Assembly: GCA_963668315.1 (NCBI GenBank)
Contig: OY764216.1
Coordinates: 4,960,001 to 5,024,000, forward strand
DNA length: 64,000 nucleotides
Origin: Spirochaetia bacterium
Lineage (GTDB): Bacteria; Spirochaetota; Spirochaetia; DSM-2461
Direction of reading: 5' to 3'
Both the position numbers and the translations under genes were made by a program. The notes beneath the pieces were generated by a model. The model was not told where the DNA came from, did no database searches, and saw only the letters and a list, made by a program, of their open reading frames with translations. Below are positions 1 to 64,000 of the stretch, one piece after another (positions within the stretch are counted from its first letter, which is position 1; each line of letters begins with the position of its first letter).

Positions 1-712
1 TCAGATCTTCCATCTTCTGGCCCAGCTGGATGGCCGTATTCGTATCGGTATAGGAGTGCAGCTCGAGAATAATATCCATGTCTGGACCGCCCGCTTCTCT
101 CATGGCCGCCGTTCTCTCATAGGCGATATTGAGCATTCTGTCGGAAAGCACTCCCCTCATTTTCCAGTCGGGGTTGGTGGCCTCCCGCGCCCATTTCCCA
201 TCTTCGGTCACGCCCAGAGGGTCGACTTTAATAGCGGTAAACCCCTGTGCCATGGCCTTCTTCGTTGCCGCGGCATACTGTTCAGGCTCCGTGAGACAGA
301 CATGCTCCACATCCCAGTCGAACTGCAGCTGGCTGGCATAAGCTCTGATCCTTTCATTGGTCTTACCGCCCAGAAGCTCGTACACGGGTACGTTGAGGGC
401 TTTACCCTTGATGTCCCAGAGAGCCGTATCGATGGCGCTCATACCGGCGTTGATGACGGTTCCGCCGCCCATGCCCCAGAACGTTGTCCGGAAGAAATAC
501 TCCCAGATCGCCTCAATCTTCATGGGATCCATTCCCACGATAAGTTCGGCGAAATCCCGGGCGATTCCCACTCCGGCTTTATGGGCCTTTCCGTAGGATA
601 CTCCCACTTCTCCGAAACCGGAAATCCCTTCATCCGTATTAATCTTAACACAAATGACTTTTCCCATGACGTTATATTTCAGTTCATATACATCAACACT
701 TACAATTTTCAT
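1..712 (-). CDS. Mandelate racemase/muconate lactonizing (enolase superfamily) sugar-acid dehydratase, 3' end outside window
   Basis: Hand translation from ATG at 712: MKIVSVDVYELKYNVMGKVICVKINTDEGISGFGE...GMSAIDTALWDIKGKALNVPVYELLGGK; RBS AAGGA. Absent from the ORF track because it runs off the window. Confidence 0.9.
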   Translation of the reverse strand, partial: MKIVSVDVYELKYNVMGKVICVKINTDEGISGFGEVGVSYGKAHKAGVGIARDFAELIVGMDPMKIEAIWEYFFRTTFWGMGGGTVINAGMSAIDTALWDIKGKALNVPVYELLGGKTNERIRAYASQLQFDWDVEHVCLTEPEQYAAATKKAMAQGFTAIKVDPLGVTEDGKWAREATNPDWKMRGVLSDRMLNIAYERTAAMREAGGPDMDIILELHSYTDTNTAIQLGQKMEDL

Positions 713-817
713 TTCCTTCTCCTTGATCGATTTCCGGAAGGCAAATTTCGAGTGCATGTTCTGCTTTCGAGATTTGCTTTTTCTATTTAATTCAATCTAT
801 ATAATTATTTAACAGAA

Positions 818-1588
818 TCAATGCAGGTCGCAGTGAGTATTCATCTCCTCCGCCATTTCCTGCCAGTGGTCCATCCGTCTCTTCAGCTCCGCCTTGCTCT
901 CCTCATCGTCCCGGAACGCAATGGCAACCCAGTCCATTTCCTGAAGGGACTTCACAAGCTCATCAATCTTGTTGAAGGGAACGGCGATCTGCCTCAATCC
1001 CGGTTCATAGACTTGGCGCCTTTTCAGACCATGATAGAATCCGGTTGTTATATGGTTCACCTTGCCTGATATGACAGGGTAGGCATACATCCAGGCACAG
1101 CTGATGACCGGCGTAGATTTGGATTCCCAGAAATCGCCGGAAATATAACTGGTGGCGCGCATGATAATATCCGCTTTCTCCACATCGGCGAAGAACATAA
1201 CCAGATCGGGATCAAAATCGCAGTTTTCCCATTTGGAGAAAAGGACATGGTTCACAGTACCGGGGACAATAACGGGCATTTCCTGATAAAGTTTCCGGCA
1301 GGCCGCAGGGGTCTTGTACATGCCGAAGTCGAAACCGGCCTGCCCGTTGGCAGTCACGGGAGGTTTGGGAATCATGCCCAGGGACATTTTGCCGTAGCAG
1401 GCGTCGTTATCCATGCTGACATAGAACGGCTCATCCGAGGTCTGCGCTTCCTTGATGAACTGGCAGAAGGCCAGAGTCTTTTCGGATTTCCTTATCCCCT
1501 CCGGTTTAACGGGAAGGTACTTAAGAGCAACGGGAGGTATTTCCAGATTCAGTTTCTTGACGATTTCCTTGATTTCACTATTAGCCAT
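818..1588 (-). CDS. DUF169 family protein
   Basis: PVALKY, FCQ, ACYG, DPDLV and a C-terminal Cys-containing motif typical of DUF169; ATG at 1588 follows GGAGGG. Confidence 0.75.
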   Translation of the reverse strand: MANSEIKEIVKKLNLEIPPVALKYLPVKPEGIRKSEKTLAFCQFIKEAQTSDEPFYVSMDNDACYGKMSLGMIPKPPVTANGQAGFDFGMYKTPAACRKLYQEMPVIVPGTVNHVLFSKWENCDFDPDLVMFFADVEKADIIMRATSYISGDFWESKSTPVISCAWMYAYPVISGKVNHITTGFYHGLKRRQVYEPGLRQIAVPFNKIDELVKSLQEMDWVAIAFRDDEESKAELKRRMDHWQEMAEEMNTHCDLH

Positions 1589-1600
1589 CTTCAATCCCTC

Positions 1601-2875
1601 CTACAAGATCTTAACTAAGAATTCAGACATCCAGGGGCAGAACATAATCACAATGAGCAATACGCCCAATGTCAGAACGAAGGGCAGGGCCTTTCTTATG
1701 ATCTTGTCCATCGATAATCCTGTCATGGCCTGGGCGACAAAGATATTGGCGCATACCGGAGGCGTGACAAAGGCGAGAGCCAGAGCGACTGTCATGACAA
1801 TGCCGAAATGGAGTGAGCTCATACCGACTGAACTCACAACCGCCAGAAGAACGGGAGAGAAGATAACGATGGCCGGTGTCGTCTGGACAACCATTCCGAT
1901 GAGGAACAGAATGATAAAGACAAAGAAGTAGATAACCATGGGATTTGAGGTGATGCCCATAAAGAAAGAGGTTATGCCCGTGGTAACACCCAGATAGGCA
2001 AACACCGTACTCAAGGCGGCGGCGGGGGCTACGGTCAGCATCATCCCCCCCGAGAAGGTGGTCATTTTGTTGAACATATCCCAGAGATTTTTAAAACTGA
2101 CTTCCTTGTAGATAAAGACCCCTACAATAATTCCGTAAACGGTGGCGACGACAGCCGCTTCGGTGGGAGTGAATATACCGCCGTAGATACCGCCCAGGAT
2201 GATGATAGGCATGAGAAGAGCCAGTTTGGCGTCCCAGAAGGCGCTGAAAACTTCCTTGATGGAGAAGGAGTTCGTCCCCTTGATCTTATGCTTTTTACAG
2301 TAGAAATAGTTGACTATCATAAGGCCGAGAGCGATGACGATGGAAGGGATGATACCGGCGATGAAAAGATCTCCGATCGACTCGTTGTTCGTTACGCCGT
2401 AGATAACCATGGGGTAGCTGGGGGGAACGATGATGCCGAGGCCGCTGGCAACGGCCGTCAGGCCGGTGGCGTAATATTTATCATAACCGCCCTTTACCAT
2501 CTCGGGAATCATAATGATACCGATAGCCGCCACGGTAGCCACGGCCGAACCGGATACGGAGCCGAAGAACATACAGGCCAGGACGGTAACCATTCCCAGA
2601 CTTCCCGTCACGCCGCCGAAAAAGGAATTGGCCAGGCGGACCAGTCTCTTCGATATGCCCCCTATATCCATGATATTGCCGCAAATCATAAAGAAGGGCA
2701 GAGCGATCATGGTAAAGGAAGCCGTTCCCGAATAGAGGGTCTGTCCCAGGAATTCCGGTGATGTAAGGGGATTCATCAGGAGCAGGATGAAACAGGGGAA
2801 AATCAGACTGATTCCGATAGGAAGCCCGATAACGAAGAAAAGAATCATTAAAATGAACATAATGGCAACGGACAT
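1601..2875 (-). CDS. dctM: TRAP transporter large permease (DctM)
   Basis: Hydrophobic 424 aa; FGSVSGSAVA, IVPPS, GIFTPTEAA, TPPV motifs. Confidence 0.95.
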   Translation of the reverse strand: MSVAIMFILMILFFVIGLPIGISLIFPCFILLLMNPLTSPEFLGQTLYSGTASFTMIALPFFMICGNIMDIGGISKRLVRLANSFFGGVTGSLGMVTVLACMFFGSVSGSAVATVAAIGIIMIPEMVKGGYDKYYATGLTAVASGLGIIVPPSYPMVIYGVTNNESIGDLFIAGIIPSIVIALGLMIVNYFYCKKHKIKGTNSFSIKEVFSAFWDAKLALLMPIIILGGIYGGIFTPTEAAVVATVYGIIVGVFIYKEVSFKNLWDMFNKMTTFSGGMMLTVAPAAALSTVFAYLGVTTGITSFFMGITSNPMVIYFFVFIILFLIGMVVQTTPAIVIFSPVLLAVVSSVGMSSLHFGIVMTVALALAFVTPPVCANIFVAQAMTGLSMDKIIRKALPFVLTLGVLLIVIMFCPWMSEFLVKIL

Positions 2876-2876
2876 A

Positions 2877-3425
2877 CTACTTTTCCTCCCCTCTCATCCG
2901 CTCGATCTCTTCAAAATCGATAGCGGGCACACTGGCTCCCAGCTGCTTCTCCTCTTCATGGAGCAATTTATAGATGTCGATAACCAGTTTCACACTGGAG
3001 AATGTCAGCATCAGAGGAATAAAGACATAACTGAAAACTTTTGGGATGCCGAGAATGGCGGATTTTGAATTCCCCAGACTGGCCATGATATTGATAAAAG
3101 GGAAAACAATATACGTGTTGAATATGATAAAAATTACATCACTGATAATCAGAAGAACCTTTTTCACCTTGAAGGGTACAACATCCAGAAGAGCATCTAT
3201 TCTCAGATGCTTTCTGTAGGTTACCGCGCTGGATACGCCCAGATATGTCATGAGAACGAACAGAATGACAGACAGCTCTTCCGTCCAGGTAAGAGAATGC
3301 CTGAAGACATACCGGCTCACGACCTGCGTAAAGAGAAGCAGCATTATCACAATGAAGATAACGGCTCCCATATACATATCCAGGTCCCATAAAATTTGTT
3401 TAATACTTTTAGAACTTTTTCCCAC
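2877..3425 (-). CDS. dctQ: TRAP transporter small permease (DctQ)
   Basis: QVVSRYVF..SLTWTEEL, HLRID; four TM segments. Confidence 0.92.
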   Translation of the reverse strand: MGKSSKSIKQILWDLDMYMGAVIFIVIMLLLFTQVVSRYVFRHSLTWTEELSVILFVLMTYLGVSSAVTYRKHLRIDALLDVVPFKVKKVLLIISDVIFIIFNTYIVFPFINIMASLGNSKSAILGIPKVFSYVFIPLMLTFSSVKLVIDIYKLLHEEEKQLGASVPAIDFEEIERMRGEEK

Positions 3426-3495
3426 AAAGACCCTACCTTTAAACGCCTGCAGCAGAGCTGCAGACGATTGATTAATTCAATATTGCCGATCCGCC

Positions 3496-4554
3496 CTAGA
3501 TTCCCAGGGTATCCATGAGTTTGGTATAGCGAGCTTCACCCATGAGCTTCTCAGCCGCACCCCATGATGTGGATGCCAGGTCTCTGAACTGCTTCATCTC
3601 CTCTTTGGTGGGTTTGTATACGGTCATACCCACATCGGTCAGAATCTTGATATACTCTTCTTCGGCCGATTTAACAGCGGCAAGGGAGCTTTCCATACTG
3701 GCTTTGTCAGCCGCTACGACGGCAGCTTTCTGGTTTTCGGAAAGTCCGTCCCAGGCCTTCCGGCTCATAAACAGGAAAGTCGTGGTGTAGCTGTGATTCG
3801 TCATGGTGCAGTACTGGTTCACTTCATAGAATTTCTGAGAATTGATGGTGGAAAGGGGGTTCTCCTGACCGTCGACAAGATGCTGCTGAAGAGCGCCGTA
3901 CAGCTCGGAAATGGCAAGGGGAGCCGCGTTGGCGCCCAGTGCTTCCAGGGTGGCGATCTGAAGCTTATCGTTCATGGTTCTGATCTTGAGTCCCTTAAGA
4001 TCCGCGGGAGTCCTGATTTCCCTTTTTGAGTTCGTCATTTCCCTGAATCCGATATTGAGGAAAGCAAGGCCTTTTACCCCGCTCACATCACTTTCGAGCT
4101 GAGCTATCATGCTGTCGCTGATATCGCTGTGGAGGAGAGTGCCGACCTGATCGACATCTTCCAGAAGATAGGGAACATTCAACTCGGCGAAGGCATTGGT
4201 GAACTCGGCCCAGTTACCCGTGGCGAAACTGGCGACTTCGAAACCGCCTGTTTGAATTCCGTTAACGACCTGATCCGTCTTGGAGGCTATCTGTCCGTCG
4301 GGGAAAAGCATAATCTCGATAGTGCCGTTGGACTGCTCTTCGACCGTCTTGATCCATGTATTGATCCCTATCGCCATGGGCGTTTTATTTGCATCTATTT
4401 CATTTTTGGAAACAACCGTGGAATACCTTAATTTAACCTTCTTTTCTCCCGACTCGCTGGAAGAGGCGGCACCGCCCTCTTTTGAGCAACCGGCCAGGCT
4501 TATCAGACAGACGGCAGCTAAGGCCATAACAATTCTGGAAACTAATTTTTTCAT
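3496..4554 (-). CDS. dctP: TRAP substrate-binding lipoprotein (DctP)
   Basis: Lipobox LAGC; GFREMTN, DLKGLKIR, LVDGQENP. Confidence 0.95.
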   Translation of the reverse strand: MKKLVSRIVMALAAVCLISLAGCSKEGGAASSSESGEKKVKLRYSTVVSKNEIDANKTPMAIGINTWIKTVEEQSNGTIEIMLFPDGQIASKTDQVVNGIQTGGFEVASFATGNWAEFTNAFAELNVPYLLEDVDQVGTLLHSDISDSMIAQLESDVSGVKGLAFLNIGFREMTNSKREIRTPADLKGLKIRTMNDKLQIATLEALGANAAPLAISELYGALQQHLVDGQENPLSTINSQKFYEVNQYCTMTNHSYTTTFLFMSRKAWDGLSENQKAAVVAADKASMESSLAAVKSAEEEYIKILTDVGMTVYKPTKEEMKQFRDLASTSWGAAEKLMGEARYTKLMDTLGI

Positions 4555-4580
4555 TCAATCTTCTCCAATTTCCTATTTTT

Positions 4581-4745
4581 TTGTATACTTGTTATACAGG
4601 TAGACAATTTACATGTATAGTAAAACCGGTTTTTGGATATGTCAATAAAAATTTACCGATTTATACAAATTTACTTTTTTTGTGAAAAGCTATGATATAA
4701 TAGCTTTGGCGTGAAAATTTGAAAGATTGATATATTGTTATACAA
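4581..4745. promoter_or_regulatory. Divergent promoter region with repeated TTGTTATACA boxes (probable FadR/GntR operators)
   Basis: TTGTTATACA at about 4589-4598 and TTGTTATACAA at 4735-4745, between dctP and the GntR gene. Confidence 0.5.
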
Positions 4746-4773
4746 ATATGAAGAAAAAACTAAGGAGAGAGCT

Positions 4774-5478
4774 TTGCCCAAACTGACAAAAGACAGCCTG
4801 ACAGATAAAATATTCGATTATATCAAGAATCAGATATTATCGGGCGAATGGCCTGCCAATCATAAGATTCCCGGAGAAGTGGAACTTTCAGAAACTCTGG
4901 GAGTGAGCCGTATGTCACTGAGGATGGCCATACAGAAGTCCAATGTACTGGGCCTTACCGAGACCATGGTGGGAGACGGCACCTACGCCAGAGACTTCAG
5001 TATGCGGGCTTATTTCAAGGAGATCTTCAATTCACAGATCCTGGAACTCGGCTACAAAGAAATCAACGATTTCCGATCCATCCTGGAGATAGGCGGCATA
5101 AGGCTCTCCTTTGAAAAGGAAATACCCCGGGAATCCATAGCAGAAATTGAAAAAATATATTCAAAGATGGAAGAAGCCCTGAAAGCGGAGGATTATGAAA
5201 CTTTTAATAAATGCGACTTCGACTTCCACAGCTCGGTCTGCTCCTTATGTAATAATGAACTCATGACCATGCTCTATGACGCCATAAAATATTCCATTTC
5301 AAAGGTTACCGCCGAAAATGTGGAGAAATCAATAAAAAAAGAGGGCTCCTATGAACGGGTGCTGAATTATCACAGAAAGATTCTGGACGGCATTAACTCC
5401 AGAAACCTGGAGCAGTGTATCGAGGCCGAGATGGACTCGAGAAACCGTTCCAGCTATGACTATTACCGGGAGTCCTGA
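4774..5478 (+). CDS. GntR/FadR family transcriptional regulator
   Basis: N-terminal wHTH (KIPGEVELSETLGVSRMSLR) plus FCD domain (DFDFH); TTG start after AAGGAGAG. Confidence 0.92.
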   Translation: MPKLTKDSLTDKIFDYIKNQILSGEWPANHKIPGEVELSETLGVSRMSLRMAIQKSNVLGLTETMVGDGTYARDFSMRAYFKEIFNSQILELGYKEINDFRSILEIGGIRLSFEKEIPRESIAEIEKIYSKMEEALKAEDYETFNKCDFDFHSSVCSLCNNELMTMLYDAIKYSISKVTAENVEKSIKKEGSYERVLNYHRKILDGINSRNLEQCIEAEMDSRNRSSYDYYRES

Positions 5479-5550
5479 CAGACCCGGAAAGATCGGGAGA
5501 AGAAAACCTGACCGGTCCGTTCCTGATGGGGCGGACCGGAAAAGAGGGTT

Positions 5551-5931
5551 CTATTTTATCTTCCTGTCAATATCATTCATTTTCTTATCCAGCTGATTCA
5601 ACCGGAACTCAATGGAATTGAGAATCCAGAACTGAAAATGGCTGACCTTGTTGGCGTTATACATCATCCAGACGATCTTGACGGAAAGAAAAAGAAGACC
5701 GACTTCCAGCGAGACGAAGGGAGGCAGAAAATGGGTCGTTACTTCCAGGGTAAAAAAGACCAGAACAACGCAGAGAAACAGCATGTTGATCACGGCTTCC
5801 TTTCTATGGGAGCCCGTTCCCCCCAGAGCCCCTAATATATTTTTGATCCGCTCCTTCTCCTGCTTGAACTCTTCCAGTTCACGGATCAGTTCCTTTTCCA
5901 GATCGGTCTGAGGGGTTTGATTGTTTTCCAT
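5551..5931 (-). CDS. Conserved hypothetical membrane protein (coiled coil, 2 TM)
   Basis: ORF with RBS AAGGA; two hydrophobic helices and HFQFWILNSIEFRLN tail. Confidence 0.7.
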   Translation of the reverse strand: MENNQTPQTDLEKELIRELEEFKQEKERIKNILGALGGTGSHRKEAVINMLFLCVVLVFFTLEVTTHFLPPFVSLEVGLLFLSVKIVWMMYNANKVSHFQFWILNSIEFRLNQLDKKMNDIDRKIK

Positions 5932-6074
5932 AATGATTATTCCTTTTTTCCGCATACTATAAAATAGGCTTATGCCGAGTGTCCAGAGGCCTGTTTTTCC
6001 TTCCCGCCCTTTCTATCCCCGCCATAATAGGCTATGATCAATTTCATCATCACCCGGAAGGGACGGAGGCAGCT

Positions 6075-6893
6075 ATGAACGGCAGACGCGATTTTACCCG
6101 GATATGGGATTCACGGGAGTTCATGAACAGGATAAAGGAGTGGGACGTTCCCGGAGACAGGACAGCCCTCTGGCATCTGGGGCAGAACAGTTTCGTGGGG
6201 AAGAGCGGCGGCAGGATTTTCGCCATCGATCCCTACTTGACCGATTACTGCGGATCGGGCCGGACCGGCATTCCCGGTGAGAGATCCCGCTTTCTTCCCG
6301 TCATGATCGAGCCGGAAGATCTGGAAGCCGATCTGGTGCTCATCACCCACAGCCATGACGACCATGCCGATCCCTACACTCTGGAGAGGCTGGAAAAGAT
6401 ACGCCATACCGCCCGCTTCATCGTTCCCTGGCAGACCGTACCGGTCCTGACCGCAGCGGGGATCACACCGGAGAACATCAGCGTTATCCACCCGAAGGAA
6501 ACAATAGGCTGGGAAAACTGGTCGATCGAGGCGACATACTGCCTGCCCACGGACGGTACCGACCTGAATCATGTGGGCTTTCTCATTACCTTTGAGCAGG
6601 GTAATGTCCTCTACAATACGGGAGACACGGCCTATACCTCTCTGCTGGGATACCTTTCGGAGAGAAAAATAGATCTGATGACGGTCTGCATAAACGGAGG
6701 CTACCGCAACCTGAGCCATTTTGAAGCGGCTGCTCTGACGAAGGAGATCCATCCCGCACGGGTCGCCCCCTGCCATCATGACGTCATGCCCCATAACTGG
6801 CAGCCGGCGGAAGTGTTCCGCCACTCCCTGCGCGTGGTCAAGGCCGAATCGGAGTTCTTCGAAATTCCCTATTACGAACCCTGTCTTATCTGA
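6075..6893 (+). CDS. MBL-fold metallo-hydrolase (UlaG-like)
   Basis: LGQNSF, IDPYL, THSHDDHAD, TGDT, PCHHD; ATG at 6075 after GGAGG. Confidence 0.88.
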   Translation: MNGRRDFTRIWDSREFMNRIKEWDVPGDRTALWHLGQNSFVGKSGGRIFAIDPYLTDYCGSGRTGIPGERSRFLPVMIEPEDLEADLVLITHSHDDHADPYTLERLEKIRHTARFIVPWQTVPVLTAAGITPENISVIHPKETIGWENWSIEATYCLPTDGTDLNHVGFLITFEQGNVLYNTGDTAYTSLLGYLSERKIDLMTVCINGGYRNLSHFEAAALTKEIHPARVAPCHHDVMPHNWQPAEVFRHSLRVVKAESEFFEIPYYEPCLI

Positions 6894-6908
6894 TAGAGGA
6901 AAAGTCCG

Positions 6909-8540
6909 TTACTCGCCTTTCTTATCCAGATAGTAGGAGTAATCCCCCTCGAACACCCTCATGATTCCATGGTCGATCTCGAAGACGCGGTTGACCAGAT
7001 GCTTGAGAAAGTAGCGGTCATGGCTGACGATAATCAGGGTTCCCTCGAACTTCTGCAACGCCTCCAGGAGAACTTCCCGGCTGGCTATATCCAGATGGTT
7101 CGTCGGCTCATCCAGCATCAGGAAGTTGATGGGCCGGGCCAGAAGGGAGGCCAGCATGACCCGGCTCTTTTCCCCGCCCGAAAGGATTCCTATCTTTTTT
7201 TCCGTATCGTCACCGGAGAACTGAAAAGCCCCCAGGAGGTTCTTGATCGTCCCGATGGTCTCCATGGGCAATAGGGCGGAGATTTCCTCGAAAATGGTGC
7301 TTTCCATGTTCAGGGAGTCGCCGGAATACTGACTGAAGTAGCCCGGCTGAAGGCTGGCGCCCAGCTCGCTCATTCCTTCGGTCGGTTCCGTCATGCCGGC
7401 CAGAACTTTCAGCAGGGTGGATTTTCCCGCCCCGTTGATTCCGGTCAGGCCGATTTTATCCCCCCGCTGGACAACTCCCGTGATTCCGGAAAACACCGGA
7501 TGCACCCCGCCTGCGGGAAGGGGCCAGGTCTTGGCCAGATTTTCCATGCGGACGACCACATCGCCCGAACGCGGACAAGGGGGGAAGTTGAACTTCATGA
7601 CCTTCGGATCGGGGGGAACGACGATGCGCTCCATTTTCTCTATCATCTTGACCCGGGACTGGACCTGGGCGGCATGGGAGGCCCGTGCGGCGAAACGGGC
7701 GATAAACTCCTCTTCCTTGGCCAGCATGGCCTGCTGCCTCCGCTGGGCGGCAATGAGCTGCTCCCGGCGGATCTCCCGCTCCCGCAGGTAGAAATCGTAA
7801 TCCCCCGAATAGGTGGTGACCGCTTCTCCGGCCACTTCCACGGTCTTTTTACAGAGACGGGTCATAAATTCCCGGTCGTGGCTCGTCATCATCAGGGCGC
7901 CTTTGAAGGAGTTGAGCCACTCCTCCAGCCAGATGATCGATTCCATATCCAGGTGGTTCGTCGGCTCGTCCATAAGAAGGACATCGGGATTCAGGAGGAG
8001 AATCTGAGCCAGGGCGATACGCATTTTCCAGCCTCCGCTGAAATTCTCCACCCCTTCACTCTGGCGGGATTCACTAATACCCAGACCGTCGAGAATCGCC
8101 CGGGCGTTGCTCTCCAGCTCGTAGCCGTCCCGGTTCATGAACTCGGTCTGGACCTCGCCGTAGCGGTTCATGAACTCTTCCATAGCTTCGTCGTCCATTT
8201 CGGCCATCAGGTCCGGATCGGACATGGTATGCTCCATCTCCTCCATGATCCGGCTCAGTTCGTAAACACGGCCGGCGCCCTCGATGACCTGATGCAGGAC
8301 CGACTTTCCGGCCATCTCTCCCACGTCCTGGGAAAAATACCCCACCACCACGCCGGGATCGACGGAAACGGTGCCGTCATCGGGCTTATCTTCACCGGAA
8401 ATAATACGGAACAGAGTGGTCTTCCCGGAACCGTTGGGCCCGACCAGCCCTATTCTGTCGCCTCTCTGAATGAGAAGAGACGAGTCTTTATAAATAATGC
8501 GGTCGCCGAAAGCGACTCGGATGTTAGATAGATTTACCAT
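6909..8540 (-). CDS. ABC-F family ATP-binding protein
   Basis: Two ABC cassettes (GPNGSGKTT, GINGAGKST, DEPTNHLD twice), no TM domains. Confidence 0.95.
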   Translation of the reverse strand: MVNLSNIRVAFGDRIIYKDSSLLIQRGDRIGLVGPNGSGKTTLFRIISGEDKPDDGTVSVDPGVVVGYFSQDVGEMAGKSVLHQVIEGAGRVYELSRIMEEMEHTMSDPDLMAEMDDEAMEEFMNRYGEVQTEFMNRDGYELESNARAILDGLGISESRQSEGVENFSGGWKMRIALAQILLLNPDVLLMDEPTNHLDMESIIWLEEWLNSFKGALMMTSHDREFMTRLCKKTVEVAGEAVTTYSGDYDFYLREREIRREQLIAAQRRQQAMLAKEEEFIARFAARASHAAQVQSRVKMIEKMERIVVPPDPKVMKFNFPPCPRSGDVVVRMENLAKTWPLPAGGVHPVFSGITGVVQRGDKIGLTGINGAGKSTLLKVLAGMTEPTEGMSELGASLQPGYFSQYSGDSLNMESTIFEEISALLPMETIGTIKNLLGAFQFSGDDTEKKIGILSGGEKSRVMLASLLARPINFLMLDEPTNHLDIASREVLLEALQKFEGTLIIVSHDRYFLKHLVNRVFEIDHGIMRVFEGDYSYYLDKKGE

Positions 8541-8739
8541 AATTTGCTCTCCGACTTTATACTCGATTTCCTAAGCCCATGGCAAGGGTTGCATGGGGTG
8601 TTCGGCTATACCGGACGGCCGTATCCCCGATGCGGACATGACGGGCAACAGAACGGGGGCCATGACCTTCGGCCCCAGAAAAGTTCTGAGAGCGGCGGGG
8701 GCGAATAAGATCGTCCCCGCCGAGGCGGGGCTTTAATCC

Positions 8740-10527
8740 CTACCCTTCCGGATTCGCTGAGAAGATTTTTCTGATTCTATCCCGGTCGAACTTCTCCGAC
8801 CGGTCATAGAAGTAAATACCGTTGGTCTCCTGCTCCACGTCGGTCAGCTGGGTGTAGCAGTACCCCCGGATATGCCTCAGGGACAGAACCGCCTTCACCT
8901 GCTCCTCAAGCCTATGGTAAAACTCCTCTTCGGAAGTGACATCCTTGCCGTAACCCCAGGAGACCCAGCGGTTTTTCTTCTCCATATCCCCGTTATCATC
9001 AGTCTCCTTGCCCGCAGAGGGATCCCACTTTATTCCGCCGAACTCATCCAGGAGATAGGGCTGCCCCTTATACTCCGAATCCGCATCGGGGAAATTTCTG
9101 AAAGGCTTCCCCTCCCCGTCCGGAGAAAGGATCTCCTTCAGTTTTGCCGGATCCTGCTCGTACTGGTGAACAGTATAGAGATCGGTCACATAGTGAATAT
9201 AACCGCTGGCATCGTTTACCGGCCGGGAGGGATCCATAGAGCGGCACAGATCATAACAGGCGCGGTGGATGCGCTCATGATGCTCCCGGTTCACCACATC
9301 CCAGGTTTCATTGAAGGGAGTCCAGACAATAAGGGAAGGATGGTTCCTGTCCCGGGCGATCTCCTCTCTCAGCTCGGAAAGAAAATTCATATGGGTCAGG
9401 CCTTCCTGATTGTAATTACTTCCCCAGGAAGCCGTCTCCCCCCAGCAGAGATACCCCAGCCGGTCGGCCCAGTAATAAAACCGGGGCTCGAAAACCTTCT
9501 GATGCAGACGGGCTCCGTTGAAACCGGCTCCCTGGGAAAGAAGGATATCCTCCTTCAACGCTTCGTCGGAAGGTGCCGTCCAGATTCCCTCCGGATAGAA
9601 CCCCTGATCCAGCACAAGCCTCTGGTAGCAGGTTTCGCCGTTAAGAAGGAAGCGGTCCCCCTCGATCGAAACTTCCCTCATCCCGTGGTAGCTCTCGACG
9701 CGGTCAAGAATTTGTCCGTTCCCGTCCGTTACGGTAAGAATCAGATCGTAAAGAACCGGAGATTCGGGAGACCAGAGGGAGGGATTTTCCAGGGAAATGG
9801 GAATTGTCCGCCCGTTCACTCCTCGCCCGGAATACACGGCTTTCTCCTCCCCCTCCAGGGAGACACTTACCGATAATTTCTGACCGGGTGCGGAGGACCG
9901 GAAAAGGGGTGTCAGCAGAATGGAGCGGGATTCCAGGTCGGTATTCAGGATAAGGGAATCCAGCCCGCAGGGGGAAACCCCCTCCAGCCAGACGGTCTGC
10001 CAGATTCCCGTGGTTCTCGTATAAAAGCATTTGTGGGAATGGTAGATGGAAGACTGCTTTCCCGAAGGCTGTACCCCCTCCCAGAGGTTGGTTCTGACCG
10101 CCACGTTCAGTCTCTTTGTCTCTCCCGCCCGTATATGACCGGTCAGATCGATAGAAAAGGAGACACTTCCCCCCGTATGGCGTCCCACCAGCCGGCCGTC
10201 CAGATAAACGGCGCATTTGTAATAAACGGCTCCGAAATTCAGTAAAATATCCATTCCTTCCCAATCGGAGGGAATGGTAATATCCCGGCCGTAGGTCATG
10301 GCCGCCAGAAATTCCCGGTTCCCTATCCCGGAAAGGGAACTCTCCGGACAGAAGGGCACCGTGATGTGCCCGCTGTAGGAAACATCGGGTAATATTTCCG
10401 GGAATTCCCGATAATAACTCTGTCGGGAGCTCTCATGATCGAGTTTAACCTTCCATTCGCCGTTCAAATTGATCCATCTGTCCCTTCTGAACTGGGGACG
10501 GGGATACTCCGGTCTGGGAATACTCAT
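8740..10527 (-). CDS. Glycoside hydrolase family 2 (beta-galactosidase/glucuronidase-like)
   Basis: PRPEYPRPQF, LNGEW, GKQ, TGIWQTVWLE, LDQG, NHPS..W..FNE, YTQLTDVEQE. Confidence 0.92.
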   Translation of the reverse strand: MSIPRPEYPRPQFRRDRWINLNGEWKVKLDHESSRQSYYREFPEILPDVSYSGHITVPFCPESSLSGIGNREFLAAMTYGRDITIPSDWEGMDILLNFGAVYYKCAVYLDGRLVGRHTGGSVSFSIDLTGHIRAGETKRLNVAVRTNLWEGVQPSGKQSSIYHSHKCFYTRTTGIWQTVWLEGVSPCGLDSLILNTDLESRSILLTPLFRSSAPGQKLSVSVSLEGEEKAVYSGRGVNGRTIPISLENPSLWSPESPVLYDLILTVTDGNGQILDRVESYHGMREVSIEGDRFLLNGETCYQRLVLDQGFYPEGIWTAPSDEALKEDILLSQGAGFNGARLHQKVFEPRFYYWADRLGYLCWGETASWGSNYNQEGLTHMNFLSELREEIARDRNHPSLIVWTPFNETWDVVNREHHERIHRACYDLCRSMDPSRPVNDASGYIHYVTDLYTVHQYEQDPAKLKEILSPDGEGKPFRNFPDADSEYKGQPYLLDEFGGIKWDPSAGKETDDNGDMEKKNRWVSWGYGKDVTSEEEFYHRLEEQVKAVLSLRHIRGYCYTQLTDVEQETNGIYFYDRSEKFDRDRIRKIFSANPEG

Positions 10528-10663
10528 ATCTAACCTCTCTCTGTTTAATTCTGATAGACAGCATAATGCCATCCAGGGCGCCGCGAAATGGCTTGTCCTA
10601 TTGAATAAATATCCAATACTATCCTATTCTGTCTCTAAAACAGATTAAACAGGAGGCTGTTCC

Positions 10664-11500
10664 ATGATTCATATCCCCAGAGACTGCCGCGAGGACTTCA
10701 TTCCCGTCAACATACCCGGAGCGTCCCTGGCCGAAGAATGGGGCATAGAGCTGGCGGGAATCAGCGATCTGACAAAAGGATATATAGTGGACAGGAGAGA
10801 GTGTCCCTTTACCCTGCTTCTCTGCGTGCTCGAAGGCCGGGGGGAATATATCAGCAAGGGAGAGACCTGTGATCTTGTCAGGGGAGATATCATCCTGATG
10901 GGAGAGGGAGCTGACCACCTTTACCGGTGCGCCGGTTCCTGGAGTATTCTCTGGTTTCACTTAAGCGGGAATCAGTGGAAAGAGGGAGGAGAGCCGATTT
11001 GGAAGACGAACAGGACCGACCTGACAGACTCCCTTTACCATCTTTCCCTCACCTACCGGAATGAGAGTCAGCTGGAAGGCTCCGAAACTGTCCTGCCCTC
11101 CCTGGGGGAAGGCCTGAACAGTATGATTGAGCGCGTGCTCTCCCTCTCCGGCGCTCCTTCCGGCCATGGCCACGGCAGAAAACTTCTGCTGAATCTGAAA
11201 AAGGTGATCCGGGAAAATATCTCCCGTGACTGGTCCGTGGAAGAGCTGGCCTCTCAGATCAATATCTCCCCCTCCTATCTCTATAAAGTGGTTCGTAAGG
11301 AAGAGCGGACAACCCCGCTGGGACTGGTAAAGAAGCTGAGAATGGACCTTGCCCTGCAGCTCCTGACCCGTTCGGACTATCCGCTGAAGTATATTGCCGA
11401 ACGGGTCGGCTATGCCACGGCCTACTCCTTCACGAAGGCCTTTAAAAAGTCCTTCGCCCTCAGCCCCGGCAGATACCGCCGGGAACCGGAGGAGGACTAG
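10664..11500 (+). CDS. AraC family transcriptional regulator
   Basis: C-terminal double HTH (IAERVGY..YSFTKAFKK..SPGRYR); divergent from the GH2 gene. Confidence 0.92.
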   Translation: MIHIPRDCREDFIPVNIPGASLAEEWGIELAGISDLTKGYIVDRRECPFTLLLCVLEGRGEYISKGETCDLVRGDIILMGEGADHLYRCAGSWSILWFHLSGNQWKEGGEPIWKTNRTDLTDSLYHLSLTYRNESQLEGSETVLPSLGEGLNSMIERVLSLSGAPSGHGHGRKLLLNLKKVIRENISRDWSVEELASQINISPSYLYKVVRKEERTTPLGLVKKLRMDLALQLLTRSDYPLKYIAERVGYATAYSFTKAFKKSFALSPGRYRREPEED

Positions 11501-12657
11501 GCTTCCTGCGCGGCCGTGCGCTGTCTCATTTCAAAACGGGCGATGAAAAGGGCGGCGATCAAACCGGCTGTAAAGAGAATAAAGGACGCATAGAAAAAAA
11601 CGGAATTGATGCCGCTGACCGCCATGATCCTTCCGTTCAGAGCCGTGCCTACGGCCCCGCCCACGAACATGTTGAATGAGGCCAGCGACATGGCTGTTCC
11701 GCGCATGGCGGGCAGCTTGGCCTGAGCCGTTGCCACTAAGGTCGACTGGAGGAAGATGAAAGCCACTCCGAAGCCGAAAAGGGCGATGGCCAGGAACACC
11801 ACATTATGAAGTGCCGAAAGGGCATAGAGCCCGGCGAACCCCAGAACACCGGCGGTAACCAGAAAGCCGTGTTTCAAGAGGCGTCTGGCTTTGGGGGCGA
11901 TTCGCCCTCCCAACACCGTTCCCAAACCGAAGAAGGTAAGAATCAGTCCCACCTGGAGGACGGTATACTCGGTCAGCGACTGGAGGAGCTTACCCGAATA
12001 GGTGAAACTTCCGAAGACGGAAAAACCGACAAGGAAAATAACGAGGACCAGTCTCATGAAGCGATGGTTGGAGAAGGGTGCTTTGTAGGCGGTGACAAAA
12101 TTCAGCTTATCAACAACACCCTTGTCTCTCTCAAGGATTCTCAGGATCAGGAAGGCGATAATCAGCTCCCCCGCTCCGTAAAGGATATAGACCAGCCGCC
12201 AGGAGCCGAAATAGGAGATGATTCCCCCCAGGGCCGTCGCCGTCGCACCGCCGAGGAACATCAGTCCCATGACTTTTCCAAGGGCACCCTGACGCTCCTT
12301 GTCGCCGAACGACTGACCGACCAGTGCCATGGTCACGGGGAAGATCCCCGCCCCGAAGGCGCCGTTGAAACTTCTGAAGACGATCAGGCTGGGCAGGCTG
12401 AAGGCAAATCCTCCGATAATGCTGAAGACAGCCGTTCCGAAGGCGGCTATTCTGATAATCGTGACCTTTCCGTACCTGTCGGAAAGGGGACCGAAAATCA
12501 GGGTAAAAAGTCCGAAGGAGAGCATATAGGCCGTCACGGAGAGAGCGGCCTGCTGCATTTCCAGCCCCAGATCCTGTGAAATATTCAACAGCAAAGGCGC
12601 CGCGGCGTAGTTATCGCCGTTTGTCAGGAACGCGAGTATTCCCAGCATCATCAGCAT
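11497..12657 (-). CDS. MFS transporter
   Basis: GPLSDRYGK motif A; about 12 TM segments. The true start may be 12677 across a poly-A frameshift (see findings). Confidence 0.9.
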   Translation of the reverse strand: MLMMLGILAFLTNGDNYAAAPLLLNISQDLGLEMQQAALSVTAYMLSFGLFTLIFGPLSDRYGKVTIIRIAAFGTAVFSIIGGFAFSLPSLIVFRSFNGAFGAGIFPVTMALVGQSFGDKERQGALGKVMGLMFLGGATATALGGIISYFGSWRLVYILYGAGELIIAFLILRILERDKGVVDKLNFVTAYKAPFSNHRFMRLVLVIFLVGFSVFGSFTYSGKLLQSLTEYTVLQVGLILTFFGLGTVLGGRIAPKARRLLKHGFLVTAGVLGFAGLYALSALHNVVFLAIALFGFGVAFIFLQSTLVATAQAKLPAMRGTAMSLASFNMFVGGAVGTALNGRIMAVSGINSVFFYASFILFTAGLIAALFIARFEMRQRTAAQEA

Positions 12658-12713
12658 GGTATTTTTTTTTCTTTCATGAAATTGTTTCTCCGAAAGAAAA
12701 AATCGAGTCCCTG

Positions 12714-13082
12714 TCAGGCCTCTATCTTTTCCCTGATCTCACCGCTGACGCGGTCAATAATGTCCTGGTTGATGTCCGTTTTCCCCTTCTCCACCCCGTA
12801 ATCGGTCATGATATACTGGGTGCAGGAGAGTCCTTTGTTTTCAAAAATCTTCCTACCGCAGCCAACGGGGCAGCCGTCGAATACGATATTCTCCTCGGCC
12901 CCTTCGGCGGAGGCGAGGAATCCGAAAAGATCGGCGCCCACAGCGGCAAGGCAGGTTCCCGCTCCCACTCCGGAGCCTTTCAATTTTCTCCAGACCTGAT
13001 CCGCCAGATAACCGGTATTGGCCGATCCGGAACAGGAGTAAAGGAGCTTGAGTTTTTCATCTCCACCGCAGCAGCAGGACAT
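12714..13082 (-). CDS. DGC-domain putative zinc-binding protein
   Basis: YSCSG, TCLA, DGCPVGC motifs. Confidence 0.85.
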   Translation of the reverse strand: MSCCCGGDEKLKLLYSCSGSANTGYLADQVWRKLKGSGVGAGTCLAAVGADLFGFLASAEGAEENIVFDGCPVGCGRKIFENKGLSCTQYIMTDYGVEKGKTDINQDIIDRVSGEIREKIEA

Positions 13083-13321
13083 TACATGACCTCCTTGATC
13101 TTCTCGATAACCTGCTCCGTGGTAAGAACCTTGCCCACGGTCTTCACATCATCATCGATAGCCAGGGCGGGAGTCATCATGACACCCATGTTCATGATCT
13201 CTTCCATGGAGGTGATCTTCACGACTTCCGCGTCAATTCCCAGCTCCTCCACCGCTTCCCGGGCCTTCTTCTCAAGGGTCTTGCACTTGGCGCAGCCCGA
13301 ACCTAATATCTGGATTTTCAT
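13082..13321 (-). CDS. Small redox-active thioredoxin-like protein (MTH895/TM0996 type)
   Basis: MKIQILGSGCAKC...GVMMTPAL. Confidence 0.9.
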   Translation of the reverse strand: MKIQILGSGCAKCKTLEKKAREAVEELGIDAEVVKITSMEEIMNMGVMMTPALAIDDDVKTVGKVLTTEQVIEKIKEVM

Positions 13322-13425
13322 TTCATTCCTCCTGCTTCTATCATATTTTCTTAATATTGAAACTATGAAACAAAAGAGTCAAGCACTTCCTTGACAAAGT
13401 TTCCATTTTTTGAAACATTTACGTT

Positions 13426-13743
13426 ATGATAAGTGACGATGAACTGGTGAGAGCCGAAAGACGGGCCCATATGTTTAAGGCCCTGTCCCATCCCATGAGG
13501 ATTTTCTTTCTTGAAAAGCTGCAGGACAAACCCTGGTGCGTCTGCGAGCTGGCCGAAGAGGCGGGCATACCCAAGTCGGCGGCGTCAAAGCACCTCTCAC
13601 AGCTCAAGGAGGCGGGGCTTGTGGACGATTCCAGGACCGGGACGAGGGTGGAATATCACATAACGGCTCCCTGCGTTCTTAAACTGGCGGCCTGCGCCGA
13701 GGGAACGGTTCTTCAGAACAGAAGAAAGCAGCTGGGATTGTAA
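13426..13743 (+). CDS. ArsR/SmtB family regulator
   Basis: FKALSHPMR, CVCEL, SKHLSQLKEAGLV. Confidence 0.92.
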   Translation: MISDDELVRAERRAHMFKALSHPMRIFFLEKLQDKPWCVCELAEEAGIPKSAASKHLSQLKEAGLVDDSRTGTRVEYHITAPCVLKLAACAEGTVLQNRRKQLGL

Positions 13744-13751
13744 TCTCCCTG

Positions 13752-13782
13752 AAAAAAGGGACTCCCCGGGGAGTCCCTTCTT
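13752..13782. terminator. Bidirectional intrinsic terminator
   Basis: AAGGGACTCCC-CG-GGGAGTCCCTT hairpin between convergent genes. Confidence 0.75.
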
Positions 13783-13809
13783 AAAAAGATCTTTATCAAT
13801 AGTGAGAAA

Positions 13810-14247
13810 CTATTTCAGGTTGTTGTAATCGTCAGCGGAAACGGGCTCGAGCCACTCGTTGCTGCACTCTTCACCGGGAACTTCAAGGGATATATGGCTG
13901 AACCAGCTGTCTGCCTTGGCTCCGTGCCAGTGCTTGGTTCCGGTCTTGATATAGACAAAGGAACCTTCGGAAAGGCTGACGGCTTCCTTGCCCTCTTCCT
14001 GATACCAGCCCTCGCCGGCCGTGCAGATAAGCATCTGTCCGCCGCCGCTTTTGGCATTATGGACGTGCCAGTTGTTCCGGCAGCCCGGTTCAAAGGTTAC
14101 ATTGGCCAGAAACAGGGGAGTTTCACCGGGTTTCACGAGCAGGTTCAGAAAGGAATCGCCCACAAAATATTTGGCAAACATTTCATTGGCCATTCCCGTG
14201 CCGAACATATTTACCTTTTCAAACTCGTCTTTATCCATATACTTCAT
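13810..14247 (-). CDS. Cupin domain protein
   Basis: NVTFEPGCRNNWHVH..GGQ, HWHGA. Confidence 0.9.
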   Translation of the reverse strand: MKYMDKDEFEKVNMFGTGMANEMFAKYFVGDSFLNLLVKPGETPLFLANVTFEPGCRNNWHVHNAKSGGGQMLICTAGEGWYQEEGKEAVSLSEGSFVYIKTGTKHWHGAKADSWFSHISLEVPGEECSNEWLEPVSADDYNNLK

Positions 14248-14426
14248 TATTCTACCTCCGTAGTTTGTATTTCATTGATTACTACGGTATTAATAATAAT
14301 TTATGCCCCGCTCAAAGAAAATGTCTATTCACACATTTTTATTGCCTATTCTTCCATATCTTACCTGAATTAGGCCTTCCGATGGCCCGGAAAATGCATA
14401 ATCGGCAAAGAATGGAAAAGGAAACA

Positions 14427-17069
14427 TCAGCTTTTCCTCCCTATTTCGATGGGGACATTCATCTTCACGGGTCCAATACCGTCATCGCATACAAAGGTCA
14501 CAACGACTGCTTTGTCCCGTTCAGGGGAAGGGATCCAGGAAAATGGTACCGGACGTCCCGGCTCAAAATCGGAGGTATCGAAAATAACCCCCTCCGGCAG
14601 GTTCACACATTTCAGGGTCAGGGGGGAATCAACTCCCCCCACGGCATAATCCCTTTTCTTCACCGTTTCATTGTAAATCATACCGGATGTCTGCCTGCGG
14701 GATACCTCATAGGCCGGCTGGCGCACCAGTACCTCGAAGCTGACGGTGCCGTTTTCCCGGACGGCTTGGGGTTTACAGGGGCGGAAAAACGGTCTGTAAA
14801 CCGTCTGGGGAAGGGGATAATCCTCCGTTTTCACAGGATAGACATAGCCGTTTTCCGGCAGCGCCGCGGTTTCCCCGTTATAAAGACTGTCCTTCGGCGT
14901 CCCCGGAGCCGGAGCGGAGACGGTTATCTCCTTTACGGAGTAGGCGGTAAGCCCCTCCACGCCCTCGACACCGGTCCCGGTATAGGGATAATCCGGGACG
15001 TACTCAAAGCAGGCGGGCCTCTTGCAGCGATTTGACACGGCGGCGATCTCTCCGTCCGCGGCCGTCATGGCCCTTACCCTTTCAAAGGCTCCGTTCCTGA
15101 CATCATCAAGAACAACGGGGTAGCGGGTGTCTTCCGTCTCAAAGGCGAGGGTCACATTCTTCAGATTGAGGTTTTCCACATGGCGGGCATAGAGGCCGTA
15201 GGCCGGCAGTATGCCCCAGTTGGACGGTTCGGGATAAACCTCGGGCAGTTCGGGAACATTGAAGGGAGAATCTTTCCACTCCCCCGTTTCCGCCATCCAA
15301 TCCGCCCTCGGCAGAAGCCCCTCGTGCTTCAGGAAAAAAGTATTCACCAGCCAGGGCAGAGACTGAACGGGCTTCTCCTTCTTTCCGTTTTGAGCGTACT
15401 CCCAGTTGGTATTGAGCTGGCGCTGCTCCGTCGCATGCTGCAGGGAGAGCCCCCCGCGGTAGGTCAGGGAGATATTTTCCAGAAGCACATTCTTCACGGG
15501 ACTTCCCATAAGCCCCATGATCTCCGCGGGATAGCGGGGATCGATATTCGTCGCCGTGATATTCCGGATGATGATGTTGAATACCTTCGCCATCTCACGG
15601 CTCTTGCCGTTTCCCCGGGTCATCACGTCCCGGGAATCGAGTTCGACGGATTCATCCGCGACATACGCCCCCTGCCGGCTGTCGTAGCGCCTGGCGAAAT
15701 ACGCCCCTTCCCTCTCCTCATAATTCGCCCTGTTGAGGAGGCAGGGCCGAGAGGGATTGACGATATCAAAGTCCGAATACCCGTCAATGCAGACGCGGGA
15801 GGAGCGGTCGTAAGCCGGGGTGTACCTTATAGCCGGATAGAGATCATACCCCTCCCTGCCGGGGAGCACCCACTGCCTGTTTTCCAGTCGGACATCGCTC
15901 TCTTCGGGGAAGATTTCCTCCCCTTTGTGCTGCCCGGTCACGGGGAAGCGGCACCTGTCGCCGACCCGGATGAATAGGGGGGAGCTGCTTATATTGTCCA
16001 TGACGGAGTCTTCGAAGAGGATATTGCTCAGATCGGCTCCGTCAACCGCTTCCAGGGCGAATCCCCGGGAGCGGCTGAACTGTATGCGCCTTACCGTCAC
16101 CCGGTCATAACCGCAGGTCGATTCCGTTCCCAGCTTCACCCGGGCGGTCGGTCCGCAGCGGTCCGTCGCCACCAGCTTTTCCGAAGTGTAATCGCCGGAA
16201 TAGACCGAGCCCATATCATAGCCGCTGACCTTGCAGTCCTCTATGAGGACATTCTTCAGGGGCATGAACTTTCCCCCGCCGTAGGAGGCTTTCAGAACAA
16301 CCGCGTCGTCGGTCAATGAGTTGAAGCGGGAACCGGTAATCGTGACATTTTCACAGCAGTCCACATCAATGGCATCCCGGTTCGTATCCACCAGGATATT
16401 CTCCACCAGCATATTTTCCACGCAGGTGGTGATAACGGCGAAATGGCCGCCCGCCAGAATAGTGAAATCGGCGAGGATCACATTCCGGCAGCGGACCAGG
16501 GCCACCGCTTTATTGCCGAACCACTCCCCCCGGTGGCCCGCTTTGTCCCTGCGGTCAGGATCAAAGGGGTCGCCCCCCATCAGGATATGCTCCCTTTCGC
16601 CCTCATCGTTCAGAAAGCTTCCGTCCATCAGCCCCGGACCGTAGATCATGACATCCGAAAGATCCGCTCCGTAAATCAGGCTGTTGGCGAAATAGGTATG
16701 TCCGTGATCCTGAAGTCCGAAATAGGGATTGATTTCCGGTTCCAGATAGTTCCCCCCCTCTCCGGTCTGAGTCTCGTAGGAATTCCTGATATCCGTTCCG
16801 GCCGCCTGCAGTACGCTTCCTTCGGACAGATAGAGATTGACGCGGCTCTTCAGCTGAACCGTATAAATCCGGAATTTTCCCTCGGGAACCACGACGGTGC
16901 CGCCGCCCTTCTCAGAGGCCTCCAGAATTGCCCGGTTAATCGCCCGGGTATTTTCCGCGGGAGGGGTGTTCACCCCCGCGCCGAAATCACGAATATCGAA
17001 CCGACTCTCCCCTTTCAGAAGATAGGCCCGGTTAAAGGGACAGCCCGTCGCCTCTTTTACTTCAAACAT
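14427..17069 (-). CDS. GH28-like/pectate-lyase-superfamily beta-helix glycosidase with large insertions
   Basis: FDIRDFGA, AINRAI, GGGTVVVPEG, QDHGH, TNRDAIDVD, DDAVVLK, KLGTES. Confidence 0.8.
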   Translation of the reverse strand: MFEVKEATGCPFNRAYLLKGESRFDIRDFGAGVNTPPAENTRAINRAILEASEKGGGTVVVPEGKFRIYTVQLKSRVNLYLSEGSVLQAAGTDIRNSYETQTGEGGNYLEPEINPYFGLQDHGHTYFANSLIYGADLSDVMIYGPGLMDGSFLNDEGEREHILMGGDPFDPDRRDKAGHRGEWFGNKAVALVRCRNVILADFTILAGGHFAVITTCVENMLVENILVDTNRDAIDVDCCENVTITGSRFNSLTDDAVVLKASYGGGKFMPLKNVLIEDCKVSGYDMGSVYSGDYTSEKLVATDRCGPTARVKLGTESTCGYDRVTVRRIQFSRSRGFALEAVDGADLSNILFEDSVMDNISSSPLFIRVGDRCRFPVTGQHKGEEIFPEESDVRLENRQWVLPGREGYDLYPAIRYTPAYDRSSRVCIDGYSDFDIVNPSRPCLLNRANYEEREGAYFARRYDSRQGAYVADESVELDSRDVMTRGNGKSREMAKVFNIIIRNITATNIDPRYPAEIMGLMGSPVKNVLLENISLTYRGGLSLQHATEQRQLNTNWEYAQNGKKEKPVQSLPWLVNTFFLKHEGLLPRADWMAETGEWKDSPFNVPELPEVYPEPSNWGILPAYGLYARHVENLNLKNVTLAFETEDTRYPVVLDDVRNGAFERVRAMTAADGEIAAVSNRCKRPACFEYVPDYPYTGTGVEGVEGLTAYSVKEITVSAPAPGTPKDSLYNGETAALPENGYVYPVKTEDYPLPQTVYRPFFRPCKPQAVRENGTVSFEVLVRQPAYEVSRRQTSGMIYNETVKKRDYAVGGVDSPLTLKCVNLPEGVIFDTSDFEPGRPVPFSWIPSPERDKAVVVTFVCDDGIGPVKMNVPIEIGRKS

Positions 17070-17281
17070 GTCATACTCCTGGACCGATGGGTACCGTTAA
17101 AATGCCACAGTCTGAACAATTGTTCAATGACAGGGAGTGTTTTTCCCGTCCTTCAGGAATATAGTATCTGTCCGTTTATTAAATAATTGACAAAACCGCG
17201 CTGTGTGATACGATATATTACATATGTACCACATCGGCTGTCCCCCGGGATGGCCATGGAGTACACAGGAAGGAGATTTAT

Positions 17282-18268
17282 ATGAAAAAAGGATTTGTGC
17301 GAAGGCTGCTCTATCTGAGTATGCTTCCCGCCTCATTTTTGCTCGGCGGCTGCGAAACGACAAAGAGCGGCGAAGTTCAGAGCGATGCCATCAGTTCCGG
17401 CCCCATTACCGAACCGGTCATTACGGAGATCGGCCTGAATACCTACTGCATTAATGAGTTCGGCATGAACAGTATGTATGTACTGGTCGGCGATACGAAA
17501 GCACTGGTCATTGATACGGGCTCGGGATTCTGCGATTTCAAAAGCATCATAGGAAAAATCACCGATCTGCCCTATATAGTGGCCCTGACCCATGCCCATC
17601 CGGACCACAGCGGGGGTATAGGCGCCTTTGAAGAGATCTATATGAATACAAAAGATCTCGAATCGGCCCATATCTTTATGGATTACGATATCCGGCTGAA
17701 CTACGGCTTCATGTTTAAGGATATGCCTATCGGATACAGGGGGCTGTTCAGCTTTTCCGTCAGTGACTGTATAGACTGGGGCGATGCCTTCCCGAAAGTC
17801 AGCAATATAAAGGAAGGGGACACCTTTGACCTGGGGAACCGGACCGTCATGGTCTATGAAACACCGGGCCATACGGACGGCTCCTGCAGTTTTCTTGACG
17901 AAAACAGCCGCATTCTGTTTGCGGGAGACGCCGTCACGGTCAACTATCTGAAGAACGATACGGTTCCCTTCAGCACCGCCCTGAGAGGACTATTAAAACT
18001 GAAAGGCCTCTCCGGTCAGTATGACCGTCTTTACGGAGGGCACAGCAACTATGCCGGCATCATCGATACCTTCTCATTGCCCATGGCGGTGCTGGATGAC
18101 CAGATTCACGTCCTGAGAATGATCCTGAGCGGGGAAGGAGAAAAAGTGGAAGCCCCGAACTTCATCAACCCTTCCGAAAAGGCTTACAACGTAAGATACG
18201 GCCGGGTTAATGTACAGTTCAGCGCCACCCCCCTTTGGGAAGAGGGAGAAGAGGAGGTAATTCCCTGA
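17282..18268 (+). CDS. MBL-fold metallo-hydrolase, lipoprotein
   Basis: Lipobox LGGC; IDTG, THAHPDH, TPGHT, AGD, GGH. Confidence 0.88.
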   Translation: MKKGFVRRLLYLSMLPASFLLGGCETTKSGEVQSDAISSGPITEPVITEIGLNTYCINEFGMNSMYVLVGDTKALVIDTGSGFCDFKSIIGKITDLPYIVALTHAHPDHSGGIGAFEEIYMNTKDLESAHIFMDYDIRLNYGFMFKDMPIGYRGLFSFSVSDCIDWGDAFPKVSNIKEGDTFDLGNRTVMVYETPGHTDGSCSFLDENSRILFAGDAVTVNYLKNDTVPFSTALRGLLKLKGLSGQYDRLYGGHSNYAGIIDTFSLPMAVLDDQIHVLRMILSGEGEKVEAPNFINPSEKAYNVRYGRVNVQFSATPLWEEGEEEVIP

Positions 18269-18321
18269 GCCAGGCCGGAATCACCGGGTAAAGGGGGGAG
18301 GCGCCATTCAACGGGTAGAAA

Positions 18322-20034
18322 TTATTCCCCTAACCCGTTCATGGCCCACAGCATCTTATGGAAAAGCTCCACCATGGAGGCATCCATGAAGGGGCTGACC
18401 GAACTGACATTATTCAGGTGCATGCTCGCCCGGTTTTCTTTGGTGTACTCGGGCCACTCGGGCAGTCCTTCGGCCGACGGTCTTCCCGTTTTGGCAAACT
18501 GGACCCAGGCTTCGGAAACGGTCTTGGCCAGAGCGGCCGCCTCGGGGCCTCCTTCGGTCATTTCTATACCCGCATCGGTGGTGACGTTGTCAAAGACAAA
18601 GGGAATCTCCATGGTGTGGGGAGAGTAGAGCGTGCCGTCCTGAATGGGAGACTCCCAGTCAAAGCGGTAGGCATAAACGGGAGCGGAATTTTCCGCCGAA
18701 GACCGCACATCCATGATTTCCGCCGTCAGAGCTCCCATGGCAAAATCGGAATAGATCCGGAACCACAGTGCCGAGGGGGTATGACCGGGAAAATCACGCC
18801 GGTAGATATCGAGTATCATGGAACCCGTATCGGGGCCGAACATACCGCCGATTCTCTGTTCCAGTACGGCGTCATCCAGGGAATAGGCGGCCCTGTCGGC
18901 TGTCATGAAAAGGGAGAATTCCGTGCCGTTGATACCGGCGAGAAGGGGCACATCCACACTGCTCGGCGCCGCTACGGGATCCCAGACGTGTTCGGTAATC
19001 AGCTCACCGTCAAGAACGGGCCAGAAACCGCTGGGAAAACCGGGAGCCTGCATTCCCCCGTCGCTGATCTTGGCCAGGGCACGTTCTCCGGCGTCCTGGA
19101 GGTCTTCCCAGGAGATATCATACAGTTTATCCGCCGTTTCGGGAGTCACGCCGAGTTCAATCAGTGTGGCATTGGCCAGCTCATCGGCCTCTTCGGTCGT
19201 CATGAAACGGGTCAGGGGACCGCTTTCCACGATGGCCCGCTGAAAAAGTCCTTCGGCCGAGGGGACACCCAGCATGGTGTTTACTTTCCATCCGCCGCCC
19301 GATTCACCGAATATGGTAACCAGATCGGGATCTCCGCCGAAAGCGGCGATGTTATCATGGACCCACTGAAGGGAAGCGAGGATATCCTTGATGGCCAGGT
19401 TGGAGGAATCGGCGAATTCTCCGCCCAGTACGCGGGAAAGATCGGTAAATCCGGCCGGTCCCAGACGATGGTTGATGGTGACCACAACGACATCGCCTCG
19501 GGAAGCCAGGTTCTCCCCGTCGTAAACAGCACAGGAACCGCTGCCGCTGGTCCATCCGCCGCCGTGCAGCCAAACCATAACGGGAAGGGTGCCGTCAGCC
19601 CCTTCGGGAGTCCATACATTCAAAGCCAGGCAGTTGTCGCCGTTGCTGACTTCCCCGGGTTCGATAAATGCGGTGGATACGGCGGTCTGTCCGGCCTGGG
19701 GATCGCTGGCAGGCTGGGGAGACGAATCGGCATAATGAAGGGCTTCCCGCACTCCGGTCCAGGGTTCTACCGGCCGGGGAGGGGCAAAGCGGTTCCGGCC
19801 GGCAATACTCTGAGCGTAGGGGATGCCGAGAAAGCGGATGACTCCGCCCCGGTCTTCACCTTTCACGCTGCCAGAGAGGGTTTTTACAACATCCTTCGGG
19901 GAATCCCCCCGGGAGAGAGCTCCGCCGGCCGCCCCATTATCCGTGGAACAGCCTGCAACGACCGTTGACAAAGCCAATAGCGCTGACATCACGGTTCCCC
20001 GCCATGTTCTATGAGATTTTTTTGTAACTTTCAT
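18322..20034 (-). CDS. Type-B carboxylesterase/lipase, lipoprotein
   Basis: Lipobox VAGC; FLGIPYA, HGGG, GESGG, HTMEIPFVF. Confidence 0.92.
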   Translation of the reverse strand: MKVTKKSHRTWRGTVMSALLALSTVVAGCSTDNGAAGGALSRGDSPKDVVKTLSGSVKGEDRGGVIRFLGIPYAQSIAGRNRFAPPRPVEPWTGVREALHYADSSPQPASDPQAGQTAVSTAFIEPGEVSNGDNCLALNVWTPEGADGTLPVMVWLHGGGWTSGSGSCAVYDGENLASRGDVVVVTINHRLGPAGFTDLSRVLGGEFADSSNLAIKDILASLQWVHDNIAAFGGDPDLVTIFGESGGGWKVNTMLGVPSAEGLFQRAIVESGPLTRFMTTEEADELANATLIELGVTPETADKLYDISWEDLQDAGERALAKISDGGMQAPGFPSGFWPVLDGELITEHVWDPVAAPSSVDVPLLAGINGTEFSLFMTADRAAYSLDDAVLEQRIGGMFGPDTGSMILDIYRRDFPGHTPSALWFRIYSDFAMGALTAEIMDVRSSAENSAPVYAYRFDWESPIQDGTLYSPHTMEIPFVFDNVTTDAGIEMTEGGPEAAALAKTVSEAWVQFAKTGRPSAEGLPEWPEYTKENRASMHLNNVSSVSPFMDASMVELFHKMLWAMNGLGE

Positions 20035-20293
20035 GGTTTCTCCTTAAAAAAAATAGAGTCATGATAACAGCCGGCCAGTCACATCGTCCGGGCCGATTTC
20101 ACCCGGAAGGTTCAGAAAGATCGAGCGTTACTCCTATAAGAGTAATGATCAGGGGAAGAGAAAAGAATACCTATTTCCACATTTTGCTTGCCTATTTATA
20201 CATTGAAATTACGTTTTACCCTATATAATTGATGTATATATGCCTAATATTCATTCATTCCCGTCACCCGTCTTCCGTCGGTTCCATGAATTT

Positions 20294-20340
20294 ATATACA
20301 GTTAATCTTTCAAGTTTAACTTGACAGTTTAACTGTATAT
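20294..20340. promoter_or_regulatory. Nested palindromic operator upstream of the MarR gene
   Basis: ATATACAGTTAA...TTAACTGTATAT enclosing TCAAGTT-T-AACTTGA. Confidence 0.6.
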
Positions 20341-20355
20341 CTTTATATTCTCCCC

Positions 20356-20799
20356 ATGAATAAGGAAGCAACAGACCCCATAGATACGGCTATACTGGCA
20401 GCGGAACTGAGAGCCCAGTTGAGTAAACTGAAACGGCGGCTGAAGGAGAAAGCCGATCCGGGAAGGCTGACCTCATCCCAGATTGCCGTCATTCTGAGAC
20501 TGGAAATGACAGGCAAGGCAACCGTATCGGAACTATCACGCCTGGAAGGCATTCGTCCCCAGTCAATGAGAAACACCGTACTTTCCCTGAAGGAAGAGGG
20601 TTATATAGACGGGATATCCGATCCCGAGGATGGACGCAAAACGTTTATCTACCTAACCGACAAGGGACGGGATCTCCTGCCCCAGGGACGAACCGTGTGG
20701 AATGAATGGCTCACGGCGGCTATCTCTGATCGTCTGACTCCGGAGGAACAGATGATACTCGTCGAAGCCGTCAAGCTGATACAGCGTCTCACAGACTGA
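20356..20799 (+). CDS. MarR family regulator
   Basis: wHTH with DPEDGR..IYLTDKG. Confidence 0.9.
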   Translation: MNKEATDPIDTAILAAELRAQLSKLKRRLKEKADPGRLTSSQIAVILRLEMTGKATVSELSRLEGIRPQSMRNTVLSLKEEGYIDGISDPEDGRKTFIYLTDKGRDLLPQGRTVWNEWLTAAISDRLTPEEQMILVEAVKLIQRLTD

Positions 20800-20815
20800 A
20801 GAAAGAAGACAATCA

Positions 20816-22024
20816 ATGACAGCAATCATATCCATCATATTATTCATCGGGGGCCTGGGAAGCGGAATCGCCTTCCCCATACTGCCGGCCCTGGGGGAAA
20901 AACTGGGAGTCAGCAGTCTCATCATAGGGATGATTCTCTCCTCCGATAAAATCGCCCGCCTCATATTCAATCTGCCGGCGGGACAGCTCTTTCCCCGCCT
21001 GGGAATCCGGCGCATGCTCGGCGGAGCGATGGCGGGTTCTACACTGGGACTCCTCTGTTTCAGCTTTGCCATGAAGAGCAGCACACCCGCCCTCTGGCTC
21101 TTTATCGGCAGGCTGATTTACGGCACGGGAGCTTCCTTTCTTATCGTGGGTGCCCAGTCGGCCGTCCTTGAATTGACCAATGAGAAAGACCGGGGCCGTA
21201 AGATGGCCTCCGTCCGGCTCGCGGTGAACTCCGCCATCCCGGGCGGCCTGGTTCTGGGCGGTCTGGTATCCGACCTCTATTCTGATTTTGCCGCTTTTCT
21301 CGTGGGAGCCGCCATTACCCTGGGCGGAACCCTGATGGCGGTCATTCTTCTGCCCGGAAGGGATGAAAAGAGAGCCGGCCGTCACATGAGACAGGGCCCT
21401 GCTCCCGGCTTTCGGGCCATGTTCGCCCTGCCCGATACGCCCGGACTCTTTTCGGTTCTCATCCTCAATTTCCTTGTGTTTCTGACCGTCCAGGGGGCTC
21501 TCCTCTCCACCCTTGTACTCTTTCTGCAGCAGAAGGATCTTTTTCTGGGCCGATTGGGAGGCCAGGGAAGTTCCGGACTGATCATGGCCGTCATGGTCAG
21601 CTGCGCCGCCCTGTCGTCTTTTTTCGCCGGGCAGATTCTGGATCGTCTCCCCTCCCGTTCCCAGCTGATGTTCCCCGCCCTCACCGTCATGCTTCTGGGC
21701 TTTATTTTCCTTTCGCAGGCCTCTTCCATAGCTCTTGTTCTCACGGCGGCCGTTCTCATCGGCCTGACTTATAACAACCTGACAATTCCCCTGACAGCCT
21801 TCATAGGAGACAGGGTGAAATCCTCCGATCAGAGCCGCGTCATCGGGCTTTTACAGCTATTCGGCGACTTCGGCGGTATGATCGGCCCTATTCTGGGAAT
21901 AACGACGGCCTCCCGCATAGGAGTGGGAAACCTTTATCTTTTCATCGCGTTTATTTGTCTCTGCTGCATGCCGGCGGTTATCAAACTGAGCCTTACCGAA
22001 AGGAAGGCTCCCGTCCTCGGCTGA
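20816..22024 (+). CDS. MFS transporter
   Basis: Hydrophobic 402 aa with a 12-TM pattern. Confidence 0.88.
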   Translation: MTAIISIILFIGGLGSGIAFPILPALGEKLGVSSLIIGMILSSDKIARLIFNLPAGQLFPRLGIRRMLGGAMAGSTLGLLCFSFAMKSSTPALWLFIGRLIYGTGASFLIVGAQSAVLELTNEKDRGRKMASVRLAVNSAIPGGLVLGGLVSDLYSDFAAFLVGAAITLGGTLMAVILLPGRDEKRAGRHMRQGPAPGFRAMFALPDTPGLFSVLILNFLVFLTVQGALLSTLVLFLQQKDLFLGRLGGQGSSGLIMAVMVSCAALSSFFAGQILDRLPSRSQLMFPALTVMLLGFIFLSQASSIALVLTAAVLIGLTYNNLTIPLTAFIGDRVKSSDQSRVIGLLQLFGDFGGMIGPILGITTASRIGVGNLYLFIAFICLCCMPAVIKLSLTERKAPVLG

Positions 22025-22058
22025 AGCTGAATCGAAATATCATACCAAAGGAGTGAGT

Positions 22059-23552
22059 ATGGACGAAACCAGTACTCTTAAGAAACAGTCTTATAATATA
22101 GACATCCACGGCAATTCCTTTTTAAGGATTCCCCTCATCGTGACCATGCTGATAGGGTCGTTCATCGCGGTCCTGAACCAGACGATTCTCGCAACGGCGC
22201 TGCCCCAGCTGATGAATCATTTCCGGATCAATGCCAGCCAGGTGCAGTGGGTCACCACAGCCTATATGCTGACAAACGGGATCATGATCCCCATGACGGC
22301 CCTCCTGCTGGAAAAGATTTCTACAAGGAAGCTCTTTCTCTTTGCCATGACGATTTTCGGATGCGGTACGGCCCTCTGCGCCCTCTGCCCAACCTTTCAG
22401 ATCCTTTTAGCGGGAAGAATTCTGCAGGCGGTGGGAGCGGGAATCCTGATGCCCCTGGTCAATACGGTTTTCGTCCTGGTCTTCCCCCTGGAAAAAAGGG
22501 GAATGGCCATGGGAATCTACGGGCTGGTCATAAGCTTCGGCCCCGCTCTGGGACCGACTCTAGCCGGCTTCATCATTGACCGGTTCCACTGGCAGTTCCT
22601 CTTTCTCGGCCTTCTGCCCGTCATCGTCATAGATATTATCTGCGCCGTTATCCTCATGCGGGATATCGTTCCCTCCAAGGATGTGAAGATCGATGTTCTC
22701 TCCCTCATCCTTTCCGCCCTGGGTTTCGGGGGGATGCTTTTCGGATTCTCAAGCGCCGGAAGCCGCGGCTGGTCCTCCCCGGTCGTTTACCTCTGCATTA
22801 TCCTCGGATCGGTCATAGCCGCTCTCTTCGTTATCCGCCAGCTGACGATTCAAAACCCCATGCTGCGGCTGCGCGTCTTCAAATCGAGTACATTCACCCT
22901 GACCACCCTCACCGGTGCCATTATGAACATAGCCCAGGTCGCATCCACCATCATCGTGCCGATTTTCATCCAGTCCGTCCTGGGAAAATCGGCTCTGACA
23001 AGCGGGCTGGTGCTTCTTCCCGGAGCTCTCATCATGGCTTTTGTCATGCTGATCTCGGGCAATCTCTTTGATAAATACGGAGCCAAGCATCTGGTGATAC
23101 CCGGAGTAATTCTCATTACCATCTCCACGGTTCCCTTTATGTTTTTGAGCGCCCGGACAAGCATTGCCCACCTTGCGGTTTACAACGGACTGCGCTTCAT
23201 CGGCCTGGGGCTGATATTCATGACCCTCCAGACGGCCGGGATGAACGCCCTCCCCAATAATCTGATACATCACGCCACGGCCGTAATCAACACATCAAGG
23301 CAGATCATGGGCTCCATTGGAACGGCGGTTCTCATAACCATCATGTCCAACGTGGAGCTGCACAGATCACCGGCGGCATCGCTCATGCAGACGAACCCTG
23401 ACCTCTACCACGAAAACATGCTTAACGCCACCATCCACGGGATGAACGTCTCCTTTATGTGCGTTCTTGCCATGTCCCTCATCGGATTTATCTGCTCTCT
23501 CTTTTTCAGGGAGCCGGGGAAAGAGGCTGTATCCAGAAGGGAAAGCGCCTGA
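22059..23552 (+). CDS. DHA2 (EmrB/QacA/LmrB-like) MFS efflux permease
   Basis: LNQTILATALP, QWVTTAYML, GRILQAVG, GPALGPTLAG; 14 TM segments. Confidence 0.92.
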   Translation: MDETSTLKKQSYNIDIHGNSFLRIPLIVTMLIGSFIAVLNQTILATALPQLMNHFRINASQVQWVTTAYMLTNGIMIPMTALLLEKISTRKLFLFAMTIFGCGTALCALCPTFQILLAGRILQAVGAGILMPLVNTVFVLVFPLEKRGMAMGIYGLVISFGPALGPTLAGFIIDRFHWQFLFLGLLPVIVIDIICAVILMRDIVPSKDVKIDVLSLILSALGFGGMLFGFSSAGSRGWSSPVVYLCIILGSVIAALFVIRQLTIQNPMLRLRVFKSSTFTLTTLTGAIMNIAQVASTIIVPIFIQSVLGKSALTSGLVLLPGALIMAFVMLISGNLFDKYGAKHLVIPGVILITISTVPFMFLSARTSIAHLAVYNGLRFIGLGLIFMTLQTAGMNALPNNLIHHATAVINTSRQIMGSIGTAVLITIMSNVELHRSPAASLMQTNPDLYHENMLNATIHGMNVSFMCVLAMSLIGFICSLFFREPGKEAVSRRESA

Positions 23553-23625
23553 GACATTTATTCAGAAAAAAGTGGCCGATTCTCCCAGCCGTGATAGAAT
23601 GAAGGAAACGATGAGGAGGATATTC

Positions 23626-23874
23626 ATGGAATATCAGTTAGTCGCGATTAAAGTCGGACAGAGAGAAGATACGGCGACACAGGTGCAATCTATCCTTACG
23701 TCCTTCGGCTGCCATATCAAAGTGAGGCTGGGTCTTCATGATCTGCCCGAAGGCGCCTGTTCGCCCATGGGGCTGATCATCCTTCAGGTTACGGCCCCTG
23801 AGGATGAGGTGGAGACCTTCACCGATAAGCTGAACGCCCTGGACGGGGTCACCGCCCGCACGCTCACCATCTAG
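23626..23874 (+). CDS. Small ACT-like protein (TM1266/iron-only hydrogenase regulator-like)
   Basis: VQSILTSFGCHIKVRLGLH; ATG after GGAGGA. Confidence 0.7.
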   Translation: MEYQLVAIKVGQREDTATQVQSILTSFGCHIKVRLGLHDLPEGACSPMGLIILQVTAPEDEVETFTDKLNALDGVTARTLTI

Positions 23875-24147
23875 CCCGTTCGATGCGGCTTGAACGGCTC
23901 GGATAGCCTCTGCCGGGATATCTTGACGCAGTTCCGAATTGGTTGTATATAAACCGTATATTCAAGTCGCAGACAACGGACCCGAAAAGCTAACAATGTC
24001 TGCCTCATTTTTCAGTGCAGGAATAGGTGTTGTGTTGATGTATTTGAGGTATCGGGTAAGCGGTTACTGCGCCATAAAGGCAGCTCCCCGGCAAACTGTT
24101 CTCTCTTTCCGATTCATCAGCGGCTGTTCCTCACGGAGGAGTTTACT

Positions 24148-24741
24148 ATGATGCATCCGGACAGCAGACTGGAATTTATCAGCCAGGAGATCGGGTTCGG
24201 CGTTTTTGCTACAAAACGGATACCGAAGGGAACCATAACCTATGCTTTGGATGAGCTGGAACTTATCATTGATGAATATCAATATGACAGAATGAATTCC
24301 GTCCTGCGCCAGAAGGTGGACTGGTTCTCCTACCGGGACGAAAACAACCGGAGGGTCGTCAGCTGGGATATGGCCAAATACGTCAACCACAGCTGCCACA
24401 GCAATACGATGACCACCGGCTGGGGATTTGAGATTGCCCTGAGAGACATCGAGGCGGGAGAAGAGATTACCGACGATTACGGGCTCTTCATGGGTTCCGA
24501 TGAAAGCATGCCCCTCGGCTGCGGAGAGCCCGACTGCCGCCGTATCGTATCCGGTCAGGACCGGTTTTCATGGGGAGAGGTCTGGGACGGCAAAATCCGG
24601 GATGCCCTGGATAAGTTTACGGCCGTGGACCAGCCGCTGCTCTCACTCCTGGATGAATCGGTCGTTCAGAGTCTCAAGGCCTATCTGCAGGGCAAAGGGG
24701 AGTATCGTTCCGTCTGCCCCGTCATTGACTCGGTCGGTTAA
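24148..24741 (+). CDS. SET-domain protein (lysine methyltransferase fold)
   Basis: IGFGVFAT, YVNHSC, ALRDIEAGEEITDDY, post-SET CGEPDCR. Confidence 0.9.
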   Translation: MMHPDSRLEFISQEIGFGVFATKRIPKGTITYALDELELIIDEYQYDRMNSVLRQKVDWFSYRDENNRRVVSWDMAKYVNHSCHSNTMTTGWGFEIALRDIEAGEEITDDYGLFMGSDESMPLGCGEPDCRRIVSGQDRFSWGEVWDGKIRDALDKFTAVDQPLLSLLDESVVQSLKAYLQGKGEYRSVCPVIDSVG

Positions 24742-24749
24742 GACAGGGA

Positions 24750-26243
24750 TTACAGCTCGGAATGGAGAAGATTCCTGACGGCCTTCCGCCATCCGGAATA
24801 ATTCCTATCCCGCCATTCGGGGGACTGCTTCGGGGAGAACTCCCTTTCCGTCTCCCGAAGCGCTTTTATCTCCTCCAGATTTTTCCAGATTCCCATGGCC
24901 AGGCCGCCCATATACATGGCTCCCGTGGCGGATAACTCTTCAATTTTGTTTCTTACGACAAGAACATTCAGCATATCCGCCTGGAACTGCATGAGAAAGT
25001 TATCCCGTGTCGGCCCGCCGTCCACACGCAGTTCGGCCGGTTCAATACCCGATTCGTCCGCCATGGCGTTGAGGACATCCATGATCTGGTAGACAATGGA
25101 CTCCTCCGCCGCCCGGGCGATGTGGGCTCTCTTTGTCCCCCGGGACATATGGGAAATAACGGCCCTCACCTCGCTGTTCCAGTGGGGAGCGCCCAGCCCG
25201 GTCAAGGCGGGAACGATATATACGCCCTGGTTATCCTCCACCGAAGCGGCCAGGCCCCCCACCTCTTTGGAGGAGCCGAAAAGCTCGATATCGTCTACCA
25301 GCCACTTGATAGTGGCACCGGAACAGTTGACATTTCCCTCCAGGACATAAACGACTTCATGGTCAACGGAGTAGCCGACGGAAGTCACCACATTTTCCGA
25401 ATCAATCGGCTTCGTCCCTATGTTCATCATAACCGAAGACCCCGTGCCGTAGGTTGCTTTGGTCATCCCCTTCTCTGTACAGCACTGCCCGAAGAAAGCC
25501 GCGTGGGAATCGCCCAGCACTCCCGCTACGGGAATGGTCTTATCAAACAGTCCCGCCGCCGTTTCCCCCAGGAGGGTGTTGGAACTTTTTACTTCGGCCA
25601 TCATGGAAAGGGTCAGATCGAACATTTTCAGAAGTTCCTCATCCCATGTCAGGGTATGGATATTGAATAGCTGGGTCCGGCTGGCGTTGGAATAATCTGT
25701 GCTGTGGACCCTGCCGCCCGTCAGTTTCCAGACGAGGTAGCTGTCCATGGTACCGAACAGAAGGTCATCCTGATTCACATTGGAATTCCCGGCTACGCAG
25801 TTCTCCATAATCCACTTGGCCTTGGCGGCGGAAAAATAGGGGGACAGGACAAGACCGGTTTTCTTCTTCACCGCCGGCGCCGCTCCCTCCTTCTCCAGCT
25901 TTCGGCAGATTTCCTCCCCTCTCTGGCACTGCCAGACAACCGCATTCATAACGGGCTTCCCCGTTGCCTTATTCCAGACCATGGTCGTTTCCCGTTGGTT
26001 GGAGATGGAAATACAGATAATTTCACCGCTGTCCGTTCCGGCCATCTCCATCACCTTGTTCATGGCTTTCAAGGTGTTTTCAAAGATCTCCTCCGGATCA
26101 TGCTCCACCCATCCGGGCCGGGGATAGAACTGTTTATGACCTTCGTCGTGACGGCACACCAGCTGCCCGCCCCTATCGAAAATGAGAGCCTTGGTTCCCG
26201 ATGTTCCCTGATCGATCGTTAAAAAATATTTCCTGTCAGCCAT
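24750..26243 (-). CDS. FGGY-family kinase (glycerol kinase-like; possibly D-apulose kinase)
   Basis: IDQGTSGTKA, NQRET, WQCQR, TDYSNASRT, GDSHAA, KATYGTG, VDGG. Confidence 0.88.
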   Translation of the reverse strand: MADRKYFLTIDQGTSGTKALIFDRGGQLVCRHDEGHKQFYPRPGWVEHDPEEIFENTLKAMNKVMEMAGTDSGEIICISISNQRETTMVWNKATGKPVMNAVVWQCQRGEEICRKLEKEGAAPAVKKKTGLVLSPYFSAAKAKWIMENCVAGNSNVNQDDLLFGTMDSYLVWKLTGGRVHSTDYSNASRTQLFNIHTLTWDEELLKMFDLTLSMMAEVKSSNTLLGETAAGLFDKTIPVAGVLGDSHAAFFGQCCTEKGMTKATYGTGSSVMMNIGTKPIDSENVVTSVGYSVDHEVVYVLEGNVNCSGATIKWLVDDIELFGSSKEVGGLAASVEDNQGVYIVPALTGLGAPHWNSEVRAVISHMSRGTKRAHIARAAEESIVYQIMDVLNAMADESGIEPAELRVDGGPTRDNFLMQFQADMLNVLVVRNKIEELSATGAMYMGGLAMGIWKNLEEIKALRETEREFSPKQSPEWRDRNYSGWRKAVRNLLHSEL

Positions 26244-26250
26244 GATTTCC

Positions 26251-27189
26251 TCACCCTTTTAAAATGCTCAGAGCCTTATCTTTAATCCCTTCCGGGTTAA
26301 TGTGGTAATAGTCGAATATTTCCGCCGAGCTGCCCTCCACGGGAATCTCATCGGGAATTCCCATAATCCGCATGGGTACGGGGTTTTCCTGAATGACAAT
26401 TTCCGCCACGGCCGCTCCCAGCCCGCCGAAAATGCTGTGCTCTTCCACCGTGACGATCCCTTTCGTCTCTTTCGCGGCCTTCACAATCGCCTCCCGGTCG
26501 ATCGGCTTGATCGTCGCCATATCCAGTACGCGGGCAGTGACATTTTCCTTTTCCAGCAGCTGCGCGGCACCCAGGGCCTTACTGACCGTTTCTCCTGCGG
26601 CGATTATCGTAATATCGCTGCCCTCGGAAAGGACATTGGCTTTTCCGTAGGTAAAACTGCCCGTGCTCTCTCCGTAGACATCTTCCACCGCCCCCCTGCC
26701 CATGCGGACATAGGCGGGATTATCGCTTTTCGTCAGCCATTCGGTTATCGCCTCGGCCTGAAACCTGTCGGAGGGAATGATAACATCCAGGCCGGGAAAA
26801 GTTCTCATGACAGCCATATCATGGAGAGACTGATGGGAAAACCCCAGGGCGCCGTAGCTGATGCCGCCGCTGATGCCGACGATCTTCACATTGGTATGGG
26901 TGTAAGCCACATCGACCTTAACCTGTTCCAGGCTCCGGGCGGAGAGAAAACAAGCCGGGGCGCAGACGAAAACCTTCTTGCCGAAAGTAGCCATGCCGGC
27001 TCCGATGCCGACCTCATTCTGTTCCGCGATACCCACTTCCACAAACTGTTCGGGAAGCTCCTCGGCGAACTGGTTCAGGGTTACCGAACCTCTGGCGTCG
27101 GAGGTGACCACCATGATGGAAGGATCTTTTTTCGCCAGTTCCGTTAATCTCCCGGTAAAGGCCTTTCTGCAGGGAATATTGTTACTCAT
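26251..27189 (-). CDS. Transketolase C-terminal subunit
   Basis: EVGIAEQ, EEHSIFGGLG. Confidence 0.93.
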   Translation of the reverse strand: MSNNIPCRKAFTGRLTELAKKDPSIMVVTSDARGSVTLNQFAEELPEQFVEVGIAEQNEVGIGAGMATFGKKVFVCAPACFLSARSLEQVKVDVAYTHTNVKIVGISGGISYGALGFSHQSLHDMAVMRTFPGLDVIIPSDRFQAEAITEWLTKSDNPAYVRMGRGAVEDVYGESTGSFTYGKANVLSEGSDITIIAAGETVSKALGAAQLLEKENVTARVLDMATIKPIDREAIVKAAKETKGIVTVEEHSIFGGLGAAVAEIVIQENPVPMRIMGIPDEIPVEGSSAEIFDYYHINPEGIKDKALSILKG

Positions 27190-28018
27190 GACTTTCCCTC
27201 TCCTTCAAATAATTATCAATCTCGCCGATTGCCTGGGTGAACTGTTCCTCTGTGGGAACGCCGTGATGCCACTTGGCCTCGTCTTCCATATAGCTGACGC
27301 CCTTTCCCTTTGTCGTCTCGGCGATAACCATCATGGGCTTGCCCTTCTTCCTGGGGCTATTGAAAACCTCTATGAGAGCCGGGATGTCGTGTCCGTCCAC
27401 GCTCCTCACGTCCCATCCGAAGGCCGCCCATTTATCGGCGAGCCCTTCCAGCTTCATAACGTTTTCCGTATTCCCGCTGATCTGCAAATGGTTCCGGTCG
27501 ATTATGGCCGTCAGATTGTCCAGACCGAAATTCGGCCCGGCCATAGCGGCTTCCCAGACGGAGCCTTCCGCCTGTTCGCCGTCTCCCATGAGGCAATACA
27601 CTTTCACATCCATTTTGCTCTTCTTCGCCGCCAGAGCCATACCCACGGAGCAGGGAAGGCCGTGGCCCAGGGCTCCCGTATTCAGTTCCACGCCGGGGAC
27701 TTTTACAGAGGGATGACCGATCAGGCGGGATTTGAACGCGGAAAACTTCTTCAGCTCTTCCCTGGGGAAAAAACCCTTATCGGCCAGTATGCTGTAATAC
27801 CCTTCGACGCTGTGGCCCTTACTCAGCACAAATCGGTCTCGATTCGGATCTTTGGGATGGGCCGGATCGATCCGGAGGATATTGTAATATAGCACCGTCA
27901 GGATATCCACACTGGAGAGGGAGCCCCCCGTATGTCCGGTCCTGGCATTGTAGATGACATGCAGCAGATCTCTTCTGATTTCCGCCGCTTTTTTCGTTAG
28001 TAACGTCTCTTCATTCAT
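27182..28018 (-). CDS. Transketolase N-terminal (TPP-binding) subunit
   Basis: GHTGGSLS, RDRFVLSKGH, TGALGHG, GDGE..EGSVWEA. Confidence 0.93.
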   Translation of the reverse strand: MNEETLLTKKAAEIRRDLLHVIYNARTGHTGGSLSSVDILTVLYYNILRIDPAHPKDPNRDRFVLSKGHSVEGYYSILADKGFFPREELKKFSAFKSRLIGHPSVKVPGVELNTGALGHGLPCSVGMALAAKKSKMDVKVYCLMGDGEQAEGSVWEAAMAGPNFGLDNLTAIIDRNHLQISGNTENVMKLEGLADKWAAFGWDVRSVDGHDIPALIEVFNSPRKKGKPMMVIAETTKGKGVSYMEDEAKWHHGVPTEEQFTQAIGEIDNYLKERESHE

Positions 28019-28043
28019 GAATACAACCTTTCATTATCAGGAA

Positions 28044-29462
28044 TTACTTGAACACATCCAGGTCCCACCCGAGATACTGCTCCAGAGCTTCCTCGATGAT
28101 GTCCATGACTTCTCCCCTTACCATAGCGACATGGTGCTCGAAACCTTCCCGGCAGATATGGTCCATCGTCTCGTTAAGCCGGGGAATGCGGCAGACGACG
28201 ATACCCCCGTCCATGGCGTAGGGTTCCTTGACGAACTCCCCTTCTCCACCGTAGGCCTTGATCATGCCGAACCGGTCGTCCGTGGAGATCCGGAAATAGG
28301 TCATTTTCCCGGGAGCGACCATGCCTTTAATGGCGCCGAAACACTTCTCCTTTCCCAGGGTGTTTCCCAGTATATCCAGCTGGCCGATGGTCAGGGGATT
28401 GCCCATAAACTCGGCGGGATAATTGCTGCAGTGGGTGCAGACGCAGATTTCCCGTTCGTAATCGAAGTTATTGTTCCAGTCAAGGAAGCCGGGAGCCGAT
28501 TCGGCGGCGAGGCGCAGAACGTACATGGAAACGGCTCCCGCCACATCCATCTCGCAGGCCGAAGGATAGCCCGCCTCCCCCATCATGCTCATGGAAAGGC
28601 AGGCGGCGCAGCCGTAGTTATTCTCAAGGCTGTCCCAGCACTGAATGGCCGTGGCGTCCAGTTCGTTCTCTTCCACAAATTTGTCTATGGCCACGGAGAA
28701 CTTCCCATGGCGGAGAACCTGCTCATCGGGAATATGGCTCTCTATGGTGCCGTAGCCCGCGATACGGGAGAGCTTCTCTTTCACGGCGCCGTCTTCCGCC
28801 GTCAGCTTCTCCGCGGCGGAAAGGATCTCGGAAAGATCAACGGGAACGACGGTGATCCCCGCATCCTGCATCAGTTTTTCGCTGAAGCGGACCGTCTGAA
28901 ACGCAGCCGGCCGTGCACCGATGGCCCCGATACGCGCATTTTTAATCCCGTAGACGATACGGCAGACGGCGGCGAAGCGGTCCACATCGGCGCTGAACTC
29001 CTCGGAGAGAATATCGCAGGTATGATGGGTGGTGTTGGTAAAGGGAATACCGTACTGGTATAGGTTGTTGCAGACCGAGATTTTACCGCAGAAGGCATCC
29101 CTTCTGTGAAGAACATCCACCTTGTCGTTCTGATCGTTCGAAGCCTGCACCAGGATAGGAACATTCAGGTCGGCGATCTTGATGGTATTTATAACGCCGA
29201 TCTCGTCTCCGAAATTCGGAAGGACGACTAGGATGCCCTGAATTTCATCCCGATGTTCACGAAAAAGGCGGGCGCACTTTTTGGCGTCCTCATAGCCTTC
29301 AATAACTCCGGTGGGGGTCTCCTTCGCATCGAGAATAATCGGCTCTATGCCTTTTTTTTCCAGCAGGGCCAGGATATCCTTTCTTCCCGCCTGAGCCAGT
29401 TCGGGATTGAAAAATCCCCGGGTTCCCACGATGACGCCGAATGTTATTTTCTTCTTTTCCAT
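28044..29462 (-). CDS. L-fucose/L-arabinose isomerase family protein
   Basis: NFGDE, RRDAFCGK, AIQCW, ACEMD, HCSN, FEHHV; ATG at 29462 after GAGGT. Confidence 0.88.
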   Translation of the reverse strand: MEKKKITFGVIVGTRGFFNPELAQAGRKDILALLEKKGIEPIILDAKETPTGVIEGYEDAKKCARLFREHRDEIQGILVVLPNFGDEIGVINTIKIADLNVPILVQASNDQNDKVDVLHRRDAFCGKISVCNNLYQYGIPFTNTTHHTCDILSEEFSADVDRFAAVCRIVYGIKNARIGAIGARPAAFQTVRFSEKLMQDAGITVVPVDLSEILSAAEKLTAEDGAVKEKLSRIAGYGTIESHIPDEQVLRHGKFSVAIDKFVEENELDATAIQCWDSLENNYGCAACLSMSMMGEAGYPSACEMDVAGAVSMYVLRLAAESAPGFLDWNNNFDYEREICVCTHCSNYPAEFMGNPLTIGQLDILGNTLGKEKCFGAIKGMVAPGKMTYFRISTDDRFGMIKAYGGEGEFVKEPYAMDGGIVVCRIPRLNETMDHICREGFEHHVAMVRGEVMDIIEEALEQYLGWDLDVFK

Positions 29463-29806
29463 AATTCCTACCTCTTTATCATTCTCACTGCCATAAACTC
29501 TTTCCCTTCCATTCACAATTTATAGGCAAATTTTAGTTTTCTTTACAAAAGATCCGGCAGATCTTTCTTTCAGTAACGATAATACTCCCATAAAACGGGG
29601 ATAGTCAACTTTTATTTTCGTTTACCTTTCTTTTATTATCGTTTTATAATTTAAAGTCATATAATAGAAAATCAAAAGATAAAGACTGATAATGCTCTTC
29701 CTGTTATGAACCGAATAGATTATTCTCCTACAGACAGGGATACATTAAAAACATATACTTATTATTGATCTGTTATGGAAAGAAATAATCATAAAGAGGG
29801 TAAATT

Positions 29807-30544
29807 ATGAATTCAAAAGAAAAATTTACTTCGAAAAGTGATATCTATGATAAATATCGACCGAAGTACTCAGAAAAATTTATTGATAGTATTATAGATA
29901 ATTATCCAATTTCTAATTTTACCCGCATTGCCGATATGGGAGCCGGAACGGGAATATTAACTCAGCAATTATTGAGGCTGGCATGTGAGATATATGCAAT
30001 TGAACCAAATAATGAAATGAGAAAAGTCGCAGAGGGCAAACTAGGAAAAGAAAGAAAATGTCATATCGTAAATGGTTCTGCAGAATGTACAACACTTGAC
30101 GATAAATCAATTGATATAGTTGTTGCAGCTCAAGCATTTCACTGGTTTGATAAGAATAATTTTAAAGAAGAATTTCAAAGAATTTCAAAAAACCAAAAAG
30201 CAATACTTGTATGGAACACAAAGAAAAAGGCTCAGTCATACCTTATTGAACTTGAAAAGGTGAATATTAAATATTGTAAGGACTTTAAGGGATTTAGTGG
30301 TGGTATAGCTATAGAACAGATAGCTGATTTTTTTGATAATAAATATGAAAAAAGTGTATTTGAGAATAATCTTAAATTGGATAAGGACAACTTCATAAAT
30401 GGGATTTTAACCGGATCTTATACTCCTAATAAAAATGACAAATACTATTACGAATATATTCATGAGATAGAAGAGATATATGACAGGCATTGTCAGAAAA
30501 ATGAATTAGAAATATTAAATGATACCATCGCGTATTTTAATTGA
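29807..30544 (+). CDS. Class I SAM-dependent methyltransferase
   Basis: ADMGAGTG, AIEPN, AQAFHWFD; markedly AT-rich. Confidence 0.92.
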   Translation: MNSKEKFTSKSDIYDKYRPKYSEKFIDSIIDNYPISNFTRIADMGAGTGILTQQLLRLACEIYAIEPNNEMRKVAEGKLGKERKCHIVNGSAECTTLDDKSIDIVVAAQAFHWFDKNNFKEEFQRISKNQKAILVWNTKKKAQSYLIELEKVNIKYCKDFKGFSGGIAIEQIADFFDNKYEKSVFENNLKLDKDNFINGILTGSYTPNKNDKYYYEYIHEIEEIYDRHCQKNELEILNDTIAYFN

Positions 30545-30606
30545 AAAGCTATTGGACAAATTGTAGAATGAATAGCGCAAAAGCTTGACAAATAAAGGAA
30601 ATAAAA

Positions 30607-31551
30607 TTGGCAGAAGCAATAACGAAAATCATTCCCATCATCCTGCTCGTATCACTGGGCTATCTGATTCAGCGCCGTCACTGGGCCGACGACGACCAGA
30701 TGGAGAAAATCAAGTCGGGAATCATATTGCTGGCCCTGCCGGCCGTGCTTTTCATGACGTTCAAGGATATGGAACTCAGAAAGGAGCAGATGTTTATCAC
30801 GGTAGTGTTTTTCCTCATGCTCTGGCTTGTATACGCCGCGGGGAGACTGATCTCTTTTACCGTGAAAGACCACCGCGAACTGGTTCCGTTCATGTGTACG
30901 GGCATGGCATTCGGAGTACTGGGGATTCCCCTTTACGCCGCGGTTTACGGCATGGAAAATATCGGAGTAATCTCCATATTCGGAGTCGGTCATGAGTCTT
31001 TTGTATGGTTTGTCTATCTGACGCTTCTGAAAAAGAATTTCAATGGCGAGAGCTTCGGCAGGGGAACGATAGGCAACTTTTTCAAATCGCCGGTCATCCT
31101 CTCGATTCTCGCCGGCGTGGCCGTCAATCTTCTGGGACTGGGCGGCTTGTTCGAGCGGAACATTCTCCTCAAAGGGATATCCCTGACACTGGAATCCCTG
31201 GGAGGAGTAACCACCCCTCTGATTTTTATCGTCATCGGATACGGCATTCGCCTTGAAAAGGCCTATGTCTGGCCGGCGGCGAAACTGCTGGCCATCAGAT
31301 ACGCCGTCCTTTTCCCCGTTTCCTATATGGTTAAATTTCTCGTTCTTGACAGAATCGTCGGCGGTGTGACTCCCTTATACAATATGGCTTTCTTCACGTT
31401 CATGGTGCTCTCTCCTCCTTATATGTCCGCCATATTCATTGGCCAGTACAGCTCAAAGGAAAATACCTATATCGTCAACAATATCCTCGTTATGAGTACG
31501 GTAATGGCGGTGGCTATCATGAGCCTTACGGCCTTGATCGTAAAGGTATGA
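30607..31551 (+). CDS. AEC (auxin efflux carrier) family transporter
   Basis: IIPIILLVSLGY, ALPAVLF, GIPL, FKSPVI. Confidence 0.85.
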   Translation: MAEAITKIIPIILLVSLGYLIQRRHWADDDQMEKIKSGIILLALPAVLFMTFKDMELRKEQMFITVVFFLMLWLVYAAGRLISFTVKDHRELVPFMCTGMAFGVLGIPLYAAVYGMENIGVISIFGVGHESFVWFVYLTLLKKNFNGESFGRGTIGNFFKSPVILSILAGVAVNLLGLGGLFERNILLKGISLTLESLGGVTTPLIFIVIGYGIRLEKAYVWPAAKLLAIRYAVLFPVSYMVKFLVLDRIVGGVTPLYNMAFFTFMVLSPPYMSAIFIGQYSSKENTYIVNNILVMSTVMAVAIMSLTALIVKV

Positions 31552-31562
31552 TTTATATCCCA

Positions 31563-32909
31563 GATAGTGTCCAGACATGTTCGCAACTTTCCTTTCAAGA
31601 AGCCATCAAAATTCCCCATCAGGCAGCCTGACCTAATTTAATTCTTTGTTCATCTATCGATTTTTCACTGATATACCGTTTTCCCGAAGCCCAGTCTTCT
31701 GAGTATTCAATCAGGTAACAACAGACTAGTCTAAGGTAGGAGTCAATACTGGGAAAGATTCCCACAACACGAGATCGTCTACGGATTTCCCGATTCAATC
31801 GTTCCAGTTGATTGGTAGAAGCAGTTTTCCGGCTGTCTATTTCTGAGAATTCATAATACTGAAGAGAGTCTTCTAATCCGTCTTCAAGACAAGTCATGGA
31901 CTTCGGAAATTGTTCTTCAAATTCCTCTATAATTCGGTATGCATATTCACGGGCCGATTGGGAGTTCGGTTGATTCCAAATCTGCTTAATTCTGCCGGCA
32001 ACAGCTTCTTTATCCCTGGCAGGAAGATGGGACAGGATGTTCCTCATAAAATGAATTTTACAGCGTTGCCAGGAGCAACCGATGAGTTCCTTTCTTATGG
32101 CGGCTTGAAGTCCCAGATGGGCATCAGAGACACAGAGCCAGGCATTTTTAAATCCTCTTGCTTTAAGAGACCTGAACAGTTCGGTATAAGTGCTTTCTGA
32201 TTCTTCCTGCATTGGTTCAACAGCAAGGATTTCTTTGAATCCTTGTGAATTAACACCAGATACAACCATCACAGCCATATTTCTCACTCTTCCGTTATAC
32301 CGGATCTTTTCATAGAGGGCATCAACCCAGATGACAGGATATTCTGAATCAAGAGATCGATAGCGGAATTCATCTACCTGTTCATCAAGTCCCTTATTGA
32401 TTTCAGAGACCTGGCTGGCTGAAATATTTTCAATGCCCAGACTCATAGCCAATTTCTCAATCTTTCTGGTTGAAACACCGTTGATAAATGCTTCCTGGAC
32501 AACCTGAATCAGAGCTTGCTCGGATCTCTTCTTTTCTGTTACAAAGAAGGGAATATATCCGCCTTTTCTGAGCTTGGGGACAAGGAGATACAGTGTTCCA
32601 AGACGAGTATCAAATCGGCGTGGTCGATATCCAGAAAAATGGGTGGATCTTCCCATAGAATGAGACCCCTTTTGAGCTCCTACTTTATTCGCCGCTTCTA
32701 TTTCCATAAGCTTTTCCAGTAGCCATTGCAATAAGCTGAAAATGGGATCCGGCTCCGATATGAATTGGAGTAGCATTTTTTCCAGATTCCCATTATCATT
32801 TTCCTTAGCCATCGTTTTTCTCCTTGTGGTTTTAGTAGTGCATTACCATTCTGGAGAATTCGATGGCTTCTTTCAATAATTAAAATTGCGAACTTGATTG
32901 TACGCTATC
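31563..32909 (-). mobile_element. IS256-family insertion sequence, complete (1347 bp)
   Basis: Imperfect 26-bp TIRs GATAGTGTCCAGACATGTTCGCAACT and GATAGCGTACAATCAAGTTCGCAATT; 8-bp target duplication ATATCCCA at 31555-31562 and 32910-32917. Confidence 0.93.
31619..32812 (-). CDS. IS256 transposase
   Basis: GVSTRK, WVDA, SDAHLGL, WQRC..HF.RN, STNQLERLNREIRRR. Confidence 0.95.
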   Translation of the reverse strand: MAKENDNGNLEKMLLQFISEPDPIFSLLQWLLEKLMEIEAANKVGAQKGSHSMGRSTHFSGYRPRRFDTRLGTLYLLVPKLRKGGYIPFFVTEKKRSEQALIQVVQEAFINGVSTRKIEKLAMSLGIENISASQVSEINKGLDEQVDEFRYRSLDSEYPVIWVDALYEKIRYNGRVRNMAVMVVSGVNSQGFKEILAVEPMQEESESTYTELFRSLKARGFKNAWLCVSDAHLGLQAAIRKELIGCSWQRCKIHFMRNILSHLPARDKEAVAGRIKQIWNQPNSQSAREYAYRIIEEFEEQFPKSMTCLEDGLEDSLQYYEFSEIDSRKTASTNQLERLNREIRRRSRVVGIFPSIDSYLRLVCCYLIEYSEDWASGKRYISEKSIDEQRIKLGQAA

Positions 32910-32951
32910 ATATCCCATCGGCATAAACATAAACAATTATACCTCTTTTTC

Positions 32952-33011
32952 TTGACTCCCTGAACATCCGGTGCTACACTTTTTTCATATAATTATGTTT
33001 GCGCAAACATA
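32952..33011 (+). promoter_or_regulatory. sigma70 promoter plus LacI-type operator
   Basis: TTGACT-17-TACACT (32952-32980), then perfect 18-bp palindrome TATGTTTGCGCAAACATA (32994-33011). Confidence 0.7.
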
Positions 33012-33088
33012 GCTCGTCTTCGCGCTAGCTTTTCCCTCTGGGGATAAGGATATAGGAGTTTATCAAATGGAAGAAAACGGGAGGTTTT

Positions 33089-34744
33089 ATGAGAAAAATA
33101 CGAACCATGACATTGACGGCAGGGATCTGGCTGCCTATTCTGCTTTTTAGCCTGATGGCCTGCGCCACGGGAAAAACGGAAGTTGCCATGGGCTCGGGGG
33201 GATTTGTTCTCCCCGATGTCATCCAACTGGAAGAAGGACAGATCCGGGGAATACCGGTCGGAGATTCAACGGCCATGGCCTACCTGGGGATCCCCTATGC
33301 CGCCCCGCCGGTGGGAGATCTTAGATGGAAAGCCCCCCGGCCGGTCGATCCCTGGGAGGGAGTATTCGCCGCCGATTCTTTCGGTAACAGCGCCGTACAG
33401 CCTCCCCAGGAACCCTTTCGCATGTGGTCTACCGAATTCATTATCAGCAATAAAAACTACAGCGAAGACTGCCTCACCCTTAATGTCTGGACTGACAGGA
33501 ATTCCTCAACGGAAAAAAGGCCCGTTATCGTCTACATACACGGAGGGGGACTGACCACCGGCGGATCTTCCTGCGAAGTCTATTTCGGCGATAAAATCGT
33601 ACAGAAAGACGTGGTTTACGTCTCCATTAATTACCGGTTGGGGATCTTCGGATTCTTTGCCCATCCCGAGCTGTCCGGGGAAGGACCTGACGGTGCCAGC
33701 GGCAATTACGCCCTGATGGACGCGGTGGAAGCCCTTAAATGGGTGAAGAGAAATATTGCGGCCTTCGGGGGAGATCCGGATAACGTCACGATCATGGGAC
33801 AGTCTGCCGGCTCGCGGATGGTCCACGCTCTTATGATCAGCCCCCTGGCGGCCGGTCTGATAGACAGGGCGGTGGCGGAAAGCGCCAACCCTATCAGTCT
33901 TTCTCCTGCCATGGGTATGGTATCCCAGGAGACTCAGAACAAGATGGGTACCGCCTTTATGGAGTTCTGCGGCGCCGGCTCGCTGGCCGATTTACGGGCC
34001 ATGGATGCTCAGGAGATTTTCACCTGTGCCGTTAATCCGGATTTTCCCGGGGGCGGCCGGCGGCCGGGCTACAATACGGCCCTGACGGTGGACGGTTACG
34101 CCCTGACCGGCAGCGATCTGGATGTATACCGTAAAGGCTCCCAAAACGATATTCCCCTGATGACAGGAAGCGTCACCGGTGATACCGGTCTTTTCGGCCC
34201 GATAAACCTCACCACCCTGGAAGCCTACGGCGATTTCGCCGAGGATCTGGGGGATTTTTCAGAACAATTCCGCAGGGCCTACCCCGTCACTACCGATGCC
34301 GAGGTTGCCGCAGCGGCGGACGTACTGGCCGTGGATCAGATGAATATGCTTATCCGGGAGCTGGGAAAATCCCGGGCGATTAAGGGGAAATCCGATACAT
34401 ACCTCTATTATTTCACCAGGGAAATGCCGGCGGCCGGGGGTGTGGATTTTGCCGGAGCTTTCCACACGGCCGACGTCCCCTACTTCCTGAACTACTTCTA
34501 CGACGATCCCACCCGCCCCTGGAAGCCGGCGGATTTCGGTCTGGGAGAGATCATGTCCGACTATCTGGTTAATTTTGCCGGGACCGGAAATCCCAACGGC
34601 CCGGGACTGCCCCGCTGGGAGGCTTATGAAAACGGATTACTCCAGCTGCAGGAACTGGGAGACAGGGTCGCCCGCTATGAAGAAATGACGGCTGAACAGA
34701 TTGCGTTCTGGAGTGATTATCTCGACGCGATGCTGAACCTTTAA
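33089..34744 (+). CDS. Type-B carboxylesterase, lipoprotein
   Basis: Lipobox LMAC; YLGIPYAAPPVG, SEDCL, HGGG, GQSAG, HTADVPY. Confidence 0.93.
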   Translation: MRKIRTMTLTAGIWLPILLFSLMACATGKTEVAMGSGGFVLPDVIQLEEGQIRGIPVGDSTAMAYLGIPYAAPPVGDLRWKAPRPVDPWEGVFAADSFGNSAVQPPQEPFRMWSTEFIISNKNYSEDCLTLNVWTDRNSSTEKRPVIVYIHGGGLTTGGSSCEVYFGDKIVQKDVVYVSINYRLGIFGFFAHPELSGEGPDGASGNYALMDAVEALKWVKRNIAAFGGDPDNVTIMGQSAGSRMVHALMISPLAAGLIDRAVAESANPISLSPAMGMVSQETQNKMGTAFMEFCGAGSLADLRAMDAQEIFTCAVNPDFPGGGRRPGYNTALTVDGYALTGSDLDVYRKGSQNDIPLMTGSVTGDTGLFGPINLTTLEAYGDFAEDLGDFSEQFRRAYPVTTDAEVAAAADVLAVDQMNMLIRELGKSRAIKGKSDTYLYYFTREMPAAGGVDFAGAFHTADVPYFLNYFYDDPTRPWKPADFGLGEIMSDYLVNFAGTGNPNGPGLPRWEAYENGLLQLQELGDRVARYEEMTAEQIAFWSDYLDAMLNL

Positions 34745-34755
34745 GGAGCTCGACT

Positions 34756-34788
34756 AAAAAAAACAGCCCGTTGATCGGGCTGTTTTTT
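34756..34788. terminator. Bidirectional intrinsic terminator
   Basis: A8-CAGCCCG-TTGAT-CGGGCTG-T6 between convergent genes. Confidence 0.85.
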
Positions 34789-34792
34789 GTCT

Positions 34793-36493
34793 TTACAGCC
34801 TCGTATCCCAGCGCTTGCAGAAGGGATCGACCGGGCTCTTTCCCTTGAATTCCGATCGGCCCATCAGTTTTTCCACCAGGGCGTCCACATTATCCCGGGT
34901 ATTGGAATAGGTGTTTATGTAGGTCTTGACCATGGGAACATCCAGAAGATGGTAGGGGTTTTCCATGGAGATAAATACAGTAGGCACTCCGGCGACATAG
35001 GCCGGCGCGTTCGCCCCTATGGGTTCCAGCCACTCGATTCTGACGGTGGTCTGGTTGCTCTTTGTCGCCAGAGCACAGAAATAGATGATGTAATCGTAAT
35101 CATCCATCACATCCTGATACTTTCTGACGCGCATTTCAAAAACCATGGAAGGTTCGAATACCTCTACTTCGTAACCCTCTTTCTCCAGTTTTTCTCTGAA
35201 GTAGCCGAAGTTCCCTCCCGAGACGCTGTGGGCCCCGGCGTTATCCCCTATCTTGTGCAGCAGAATTTTCTTGCCCTTCCCCGGCATGAGCGGCAGAGTT
35301 CCGTCGCTCTTCACCAGGGTGATGCTCTGATCGGCCACTTCTCTCGCCCACTGCCGGTACTCTTCGTTATTAATGATTTCCATCTCCCGGGACTCGGTCA
35401 GCAGGGTATTGTTTTTCTGTTTTTCGTGCAGTCCCAGGGCGGCCTTTGTCGCCAGGATTCTCGTGACTGCCTCATCCAGACGCTCCCCGGTGATCCTTCC
35501 GTCCTTCACGCCGTCCATCATGAGTTGAAAATCTTCCTCCAGATTTCTTGAATAGAGGAAAATATCACAGCCTGCGGCAATGATCTGAGGAACGGCGGCC
35601 GCTCTGGGCAGTTTCGTCATCATCCCCACCATGGTCGTCGCATCGGATACAATCATGCCGTTAAACCCCAGCTTCCCCCTGAGAAGATCGTTCAGAAGCT
35701 CGTAAGAAAGGGTGGCCGGCATAATCTCGCTGTCCTTGATCCCCGGCCGGAAGTGGCGTGAGTAGGCGGGATGCATGATATGCCCGGGCATGACGGAAAG
35801 CGCACCGGCGTCTATGCAGGTCTTATATACTTTCCCATAGGTTTCATCCCACTCTTCGCAGGACATGCTATTATAAGTGGTAACCACATGCTGGTCTCTC
35901 TCATCGGTGCCGTCCCCGGGGAAATGCTTGATGGACGTCAGGACCCCTTCGCTCTGCATCGCCTCCACATAGGCTTTGCCCATGGCCGCAACCCGGTCGG
36001 GATCGGAGCCGAAGGTCCTCGTGTTCGTAATGGGGCTTCTGAAATTGTAATCGATATCAATGCAGGGGGAAAATCCCCAGTTGGCGCCCACGGCCTTCGC
36101 CTCTTTCGCGCAGACCAGTCCCAGCCTCCTGGCGTTCTCCACGTCATCGGTCGCGGCGATCTGCATATTAGAACCGATGTTGGTCCCCTCGGTGATGATC
36201 CCGGAACCGCCCTTTTCCAGGTTGCCCGATATGAGCATGGGGACCTTACTTTTTCCCTGATAGTAATTACTTACCGTCCAGCAGCTCTCCCCTTTCATAG
36301 GACGGTATCCCGTACCTCCCGGCTGGAATTTCAGAACGAAGTCCGCTTCCTCCCGCCACTCTTCCTCATTTCTATGGATGAGACAGAACAGCTGCCCGAC
36401 CTTTTCTTCCGTAGATAGTCCTGCCAGAGTCTTGTTCACCCACTCTATATCATCATCCTTCAGAGAAAAAGGATTTCCCTTAAGATCGATCAT
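34793..36493 (-). CDS. Glycoside hydrolase family 3
   Basis: EEKVGQL, KHFPGDG, LGFNGMIVSDA, SITLVK. Confidence 0.92.
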   Translation of the reverse strand: MIDLKGNPFSLKDDDIEWVNKTLAGLSTEEKVGQLFCLIHRNEEEWREEADFVLKFQPGGTGYRPMKGESCWTVSNYYQGKSKVPMLISGNLEKGGSGIITEGTNIGSNMQIAATDDVENARRLGLVCAKEAKAVGANWGFSPCIDIDYNFRSPITNTRTFGSDPDRVAAMGKAYVEAMQSEGVLTSIKHFPGDGTDERDQHVVTTYNSMSCEEWDETYGKVYKTCIDAGALSVMPGHIMHPAYSRHFRPGIKDSEIMPATLSYELLNDLLRGKLGFNGMIVSDATTMVGMMTKLPRAAAVPQIIAAGCDIFLYSRNLEEDFQLMMDGVKDGRITGERLDEAVTRILATKAALGLHEKQKNNTLLTESREMEIINNEEYRQWAREVADQSITLVKSDGTLPLMPGKGKKILLHKIGDNAGAHSVSGGNFGYFREKLEKEGYEVEVFEPSMVFEMRVRKYQDVMDDYDYIIYFCALATKSNQTTVRIEWLEPIGANAPAYVAGVPTVFISMENPYHLLDVPMVKTYINTYSNTRDNVDALVEKLMGRSEFKGKSPVDPFCKRWDTRL

Positions 36494-36521
36494 ACGTTCT
36501 CTCCTGTTACGCTTTGTTTAA

Positions 36522-37280
36522 TCAGCCTTTCCCCAGCGCCTCTTCCGCCTCATTCACACACTGAAGAGCATTCAATGTTCTCGGATAGCCGATATAGGGC
36601 ATGGCCTGGGATACGACCTTGATAAGAAAGGCCTTGTCGTTACCCATCTTCATATTCGCCCCGGCATGGGCTCTCAGCTGGGACTCGCACCCTCCCTGGG
36701 CGGAGAGCAGGCAGAAAGTGATCATTTCCCTCTGCTTCAGGTCCAGACCGCCCCGGGTGTAGTAATCTCCGAAGCAGTTCGCCGCAAGCCACCTGTTGAT
36801 ATGGCGCCGCTCTTCCGGACCGGACTTGTAGAACTCTTTCATGTGGGGGCCGAAGATTTCCGCCTGGGTATCCGCCCCTTTGAGGAGCCTCGTCTCCTCC
36901 GTCGTGACGGACTGGCTTTCCAGGGGCAGCTTTATCCCCATGTCAGTCATGACCTCATTGGTCGCATGGAAAATATCCAGAGTCCGTCCCATTCCCATAT
37001 AGGCGACGGCCTGGTAGACGATCTCCTTCGCTTCAACCGGGGTAACTCCGGAATTCAGGGCCCCTTCGAGCATTATTTTATACACCTCGGTTCCCTGACA
37101 GCCGATAAGGGTTGCCAGAATGGCGAGAAACCTTGTTTTGTCATCCAGATCATCTTCGTTAACAACTTCATCAAAGATAAAATTGTCAAAAAAGGCTGTG
37201 AAATCGGGATCCGTCCTTTCCAGGGGATCGGCCTGACGGGAATACATTCTATTTTTATAATCCCGGGAGAATTCGCTCAT
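36522..37280 (-). CDS. Carboxymuconolactone decarboxylase family (double CMD) protein
   Basis: CFGDYYTRGGLDLKQRE, PYIGYPR. Confidence 0.88.
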   Translation of the reverse strand: MSEFSRDYKNRMYSRQADPLERTDPDFTAFFDNFIFDEVVNEDDLDDKTRFLAILATLIGCQGTEVYKIMLEGALNSGVTPVEAKEIVYQAVAYMGMGRTLDIFHATNEVMTDMGIKLPLESQSVTTEETRLLKGADTQAEIFGPHMKEFYKSGPEERRHINRWLAANCFGDYYTRGGLDLKQREMITFCLLSAQGGCESQLRAHAGANMKMGNDKAFLIKVVSQAMPYIGYPRTLNALQCVNEAEEALGKG

Positions 37281-37306
37281 ACCTCATACGCTCCTTATTT
37301 AATTTT

Positions 37307-37948
37307 CTATTTCGTCAACTCATCCAGAGGAAAATGATCCAGCCCGGATATACGGTAATCGGCTTTCCGATAGTTCGAAGCATCCCCTACCCCGACGGCA
37401 ACCATTCCCGCGGCCAGGGCGGCATCGATTCCCGCTTCGGCATCTTCCACGACGACACACTCGGCCGGCTTTATCCCCAGTTTGCGGGCCGCGATGAGAA
37501 ATACTTCCGGGTCGGGCTTGCTCCGGGAGATATCATTGCCGTCCGCCACGGCATCAAAACTTTTATCCAGGCCGATTTTTTCCAGGATTACCGGGGTATT
37601 CTTACTGGACGAACCGATGGCGATTTTGATGTTTCTTTCTCTCAGACTGTCCAGCAGGGGGTAAACGCCGGGAAGTATCTCATCGGGGGTAAGGTCATTC
37701 AGGGATTCACGGTAATAGCGGTTTTTTCTTTCGGCCAGTTCCCGCTTCTCTTCAGGCGTATAAGATTTGTCCCCGTGGCGCAGTACGACTTCCAGACTCT
37801 CCATCCTGCTGACGCCCCTCAGGTATTTATTCGATTCCCTGCCGAAGGAAATCCCCTCATCATCGGCCATCCGCTTCCAGGCATGATAATGGTAGTCATC
37901 GGTGGAAACGATAACCCCGTCCAGATCAAATATAACGCCTTTCATCAC
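37307..37948 (-). CDS. pgmB: Beta-phosphoglucomutase
   Basis: FDLDGV..T..YHY.AW, LRGVSRMESL, SSSKN, KPDPEVF. Confidence 0.9.
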   Translation of the reverse strand: MMKGVIFDLDGVIVSTDDYHYHAWKRMADDEGISFGRESNKYLRGVSRMESLEVVLRHGDKSYTPEEKRELAERKNRYYRESLNDLTPDEILPGVYPLLDSLRERNIKIAIGSSSKNTPVILEKIGLDKSFDAVADGNDISRSKPDPEVFLIAARKLGIKPAECVVVEDAEAGIDAALAAGMVAVGVGDASNYRKADYRISGLDHFPLDELTK

Positions 37949-37978
37949 TCTGCTTTCCCGCCCTTCTGATTATTTTCA

Positions 37979-38004
37979 TCAAAATGTTAACGCAAACATT
38001 TTGA
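37979..38004. promoter_or_regulatory. LacI-type operator
   Basis: TCAAAATGTTAACGCAAACATTTTGA near-palindrome; same core as 32994-33011. Confidence 0.65.
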
Positions 38005-38176
38005 TCTTCGAAAAAGGAAAAATAAACTATCCACTCCCAAATTACCATGGTATATTACAGCTGTCAACCTGAAATTACAGCCCGGTATTTCCCTCCCCGG
38101 TGACAATCATGGCCCTTTTGTTTTATGATGTTTCCCGGCGGGCATCAAATGACAGGATCAAAACCCCGGGAGAGTT

Positions 38177-39202
38177 ATGGCAAATCAGAAAGAGGTGGCA
38201 AAATTAGCAGGAGTCTCCTTTATGACCGTATCGAGAGTTATCAATAATACGGGAAATATAAGGGAGGAGACCAGAGAACGGGTTCTTGATGCCATAGAGA
38301 AGCTCAATTACCATCCGAACAGTATGGCCCGAGGCCTGAACAACAACAGAATCCACTCCATTGGAGTCGCCACCTCCCTCAGCTCATCCCATATCCTTGT
38401 AGCCTCCAGCCCCTTTTTTCACGGCCTGCTGAACGGGATAGAGTCCTCCCTGATGAAGCACCAGTCCGATCTGGTCATATCCACAAGACGCGGTCATAAG
38501 GGGACTTCGGATTATTTCAGGCTCTTCTATGAGCGGAAGGTGGACGGCATCATTCTGATAAGCACCTATCTCGACTCCTCCGATGTGGAAGAGATGCTGG
38601 CCAACAATATTCCCTGCGTCGTCATAGGAACCCGGACCGATTCGGACAGAATTGTCTGCATCGATTCGGACAATTTTCAGGCGGGGAAGGAGATCACCGA
38701 AAGGCTGATTGAGAAGGGCCACAGGAAAATCGGCTTTATCAGAGTAAGCGAGCAGAACAGTAATGTGGAAGAGCGGTACAGGGGATTCGGGGAGGCCATG
38801 AAAGCTCACGGACTGGAACCTGGGGAAGAGCACGTTTTTTCGGTAAGAATGGAAGAAGAGGAAGAGGCGGGCCGCCGGGTCATGAAGGCCGTCGCCGCCA
38901 TGGCCGATCCGCCGACCGCCGTCATTGCCTCCAACGACTTTCTGGCCATAGGCATGATCAGGGAAGCCCAGCGTCTGGGAATACCTATCCCCGGGGAACT
39001 TTCCGTCGTGGGATTTGATGCCATGGAAACGGGAAGGGTCATTCAGCCGTCCCTCTATTCGATGCGCCAGCCCCTGGGCGAAATGGGCTTCCTCGCCGCG
39101 GAAACCCTCATGCGGCTCATAGAGGATCCCCATGACGCGGGAAGCTCCCGGATATTTCCCATGGAACCGGTCCCGGGAGACAGCATGGCCCCGCCGAAAT
39201 AA
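38177..39202 (+). CDS. LacI family regulator
   Basis: EVAKLAGVSFMTVSRVIN, YHPN..ARGL, SVVGFD. Confidence 0.95.
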   Translation: MANQKEVAKLAGVSFMTVSRVINNTGNIREETRERVLDAIEKLNYHPNSMARGLNNNRIHSIGVATSLSSSHILVASSPFFHGLLNGIESSLMKHQSDLVISTRRGHKGTSDYFRLFYERKVDGIILISTYLDSSDVEEMLANNIPCVVIGTRTDSDRIVCIDSDNFQAGKEITERLIEKGHRKIGFIRVSEQNSNVEERYRGFGEAMKAHGLEPGEEHVFSVRMEEEEEAGRRVMKAVAAMADPPTAVIASNDFLAIGMIREAQRLGIPIPGELSVVGFDAMETGRVIQPSLYSMRQPLGEMGFLAAETLMRLIEDPHDAGSSRIFPMEPVPGDSMAPPK

Positions 39203-40984
39203 TCAATTCGCCTGGGGACTTCCGAACTGCTTCCGGTATAAGGCGCTGTAACGGCCTCCCCTCTCCAGAAGTTCCCTGTGATTTCCCTCTTCCTTCAGCT
39301 CCCCTTCCTCAATCACCATGATCCTGTCGGCATTCTGGATAGTCGAGAGGCGGTGGGCGATAATCAGGCAGGTCCGCCCCTTCTGCAGGCTGTCCATGGC
39401 TTTCTGAACCATGGCTTCGCTTTCCGTATCAAGGGCGCTGGTGGCTTCATCAAAAATCAGTACCGAAGGATTCTTCAGAAAAGCCCGTGATATGGCGATG
39501 CGCTGTCTCTGGCCTCCCGAGAGGAGCAGTCCCCTCTCTCCCACCACCGTATCCAGCCCGTCGGGCAGTTTTTCTATGAAATCCATGGCAAAAGCCTGTC
39601 TCGCCGCTTCCTCCACCTCCTCGTCGGCGGCCTCCGGTCTTCCGTAAAGAATATTCTCCCTTATGGTGCCGGAGAATAGGATCGGATCCTGGGGAACCAG
39701 GGCGATCTGCTGTCTCAGGGAGGCGATCGTGAAATTTCTCAAATCCTCCCCGTCTACCAGCACGGCCCCCGACTGGACATCGTAGAAGCGGCTGATCAGT
39801 TTGACAACGGTGGACTTGCCTCCTCCCGACTCCCCGACAAGGGCGGTGGTTTTCCGGCAGGGTATGGTCAGGTTCATCCCTTTCAGCACCGGTTTATTCT
39901 CTTGACCGTAACAGAAGTCCACATCCCGGAACCGGATATTCTCCCCGATTCCCCTAAGAATCACGGCATTGTCCCTGTCTTTCACATCCGGCTCCGTATC
40001 AAGAAGCTGAAATACCCGTTCCAGAGATCCCAGAGCCTCTGCGGTGACAATGATGGTTTCGCTCAGATAGGCAAAGGGATTATACAGCTGCTTCTGCATC
40101 ATCATAAACTGCACCAGCACGCTCAGACCGACAAGCTGAGGCTTATAAAGGGCCATGGCCGTTCCCACAGCCAGCAGGACAAGGGGGGCCAGGTTATTAA
40201 TCAGCTGCAGAGTCATCTGGCTCAGGCCCGACCAGTGGCCGGCCCGGGAATACTCCACCATCAGATTTTCCGAGATACTGTCGAATTTCTTGATCTCCTT
40301 GTCTTCCCCGTTGAAGGATTTCACCACGGTCATACCGGCGAATCGCTCCTGGGATCGGCCGGCCATCTCGGCGGTCATTTTTCTTATGTCGTGGGATATC
40401 CCTTTCATCCTTGTTCCCAGCTTGAAAAAGATATAGACCTGGGCGGGAATGAAAATGACGGAGACCAGCGTCAGAAGGGGGCTGAGCATAAACAGATAGA
40501 CCGCGATGACGAGAAAAGTCCCCATATGCATCCAGACGGTAATAGCCGCGGTGCTCAGAAAATTTTTCGCGCTGTCGATATCCCCGATGAGGCGGCTCAC
40601 CAGAGATCCGGTCTGGGCCGAATCGAAAAAGGTATGGGAGAGCTTGTAAACATGGCGGTAAAGATCGCAGCGGAGGGACATGATACTCTTCGCCGTTCCC
40701 TTCTGCGCCATCTGGCTCCTCAGGTAAATGGGCAGGGGACTGATCAAGATGAAACCGAGAACAACGAGAACAAGTCTCAGAATCTCCTGCCAGGCCTCAG
40801 CTTCGCCTATGTTCCCCCCCATCCTCGCCTGGAGCACTTCAATGGCCTTTCCGAAATAGCCGATGATAATTACGGGAACGAGAAATTTGTACAACCCGCA
40901 CAGGATGGCCCCTATATAGTAGGGCCAGTGGGGCTTCACATAGGCGAAAATCCGTATGAGCAGCGATTTTTTCTGGTTTTTCAT
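39203..40984 (-). CDS. ABC exporter, fused permease/ATPase
   Basis: TM domain plus GESGGGKST, LSGGQRQR, DEATSALD, IAHRLST. Confidence 0.93.
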   Translation of the reverse strand: MKNQKKSLLIRIFAYVKPHWPYYIGAILCGLYKFLVPVIIIGYFGKAIEVLQARMGGNIGEAEAWQEILRLVLVVLGFILISPLPIYLRSQMAQKGTAKSIMSLRCDLYRHVYKLSHTFFDSAQTGSLVSRLIGDIDSAKNFLSTAAITVWMHMGTFLVIAVYLFMLSPLLTLVSVIFIPAQVYIFFKLGTRMKGISHDIRKMTAEMAGRSQERFAGMTVVKSFNGEDKEIKKFDSISENLMVEYSRAGHWSGLSQMTLQLINNLAPLVLLAVGTAMALYKPQLVGLSVLVQFMMMQKQLYNPFAYLSETIIVTAEALGSLERVFQLLDTEPDVKDRDNAVILRGIGENIRFRDVDFCYGQENKPVLKGMNLTIPCRKTTALVGESGGGKSTVVKLISRFYDVQSGAVLVDGEDLRNFTIASLRQQIALVPQDPILFSGTIRENILYGRPEAADEEVEEAARQAFAMDFIEKLPDGLDTVVGERGLLLSGGQRQRIAISRAFLKNPSVLIFDEATSALDTESEAMVQKAMDSLQKGRTCLIIAHRLSTIQNADRIMVIEEGELKEEGNHRELLERGGRYSALYRKQFGSPQAN

Positions 40985-41109
40985 AGTCCTTCATTTCCTT
41001 TCGGAGGATTATCCTAGCACTTTTCAAGGGGATGGATATGACAGAATCGCTCATGAAGACCTGATTAGTGTGCAGAAAGAAGCATGGTATATAATTTTGC
41101 CCGCCGTTC

Positions 41110-42087
41110 CTACAGGAGGGGAACGACAAGGCTTAGAAGAGGAACGATCAGGGCCAGCCCCATGGTTGTCACGAACCAGCAGGTATTGGCCAGATTCAGG
41201 TCCAGATCATACATGGTGGGGGGAACCAGGGCGGTAAATCCGACCGGCATGGCTCCGAGGATCAGTACGACTTTCAGAGCAAGACCGCCCGCCACGTCTC
41301 CCAGTCCCATGAAATAACCGGCTGCGACGCCGAACAGGGGCAGGAGGATTCCCTTGATTCCCCACATGGTAAATGCCGCCTTGAGGTAATGCTTCATGGG
41401 GCCGAAATGCATGGCCAGGCCGATGGATATCATGAGGAGAAAAGAGTTGGCCGGTATGATGATCCGGTTCATCTGCCCGAAAAAAGCCGGCCTTTCCACC
41501 GTCAGGTTCAGGATAATCCCCAGGAGGGTACTGAGAATCGTGGCGAATACGAAGGGATCCAGAAGTATCGTCATGACCCGTTTTCTCCGGCTGCGCCTGT
41601 CCTTGTCCTTGTCCTTATCTTCGGCGTGGGCGCTGACGCTTTTCGCCACGGGGAAACCTACCAGGAAATACCAGAATCTCTCGAAAAGCCCGTAGAAAGG
41701 AACCAGGGCGTATCCCGCTTCCCCCAGAAGAATAAAGGAGATCAATCCCCCCAGAGACCCCATATTGGTAAAGCCGCCGCAGACAAAGTAGACACCCCGC
41801 TGTTCCCGGTCAAGGCCCAGTTTTTTTGCCAGAAAGAGAGCCGTAAATGCGCCCAGCATCAGGGAGAAGAGACAGATAAAGGGAAGGGAAAACATCTCCC
41901 AGTGCTTCCAGGGAGCTACCCAGACACTGGAAACGATCGTGACCGGTCCGGCAATGACCATGCTGAAAAACTGAATATTCTGTCTCAGCTTCCTGTAGCT
42001 TCCCGGTCTGATGCGGTGAATGGAGTACCCTACCGTCAACCCGGTAAAGACAAGAAAAAGGGAAAAAAGCATGGACGCCACGATCAA
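41110..42087 (-). CDS. AEC family transporter
   Basis: FTNMGSLGG, AMPVGF; 10-TM pattern. Confidence 0.78.
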   Translation of the reverse strand: MIVASMLFSLFLVFTGLTVGYSIHRIRPGSYRKLRQNIQFFSMVIAGPVTIVSSVWVAPWKHWEMFSLPFICLFSLMLGAFTALFLAKKLGLDREQRGVYFVCGGFTNMGSLGGLISFILLGEAGYALVPFYGLFERFWYFLVGFPVAKSVSAHAEDKDKDKDRRSRRKRVMTILLDPFVFATILSTLLGIILNLTVERPAFFGQMNRIIIPANSFLLMISIGLAMHFGPMKHYLKAAFTMWGIKGILLPLFGVAAGYFMGLGDVAGGLALKVVLILGAMPVGFTALVPPTMYDLDLNLANTCWFVTTMGLALIVPLLSLVVPLL

Positions 42088-42827
42088 ACCTCCCCTGTGT
42101 TCCCGAGCCAGTCAAGAAAGACGGGGATATTTCTGTCCCAGGCATCCCAGTCGTGAATACCCCTTTCTTCCCGGAAGGTCACCGGGAGAGAGAGACCGTT
42201 CAGATGGTCCCGAAAGCGAAGATTATCCTTATAAAGGAAATCCTCGGTTCCGCAGAACTGGAAGAGCCGGGGGAGAGGACGGCCCTCCTCTTTTCTGAGG
42301 GCGGCCAGAGCGAAAAGATCATCCTGCGCCCCGGGGGTCTCCCCGAATATCAGCCCGAAGGTATCATTGCGCCTCTTCATAACGGGACTCTGTATATCGA
42401 CCGCCCCGGCAAAGGATCCGGCCGCGGCGAAGGAGTCGGGGAGGCGCAGGGCCAGCTTAAAAGCCCCGTATCCTCCCATGGAATCGCCGGCGACGAAATT
42501 ATCCTCCCGTTTATCGGAAAGGGGAAAAAAAGAGCGGGCCAGCCGGGGCAGTTCGTCGGAGACGAAGTCCCAGTAGGGACGGCCCTGCCTCATATTGGTA
42601 TAGTAACTGTTTTCCCCCTGGGGCATGACCACGGCCAGTCCCCTTTCGGCCACATACCGCTCCAGTGAAGTTTTCCTGCACCAGGCCGTGTGATCCTCGG
42701 TATAACCGTGAAGCAGCCAGAGGACGGGGCATTTACCTCCCGGGGGAATGTTATCCGGCAGGAGAACCGACATCGCGGTGGAGAGCTTTAAGGTTTCTGA
42801 GAAGAAACGGCAGGTAATGTGGGCCAA
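42084..42827 (-). CDS. Esterase (alpha/beta hydrolase, tributyrin esterase-like)
   Basis: VLWLLHG, GDSMGGYGA, CGTED, HDW. Confidence 0.9.
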   Translation of the reverse strand: MAHITCRFFSETLKLSTAMSVLLPDNIPPGGKCPVLWLLHGYTEDHTAWCRKTSLERYVAERGLAVVMPQGENSYYTNMRQGRPYWDFVSDELPRLARSFFPLSDKREDNFVAGDSMGGYGAFKLALRLPDSFAAAGSFAGAVDIQSPVMKRRNDTFGLIFGETPGAQDDLFALAALRKEEGRPLPRLFQFCGTEDFLYKDNLRFRDHLNGLSLPVTFREERGIHDWDAWDRNIPVFLDWLGNTGEV

Positions 42828-42980
42828 GGGATTCTCCTTTCGTTGCTTGGGAATGGGATTCTTTTCCCGGAAAGCATTCTACCATAACCGGATAATTATG
42901 AATACAAGTTTTTCACGGCACCATATTGCCATGAAATTATCTCTTATGACATAATTGTTAAAAATCAGAGGGGAAAAGGA

Positions 42981-44438
42981 ATGATATTTAAAAAAAAAGA
43001 GAAAACAGATGAAAAACCGGCCGGTTTGACAGGGGAAAAACGTTCCCCCGAACAGGACGAATCAGTATATCTTTCCCAGATAGTCGAGCACTTCAGGGAG
43101 ATAACCGGCGAGAATCCCGATCTATGCCGTCTGCTTTCCCGGGAGAATCCGGCTGCCGGAAACATCAATGACCATCTGGAAACGATGGAAGCCCGCTTCC
43201 GCCATCTTCTTGAAAATATGATACAGATAATCGGGAATGAAAAGGAGCTCTCCGGAACGGTGGGCCGCCTGGATGGAGAAGCGAAATCACAGCGGAGGAG
43301 CAGCTCCGAAATACTTAAAGAGGCTTCCTCCTTTTCAGACAGCCTCAAAGCCCTTCACCGCCATACTTCGGAAACGGCCAGAACGGCGGAGGAAGCCGTT
43401 CAGACCGCCGATGAAGGAGAGAAAGAGCTGACCGTGCTTCTGGGCCATATCGAGTCCATCGATTCCAATATGGATCAGACCTGGAGGGACATGGAGAAGC
43501 TGAACGAAGCCTCCTCTTCCATTAACGAACTGACGGCCATGATCAGCGATACGGCAGAGAGACTTCATCTTATCTCGATCAACACGGCCATAGAAGCGTC
43601 TAAGTCCAATAACAAAAGCTTTCAGGTCATCGCCAGGGAGATTCAGAAAATGGCGGGGGAGACATCGCAAACCGTTACCAGGGTGGACAGCATGATCCAG
43701 AATATCCTGGAAAGGACGAAAGAAGTGGAATCGGCCCTTCTGTCATCGAAGGACTCCACAAAAGTCTGCCTGGACCGGTCGGAAAATGTCAAAGATGCCT
43801 TCGGGGAAATCAACAGGACGAACGGCTGCCTGAAGAACGATACGGAGAAGATCCGGGACGAACTGGAAAGGGGAAACGAGTCGGTAGGAATTTTATTCGA
43901 TACATCGAAGCATATCTCTTCATCGGCGGAAGGGATCTCCGCCGAAGCGGATAAAGCCGCCGCCCTGTCGGAAAACCTGGTTGCCGTGGTGAATTCGGTT
44001 ATCACCGAAATCGGCTCCTACCGTCTTAAGTGGCACGGCCGGATAAAAAGCTACTGCGAGGAAGGTTCAGTCGATTTTACGTCGCTGAGCGACTACAGCC
44101 GGGAGAGTCTCGACCGTTTTCTGGAAAATTTTCTCTCCACCCGCCCCGGTTTTGAACTGGGCTATATCCTTGACAAGAACGGCCGTCAGGTCAGTTCCAA
44201 CGTGCAGCTGGCCGAAGGGGGCCATCTTACCCGGGAAGAAGGCTTCGGCATAGACAGAAGGGATAAAAACTATTTCATCCGCGCTATGGAGGAAAAGAAA
44301 GCCTATCTGACTGACATCTATCTCTCCTCCGCCACGGAAGAACTCTGCGTGACCGCGGCCATTCCGGCCGAAGCCGGAACAGATACTTACGTCATCGCCG
44401 TTGACGCCAATCTCAAGGGTCTGATAAAAACTGCCTGA
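42981..44438 (+). CDS. Soluble methyl-accepting chemotaxis-like protein with C-terminal PDC/Cache sensor
   Basis: Degenerate signalling hairpin LHLISINTAIEASK..FQVIAREIQKMA; C-terminal DKNYF..TDIYLSSAT..CVT..IAVD; no TM segment. Confidence 0.75.
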   Translation: MIFKKKEKTDEKPAGLTGEKRSPEQDESVYLSQIVEHFREITGENPDLCRLLSRENPAAGNINDHLETMEARFRHLLENMIQIIGNEKELSGTVGRLDGEAKSQRRSSSEILKEASSFSDSLKALHRHTSETARTAEEAVQTADEGEKELTVLLGHIESIDSNMDQTWRDMEKLNEASSSINELTAMISDTAERLHLISINTAIEASKSNNKSFQVIAREIQKMAGETSQTVTRVDSMIQNILERTKEVESALLSSKDSTKVCLDRSENVKDAFGEINRTNGCLKNDTEKIRDELERGNESVGILFDTSKHISSSAEGISAEADKAAALSENLVAVVNSVITEIGSYRLKWHGRIKSYCEEGSVDFTSLSDYSRESLDRFLENFLSTRPGFELGYILDKNGRQVSSNVQLAEGGHLTREEGFGIDRRDKNYFIRAMEEKKAYLTDIYLSSATEELCVTAAIPAEAGTDTYVIAVDANLKGLIKTA

Positions 44439-44694
44439 AGGTAGGAATAGGCAATCCCGGACCATACGCTCCCGTATGATTTGGAAAAAACGATGAGTGC
44501 AAGCAATCAAAGCAAGGCTCGTTTTTTTCTACCATGTAAATAATTATTTCTTTTGCAAAATGAGGTTATTTTCACTTTTACGATATTCGTAAATTTAAAG
44601 TTTTTTATTGGCATTATCCTTGCTTACATGTATAATGCAAAAAAATCAATTTATGTCCGTCTCCTATACAACATAGATGGACAAGGAGAAAACT

Positions 44695-46290
44695 ATGAAA
44701 AAAGCACTATTGATGCTGCTGGCCGTACTCTTGTGCAGTACCGGTCTTTTCGCCAACGGTAAAAGTGACGACAGCTCCTCCGCTGCCGATTCCAAATCTG
44801 GCGGCGTACTCGTTTTCGGTCGTTCCAATGACGCCGTCAGCCTCGATCCGGGCTGCGAAGACGACGGGGAATCCTTCTACCCCATCAGACACATCTACCA
44901 GGGTCTTGTATCCTTTAAGGCCGGAACAACCGAACCCGAACCCTGCCTGGCAGAAAGCTGGGACGTTACCGAGGGCGGACTGGTTTATACCTTCCACCTG
45001 AGAGAAGGGGTAAAATTCTCCGACGGTACCGACATGAATGCCGACGCCGTTGTTTTCTCCTTTGAAAGACAGTTCAAAGAGGACAATCCCGCCTTCAGCC
45101 AGGGCCCCTGGAAATACTGGGGCTACATGGATATGGACAACATCATCGACAGCGTTGTCGCCGTTGACGATCTGACCGTTAAGATGACCCTCAAGAAAGT
45201 GGAAGCCCCCCTTCTCAACAACCTCTGTATGGAGTTTGCCTCCATCGTTTCTCCCGCCGCTTCCGATAAATACGGCGATGACTTCAGAAACAACCCCGTG
45301 GGAACCGGTCCCTTCATGCTGGCCTCCTGGACCAAGGGTGATTCCATTGTCGTAGAAAGAAACCCCTACTACTGGGGAGAAGGCATACACCTGGACAGAA
45401 TCATCTTCAAGGTTATCCCCGATGCCACCGCCCGCTGGCTGGCCCTTCAGAAAGGCGAAGTTGATGTCATCGACCTCCCCTCCCCCGAAGATCTGGACGC
45501 CATCAGAGCCAACGCAGATGTGGATCTCGTTTCCGGCGCCGGCCTTAACGTAGGCTACCTGGCCCTCAATACCGCCAAGAAACCCTTCGACAACAAGCTG
45601 GTCCGCCAGGCCATCAACTACGCCATCAACAAAGAAGACATCATCAAGGGTGTTTACGGCGATTCCGGACAGGCTGCCAAGAACCCCATTCCCCCGACCA
45701 TGTGGGGATACAACGATGACATCGTACCCTATGAGTACAACCCCGCCAAAGCCAAGGAACTCCTGGCCGAAGCCGGTTACCCCAATGGTTTCGACACGGA
45801 ACTCTGGGCCATGCCCGTTGTCCGTTCCTACAACCCCAACGCCAAGAAAATGGCCGAGATCATGCAGGCTCAGCTGAAGGAAGTAGGCATCAACTGCGAT
45901 ATCGTATCCTACGAATGGGGTACCTACCTGGACAAAACCGACGTGGGCGAGCACGAAATGGCTCTCCTCGGATGGGGTGGAGACAATGGTGACCCGGACA
46001 ACTTTCTGTGGGTTCTCCTCTCCGAGCCTGCCGCTACTCCTCCCGCCGGAAACATCGCTTTCTGGAAAAATGCCGAGTTTACCGCTCTCTGTAAGGAAGC
46101 CAAGGAAACCGCCGACATGGCCAAGAGAACCGAGCTTTACAAACAGGCTCAGGTAATCTTCCACGAAGAGTGCCCCTGGGTTCCCGTAGCCCACTCCACC
46201 GACTACGTAGCCATGAAAAAGAACGTAAAAGGTTTCGTCATGAGCCCCCTGGCCAGACGCGAACTCTACCGCTGCTACCTGGAAGACTAA
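44695..46290 (+). CDS. dppA: Dipeptide ABC transporter substrate-binding protein
   Basis: PCLAESW, LREGVKF, PVGTGPF, VRQAINYAI, RSYNPN, GDNGDPDNF. Confidence 0.92.
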   Translation: MKKALLMLLAVLLCSTGLFANGKSDDSSSAADSKSGGVLVFGRSNDAVSLDPGCEDDGESFYPIRHIYQGLVSFKAGTTEPEPCLAESWDVTEGGLVYTFHLREGVKFSDGTDMNADAVVFSFERQFKEDNPAFSQGPWKYWGYMDMDNIIDSVVAVDDLTVKMTLKKVEAPLLNNLCMEFASIVSPAASDKYGDDFRNNPVGTGPFMLASWTKGDSIVVERNPYYWGEGIHLDRIIFKVIPDATARWLALQKGEVDVIDLPSPEDLDAIRANADVDLVSGAGLNVGYLALNTAKKPFDNKLVRQAINYAINKEDIIKGVYGDSGQAAKNPIPPTMWGYNDDIVPYEYNPAKAKELLAEAGYPNGFDTELWAMPVVRSYNPNAKKMAEIMQAQLKEVGINCDIVSYEWGTYLDKTDVGEHEMALLGWGGDNGDPDNFLWVLLSEPAATPPAGNIAFWKNAEFTALCKEAKETADMAKRTELYKQAQVIFHEECPWVPVAHSTDYVAMKKNVKGFVMSPLARRELYRCYLED

Positions 46291-46402
46291 TTCTCACCAA
46301 TTCAGACGGCTGTCCCCGGGACGGCCGTCTTTCTTATGAAAGGGGTATGCCTTCCCGCAAGGAAGCCGCCTATCCCTTTCTTTCATATAAAAAGGTTAAG
46401 AA

Positions 46403-47416
46403 ATGCTACGTTTTATAATAAAAAGACTGGCCCTCCTGTTTCCCACGGTTTTCGGAGTGGTGACTCTGGTATTCTTCATGATTGCCCTGACACCGGGAGA
46501 TCCGGCGCGAGTCATGCTGGGAGAACGGGCCAGCGAAAAACAGCTGACCGAACTGCGCGCACAGCTGGGACTGGATAGACCTCTTACCGAACAGTACGGT
46601 CTCTATCTCAAAAGAATCGTCAGACTGGACTTCGGAAAGTCCATCCGCTCGGGTCAGAAAGTCGCCGAGGAAATCAAGACTTACTTCCCCGCCACCATAG
46701 AATTGACAATTTTCGCCATGATCATCGCCTCCATCCTGGGAATATGGATAGGGGTGCTCTCGGCTACTCATAAAAACACCTGGATTGACGTTGGCTCCAT
46801 GATGGGGGCCCTTGTGGGGGTCTCCATGCCCATATTCTGGCTGGCCCTGGTCATGATCATGATTTTTTCCGTGGGCCTGGATATCTTTCCCACGGGGAGC
46901 CGGATGAATGTGCGCTACTACTTCACTCCCAATACCAACTTCTACCTGATAGACACCTTCCCCTATCTTTTCAAGGGACATCCGGAGTATTTTCTTTCCG
47001 CCCTGCACCATCTGGTGCTTCCCTCCGTCTGTCTTGCCACCATCCCCCTGGCCATCATCGCCCGGACCACCCGTTCCTCCATGCTGGAAGTGCTGAAGCA
47101 GGACTACATCAAGACCGTCCGGTCCGCCGGAGTGAAGGAAAGCCGTGTCATCTACCGCTACGCCCTGCGAAATGCCCTTCTGCCGGTTATTACCGTCATA
47201 GGACTGCAGTTCGGCTACCTTCTGTCCGGAGCGGTGCTTACCGAGACGATCTTTGCCTGGCCGGGCATAGGAAAATGGCTCTATACGGCCATACAGGCCC
47301 GGGATTACCCCGCCGTACAGGGAGGTATTATCTTCATTTCCACCTCTTTCATTCTCATTAACCTGGTGGTGGATCTGCTTTACTCCCTCATCAATCCCAA
47401 AATCAGGCTATCCTAG
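46403..47416 (+). CDS. dppB: Dipeptide ABC permease
   Basis: PGDPA, FPATIEL, RSSMLEVL..DYI, ETIFAWPGIG. Confidence 0.9.
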   Translation: MLRFIIKRLALLFPTVFGVVTLVFFMIALTPGDPARVMLGERASEKQLTELRAQLGLDRPLTEQYGLYLKRIVRLDFGKSIRSGQKVAEEIKTYFPATIELTIFAMIIASILGIWIGVLSATHKNTWIDVGSMMGALVGVSMPIFWLALVMIMIFSVGLDIFPTGSRMNVRYYFTPNTNFYLIDTFPYLFKGHPEYFLSALHHLVLPSVCLATIPLAIIARTTRSSMLEVLKQDYIKTVRSAGVKESRVIYRYALRNALLPVITVIGLQFGYLLSGAVLTETIFAWPGIGKWLYTAIQARDYPAVQGGIIFISTSFILINLVVDLLYSLINPKIRLS

Positions 47417-47425
47417 GAGGAATCG

Positions 47426-48313
47426 GTGTCATCAACAGCAGCACAGTCAACAGCAAAAGCACTGCCCAAAGACCATCCCATGGCGGAGCTTTTTTATCAG
47501 ATAAGACATAACAGAAGCGCCTCGATAGGCCTTTCTATCATCGTTTTTTTCATTCTCGTCGCCTTTTTCGCCCCCCTGCTGGCCCCCCATGATCCCATCG
47601 TGCAGGATATTTCCATGCGAAAGACCCCGCCTATGACGGCGGGCTATATTCTGGGAGCGGACGACCTGGGCAGGGATATACTGTCCCGCATTATCTACGG
47701 TTCCCGGGTTTCCATGATGATAGGAGTGGTGGCCGTGGGTATCGCCATCATATTCGGCTCCCTCATCGGAATCGTCTCGGCTTATTACGGCGGCTGGATA
47801 GACGTGATCATTATGAGGATCATAGACATCATGCTGGCCTTCCCTTTCATCATCCTGACCATCATCATCGTCTCCATAATGGGGCCCTCCCTTTTTAACG
47901 CCATGATCGCCATCGGCGTTTCCCAGGTGCCCCGATACGCCCGGGTTGTCCGGGCCTCGGTTCTCGCCGAAAAGGAGAACGACTACGTACTGGCCGAACG
48001 CTCCCTGGGAACGGGCGATCTGGAGCTGATGTTCCGGTCCATCTTCCCCAACTGTCTGGCACCCGTATCGGTCCAGGCCACTCTGGGAATCGGCTCGGCC
48101 ATCCTCGAATCGGCCGCTCTCTCCTTCCTGGGGCTGGGCGCCCAGCCGCCCACACCGGAATGGGGACTCATGATCTCCGACGGAAAGGAATTCATCACGA
48201 ACGCCTGGTGGATAGTCACCATGCCCGGTATCGCCACCCTGCTGGCCGTACTGGGGTTCAACCTGCTCGGCGACGGTCTCAGGGACATACTGGATCCCCG
48301 GCTTAAGGATTAG
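47426..48313 (+). CDS. dppC: Dipeptide ABC permease
   Basis: LGADDLGRDI, LSFLGLG..PPTPEWG, GDGLRDILDPR. Confidence 0.9.
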   Translation: MSSTAAQSTAKALPKDHPMAELFYQIRHNRSASIGLSIIVFFILVAFFAPLLAPHDPIVQDISMRKTPPMTAGYILGADDLGRDILSRIIYGSRVSMMIGVVAVGIAIIFGSLIGIVSAYYGGWIDVIIMRIIDIMLAFPFIILTIIIVSIMGPSLFNAMIAIGVSQVPRYARVVRASVLAEKENDYVLAERSLGTGDLELMFRSIFPNCLAPVSVQATLGIGSAILESAALSFLGLGAQPPTPEWGLMISDGKEFITNAWWIVTMPGIATLLAVLGFNLLGDGLRDILDPRLKD

Positions 48314-48324
48314 GGAGGAAAGAC

Positions 48325-49323
48325 ATGTCAGACAAACCATTTATCAGCATCGAAAATCTGGAAGTCCAGTTCAAAACGCGCCGGGGCATCGTCAAGGCTG
48401 TCCGGGGCATCTCCTTCTCCATGGAAAAGGGCGAGACCCTGGCCCTCGTCGGCGAATCGGGCTGCGGAAAATCGGTTACGGCCCACTCCATCAATCAGCT
48501 TATCCCCATGCCTCCCGGCGAGATTACCGGAGGGAAGATCTTCTTCAAGGGGAAGAACCTGCTGGAAGCCGGTAAAAAAGAGATGGAGGCGATTCGGGGC
48601 CAGGAGATCACCATGATTTTCCAGGAACCCATGACCAGTCTGAATCCGGTCTTTCCCATAGGAGAGCAGATAGCGGAAGTCTTTATGACACACCAGGGCA
48701 TGAAGAAGAAAGAAGCCCTTAAAAAAGCGGTGGAGCTGCTGGATCTGGTCAAAATCCCCTCCCCGGCAAAACGGGCCCGCGACTACCCCCACCAGCTCTC
48801 CGGCGGTATGCGCCAGCGTGCCATGATAGCCATGGCCCTCGCGTCACCCGAGCCGGGGCTCCTGATTGCCGACGAGCCCACCACAGCCCTGGACGTGACG
48901 ATACAATCCCAGATCCTGGATCTACTCTCGGACCTGAACAAGAGGGTGGAAATGGCCCTGCTGCTCATTACACACGACATGGGCGTCGTCGCCGAAACGG
49001 CCGACAAGGTGGTCGTCATGTACGCCGGGAGGATCATGGAAGAGGGAACGGTCCATCATATATTCGACAATCCTTCCCATCCCTACACCCTGGGGCTTCT
49101 TAATTCCCTGCCTTCCAACAAAAAATACGAAGGCGCGACACGGCTGGAAGCGATAGAAGGCAGCGTTCCCGATCTTCTGACTCTGGGAGACGGATGTCCC
49201 TTTGCCAACCGCTGCCCCTATGCGGATGAAATATGCGAAGAAAGCTTTCCCGAACGGACGGTTCTTGAAGGAGATCACGCCCTCTCCTGCCATCACCATG
49301 AAAAAGCGGCGCGAGGTAAATAA
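48325..49323 (+). CDS. dppD: Dipeptide ABC ATPase
   Basis: [29 protein letters not shown]-terminal Cys cluster. Confidence 0.9.
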   Translation: MSDKPFISIENLEVQFKTRRGIVKAVRGISFSMEKGETLALVGESGCGKSVTAHSINQLIPMPPGEITGGKIFFKGKNLLEAGKKEMEAIRGQEITMIFQEPMTSLNPVFPIGEQIAEVFMTHQGMKKKEALKKAVELLDLVKIPSPAKRARDYPHQLSGGMRQRAMIAMALASPEPGLLIADEPTTALDVTIQSQILDLLSDLNKRVEMALLLITHDMGVVAETADKVVVMYAGRIMEEGTVHHIFDNPSHPYTLGLLNSLPSNKKYEGATRLEAIEGSVPDLLTLGDGCPFANRCPYADEICEESFPERTVLEGDHALSCHHHEKAARGK

Positions 49324-49325
49324 TC

Positions 49326-50294
49326 ATGAGCATACTGACAGTTAAAGATCTGAAAAAATACTATACGGTCACCTCCGAAACGGGGGCCGAGAAAAAGACA
49401 CTGAAAGCGGTGGACGGGGTTAGCTTTACCCTGAAAAAAGGCGAAATCCTGGGCGTGGTGGGCGAATCGGGCTGCGGCAAATCCACACTGGGCAAAACCA
49501 TTCTCCGCCTTCACGACAAAAATGAAGGAGAAGTGATCCTCCAGGATCAGGATCTTTTCAATCTCTCCCCGGGTGAACTGAAAAAAACCCGCTTGAAAGC
49601 ACAGATGGTCTTTCAGGATCCCTTTTCCTCCCTCAATCCCCGGAAAAGGGTCAAGGACCTTATCGGCCAGCCCCTGCGTATTCACGGCTGGGGCAGCAAG
49701 GCAGAAATAGATGAGCGGGTTTCCTCCCTGATGGAGGAGGTAGGTCTCAACCCCCAGTACCGCACCCGCTTCGCCCACCAGTTCTCCGGCGGCCAGAGAC
49801 AGAGAATCGGCATAGCCCGCGCACTGGCCCTTAACCCGGAATTCATCGTATGCGACGAGGCGGTTTCCGCCCTTGACGTCTCGGTTCAGGCCCAGATCAT
49901 CAATCTTCTGCTGGATCTGCGGGAGAAATATAACCTGACATACATGTTCATCGCCCATGACCTTTCAGTGGTAGAGTTCATCTCCACCCGCATCATCGTC
50001 ATGTATCTGGGACGCATCGTCGAAATGGCCGATAAGGAGGAGCTGGTCAAATCCCATGTTCACCCCTATACCAGGGCCCTTTTTCAGGCGTTCCCCGCCG
50101 CAGACCCCTCTCAGAGGGAAAAGAAAGAGAAAGTGGTGGTAGGAGATGTCCCCTCTCCCATCGATCCGCCCTCGGGCTGTCATTTCCATCCCCGGTGCCC
50201 CTTTGCAGACGAAAAATGCCGCACCCAGTACCCTCCTTTGGAGGAAGTTGCGCCGGGTCATTTCTCGGCCTGCTGGAAGAACAAAACTTTTTAA
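49326..50294 (+). CDS. dppF: Dipeptide ABC ATPase
   Basis: [32 protein letters not shown]. Confidence 0.9.
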
Positions 50295-50313
50295 TTTTTT
50301 TTTGCGATAGCTG

Positions 50314-50342
50314 TTGACAGAAAAAATCCTTTTCTGTATTAT
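50314..50342 (+). promoter_or_regulatory. sigma70 promoter of the tRNA pair
   Basis: TTGACA-17-TATTAT. Confidence 0.8.
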
Positions 50343-50369
50343 AGCCAAGCACATTGAGAGTGCCCCCGA

Positions 50370-50443
50370 GCCCCGGTAGCTCAGTAGGATAGAGCAACTG
50401 CCTCCTAAGCAGTAGGTCATGCGTTCGAATCGCGTTCGGGGTA
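50370..50443 (+). tRNA. tRNA-Arg (CCT)
   Basis: Cloverleaf; anticodon arm ACTGC-CT-CCT-AA-GCAGT; TTCGAAT T-loop. Confidence 0.95.
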
Positions 50444-50465
50444 AAGCTCAAAGTAGCAAAAAAAT

Positions 50466-50539
50466 GGAGGCGTAGCGAAGCTGGTTATCGCGCCGGCCTG
50501 TCAAGCCGGAGATCGCGGGTTCGATCCCCGTCGCTTCCG
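50466..50539 (+). tRNA. tRNA-Asp (GTC)
   Basis: Cloverleaf; anticodon arm CCGGC-CT-GTC-AA-GCCGG; acceptor stem GGAGGCG/CGCTTCC. Confidence 0.95.
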
Positions 50540-50542
50540 CAC

Positions 50543-50575
50543 AAGAGACTATCCCTGGATAGTCTCTTTTTTTTT
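50543..50575 (+). terminator. Intrinsic terminator after the tRNAs
   Basis: AAGAGACTATCC-CT-GGATAGTCTCTT followed by a T tract. Confidence 0.9.
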
Positions 50576-50730
50576 GCCCCCATAGTTTTGGGGAAATCCC
50601 CTCACTCCGCTTCTGCGGGGTCAGCCTTCGGCTCCCCTCCAATCCCTTTTCCTCCCTCATGAAAAGCCCCGAGTAAACAGTCTTAAGTCAAAACGATTAT
50701 ACACTATCGCCTAATGTTATTATAACGAAT

Positions 50731-51531
50731 TCATAAAGGACTCCTTATCCGGCTTAATCGGCTCTCTGCCATATGCAGGTAAACCATAGTCGAGCTAACC
50801 GACGAATGCCCCAGCATCTTCTTTATCGTCTTTACATCAGTCCCATTCTCCAGAAGATGGGTGGCAAAAGAGTGGCGTAAGGTATGACAAGTCGCTTTCC
50901 CTTCCAATCTCGATTTAAGGCAGGCCTTTTCAAATACTATCTGCAGCGTTCTAATGCTGTACTTCCTACCGTTTATCGACTTGAACAAATATTCTCGGGG
51001 CGATCTGTCGCCCATAAGATAAATAAGATCCTCCTTTAACGAGCGGGATATCAGCGTCACGCGGTCTTTCCTCCCCTTCCCCCTCCTCACGGTTAGAGTG
51101 AAACTTGCAAGATCCACGTCACGCACCCGTAAATCGACGACTTCGCTAACCCTGAGTCCGGACCCATATAGCATGGCAATCATCGTCCTATGCCTCAAAT
51201 TTTGCACAGAGGATAGGATAATCAGAATCTCTTCCCTCGAGAGAACGCGGGGCAGTTCTTTATTTCTTCTGGGTCTGTCAAGAACATAGGGACAATCCCT
51301 GTGAATAACCAACCTGTAAAAAGTTTTAATGCAGGCATAACATACCTTCACCGTAGCCGGCTTATCCTCATAAAGTTTCAGAAATCGGAAAATTTGCTCC
51401 CCGGGCTCATAATTATGTCTTCCCGCGAAAGACTCGAATTTATGGAAATAAAACAGATAAGCTCTAATCGTCTTAGCACTGTAATTGCGGATTTTCATCT
51501 CCGCCTCAAAGCGTTCCCCGTATTTAGTCAT
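50731..51531 (-). CDS. Tyrosine recombinase, integron-integrase-like but apparently lacking the I2 insertion
   Basis: N-terminal RNYSAKTIRAY (IntI-like SAM domain), LPRVLS, LYGSGLRVSE, GKGRKDR, HTLRHSFATHLL, LGHSS..TMVY, SPL end; divergent from the cassette array. Confidence 0.9.
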   Translation of the reverse strand: MTKYGERFEAEMKIRNYSAKTIRAYLFYFHKFESFAGRHNYEPGEQIFRFLKLYEDKPATVKVCYACIKTFYRLVIHRDCPYVLDRPRRNKELPRVLSREEILIILSSVQNLRHRTMIAMLYGSGLRVSEVVDLRVRDVDLASFTLTVRRGKGRKDRVTLISRSLKEDLIYLMGDRSPREYLFKSINGRKYSIRTLQIVFEKACLKSRLEGKATCHTLRHSFATHLLENGTDVKTIKKMLGHSSVSSTMVYLHMAESRLSRIRSPL

Positions 51532-51603
51532 ATAAACTCCTGTTTTATTAAGCGCAGTTTTTTTGCTATTTCATGCAAAATAACTGCGAACAGGAATATA
51601 ATA

Positions 51604-51641
51604 TTGAAGGATTAATGAAATTCGCATAAGATACGTTAGAT
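51604..51641 (+). promoter_or_regulatory. attI-like site with an overlapping Pc-like promoter
   Basis: G/TTAGAT at 51635-51641 is complementary to the end of cassette 1 (GCATCTAAC, 52045-52053); no left hairpin arm; TTGAAG-17-TAAGAT at 51604-51632. Confidence 0.7.
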
Positions 51642-51662
51642 GCAACTTTTTTGAAGGATTGA

Positions 51663-52052
51663 ATGAGAAAAATAGACATTATACAAGAACTTAAAAATTC
51701 CAATTTAGACCTATCGAAGGTATGGACTTTATGTGGAACAGCAATGGTTTTACATGAATTGCGGGAAACAACATCTGACATTGATTTAGGGTGTTCATCT
51801 CAATATTTCAATGAACTTCTTAAAAATAACTTTCCTGTTAAAACCTGGGAGAATGGCGACCGTTCGATACATTACACTGGAAATATTGAGATATTTGAAG
51901 AATGGAATATAAACGAGAAAAATTATTTTGATGGCATTGCAACTTCATCTGTAAATGATCTAATAGAACAAAAAGAATCTTTAAACAGAGAAAAAGATAA
52001 AAAAGATCTAGAAGTTCTTTATGCTAAACGTCTCCAAAAAAGCAGCATCTAA
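51663..52052 (+). CDS. Cassette 1: nucleotidyltransferase-fold protein
   Basis: hCGTAMVLHELRETTSDIDL (G..DxD NTase-like) and C-terminal REKDKKD; stop codon lies inside R''. Confidence 0.6.
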   Translation: MRKIDIIQELKNSNLDLSKVWTLCGTAMVLHELRETTSDIDLGCSSQYFNELLKNNFPVKTWENGDRSIHYTGNIEIFEEWNINEKNYFDGIATSSVNDLIEQKESLNREKDKKDLEVLYAKRLQKSSI

Positions 52053-52137
52053 CAGACAATATATGCTCCGCTTCGCTGCGGTCTTCGACAAATCTATCAC
52101 TGCGTGATAGACTTCATATATCGTCGGAACGTTATAC
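52047..52137 (+). repeat. attC-like site 1 (91 bp)
   Basis: ATCTAAC-A-GACAATATATG...CATATATCGTC-GGAAC-GTTATAC. Confidence 0.85.
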
Positions 52138-52176
52138 ACAATTTCTTTTTTGAAGATTTTTTTGGAGTATTTGTTG

Positions 52177-53094
52177 ATGAATAAATTATGGCTTTTTGTA
52201 TCAATCATGACCGTTTTTTTGTTTTTTTCTTGCTCTTCTACACCCTATTCAGGAATGGAAATCATTTCAGAAAGTGACGGATATAATTATTACATTGAAA
52301 ATAGTGAATCGAACTCTTTGATCATTTATATTGATGGTAGTGGATATCAATCAGTTTTAGGTCAACGAGATGATTCTGAGAAATGGACCACTACCACCTT
52401 ATCCAATCCACTATCACAGCATTTTAGGAAGAGTTATAATATTCTCATCCCTGAGAAGTTAGATTTTTCTCCTGGAGAAATATATCTTGATAATTCTGAA
52501 GTCCTGAGTAAATCAACGGTTCAGGCTCTTGGATTAAGTTATTCCCAGAAAATAGATAACTTTTTAAGTAATCATAATTTTACTGAAATTATTTTAATAG
52601 GCGCATCAGAAGGAGGTGCCCTTTTACCTTATATTTATAACAATCTGTTACATATAGGTGAAATCAATAAACTAGTAATTTGGAGTGGAGGAGGTCTTAG
52701 TCAACTGAAAGAGTTTCAAATCCTAGGTAATTCGTCAGTTTTAATGCCTGATCAATATCGTGATCTTTGCAAGCAAGTTGATGAAATGGCTGAAGCTATC
52801 AACTCAGAACCTGAAGCTATTGATAAATTTTACCTAGGGCATCCATATATTCGTTGGAGTAGTTTTTTTAAATATGAGCCTATAGATTATATTAGGCAAA
52901 TAGATATTCCCATTTTGTTTATTCACGGAGAGATGGATTGGTCAACACCTGTTGAATCAACACGTATTATTGAAGAATCAAATATTTCTGATCAATTTGA
53001 TTTTATTTATTATCCTAAGATGGAACATAGTCCTTCGTCTTTTGCTGAATTGAAAAGAGTTTTAAAAGACATTGAGGAATGGATACTTGGTTGA
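52177..53094 (+). CDS. Cassette 2: alpha/beta hydrolase lipoprotein
   Basis: Lipobox FFSC; DGSG, GASEG nucleophile, HGEMD, MEH. Confidence 0.82.
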   Translation: MNKLWLFVSIMTVFLFFSCSSTPYSGMEIISESDGYNYYIENSESNSLIIYIDGSGYQSVLGQRDDSEKWTTTTLSNPLSQHFRKSYNILIPEKLDFSPGEIYLDNSEVLSKSTVQALGLSYSQKIDNFLSNHNFTEIILIGASEGGALLPYIYNNLLHIGEINKLVIWSGGGLSQLKEFQILGNSSVLMPDQYRDLCKQVDEMAEAINSEPEAIDKFYLGHPYIRWSSFFKYEPIDYIRQIDIPILFIHGEMDWSTPVESTRIIEESNISDQFDFIYYPKMEHSPSSFAELKRVLKDIEEWILG

Positions 53095-53117
53095 ACACCG
53101 TTCAAAAAAGAAACTGT

Positions 53118-53262
53118 GTATAACAGAGAATATACGGCTCCGCTTCGCTCCGGCCCAAATTGTTTCTTTGACAAATCTCAAAAAAAGTAGTTATACTTTT
53201 TCCGAGATTTATCAACCCCACAAGGGGGCGAAACAACTTCGTATATTCTCGAAACGTTATAG
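53118..53262 (+). repeat. attC-like site 2 (145 bp)
   Basis: GTATAAC-A-GAGAATATACG...CGTATATTCTC-GAAAC-GTTATAG. Confidence 0.88.
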
Positions 53263-53291
53263 GAAATTTACAATATGCGTATAAGGAAAAC

Positions 53292-53606
53292 ATGGTGGAA
53301 TTAACCTCAGAAGAATTCGACAATACATTTACATCCAATTTCAATGAAGTTACTGAAACGGCAGAAAATTTTAATGGCAAAGATTTTGATCAATATGTTA
53401 AGTCGAATTTAATTGATGAACTTGGTGTTATGCAAATTGAATATATCTATGATACTAAAGATGGAAATTGGAGACATGTCATATTCAAAACACAACTGAA
53501 AAACATTAATTATGTGGTTGTCATAGATATAAATAAGAAAACTATTCTCGGGCACCATGTTTTAGATTTAAACGAAAAATATGGATTAAACGCTTTGGGA
53601 TTGTAA
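53292..53606 (+). CDS. Cassette 3: hypothetical protein
   Basis: RBS AAGGA; fills the cassette. Confidence 0.75.
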   Translation: MVELTSEEFDNTFTSNFNEVTETAENFNGKDFDQYVKSNLIDELGVMQIEYIYDTKDGNWRHVIFKTQLKNINYVVVIDINKKTILGHHVLDLNEKYGLNALGL

Positions 53607-53611
53607 ACTTC

Positions 53612-53757
53612 CTATAACAGCAAATGATGCGGTTACGGCTTTGCCTTCTCCCAAATTGCCTTTGACAAATACAGAAAAAAGTATGTTATACTTTTCCCTG
53701 TATTTATCAACCCCTTCGGGGTACCAGGCAACTTCGCATATTTGCGAAACGTTATGT
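53612..53757 (+). repeat. attC-like site 3 (146 bp)
   Basis: CTATAAC-A-GCAAAT[G]ATGCG...CGCATATTTGC-GAAAC-GTTATGT. Confidence 0.88.
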
Positions 53758-53817
53758 TCAATGCCCATTTTTAAAAGCTTGTTGTAGCCTCGCCCTTCCA
53801 TGGGCTCGGAGAAGATT

Positions 53818-55320
53818 ATGAAGAAACAAATATTTTCATATATAAATCTACTTAAAGAGTATATGATCCAGTGCGAAGGCAAAATAATAATTTCCCCTTA
53901 TCATTCAGATGTAAAAAAAATAAGATCAGTCGTAAAAAATGAAAGTGCTTTATTTAATAATGTTGTGTTTCGATGTTCAGATAGCGTTGAAATAAAAGAG
54001 CAAAATGAAAAAGAGACATTATTGTTTTCAATCATTTCCGAAGCACTACACAAACCCGATGATTATTATGAAAAATACAAACCAGAATTATTCCGAATAA
54101 AAAACAATCTGCAAGAAGTTTTATCAAAGGTTTTTCAAGAATATAAAAAGAATAGATCTTTCTGTAAAATAATAGCTGATTCTATTGGGTACAAGACATA
54201 CTCAATTCCAGAATCCATAGATTCATTTTTAGGCAAGGAACATTCATATATCTTCTTTTATATTTTTTTAAACCATATTTTTATTGATTTTTTGAAAGCG
54301 AATAATTGTTATGATATAGATACATTTTTAGAGATAGAATCCAATAAATGGTATGATTTTCATAGAAAAAAGTTTGAAGGGATAAAAAATCGGAAAAACT
54401 ACGAATATGAAATTTGTTATTATCTCAATTCGCCTATATGCACTTCTGAAAATGGAACAAAATTAGGAATCTTTAAATACTATGATAAGAATATCTCGTT
54501 ACAAACATCTTACGTTAATGATGATGAATTGGGGACATTAACATATGATTTTTCAGAAAAAGATTACTTAAAATATGTTAACACTAAAATTTCATATAAT
54601 GCTAAAATCCCCATAGAAGCTGAAGTCTCAACTTTTGAGGACTTATATAAAGAAGCAGAAGATATCGGTAAGAGGTTATTGACGAATCTACGATTAGCTT
54701 ATGAATTTGAAATTGGTGTATTAACTTTAAAAATCAAATCAAGGGATCAGTTTACTCCAGATATCAGATCTGGGAACAATATTGAATTTAGTAACAAATA
54801 TACAGCATATTTACCGAAAAGGTTTATTTTTTTTACAGATACACCAATAGATATCCAAGAGACTGACTGCTTAAGACTTTTTAAAAGATTGAACAAAGTT
54901 CAGGAAATAGATGATTGGTTAAAAATTGCCTGTAAAAGGTTTAATCTTTCGATAGATAACTATTTTGTTTATAACCATGACAGATTATTGGATATTGCAA
55001 TCGCATTTGAAGCAATTTTTTTAAATGACAATGAATCGACGAAAGAATTAACATATAGGTTAAGTGTCCGTGCAGCTAAGTTTTTAGGTAAAAATAAGAA
55101 TGAAAAAGAGAATATATTTAAAATTGTAAATGATTTATACAAGTATCGATCAAAGATAGCGCATGGTGTAGATATAAACTCTATGAAACCAAAAGATAGA
55201 GATAGAATTAATGAAATAAATATAGAAGCCCCGATTTTACTTAAACTTTCAATTGTTAAGTCGATTTTTATGAAAAGCAATGATTGGAGAAATTATTGGC
55301 AAACGTTAACTTTAAATTAA
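53818..55320 (+). CDS. Cassette 4: ApeA-like HEPN domain protein
   Basis: C-terminal IAFEAIF..ELTYRLSVRAA..LYKYRSKIAHG (R-x4-H). Confidence 0.75.
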   Translation: MKKQIFSYINLLKEYMIQCEGKIIISPYHSDVKKIRSVVKNESALFNNVVFRCSDSVEIKEQNEKETLLFSIISEALHKPDDYYEKYKPELFRIKNNLQEVLSKVFQEYKKNRSFCKIIADSIGYKTYSIPESIDSFLGKEHSYIFFYIFLNHIFIDFLKANNCYDIDTFLEIESNKWYDFHRKKFEGIKNRKNYEYEICYYLNSPICTSENGTKLGIFKYYDKNISLQTSYVNDDELGTLTYDFSEKDYLKYVNTKISYNAKIPIEAEVSTFEDLYKEAEDIGKRLLTNLRLAYEFEIGVLTLKIKSRDQFTPDIRSGNNIEFSNKYTAYLPKRFIFFTDTPIDIQETDCLRLFKRLNKVQEIDDWLKIACKRFNLSIDNYFVYNHDRLLDIAIAFEAIFLNDNESTKELTYRLSVRAAKFLGKNKNEKENIFKIVNDLYKYRSKIAHGVDINSMKPKDRDRINEINIEAPILLKLSIVKSIFMKSNDWRNYWQTLTLN

Positions 55321-55397
55321 ACCTGCTACATAATGCCGTCCATGGCATTATGTAGAATTTATACGCACACATTTAAAAATGGGCACTAAACATAACA

Positions 55398-56967
55398 CAT
55401 ATTAGGACCCCATCTGTCAAGGACAAATTTTCCCCTGTTCTATCTAGGTAGAACATTTTTATATGAAGATGAACCGGACCGATAAAGAATGAAGCATTCT
55501 GTCTTGTTTCTCAAACGGGCTGCAGAAAAGATCTGCTCCAAACACACATAGACACTTTAACTCCGTAATTTTACGGCATTATAGAAATACATCCGTACCC
55601 AATCCTGTCATAATCAATGAAAACGGATTTCTTGGGGAATCCAGTTATTTTCGTGATCAGGCTGGTGCAGAATTCTTCCAGACTTTCTCAATCCTGGTTA
55701 TTTAAAACAGGTCGAAGCAGATATCCAATCAGCGAACGCATAATTCTTCTTTCAAATGATAAATACGAATGATAGTCATGCTATAAAAAGCCGTATTTAC
55801 GGTCATTATCTTTTTATGATTATAGTTATACGTTAGGCTTATCTGCTCCACCTGTTATGAACAAAAACGGTCTATATCAAAGGCTTTCCTCCTTTTGAGA
55901 ACATAATATACAGCTCTGGCTAATTTATGGGCCATGATGGAATAGGCTTTCCCGTTTCCAAACTTTTGCACTAATCTCTGATGATATGATTTTATCTCCG
56001 GGCAATAGCGGATGAACATGACGGCCGCTTCGGAGAAAGCCCACTTGAGATTAGCATTGCCGATTTTGGTATTTTTGGATGCATACTGCTTTCCTCCCGA
56101 TTCCCTCTGACACTTGACTACGCGGCAATAGGAAACGAAGTTCTGTACACGAGGAAAACGGTTAATGTCTTCAATTTCATAGAGAATAGTCAGGGCAAGC
56201 ACATCACCTATCCCGGGAATAGATTTCAACAAAGAAAATGCTAGAGGATCAGAATGATTTGCTGCCTTCAAAACACGAGATTCTATCTTCCGGATCTGTT
56301 CGGTTAACGCATCAACGACGGCTATGTCGACTTCCATATTCATTTTGACCGCCGGATCATCAAACCGTTCGAGTAATTCAGTCTTCGAAGCAATCGTAAG
56401 AGAATTGATCCCCTTCTTTATGGTATCGAAATTGTATTGGGTATTGGTATTCTGGATATGAGAAAGAAGATCTGATCTCCTGCGAACAAGATATATTCGC
56501 CGTCTGAAGAGGTCTCGAATAGCTCTGGTTTTCTGTGGGTAGACATAGGCTTGAGGGATCAGGCCACCTTTTAGCAATGCCGCTATCTTCTGGGAATCGA
56601 TTTTATCGTTCTTGGTTTTTCCTCCGCTTATAGCCTTCATGTAGAGGGCGTGGCCAAGGACAAAGGGAATACTGTTTAGCTGGCAGTAATCGGCAATCCA
56701 GTACCATGTGAAAATACACTCGACACAGATGACGATATCATTAAGAAAGGGGGCGATCGCTTGTTGAAGGTGAACCGGATCAGCGATCATGTTTTTATGA
56801 TAGACGATTTCGCCATCCTGGTTCATAATGCAGATATACATCTTTTTCGTGTGGAGATCGATTCCGCAGTAAAAGTTGTGTTGTTGGGTATAAAATTTCA
56901 TAAGGGCTCCTTTGGTTAAGGTTGTTGGAAATTTTAACATAACCACTAGGGGTCCTTATGATTATCA
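55398..56967 (-). mobile_element. IS110-family (IS1111-type) element, copy 1 (1570 bp)
   Basis: Sub-terminal IRs ATTAGGACCCC/GGGGTCCTTAT; CA core on both flanks; no TSD; about 455-bp non-coding region downstream of the transposase. Confidence 0.92.
55855..56901 (-). CDS. IS110 family recombinase/transposase
   Basis: GIDLH, CVE, KNDKIDS (DEDD), SIPGIG, RESGG; ATG at 56901 after AAGGAG. Confidence 0.95.
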   Translation of the reverse strand: MKFYTQQHNFYCGIDLHTKKMYICIMNQDGEIVYHKNMIADPVHLQQAIAPFLNDIVICVECIFTWYWIADYCQLNSIPFVLGHALYMKAISGGKTKNDKIDSQKIAALLKGGLIPQAYVYPQKTRAIRDLFRRRIYLVRRRSDLLSHIQNTNTQYNFDTIKKGINSLTIASKTELLERFDDPAVKMNMEVDIAVVDALTEQIRKIESRVLKAANHSDPLAFSLLKSIPGIGDVLALTILYEIEDINRFPRVQNFVSYCRVVKCQRESGGKQYASKNTKIGNANLKWAFSEAAVMFIRYCPEIKSYHQRLVQKFGNGKAYSIMAHKLARAVYYVLKRRKAFDIDRFCS

Positions 56968-57139
56968 GCGAATATACGCTGCGGCTTCGCCTTGGCCTTC
57001 GGCAAATAAACCCTTTGAAAATATTCTAAAAAATTATGATATAATTTCCCAGAATATTTTCAAGCCCGCAAGGGGCTGGGTTTACTTCGTATATTCGCGG
57101 AACGTTATAGGAAACATATTTTTGGAGATTATTTCGCAA

Positions 57140-57661
57140 ATGAAGAATATACTTGAAATGATAAAGAAAGATGCACGATTGTCATTCTGGAGCGAAGAAA
57201 AATTGGAACTGGAAGGCTTTGAGAGGATTTCAGCGACATTGACAACAATTCATAGATTCATTCTCAGCCCTCTCATTGCATATGTCTTCATTGCAGGTAT
57301 AACCAACATGTTACTAAATGTCTCATCAGTAGAAACATACATGATTATTCTCAGTTTTGTACTTGCCATATTCGTCTTTTACTTTTATGGCTATAGGTTT
57401 CTATCTGCTAATCATGCTTTTTTCGATAGAAAAAGTCGAATTGTTCTAATTTTTCTCCCATATAAGTATAGAATTATAAGTGTAAATAAAGACAACATTT
57501 ATTCAGTCGATGGTACAACATTTAATCCTATTGATTTCGTTACAATTAGAGTTAGAGAAGGAGACAAAGTAAGAAAATATCATTTTGTCTCTTCATTTAG
57601 ATTTTTCAAAGCATACACGGAGCATCCTATTGTTAAAAATATTAGGGAATACCTTAGATAG
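57140..57661 (+). CDS. Cassette 5: hypothetical 2-TM membrane protein (copy 1)
   Basis: ATG after GGAG inside the cassette GTTATAGGA...TCCTATAAC. Confidence 0.75.
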   Translation: MKNILEMIKKDARLSFWSEEKLELEGFERISATLTTIHRFILSPLIAYVFIAGITNMLLNVSSVETYMIILSFVLAIFVFYFYGYRFLSANHAFFDRKSRIVLIFLPYKYRIISVNKDNIYSVDGTTFNPIDFVTIRVREGDKVRKYHFVSSFRFFKAYTEHPIVKNIREYLR

Positions 57662-57694
57662 AACCACGTGCCAAAAAATATGCATCCTATAACA

Positions 57695-59264
57695 CATATT
57701 AGGACCCCATCTGTCAAGGACAAATTTTCCCCTGTTCTATCTAGGTAGAACATTTTTATATGAAGATGAACCGGACCGATAAAGAATGAAGCATTCTGTC
57801 TTGTTTCTCAAACGGGCTGCAGAAAAGATCTGCTCCAAACACACATAGACACTTTAACTCCGTAATTTTACGGCATTATAGAAATACATCCGTACCCAAT
57901 CCTGTCATAATCAATGAAAACGGATTTCTTGGGGAATCCAGTTATTTTCGTGATCAGGCTGGTGCAGAATTCTTCCAGACTTTCTCAATCCTGGTTATTT
58001 AAAACAGGTCGAAGCAGATATCCAATCAGCGAACGCATAATTCTTCTTTCAAATGATAAATACGAATGATAGTCATGCTATAAAAAGCCGTATTTACGGT
58101 CATTATCTTTTTATGATTATAGTTATACGTTAGGCTTATCTGCTCCACCTGTTATGAACAAAAACGGTCTATATCAAAGGCTTTCCTCCTTTTGAGAACA
58201 TAATATACAGCTCTGGCTAATTTATGGGCCATGATGGAATAGGCTTTCCCGTTTCCAAACTTTTGCACTAATCTCTGATGATATGATTTTATCTCCGGGC
58301 AATAGCGGATGAACATGACGGCCGCTTCGGAGAAAGCCCACTTGAGATTAGCATTGCCGATTTTGGTATTTTTGGATGCATACTGCTTTCCTCCCGATTC
58401 CCTCTGACACTTGACTACGCGGCAATAGGAAACGAAGTTCTGTACACGAGGAAAACGGTTAATGTCTTCAATTTCATAGAGAATAGTCAGGGCAAGCACA
58501 TCACCTATCCCGGGAATAGATTTCAACAAAGAAAATGCTAGAGGATCAGAATGATTTGCTGCCTTCAAAACACGAGATTCTATCTTCCGGATCTGTTCGG
58601 TTAACGCATCAACGACGGCTATGTCGACTTCCATATTCATTTTGACCGCCGGATCATCAAACCGTTCGAGTAATTCAGTCTTCGAAGCAATCGTAAGAGA
58701 ATTGATCCCCTTCTTTATGGTATCGAAATTGTATTGGGTATTGGTATTCTGGATATGAGAAAGAAGATCTGATCTCCTGCGAACAAGATATATTCGCCGT
58801 CTGAAGAGGTCTCGAATAGCTCTGGTTTTCTGTGGGTAGACATAGGCTTGAGGGATCAGGCCACCTTTTAGCAATGCCGCTATCTTCTGGGAATCGATTT
58901 TATCGTTCTTGGTTTTTCCTCCGCTTATAGCCTTCATGTAGAGGGCGTGGCCAAGGACAAAGGGAATACTGTTTAGCTGGCAGTAATCGGCAATCCAGTA
59001 CCATGTGAAAATACACTCGACACAGATGACGATATCATTAAGAAAGGGGGCGATCGCTTGTTGAAGGTGAACCGGATCAGCGATCATGTTTTTATGATAG
59101 ACGATTTCGCCATCCTGGTTCATAATGCAGATATACATCTTTTTCGTGTGGAGATCGATTCCGCAGTAAAAGTTGTGTTGTTGGGTATAAAATTTCATAA
59201 GGGCTCCTTTGGTTAAGGTTGTTGGAAATTTTAACATAACCACTAGGGGTCCTTATGATTATCA
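57695..59264 (-). mobile_element. IS110-family element, copy 2
   Basis: Same as copy 1, offset 2297 bp. Confidence 0.92.
58152..59198 (-). CDS. IS110 family recombinase/transposase
   Basis: Protein identical to copy 1. Confidence 0.95.
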   Translation of the reverse strand: MKFYTQQHNFYCGIDLHTKKMYICIMNQDGEIVYHKNMIADPVHLQQAIAPFLNDIVICVECIFTWYWIADYCQLNSIPFVLGHALYMKAISGGKTKNDKIDSQKIAALLKGGLIPQAYVYPQKTRAIRDLFRRRIYLVRRRSDLLSHIQNTNTQYNFDTIKKGINSLTIASKTELLERFDDPAVKMNMEVDIAVVDALTEQIRKIESRVLKAANHSDPLAFSLLKSIPGIGDVLALTILYEIEDINRFPRVQNFVSYCRVVKCQRESGGKQYASKNTKIGNANLKWAFSEAAVMFIRYCPEIKSYHQRLVQKFGNGKAYSIMAHKLARAVYYVLKRRKAFDIDRFCS

Positions 59265-59436
59265 GCGAATATACGCTGCGGCTTCGCCTTGGCCTTCGGC
59301 AAATAAACCCTTTGAAAATATTCTAAAAAATTATGATATAATTTCCCAGAATATTTTCAAGCCCGCAAGGGGCTGGGTTTACTTCGTATATTCGCGGAAC
59401 GTTATAGGAAACATATTTTTGGAGATTATTTCGCAA

Positions 59437-59958
59437 ATGAAGAATATACTTGAAATGATAAAGAAAGATGCACGATTGTCATTCTGGAGCGAAGAAAAAT
59501 TGGAACTGGAAGGCTTTGAGAGGATTTCAGCGACATTGACAACAATTCATAGATTCATTCTCAGCCCTCTCATTGCATATGTCTTCATTGCAGGTATAAC
59601 CAACATGTTACTAAATGTCTCATCAGTAGAAACATACATGATTATTCTCAGTTTTGTACTTGCCATATTCGTCTTTTACTTTTATGGCTATAGGTTTCTA
59701 TCTGCTAATCATGCTTTTTTCGATAGAAAAAGTCGAATTGTTCTAATTTTTCTCCCATATAAGTATAGAATTATAAGTGTAAATAAAGACAACATTTATT
59801 CAGTCGATGGTACAACATTTAATCCTATTGATTTCGTTACAATTAGAGTTAGAGAAGGAGACAAAGTAAGAAAATATCATTTTGTCTCTTCATTTAGATT
59901 TTTCAAAGCATACACGGAGCATCCTATTGTTAAAAATATTAGGGAATACCTTAGATAG
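59437..59958 (+). CDS. Cassette 5 duplicate: hypothetical membrane protein (copy 2)
   Basis: Protein identical to 57140-57661. Confidence 0.75.
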   Translation: MKNILEMIKKDARLSFWSEEKLELEGFERISATLTTIHRFILSPLIAYVFIAGITNMLLNVSSVETYMIILSFVLAIFVFYFYGYRFLSANHAFFDRKSRIVLIFLPYKYRIISVNKDNIYSVDGTTFNPIDFVTIRVREGDKVRKYHFVSSFRFFKAYTEHPIVKNIREYLR

Positions 59959-59991
59959 AACCACGTGCCAAAAAATATGCATCCTATAACA

Positions 59992-61561
59992 CATATTAGG
60001 ACCCCATCTGTCAAGGACAAATTTTCCCCTGTTCTATCTAGGTAGAACATTTTTATATGAAGATGAACCGGACCGATAAAGAATGAAGCATTCTGTCTTG
60101 TTTCTCAAACGGGCTGCAGAAAAGATCTGCTCCAAACACACATAGACACTTTAACTCCGTAATTTTACGGCATTATAGAAATACATCCGTACCCAATCCT
60201 GTCATAATCAATGAAAACGGATTTCTTGGGGAATCCAGTTATTTTCGTGATCAGGCTGGTGCAGAATTCTTCCAGACTTTCTCAATCCTGGTTATTTAAA
60301 ACAGGTCGAAGCAGATATCCAATCAGCGAACGCATAATTCTTCTTTCAAATGATAAATACGAATGATAGTCATGCTATAAAAAGCCGTATTTACGGTCAT
60401 TATCTTTTTATGATTATAGTTATACGTTAGGCTTATCTGCTCCACCTGTTATGAACAAAAACGGTCTATATCAAAGGCTTTCCTCCTTTTGAGAACATAA
60501 TATACAGCTCTGGCTAATTTATGGGCCATGATGGAATAGGCTTTCCCGTTTCCAAACTTTTGCACTAATCTCTGATGATATGATTTTATCTCCGGGCAAT
60601 AGCGGATGAACATGACGGCCGCTTCGGAGAAAGCCCACTTGAGATTAGCATTGCCGATTTTGGTATTTTTGGATGCATACTGCTTTCCTCCCGATTCCCT
60701 CTGACACTTGACTACGCGGCAATAGGAAACGAAGTTCTGTACACGAGGAAAACGGTTAATGTCTTCAATTTCATAGAGAATAGTCAGGGCAAGCACATCA
60801 CCTATCCCGGGAATAGATTTCAACAAAGAAAATGCTAGAGGATCAGAATGATTTGCTGCCTTCAAAACACGAGATTCTATCTTCCGGATCTGTTCGGTTA
60901 ACGCATCAACGACGGCTATGTCGACTTCCATATTCATTTTGACCGCCGGATCATCAAACCGTTCGAGTAATTCAGTCTTCGAAGCAATCGTAAGAGAATT
61001 GATCCCCTTCTTTATGGTATCGAAATTGTATTGGGTATTGGTATTCTGGATATGAGAAAGAAGATCTGATCTCCTGCGAACAAGATATATTCGCCGTCTG
61101 AAGAGGTCTCGAATAGCTCTGGTTTTCTGTGGGTAGACATAGGCTTGAGGGATCAGGCCACCTTTTAGCAATGCCGCTATCTTCTGGGAATCGATTTTAT
61201 CGTTCTTGGTTTTTCCTCCGCTTATAGCCTTCATGTAGAGGGCGTGGCCAAGGACAAAGGGAATACTGTTTAGCTGGCAGTAATCGGCAATCCAGTACCA
61301 TGTGAAAATACACTCGACACAGATGACGATATCATTAAGAAAGGGGGCGATCGCTTGTTGAAGGTGAACCGGATCAGCGATCATGTTTTTATGATAGACG
61401 ATTTCGCCATCCTGGTTCATAATGCAGATATACATCTTTTTCGTGTGGAGATCGATTCCGCAGTAAAAGTTGTGTTGTTGGGTATAAAATTTCATAAGGG
61501 CTCCTTTGGTTAAGGTTGTTGGAAATTTTAACATAACCACTAGGGGTCCTTATGATTATCA
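59992..61561 (-). mobile_element. IS110-family element, copy 3
   Basis: Same as copy 1, offset 4594 bp. Confidence 0.92.
60449..61495 (-). CDS. IS110 family recombinase/transposase
   Basis: Protein identical to copy 1. Confidence 0.95.
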   Translation of the reverse strand: MKFYTQQHNFYCGIDLHTKKMYICIMNQDGEIVYHKNMIADPVHLQQAIAPFLNDIVICVECIFTWYWIADYCQLNSIPFVLGHALYMKAISGGKTKNDKIDSQKIAALLKGGLIPQAYVYPQKTRAIRDLFRRRIYLVRRRSDLLSHIQNTNTQYNFDTIKKGINSLTIASKTELLERFDDPAVKMNMEVDIAVVDALTEQIRKIESRVLKAANHSDPLAFSLLKSIPGIGDVLALTILYEIEDINRFPRVQNFVSYCRVVKCQRESGGKQYASKNTKIGNANLKWAFSEAAVMFIRYCPEIKSYHQRLVQKFGNGKAYSIMAHKLARAVYYVLKRRKAFDIDRFCS

Positions 61562-61655
61562 GCGTCTATATGCTCCGCTTCGCTCCGGGCTTCGCCAAAT
61601 TTAAATCAAAAAGAATTACAGCGAAAATAACAAATAGTACGCTATAATAGATTCT

Positions 61656-61755
61656 ATACAACAATAAAATGCTACGGTCATGGCTATCGTCACGGTTTCT
61701 GCTTGCGCACAAACCGCGCCAACTTCACGCCATGCCGCAGATTTTGGCGTTGTAT
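61656..61755 (+). repeat. Nested canonical-geometry attC (100 bp)
   Basis: ATACAAC-AATAA-AAT[G]CTAC-GG[T]CATGGC...GCCATGCC-GCAGATT-TTGGC-GTTGTAT. Confidence 0.7.
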
Positions 61756-61853
61756 AGAAATCGGATATGCAAGCACGTGTTTTTGATTTAAACTTCATAT
61801 AAACGCGAAACGTTAGGTGTAATGTTCTTTTTATACAGCGTAAAGGATAAGAA

Positions 61854-62303
61854 ATGAAAACAAAATTTTCACATGTAAATATTATTAGTAGTGATTGGAA
61901 AAAATTAGCAGATTTTTATATTAGAGTTTTTGATTGTAAACCAAAACTTCCGGAGAGAAATCTTTCAGGTGATTGGGTTGATAAATTAACTGATTTATCA
62001 AATGCTAGAATAAAAGGGATGCACTTAATCCTCCCGGGTTATGACACCGATGGTCCCACTTTAGAGATCTTTGAATACAATGCAAATATAAGTAATAATG
62101 GTAAAAATATAAATCTGGAAGGGTTTGGTCATATTGCTTTTGCGGTAGAGGATGTTGAGGAAAAGTTAAATCTTTTATTGGATAACGGTGGATCTTCAGT
62201 CGGTCAATTGATTGACGCTGAAATAGATGGAGTCGGCAAAATCTCAGTTGTTTATGCAAAAGATCCAGAAGGCAATATTTTAGAAATTCAAAAGTGGGAA
62301 TAA
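61854..62303 (+). CDS. Cassette: VOC/glyoxalase family protein
   Basis: HVNI, LEIFEY, GHIAFAVEDV, DPEGNILEI. Confidence 0.92.
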   Translation: MKTKFSHVNIISSDWKKLADFYIRVFDCKPKLPERNLSGDWVDKLTDLSNARIKGMHLILPGYDTDGPTLEIFEYNANISNNGKNINLEGFGHIAFAVEDVEEKLNLLLDNGGSSVGQLIDAEIDGVGKISVVYAKDPEGNILEIQKWE

Positions 62304-62315
62304 AAAGAACACTAC

Positions 62316-62459
62316 ACCTAACAGCAAATGATGCGGTTCCGCTCCGCTTCACCCAAATTGCCTTTGACAAATACCCGTTCAATTATGATATAATTGAACA
62401 GCCATTTATCAACCCCTATTGGGGTACAGGCAACTTCGCATATTTGCGGAACGTTACCC
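62316..62459 (+). repeat. attC-like site (144 bp)
   Basis: ACCTAAC-A-GCAAAT[G]ATGCG...CGCATATTTGC-GGAAC-GTTACCC. Confidence 0.88.
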
Positions 62460-62523
62460 ATTATTATTTGGCTTATAATATTTTTTTTCATCATTCGCCA
62501 TCCTTGGCTCATTAGGGGAAATT

Positions 62524-62994
62524 TTGGATTTATCTGAATATAGTGTTAAAGAATTACTGATACTAATCTCTGATATCATGAAAGAGCTGATCTCAAGAAG
62601 AATTATTAGAACATTTAATAATCCTGTTGGTGATTATACGGAGTGGCTTGTTTCATCACGGTTAAATTATACGCTTGAAAATAATTCAAAAGCTGGTTTC
62701 GATGCAACTTCCAGTACCGGACAAAGGGTTCAGATAAAGGGAAGAAGAGTCACTCCATGGAATAAATCTCACCAGTTAAGTGCAATCAGAAATCTTGATT
62801 CAAAGGATTTTGATACACTAGCAGCTGTTATTTTTGATGAAGATTACAACGTAATTGAAGCGAAAATGATTCCTCAGGAAATCATTCATGAGTATGCAAA
62901 TTACCGAGAGCATGTTAATGCACATATTTTAATCTTACAAGGTGATATTCTCAACGACAATCGAGTAAAAGATATCAAAAAGGATTTGATATAG
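62524..62994 (+). CDS. Cassette: DUF6998-like putative PD-(D/E)xK nuclease
   Basis: NNPVGDYTEWL..AGFDA..RVQIKGRR. Confidence 0.6.
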   Translation: MDLSEYSVKELLILISDIMKELISRRIIRTFNNPVGDYTEWLVSSRLNYTLENNSKAGFDATSSTGQRVQIKGRRVTPWNKSHQLSAIRNLDSKDFDTLAAVIFDEDYNVIEAKMIPQEIIHEYANYREHVNAHILILQGDILNDNRVKDIKKDLI

Positions 62995-63057
62995 ATCGTG
63001 TTTAAAAGTACATCCTTGTACTTTTAAAGAACCTATACGCTGTCGCCAAATAACAAC

Positions 63058-63201
63058 GGGTAACAGCGAATTATGCGGTTTCGCTTCGCTCCACCAAAAT
63101 TGCCTTTGACAAATACCCGTTCAATTATGATATAATTGAACAGCCATTTATCAACCCCGGTGGGGTACCAGGCAACTTCGCATATTCGCGAAACGTTATA
63201 T
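63058..63201 (+). repeat. attC-like site (144 bp)
   Basis: GGGTAAC-A-GCGAAT[T]ATGCG...CGCATATTCGC-GAAAC-GTTATAT. Confidence 0.88.
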
Positions 63202-63248
63202 TCAATAGCCAATTCATGAAAATCTTTTTTAAATTTGGAGAAAATCCT

Positions 63249-64000
63249 TTGAAAGATTATGGGGAATCAAAACAATTACAGTTTCTCAACAAAACTTACA
63301 GTTTTATAAAAGACTGTATTGGAGAATCTCCAGCAGATGTTTTTATTCTAGACAATAGAAAGACATCTGAAAAATTGTTCCTTAAAATCAGCTCTAAAGA
63401 TTTTTCCTTCACTACATATTCTGTTGAACGGGAAATGCTTGTCTTGAAATGGCTAGCAGACAAAACGGATGTACCAACTGTTGTAGACTATTTTGAAAAT
63501 GAGGATTATCAATTTCTTCTGATGAAAAGCATTATTGGATTGCCAATTCTGGACACCGCACCTTCTGGAAATACTATCGTTGATTCTTTTGTCAATGGAA
63601 TAAAGACCTTTCAATCCATCAATGTTGATGATTGCCCTTTTGATAGTTCTATGAAAAAACGATTAAAGGAACTGAAATACCTGGTTAATAAAAATTTGGC
63701 AGCATTTGATGACTTTTATGAAAGTGAGTTGCCATTTGATTCCCCTGAGGATTTAATCAGTTATTTAGAAAATAATATGCATCCAGAGGAAATTGTTTTT
63801 TCCCATGGAGATTTTCAAGAAAGTAATATTTTCATCTCTAAGAAATTAGGTTTCATAGATTGGGGGCGTGGGGGAAAGGCTGATAAATGGTGTGATATTG
63901 CTCATGCTTATCAAAACATTAAAGAGCAATTGGAAGATCAGAAATATATAAACCGATTCTTTGAAAAACTAGAATTAGAACCTGATTGGGACAAGATAAA
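63249..64000 (+). CDS. Cassette: APH(3')-family aminoglycoside phosphotransferase, 3' end outside window
   Basis: Hand translation from TTG after GGAG: KDCIGESPADVF..LFLKI..TTYSVERE..WL..DCPF..RLKELKYL..VFSHGDFQESNIF..GFIDWGRGGKADKWCDIA..PDWDKI; colinear with APH(3')-IIIa motifs. Confidence 0.88.
   Translation, partial: MKDYGESKQLQFLNKTYSFIKDCIGESPADVFILDNRKTSEKLFLKISSKDFSFTTYSVEREMLVLKWLADKTDVPTVVDYFENEDYQFLLMKSIIGLPILDTAPSGNTIVDSFVNGIKTFQSINVDDCPFDSSMKKRLKELKYLVNKNLAAFDDFYESELPFDSPEDLISYLENNMHPEEIVFSHGDFQESNIFISKKLGFIDWGRGGKADKWCDIAHAYQNIKEQLEDQKYINRFFEKLELEPDWDKI

Follow-up and report, generated by a model that had tools for sequence, protein, structure and literature searches.

A cassette array headed by a short tyrosine recombinase lacking the I2 segment: a likely second type of integron in Spirochaetia

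Results

The window, a stretch of 64,000 nucleotides from the genome of a Spirochaetia bacterium, includes a gene coding for a tyrosine recombinase, an attI-like site and an array of cassettes that extends beyond the window to about position 5,031,600 in the genome. The features identified were:

50370..50540 (+): tRNA-Arg(cct) and tRNA-Asp(gtc), next to the recombinase gene at its 3′ end
50731..51531 (-): tyrosine recombinase, 266 aa, with an IntI-type N-domain (PF13495) and a C-terminal SPL end, without I2 segment or beta-4,5 hairpin
51619..51646 (+): attI-like site without hairpin; two 11-bp arms, 6-bp spacer, G|TT crossover at 51635/51636
51635..52130 (+): cassette 1, 129-aa ORF without Pfam match; 83-nt site at 52051-52133
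52131..53255 (+): cassette 2, 314-aa ORF, hydrolase-family matches weak and below cut-off; 137-nt site at 53122-53258; promoter-like element at 53168-53197
53256..53750 (+): cassette 3, 104-aa ORF; 138-nt site at 53616-53753; promoter-like element at 53662-53692
53751..57103 (+): cassette 4, 506-aa ORF without family match; site interrupted by IS copy 1 after AAC (55396), remainder at 56967-57106
55397..56966 (-): IS110/IS1111-type copy 1, 1570 bp, DEDD transposase, in the left arm of the cassette 4 site
57104..59400 (+): cassette 5 unit, 173-aa ORF, IS copy 2 (57694-59263), repeated right part of site 4
59401..61811 (+): cassette 5 duplicate, followed by IS copy 3 (59991-61560) and then by the nested site
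61561..61814 (+): dual site, a classical-type attC in the loop of an outer atypical site whose left end is truncated by the IS; -10-like hexamer at 61643-61648 in the outer site
61652..61759 (+): inner classical-type attC, AAC at 61660-61662, GTT at 61749-61751, 11-bp complementary flanks
61812..62452 (+): cassette 6, glyoxalase/VOC-family ORF; 136-nt site at 62320-62455; promoter-like element at 62364-62394
62453..63194 (+): cassette 7, DUF6998 ORF; 136-nt site at 63062-63197; promoter-like element at 63106-63136
63195..64000, past the window end (+): cassette 8, ORF for an APH(3′)-like aminoglycoside phosphotransferase that falls short of the family cut-off (NF033068, 188 bits vs 205)

The cassettes mostly contain one ORF each, in one orientation, and their order and content vary. 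The initial annotation stated that every complete cassette starts with a GTT sequence complementary to its own end, and this was borne out. The seven junction pairs match exactly over 10, 10, 8, 9, 9, 10 and 7 nt, where the two 9-nt matches represent one duplicated cassette; the match of cassette 1, counted from the G at 51635, is 9 nt. The complementarity extends to about 18–19 of the first 20 bases, further than had been described before. Also in agreement with the annotation, the first junction had no significant fold (z -0.99), as expected of an attI-like site. A -10-like hexamer was located by eye just upstream of it, at about 51599.

Three of the nine junction sites in the window are split by identical IS copies. 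With subterminal inverted repeats, a fixed target and a long stretch of non-coding DNA following the transposase gene, these copies fit the IS1111 family. All five copies present in the genome are inserted in atypical cassette sites and none was found in the array of the canonical IntI integron of the same genome. The best match of a guide sequence in the non-coding region to the target was 7 nt, which was not significant. In the available description of the IS1111-attC group (ISKpn4, ISPst6; PMC11187229), IS110/IS1111-type elements likewise target one end of cassette recombination sites; the restriction to atypical sites sets the present element apart from that group. In the assembly, a 2297-bp unit is repeated exactly in tandem over 55392-61566, the cassette 5 unit being identical to the preceding one at 2297/2297 bases. 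The IS-split sites, the tandem repeat, the continuation of the array and the canonical IntI were all missed by the initial annotation. Contigs of the source sample reproduced positions 50512-55390, and a copy related to cassette 4 was present on contigs of run X5.

The split sites, the exact duplication and the decayed state of the array tail and of the satellites would agree with a frozen relic that changes at present only by IS1111 insertion and homologous recombination. So would the fact that no clean excision joint was found over 50500-55390 in the contigs of four runs, where the joints detected came from paralogous sites. However, a methyltransferase cassette is shared by arrays A and B of one genome with 752/760 identical positions from the GTT onward and exact G|TT borders, the first cassettes differ among close relatives, and the catalytic residues of the recombinase are intact. 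We consider a relic highly improbable. The same cassettes occur in new positions, with identity that begins exactly at G|TT. When the DUF6998 cassette of the window was compared with that of genome G001 (96% complete, 50 contigs), 33/60 positions were identical before the GTT and 56/60 after it; identity was 112/140 over the downstream hairpin, after which the sequences were unrelated. In G001 this is the first cassette of the array.

The recombinase consists of PF00589 and PF13495. Residues R127, K152, H216, H242 and Y251 are invariant among 80 aligned relatives and R219 nearly so, confirming that a divergent tyrosine recombinase with all catalytic residues lies upstream of the array. The protein matched TIGR02249 in two stretches with 183.5 bits (cut-off 265). 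The interval between KxxKDR and HxLRH is 58 residues compared with 100 in IntI, i.e., 42 fewer, close to the difference of about 40 first estimated; in XerD and XerC of the same genome it is 64 and 66 residues. Alignment with IntI opened gaps of 31 and 11 residues over the I2 and beta-4,5 regions, which in IntI read two extrahelical bases (PMC3053210). The predicted model has no room for I2, and its best fold match was the integron integrase 2A3V. A strong match to the IntI-specific region with an alignable I2 was not found: using a substitute profile made from 16 IntI proteins, the IntI of the same genome scored 92.7 bits and the window recombinase was not listed. In the trees, IntI proteins formed their own clade (100/99) with the window recombinase outside; its clade was supported (98/90) and separate, within an open polytomy. 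The trees give no order of the IntI and I2-free clades, and an ancestral absence or a loss of I2 are alike compatible with them.

No LexA-type box was seen by eye upstream of the gene. The position next to the tRNA genes is not conserved, because the G001 orthologue has a different neighbour. An Rfam scan of 50000-64000 returned only the two tRNAs and one miRNA match attributable to chance, with no attC-like family. No IS91-like transposase gene adjoins the window recombinase gene; a pair of IS91-like transposase and integrase exists elsewhere in the genome, and its integrase groups apart from the window recombinase.

The cassette sites are hairpins of 74–319 nt with the geometry AAC, 1 nt, 11-bp stem, loop, stem, 5 nt, GTT, which leaves a 1x5 loop beside the crossover. 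The movement unit is GTT-gene-AAC-hairpin, and the crossover is at the right-hand G|TT. The 1x5 loop was present in all 133 unique atypical sites, 82 of which had no bulge. Of the features of classical attC sites, the bottom-strand bias is present, while conserved extrahelical bases are mostly absent; here the inner nested sites alone are of the classical type. The bottom strand folded better than the top in 5/5 window sites, and in 3/5 the lowest-energy fold was made of local hairpins and not the full terminal stem. Among the 82 bulge-free sites most stem positions show several pair types, and there are 29 top-strand A-C or C-A mismatches versus 3 G-T; such covariation counts are partly circular because both detectors, which were designed on these site types, select for pairing, and related sites are not independent. 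The cassette-end repeats are about 20 bp long with a fixed difference, a mismatch, at position 11. At positions 8–20 the repeats of 82 cassettes had a median of 10/13 matches (cross-pair control mean, 4.3), and those of 26 IntI-array cassettes had 4/13 (control mean, 3.6). Scanning the whole 5.62-Mb genome for the geometry, with no sequence input, produced 14 matches, of which 12 fell within this array or the two satellites belonging to it. A first generic arm scan with an overly strict threshold had returned 3 matches. Promoters were not in excess according to a generic scan (47 versus 51).

Two 11-bp arms separated by a 6-bp spacer are the layout of dif sites. The attI-like site has this layout, and the top structure match by sequence was an archaeal XerA; NF040815 scored 203 bits. 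The recombinase could then be a Xer-like enzyme that performs two exchanges on double-stranded sites, or that needs a XerC or XerD partner, with the hairpins serving expression or cassette birth. The available part of PMC7790495, where I2 is reported as what blocks the second exchange, is in line with this possibility. Nevertheless, we regard it as unlikely. The double-stranded cassette junction would have a spacer of 10 bp, whereas the spacer of attI has 6 bp and shares no homology with it; the right arm differs in each cassette; distant arms stay paired although their letters vary, and it is the bottom strand that the mismatches favour. XerC/XerD-dif systems act on double-stranded sites of a fixed 28 bp with two conserved arms; here the 11-6-11 layout was found only in attI and not in the cassette sites. 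The enzyme groups apart from XerC and XerD (100/99) and scored below all XerC, XerD and XerA profile cut-offs; the genome has separate xerC and xerD genes, and searching it for dif sites returned one poor match.

The canonical, full-length IntI has its own classical-site array elsewhere in the genome, with sites that show a symmetric offset and one bulge. It could move the cassettes in trans, in which case the short recombinase would be a passenger or relic. IntI is found in 18 of the 24 genomes of the order, which leaves room for its help in trans. In the same direction, inner classical sites (see below) have been used as crossovers, and of the four genomes among 24 that have 1–2 atypical-site pattern matches without a close short-enzyme relative (G012, G022, G003 and G017), the first three carry few atypical sites together with IntI. 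Atypical sites are also present in G350, where neither enzyme was found. However, the two site types segregate: 14 IntI-headed regions (240.5 kb) contained 63 classical and no complete atypical sites, and 27 regions of the short-enzyme type contained 116 atypical and 8 classical sites. In genome G021 (93% complete, 3 contigs), 37 pattern matches spread over 154 kb follow the short enzyme, and no protein reached the IntI cut-off. Furthermore, the conserved extrahelical bases read by IntI are missing from atypical sites, and the short gene is intact and located about 100 bp from the attI-like site across a 17-member clade. Movement by IntI in trans is therefore very unlikely in our view. The canonical IntI does not refute a distinct system, because it has its own classical array, the site types segregate and the G021 array was found without IntI.

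The dual site in the window combines both site types. Its inner attC folds better on the bottom strand (-29.4 kcal/mol) than on the top (-21.8 kcal/mol). Intact dual sites were found in G000, G001, G033, G364, G006 and G380, and opening at the inner G|TT was seen in G012, G003, G350 and the array tail of this genome. Of the three relatives with the inner-opened form, one has it within an IntI array. Judging from these sequences, the nested and opened forms point to cassettes that may shuttle between the two systems. A 15-letter inner-crossover pattern searched over 301 genomes was dropped as too unspecific; one of its matches lay near the IS91-like pair of this genome, with no site around it.

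The expectation that homologues head arrays with the same sites held for close homologues only. Atypical sites were found beside the enzyme in 18/40 further loci (65 raw matches compared with 1.7 in shuffles); in G424, G528, G354b and G481b the flank was present with no atypical site. At distant metagenome homologue loci, atypical sites occurred in 3/80 and an adjoining IS91-like transposase in 29/80, so that the wider protein family is not array-specific. The short-enzyme family was matched in 44 of the 251 genomes of the class searched, some of them IS91-associated. Scanning genome contigs with the single recombinase protein identified three loci, one of them close, and a tblastn search with the enzyme found no match among plasmids (E 1e-40) or phages (E 1e-35).

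Discussion

The segregation of site types, the arrays headed by close homologues and the profile results support the proposal of a distinct integron-like class in which a short integrase acts with atypical sites. Our preferred reading, to which we assign a probability of roughly three in four on the basis of sequence analyses, is that this is a second integron type: the short I2-less recombinase likely moves cassettes in and out through cleavage of a folded single strand, and the system likely trades them with the separate IntI integron through nested dual sites.

The reaction could take place as follows. In the excised circle, the bottom strand, marked by G.T wobbles, would fold, and the end repeats would zip into a long outer stem. 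If 4 nt were looped out beside AAC, the resulting core would have the same 6-bp spacing as attI. Four monomers would join this folded core to the double-stranded attI, and one strand would be exchanged at G|TT. Lack of spacer homology together with the spacer bulge would block the second exchange, leaving the junction to be resolved by replication. The 1x5 loop would take over the role played in IntI by the extrahelical bases and I2. After insertion into the array, the outer stem would shrink to about 3 bp, which may favour insertion over excision. One subclass of sites, with an extended -10 promoter-like element, may drive the next cassette, and a cassette with a classical attC inside its site could be opened by either enzyme.

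This system resembles sedentary chromosomal integrons (VchIntIA, 2A3V; Treponema, PMC3607928) in its divergent recombinase gene, hairpin-free insertion site, GTT-gene-AAC-hairpin cassettes, G|TT crossover, bottom-strand folding bias, PF13495 and PF00589 domains and best fold match (2A3V). It differs from them in the 42 missing residues (I2 and beta-4,5), the 1x5 loop, the mostly absent extrahelical base, the end pairing over about 20 instead of about 9 bp and the 6-bp attI spacer. In the part of the IntegronFinder survey that covers them (PMC4889954), 50 PF00589-only recombinases were near attC sites, 21 of them in genomes without IntI. As in those cases and in CALINs, attC-like clusters lie here beside a tyrosine recombinase without intI_Cterm. 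The cases in that account are scattered in the tree and have few sites, whereas here there is one clade (98/90) with long arrays, an own site type and an attI. Such recombinases were dismissed in one 2016 survey. The available text on the "integron-like" subgroup of simple tyrosine recombinases (PMC8138268) calls the insertion essential for integron function and assigns no cassette arrays to members without it. The CTX phage and IMEX, as described in the accessible portion of PMC7790495, also integrate a folded single strand by one strand exchange using an enzyme without I2, XerC/D. They hijack the host Xer at one dif site, while the window has a dedicated enzyme and many sequence-variable array sites. 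The same portion of that paper, on the origin of I2, notes a lack of intermediates. A literature search found no description in print of this I2-less integron type, and the nesting of a classical attC inside atypical sites is new here.

According to textbooks, integrons need the I2 domain to recombine folded single strands. This requirement becomes directly testable because a natural I2-less enzyme with its own sites coexists with a canonical IntI as internal control; one cell offers two enzymes, two site types and one dual site. Surveys requiring the IntI domain would not count such platforms as complete integrons. Should the dual sites act as a bridge, IntI integrons would be within reach of cassettes like the one that carries the APH(3′)-like gene. 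As a tentative extension, with odds that we place slightly short of even, spirochaetes may run an I2-free system that reads a 1x5 loop and long end repeats, perhaps a surviving pre-I2 state, next to an IntI system, dual sites with a classical attC and a promoter nested in the atypical site may be kept for the purpose of shuttling cassettes, and the I2-free arrays may be a hidden gene reservoir, resistance genes included, with access to ordinary integrons.

Results

Nine tyrosine recombinases were found in the source genome (5.62 Mb, a single contig, with the window at 4960001-5024000), among them the short enzyme that heads the window array and a full IntI.

Window 50731-51531, minus strand: tyrosine recombinase ORF, 266 aa, with PF00589 and PF13495
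Source genome 3134145-3135380: full IntI, TIGR02249 361 bits, full-length match to 2A3V

The closest named protein relatives of the short enzyme are labelled Spirochaetales. An alignment of 80 homologues, out of at least 120 listed, shows each of its catalytic residues fully or almost fully conserved, so the initial annotation was right to describe a tyrosine recombinase with a complete catalytic set. The protein stays under all NCBIfam cut-offs, including that of TIGR02249 (183.5 of 265 bits, split over two stretches). Aligned with IntI, it is gapped by 9+22 and 11 residues, and the gaps span helix I2 as well as the beta-4,5 hairpin. PMC3053210 describes this pair as the readers of extrahelical bases in the VchIntIA structure. 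The interval from KxxKDR to HxLRH is 58 residues long versus 100 in IntI, which agrees with the shortening of about 40 aa already noted for this 266-aa protein between GKG and HxLRH. A profile of the IntI-specific region, built from 16 IntI proteins without that of the source genome, gave the latter 92.7 bits, and the short enzyme was absent from the 59 rows that it listed; together with the gaps, this bears out the reported absence of an I2 segment. In the predicted structure (mean pLDDT 87.3) helix 163-173 passes directly to residue 181, and the top fold match is the integron integrase 2A3V, with XerA behind.

In a 37-row tree the window clade (support 98/90) is separate from both IntI (100/99) and XerC/D (100/99), the tree that had been suggested for placing the protein. 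The window and IntI clades lie in one open polytomy apart from XerC/D. Integrases paired with IS91-like transposases belong to the same radiation as the short family. The source genome has such a pair, with a PF13495-like integrase, at 4637100-4639115, and in the relative G006 atypical sites lie near IS91-paired elements. Two pairs of tyrosine recombinase genes at 3385719-3396305 of the source genome are RIT-like.

Around the short enzyme gene, a stretch overlapping its stop codon (window 50715-50742) resembles by eye the left arm of the attI-like heads of satellite arrays and is possibly a binding site. An ordinary ABC-type peptide transporter operon (window 44677-50294; by inspection a binding protein, two permeases and two ATPases) stops before a tRNA pair.

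All atypical sites share one layout: AAC, 1 base, an 11-bp stem, a variable loop, the stem partner, 5 bases and GTT. Scanning both strands of the source genome for this geometry alone gave 14 matches, of which 12 fall in the main array or two satellites and 2 are background; the IntI array had zero. The 133 unique sites collected from the source genome and its relatives include 82 without a bulge and 35 in which a G bulges out at one position. The 82 bulge-free sites show several pair types at most stem positions, and their top-strand mismatches are A-C/C-A (bottom-strand G.T) rather than G-T in 29 versus 3 cases, a count that is partly circular because the sites had been selected for pairing. 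The bottom strand outfolds the top in 5/5 window sites (z -3.2 to -8.6), with the complete terminal stem present in 2/5 lowest-energy folds. The first junction, previously described as attI-like for want of a hairpin, indeed has no fold (z -0.99); there, two 11-bp arms flank a 6-bp spacer, a layout also seen in relatives about 100 bp from the recombinase start codon. The spacer of dif sites is likewise 6 bp. If four bases of the cassette-site bottom strand were looped out, its spacing would equal that of the attI-like site.

In sites 136-147 nt long, TTGACA is followed after 18-19 bases by TAYAMT, in most cases with an upstream TG. This promoter-like element occurred 25 times forward and 5 times reverse among 90 long sites (1.9 in shuffles), the sites that carry it being homologous to one another. 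It was absent from the sites of the relative G021, and a generic promoter scan found no excess.

The complementarity of each cassette start to its own end, on which the original proposal rested, is real and extends further, to about 18-19/20 bases in the window. For a wider set we paired neighbouring detected sites with 60-3000 bp between them and kept the pairs that agree in their first 7 bases, the others being dropped uncounted. In the resulting 82 unique short-enzyme-type cassettes the ends match at about 0.9 per position to position 15, except for positions 10 (0.78) and 11 (0.15, mostly A against G), and positions 8-20 give a median of 10/13 matches (cross-pair control mean 4.3). The match stops at position 9 in 26 IntI-array cassettes (median 4/13; control mean 3.6). 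One end repeat is shared by cassette starts in G453 (L177), G364 (L200) and the window (53751), and this comparison, of ends alone, suggests that cassette birth reuses end scaffolds. Near-identical short cassettes also occur in runs, about 435 bp apart in G453 (L177) and 399 bp apart in the IntI array of G006 (L235).

Two cassettes show where exchange takes place. The DUF6998 cassette is at position 8 in the window array (a duplicated cassette counted twice) and at position 1 in the relative G001; identity between them is 33/60 before GTT, 56/60 after it and 52/60 at the end, the downstream hairpin is 112/140 identical, and past the next G/TT no identity is left. A methyltransferase cassette just beyond the window is 752/760 identical to its copy in satellite B, beginning exactly at GTT. 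These borders fix the crossover at the right-hand G/TT, as in integrons, and, read from sequence comparison, the hairpin moves together with the gene upstream of it. Another window cassette holds an APH(3')-like aminoglycoside phosphotransferase gene (63216-64000; 188 bits, cut-off 205).

The IntI of the source genome (411 aa, with a long N-terminal extension) heads its own low-GC array of 30 kb (3134145-3165000; L004, L005), which is riddled with IS elements and has a PemK/MazF-like ORF twice. The same two detectors, designed on the two site types under comparison and counting complete sites only, found 0 atypical and 63 classical sites in 14 IntI-headed regions (240.5 kb, 4 regions without any site; shuffles 0 and 2), versus 116 atypical and 8 classical in 27 short-enzyme-type regions (249.3 kb, including two satellites without an adjacent enzyme; shuffles 0 and 0). 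Of these 8, 3 were flagged as nested, 4 proved on inspection to lie behind an atypical left arm and 1, in G021, is apparently spurious. Across 24 genomes of the order, 18 carry IntI and 7 the short family, which in one of the 7 is IS91-associated. The right-arm pattern occurs in 9 of the 24, and its reversed control in none. G021 (93% complete, 3 contigs) has 37 pattern matches over 154 kb behind its short enzyme; no IntI above cut-off was found in G021 or in G001. Four genomes (G012, G022, G003 and G017) have 1-2 matches and no close short-family member, which counts against a strict link between enzyme and site.

Some atypical sites carry a classical-type attC nested in the loop, as in the window.

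Window 61561-61814: dual site, classical-type attC in the loop, 11-bp complementary flanks

Intact nested sites are also present in satellites B (outer right arm shortened) and D and in G001, G033, G364, G006 and G380. A circle carrying a dual site could open at either G/TT, and opening at the inner one would give a classical junction, the atypical right arm, the gene and the atypical left arm. Exactly this form lies within an IntI array of G012 (one contig), where IntI is present and the short enzyme was not found; the junction holds an IS, the end repeat with its position-11 mismatch is present, and what follows downstream is decayed. Opened forms also occur in G003, at a contig end behind sequence resembling an IntI-type attI, and in G350 behind a classical attC. 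At the tail of the source-genome array two inner sites run on into other DNA, one of them 97% identical to the satellite-B copy up to the inner G/TT. The linker pattern is present in 7/401 genomes, so the opened form is uncommon. We can only infer which enzyme was responsible for the inner-site joints.

Two satellites have similar attI-like heads, both after the same small Cys-rich ORF, and an IS1111-type element recurs in the window.

Source genome about 3436000-3445300, minus strand: satellite array, attI-like head, no family recombinase adjoining
Source genome 4546700-4549700, plus strand: satellite array, attI-like head, no family recombinase adjoining
Window 55397-56966, 57694-59263 and 59991-61560: IS1111-type copies

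The first satellite adjoins a tRNA-like 3' piece and a phage-type integrase. All 5 copies of the IS1111-type element in the source genome are 100% identical and sit at the same left-arm point of atypical sites. The IS1111-attC group likewise inserts in cassette sites, as described in PMC11187229. No guide RNA of the element was found. Recombination between IS copies would best explain a 2297-bp duplication in the window.

The short-family profile matches 44/251 genomes of the class. Of 40 further loci (65 raw site matches, 1.7 in shuffles), 18 have sites on the side where they were expected, with 9 divergent and 9 co-oriented downstream; 2 have sites by eye, 16 end less than 1 kb away on that side, and 4 have flank but no site. 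The co-oriented loci are mostly long forms (L197-L215), family members of about 350 aa with an N-terminal extension and the array downstream of the gene. Among 80 distant loci from metagenomes, with 31-43% identity and in many cases short, 3 have real sites and 29 adjoin an IS91-like transposase; the wider family is therefore not specific to arrays. The expectation that homologues adjoin arrays of the same type is borne out among close homologues.

Discussion

The unit, crossover, geometry, strand bias, segregation of site types, and nested and opened forms are established. For the mechanism we propose, with a probability of roughly three in four, that the short enzyme would itself carry out recombination and that its substrate would be the folded bottom strand. 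The site loop and the missing spacer homology would then block a second strand exchange. Q197, an invariant residue of the enzyme, may be what recognises the loop. The folded strand of CTX phage is integrated with one exchange by an enzyme without I2, according to PMC7790495.

We found no description of I2-less arrays in literature coverage that largely excludes subscription papers, and supplementary data of PMC4889954 and PMC8138268 could affect how new these arrays are. PMC4889954 counts 50 tyrosine recombinases near attC that lack intI_Cterm and concludes that they are not IntI. The initial proposal of a distinct integron-like class, with a short integrase and atypical sites, is supported: judged from sequence, the system is real and widespread and probably integron-like in its working, yet it falls outside what defines IntI and attC.

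Follow-up and report, generated by a model that had tools for sequence, protein, structure and literature searches.

How does an IS110-family recombinase find one particular end of an attC-like repeat, and does a non-coding RNA encoded beside its gene guide it there? This question is raised by an insertion sequence (IS) in the genome of a Spirochaetia bacterium. For the window (the whole stretch of 64,000 nucleotides that was analysed), a first-pass annotation had proposed a natural bridge RNA or seekRNA with a two-loop layout, in which short guide-like words match the attC-like target and the circle junction of the IS.

The insertion sequence, its recombinase and its attC-like sites

Sequences are read on the transposase strand, on which the target is TTCGC-TG-TTAT and the donor (the joined IS ends) is ATATG-TG-ATAATCA. 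The genome contains five identical IS copies, three of them in the window, where the following features were located:

55398..56967, (-) strand: insertion sequence of 1,570 bp, made up of 1,568 bp and a single 2-nt core (CA on the + strand, TG on the transposase strand)
57695..59264, (-) strand: second IS copy, with the same RNA region
59992..61561, (-) strand: third IS copy, with the same RNA region; its site reads GACGC-TG-TTAT
55401..55411, (-) strand: right subterminal inverted repeat of 11 bp, separated from the core by 3 nt
56949..56959, (-) strand: left subterminal inverted repeat, 10/11 match, 6 nt from the core
55415..55420, (-) strand: TTGACA, -35 box of a predicted circle-junction promoter, consensus match
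56961..56966, (-) strand: GATAAT, -10 box, consensus match; lies 18 nt downstream of the -35 box in the circular form only
55855..56898, (-) strand: IS110-family recombinase, 347 aa from the ATG (Pfam PF01548 and PF02371; NF033542)
55389..55397, (+) strand: left-hand portion of the attC-like site that the IS interrupts (R'' box, ...ATAACA)
56968..57111, (+) strand: remainder of the attC-like site (GCGAAT... to GTTATAG), repeat families D3 and D5
50731..51531, (-) strand: tyrosine recombinase, integron-integrase-like (PF00589), divergent from the cassette array

The IS110-family recombinase scores 200 bits against NF033542 (cut-off 140) and combines a RuvC-like DEDD domain with a C-terminal domain bearing the SG serine, which are the features of the IS110 superfamily. 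D14, E60, D98, D101, and S267 lie at the usual catalytic motifs, and a catalytic role is assigned to them by analogy. Characteristic of IS1111 elements are the subterminal inverted repeats (11 bp with one mismatch, at distances of 6 and 3 nt from the core), the long non-coding region downstream of tnp (457 nt, with 69 nt upstream of the ATG), and the position of the top-strand target match 5' of the bottom-strand match. Siddiquee et al. (2024; PMC11187229) defined such elements by subterminal inverted repeats of 11-13 bp that begin 7 (or 6) and 3 bp inside the ends; in the relatives described below, the repeats lie mostly 7 and 3 from the ends, vs. 6 and 3 here. The GL-P----S(T)G motif of IS1111 is absent, and the recombinase reads CRVVKCQRESGG there. 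Compared by eye, its motifs are shared with the row of Supplementary Table 1 of Durrant et al. (2024) that holds ISGsu4, ISGsu5, ISShfr7, and ISShwo5, with which the element appears to belong on sequence grounds; ISKpn4, ISPst6, and ISPa25 occupy a different row of that table. The element behaves like a member of the IS1111-attC group, but because of the missing GL-P motif and this apparent ISGsu4-like placement it is not filed there. No record named ISKpn4 was among the 25 best or 60 spread plasmid rows, and a literature search on ISGsu4, ISGsu5, ISShfr7, and ISShwo5 found no relevant paper.

If the IS ends are joined, TTGACA and GATAAT are predicted to form a consensus circle-junction promoter. 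TTGAC at promoter distance served to locate the right ends of relatives, so its conservation there is partly an effect of how these ends were chosen. No circle-junction joint was present among the contigs of four sequencing runs, a form of data that drops rare forms. A promoter and terminator scan of the linear element was uninformative (5 promoter-like sites vs. 4.7 in shuffles), and Rfam models returned two tRNAs and nothing else over 50000-64000.

All five IS copies lie between ATAA-CA and CA-GCG in attC-like repeats of two cassette arrays, that is, at the R'' end of attC (5/5 copies), as in the IS1111-attC group. One of these arrays follows the integron-integrase-like gene, the product of which falls below the cut-offs of the integron-integrase models TIGR02249 and NF040815; this protein is short (266 aa) and is encoded behind two tRNA genes. 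A second cluster of at least five attC-like sites is located at ~3.44 Mb (G000:C1), far from the integrase gene, and a differently built attC-like repeat occurs at 61640-61800, after the site of the third IS copy, with no long ORF between. Across the clade of relatives, right flanks start with G|TT at 106/113 distinct sites, from which we infer that the clade is attC-directed.

The first-pass annotation had offered the guide RNA as an explanation of which sites are occupied. In a pattern-based census, CGC-TG-TTAT (ATAACAGCG) was found in 5/5 occupied attC-like sites and in none of the 13 empty ones, and the rule therefore stands for attC-like sites. Because two copies flank a duplicated cassette, these amount to ~4 independent insertion events, and the pattern has a chance of 1 in 2,380 if sites are drawn at random. 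It does not extend to the rest of the genome, where 41 uninterrupted ATAACAGCG 9-mers, one of them a perfect 11-mer, are empty. The guide thus accounts for the occupied attC-like sites and not for these 9-mers, the emptiness of which could reflect selection against gene disruption or a hairpin requirement like that reported in a preprint for ISPpu10.

Several rearrangements were observed at IS copies. The IS and one 249-codon cassette are repeated with a period of 2,297 bp and 100% identity (window 55398-61561), and sequencing depth in run X1 (IS 415, cassette 164, flank ~99) fits a real duplication, which probably arose by recombination between IS copies. At a lone IS copy (L160, G000:C1:3442631-3442664), 28 bp of the right end are duplicated in tandem, with an internal TG as the joint, and a run X2 contig shows this too; similar short end or flank duplications occur at L218, L222, and L233, and all of these are possibly products of core-mediated mis-recombination. 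An IS variant of ~94% identity occurs in another sample (runs X5 and X6, compared with window 55100-57300).

Target and donor guides of the predicted RNA

Relatives were gathered from 79 genome and 80 metagenome loci at 49-73% identity (best 80 of 253 and best 80 of 506 confirmed stretches), with ends parsed by pattern and further loci added from whole-genome searches. Close relatives are rare, with matches in 2/60 related genomes and 10/400 genomes of the class. Including that of the window, 142 non-coding ends were long enough to align; 131 were kept, and 11 with broken or misaligned loop motifs were dropped. Modules were first picked by eye and then tested by permuting RNAs among 80% clusters, the tests taking in 54-68 clusters; a blind scan of ~370 windows used one element per 80% cluster and was repeated at 65% clustering. 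Kinship inflates all covariation z values, and per-column covariation is noisy at near-invariant columns. A sister group with other targets (33-35% identity where measured) contributed 22 loci, of which 18 remained after the omission of one without the end of the gene and three ending too early; in the covariation tests of this group two near-duplicates were dropped, and the anchors were patterns tuned by eye. Right junctions read GG or AG instead of TG in 17/104 loci (L001-L159), and parsed left junctions read TG, as the left-junction search pattern required; the first core base of the target seems to be tolerated and inherited on the right junction.

The alignment, consensus fold, and covariation scan delimit these features:

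55500..55854, (-) strand: predicted three-loop bridge/seek RNA, ends approximate
55840..55854, (-) strand: 5' arm of the loop 1 closing stem, pairing with 55708-55724; 15 consensus pairs, all changing on both sides
55825..55829, (-) strand: loop 1 top-strand target guide AUAAC, pairing with G-TTAT on the right side of the insertion; top-ranked among 371 windows, z 7.6
55728..55736, (-) strand: loop 1 bottom-strand target guide UUCGC, core UG, and handshake AU; best of 369 windows, z 9.8
55584..55592, (-) strand: donor loop (loop 3) top-strand guide AUGUAUUUC; best of 368 windows at 80%, z 5.1
55541..55549, (-) strand: donor loop bottom-strand guide AUGUG, core UG, and handshake UU; best of 370 windows, z 13.5

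In the alignment, each of three modules comprises a stem, a short guide ending in C, an inner hairpin or branch, a guide ending in the core UG, and the returning stem. For 33 diverse sequences, RNAalifold encloses module 1 in a 15-pair stem and module 2 in 8 pairs, and gives module 3 an inner helix of 4 pairs, with 29/33 base pairs changing on both sides. The loop 1 closing stem has a fold z of -3.4, and module 2 of this element folds no better than shuffles (z -0.9). One proposed check was whether the guide segments lie in internal loops: the consensus fold leaves the guides unpaired, and the single-sequence fold of this element, which pairs much of both loop 1 guides, speaks against it. In six plasmid relatives (43-48% identity), loops 1 and 2 were recognized by eye, and loop 3 in five.

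The other proposed check, guide-target covariation across homologous IS, gives strong support for a guide RNA. In permutation tests, the left guide of loop 1 has 206 matches to the left flank (143.4 expected, 54 clusters) and the right guide 273 matches to the right flank (243.9 expected, 59 clusters); as in bridge RNAs, the target-loop guides covary with opposite strands of the target. For loop 3, the left guide has 306 matches to the IS right end (273.4 expected, 62 clusters) and the right guide 185 to the IS left end (164.3 expected, 57 clusters), and the donor-loop guides match the joined IS ends, the right one imperfectly. At 65% clustering, three of the guides remain the best window, and the right donor guide ranks second (z 3.1). 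The latter, AUGUAUUUC, has 6/9 matches to the left end of this element and a near-constant mismatch two bases from the core; its placement at 55592-55584 is probable and is the least certain of the four, and this guide could pair with a downstream GAAAC instead.

Handshake bases add to this picture. In 59/62 clusters, the loop 1 handshake is identical to the two bases with which the IS left end begins, and in 64/68 the loop 3 handshake is identical to the two bases that open the right flank. Within the attC clade, this agreement is conservation rather than covariation, because the handshake bases hardly vary there. In the sister group, the loop 1 handshake follows the IS left end (10/12 vs. 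6.0 expected, p 0.009) and the loop 3 handshake follows the right flank (10/12 vs. 5.0 expected, p 0.004). The handshakes of a bridge RNA are thus present in loops 1 and 3, and are mostly absent from loop 2.

These results bear on the map of the first-pass annotation, in which UUCGCUG (55736-55730) and AUAAC (55701-55697) were target guides, and UGAUUAU (55616-55610) and UAUGUG (55550-55545) were donor guides. All five of its reported matches occur at the coordinates it gave. Its own caution that such short words can match by chance was examined in 5,000 dinucleotide shuffles of 55431-55854, in which the four words occur together at a frequency of 0.0004 (singly: UUCGCUG 0.022, AUAAC 0.41, UGAUUAU 0.12, and UAUGUG 0.13). 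This rarity, the perfect match of the four words to this element, and the presence of UGAUUAU in the closest relative (L002) are in favour of the map. It is contradicted for the family by the failure of three of the four segments in covariation; moreover, L002 lacks the AUAAC at 55701-55697, and L002 and this element are not independent. Only UUCGCUG is in the right register. The AUAAC at 55701-55697 falls in a linker where a base is present in only 30/66 clusters (z 1.9, p 0.04) and the commonest 4-mer is TGAG (5/30 clusters); AUAAC occurs three times, and the copies at 55829-55825 and 55648-55644 are found in 66/66 clusters (z 6.9 and 4.0). UGAUUAU yields 220 matches against the IS end where 221.9 are expected (57 clusters); it constitutes the loop 2 core and handshake, and matches the IS end because the latter, TGATAATCA, is nearly palindromic. 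UAUGUG overlaps the true left donor guide, 2 nt off register (z 1.1 vs. 8.6). The segment TTATGATTAT (55814-55823), described as a repeat of the IS end, does not covary (164 matches vs. 157.6, p 0.16). Three loops were found in place of two, and within the loops the top-strand guide comes first, as in IS1111 seekRNAs, reversing the order in that map. We therefore regard the two-loop map as very improbable; what endures of it is the guide RNA directed against the attC-like site, upheld by guide-target and guide-donor covariation and by covarying stems, with three of the four guide segments misplaced.

It is almost certain that there is a guide RNA and that its loops 1 and 3 are as mapped here. 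The contrary possibility, that there is no guide RNA and the recombinase recognizes the attC hairpin by protein contacts alone, draws on the 41 empty ATAACAGCG 9-mers, as an indication that something beyond the guide, or selection, shapes occupancy. Set against it are four independent guide-DNA covariation signals and the perfect 7-8 nt guide matches of the sister group to unrelated targets, and we give it practically no credence.

Loop 2 as a probable second target loop

The module between loops 1 and 3, in which the motifs of loop 1 recur, carries the following features:

55595..55672, (-) strand: loop 2 with its closing stem; 8 consensus pairs, 5 changing on both sides; motifs intact in 131/142 aligned ends
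55644..55648, (-) strand: loop 2 top-strand guide AUAAC, placed by covariation
55613..55621, (-) strand: loop 2 bottom-strand guide UUCAU, core UG, and handshake position AU, placed by covariation

Among the attC-targeting relatives, the left guide of loop 2 has 171 matches to the target (151.5 expected, p 0.005) and the right guide 219 (206.2 expected, p 0.006). In the blind scan at 80%, loop 2 comes 2nd among 369 windows against the left flank (z 4.3), and against the right flank it comes 4th among 371 (z 3.7); at 65%, its left guide ranks 8th of 362 (z 2.4) and its right guide 2nd of 369. Over 117 distinct sites, loop 2 scores z 2.6-4.9 against the left flank (three clustering levels, with and without GC strata). 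The loop 2 guides thus appear to follow the target weakly in this clade (z 2.4-4.9). Loop 2 was rejected as a donor loop, its left guide giving z -0.1 against the IS right end; for its right guide there is also a signal on the IS left end (z 2.3).

The signal of loop 2 in this clade falls well short of that of loop 1: perfect 4-mers to loop 2 occur at 5/117 sites, and to loop 1 at 29/117. At sites where loop 1 fits at ≤2/4 positions, loop 2 shows an excess of only p 0.03-0.05, and it is the better-fitting loop at 17/117 sites. Individual cases are informative, though not many: the L021 site matches loop 2 at 4/4 and loop 1 at 1/4 positions; in genome G061, 3/9 copies of a related element lie at CTTTT, which loop 2 matches exactly and loop 1 with one mismatch; L099 is the only one of 104 loci in which the core reads CG, as it does at the two junctions and in each of the three loops; and in the L012 cluster, where the right flank begins with TA, both right guides are changed at that position.

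Genome G061 was examined further. Eight of the nine copies of its element lie in one attC array (G061:C1:1055000-1093000, L212-L214) and one elsewhere; CTTAT sites are occupied in 0/3 cases and CTTTT sites in 3/4. The same genome contains a second, 73%-identical element (L002), the site of which fits neither loop well.

In the sister group, loop 2 is present in 18/18 loci with enough sequence. Its left guide has 31 matches to the left flank (17.7 expected, n=11, p 0.0004) and its right guide 44 to the right flank (35.5 expected, n=13, p 0.006; the better of two registers was taken for data and permutations alike), and the left guides of loops 2 and 1 share 58 matches (27.9 expected, n=16). Loop 2 very probably reads target DNA.

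An ordinary two-loop RNA composed of loops 1 and 3, with loop 2 as a structural spacer or decayed duplicate, would require that the resemblance of loop 2 to the target stems from ancestry, base composition, or conversion from loop 1. This would accord with the weak, clustering-dependent signal of the attC clade, with the U-rich left guide of loop 2, and with the present genome, where no site needs loop 2: no insertion fits it (TTCAT-TG-TTAT), and its 10 perfect 11-mers are empty and lie outside arrays. Opposed to this, loop 2 and its compensatory stems persist over protein identities from 33% to 100%, both of its guides change along with the target among the sister elements, and the core change of L099 is carried into it. 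A loop 1 profile run over the remainder of the RNA of 18 sister elements gave a best E of 0.38; a scaffold drifted this far argues against recent conversion, and it leaves shared short scaffold motifs as the only basis for an origin of loop 2 by duplication. Overall, a spacer or decayed duplicate is improbable.

Loop 2 might instead be an excision (circle-forming) loop of a three-loop RNA, reading the target halves that flank the inserted element; without the insertion-favouring donor handshake, it would let the reaction run backwards. Consistent with such a role, the full donor handshake is found in loop 2 in 15/62 clusters and 0/11 sister elements, vs. 59/62 and 9/11 for loop 1, and the loop 2 guides track loop 1 rather than diverge; in IS621, handshake pairing ahead of exchange suppresses excision (PMC13626964). 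However, a target-matching handshake, which is the excision-favouring form, is also absent from loop 2 (0/13 full matches), and in this element and in L002 the loop 2 handshake does match the donor. The mismatched left guide (UUCAU vs. TTCGC) would bind the flanks of this element poorly, and some sites fit loop 2 better than loop 1. An excision loop is therefore considered unlikely.

We favour over both the excision loop and the spacer a right-end bridge RNA with three loops, in which loop 2 is an auxiliary target loop for near-variant sites, and hold this reading to be reasonably probable. With a guide similar to that of loop 1 and mostly no donor handshake, loop 2 would confer less efficient insertion and a wider range over variable attC sites.

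Proposed mechanism and relation to known systems

The element is proposed to circularize, whereupon TTGACA and GATAAT would join into a promoter expressing the RNA, as extrapolated from IS621 (PMC11208158; PMC13626964). Each loop would present a top-strand guide, a hairpin or branch, a bottom-strand guide, both core bases, and two handshake bases. One recombinase dimer on the target loop would then meet one on the donor loop, with strands exchanged around TG, again on the model of IS621. Loop 1 (AUAAC ... UUCGC-UG-AU) would be the main targeting loop, accounting for all sites in this genome, and loop 3 is predicted to read the joined ends of the element itself. By analogy, we infer an IS621-type guide in mirror orientation to the transposase; as each loop then corresponds to an IS621 loop on the other strand, exchange would begin with the transposase bottom strand.

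The RNA resembles the seekRNAs of ISKpn4, ISPst6, and ISPa25 in its downstream non-coding location, in the subterminal inverted repeats, in insertion at one attC end, and in having the top-strand guide 5' of the bottom-strand guide (Siddiquee et al., 2024; PMC11187229). RNA guidance, attC-targeting IS1111 elements, and this guide order were already published there. Those seekRNAs are 82-86 nt long with one target pair, whereas the RNA predicted here has ~350 nt and two; long seekRNA forms are listed at 148-151 nt (PMC13604230, Table 1). With the bridge RNA of IS621 it shares paired opposite-strand guides in each loop and the 2-nt core (PMC11208160; PMC11208158; PMC13626964), as well as two handshake bases that match the partner DNA and a junction promoter, which is predicted here (PMC11208158). 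The IS621 RNA has two loops and lies at the left end (Durrant et al., 2024; PMC11208160), whereas here three loops lie at the right end, mirrored with respect to the transposase, and the handshake, unlike that of IS621, comes after the bottom-strand guide. An IS621-type bridge RNA has exactly two binding loops; with three modules, the RNA described here is therefore a variant of the bridge RNA. Its donor loop lies in a branched structure, as in many IS1111 elements (Durrant et al., 2024; PMC11208160).

An IS110 locus with several predicted donor-binding loops likewise exceeds two guide loops (bioRxiv 10.64898/2026.08.14.744561); that is one locus, with extra donor loops tied to partial circles, whereas the extra loop here is target-directed and clade-wide. 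For ISPpu10, a short guide match and a hairpin-forming target may jointly set specificity (bioRxiv 10.64898/2026.03.19.712850); its target is a REP sequence, vs. an attC-like site here. A second target loop was not found in the literature covered, chiefly main texts and preprints; supplementary tables, figures, or subscription journals could hold a three-loop model. None is described in the passages covered of PMC11208160, PMC11208158, PMC13626964, and PMC13604230, or of the preprints 2025.05.14.653916, 2025.10.25.684509, 2026.03.19.712850, and 2026.08.14.744561.

Bridge RNAs have been described as two-loop bispecific guides, and a conserved third loop whose guides change along with the target departs from that description. 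It would mean that a multi-target scaffold can serve one recombinase; guides, cores, and handshakes of this scaffold are all mapped to the base as predictions, and it would be a natural template for multiplexed or direction-controlled bridge editing. A bolder and rather doubtful extension is that loops 1 and 2 are separate insertion and excision guides, forming a directionality switch, and that the ISGsu4-like clade reached attC independently of the IS1111-attC group; if true, this split would be a built-in switch of direction across a widespread clade. For the element itself, the third loop would offer a way to keep pace with the variable attC sites of integron arrays.
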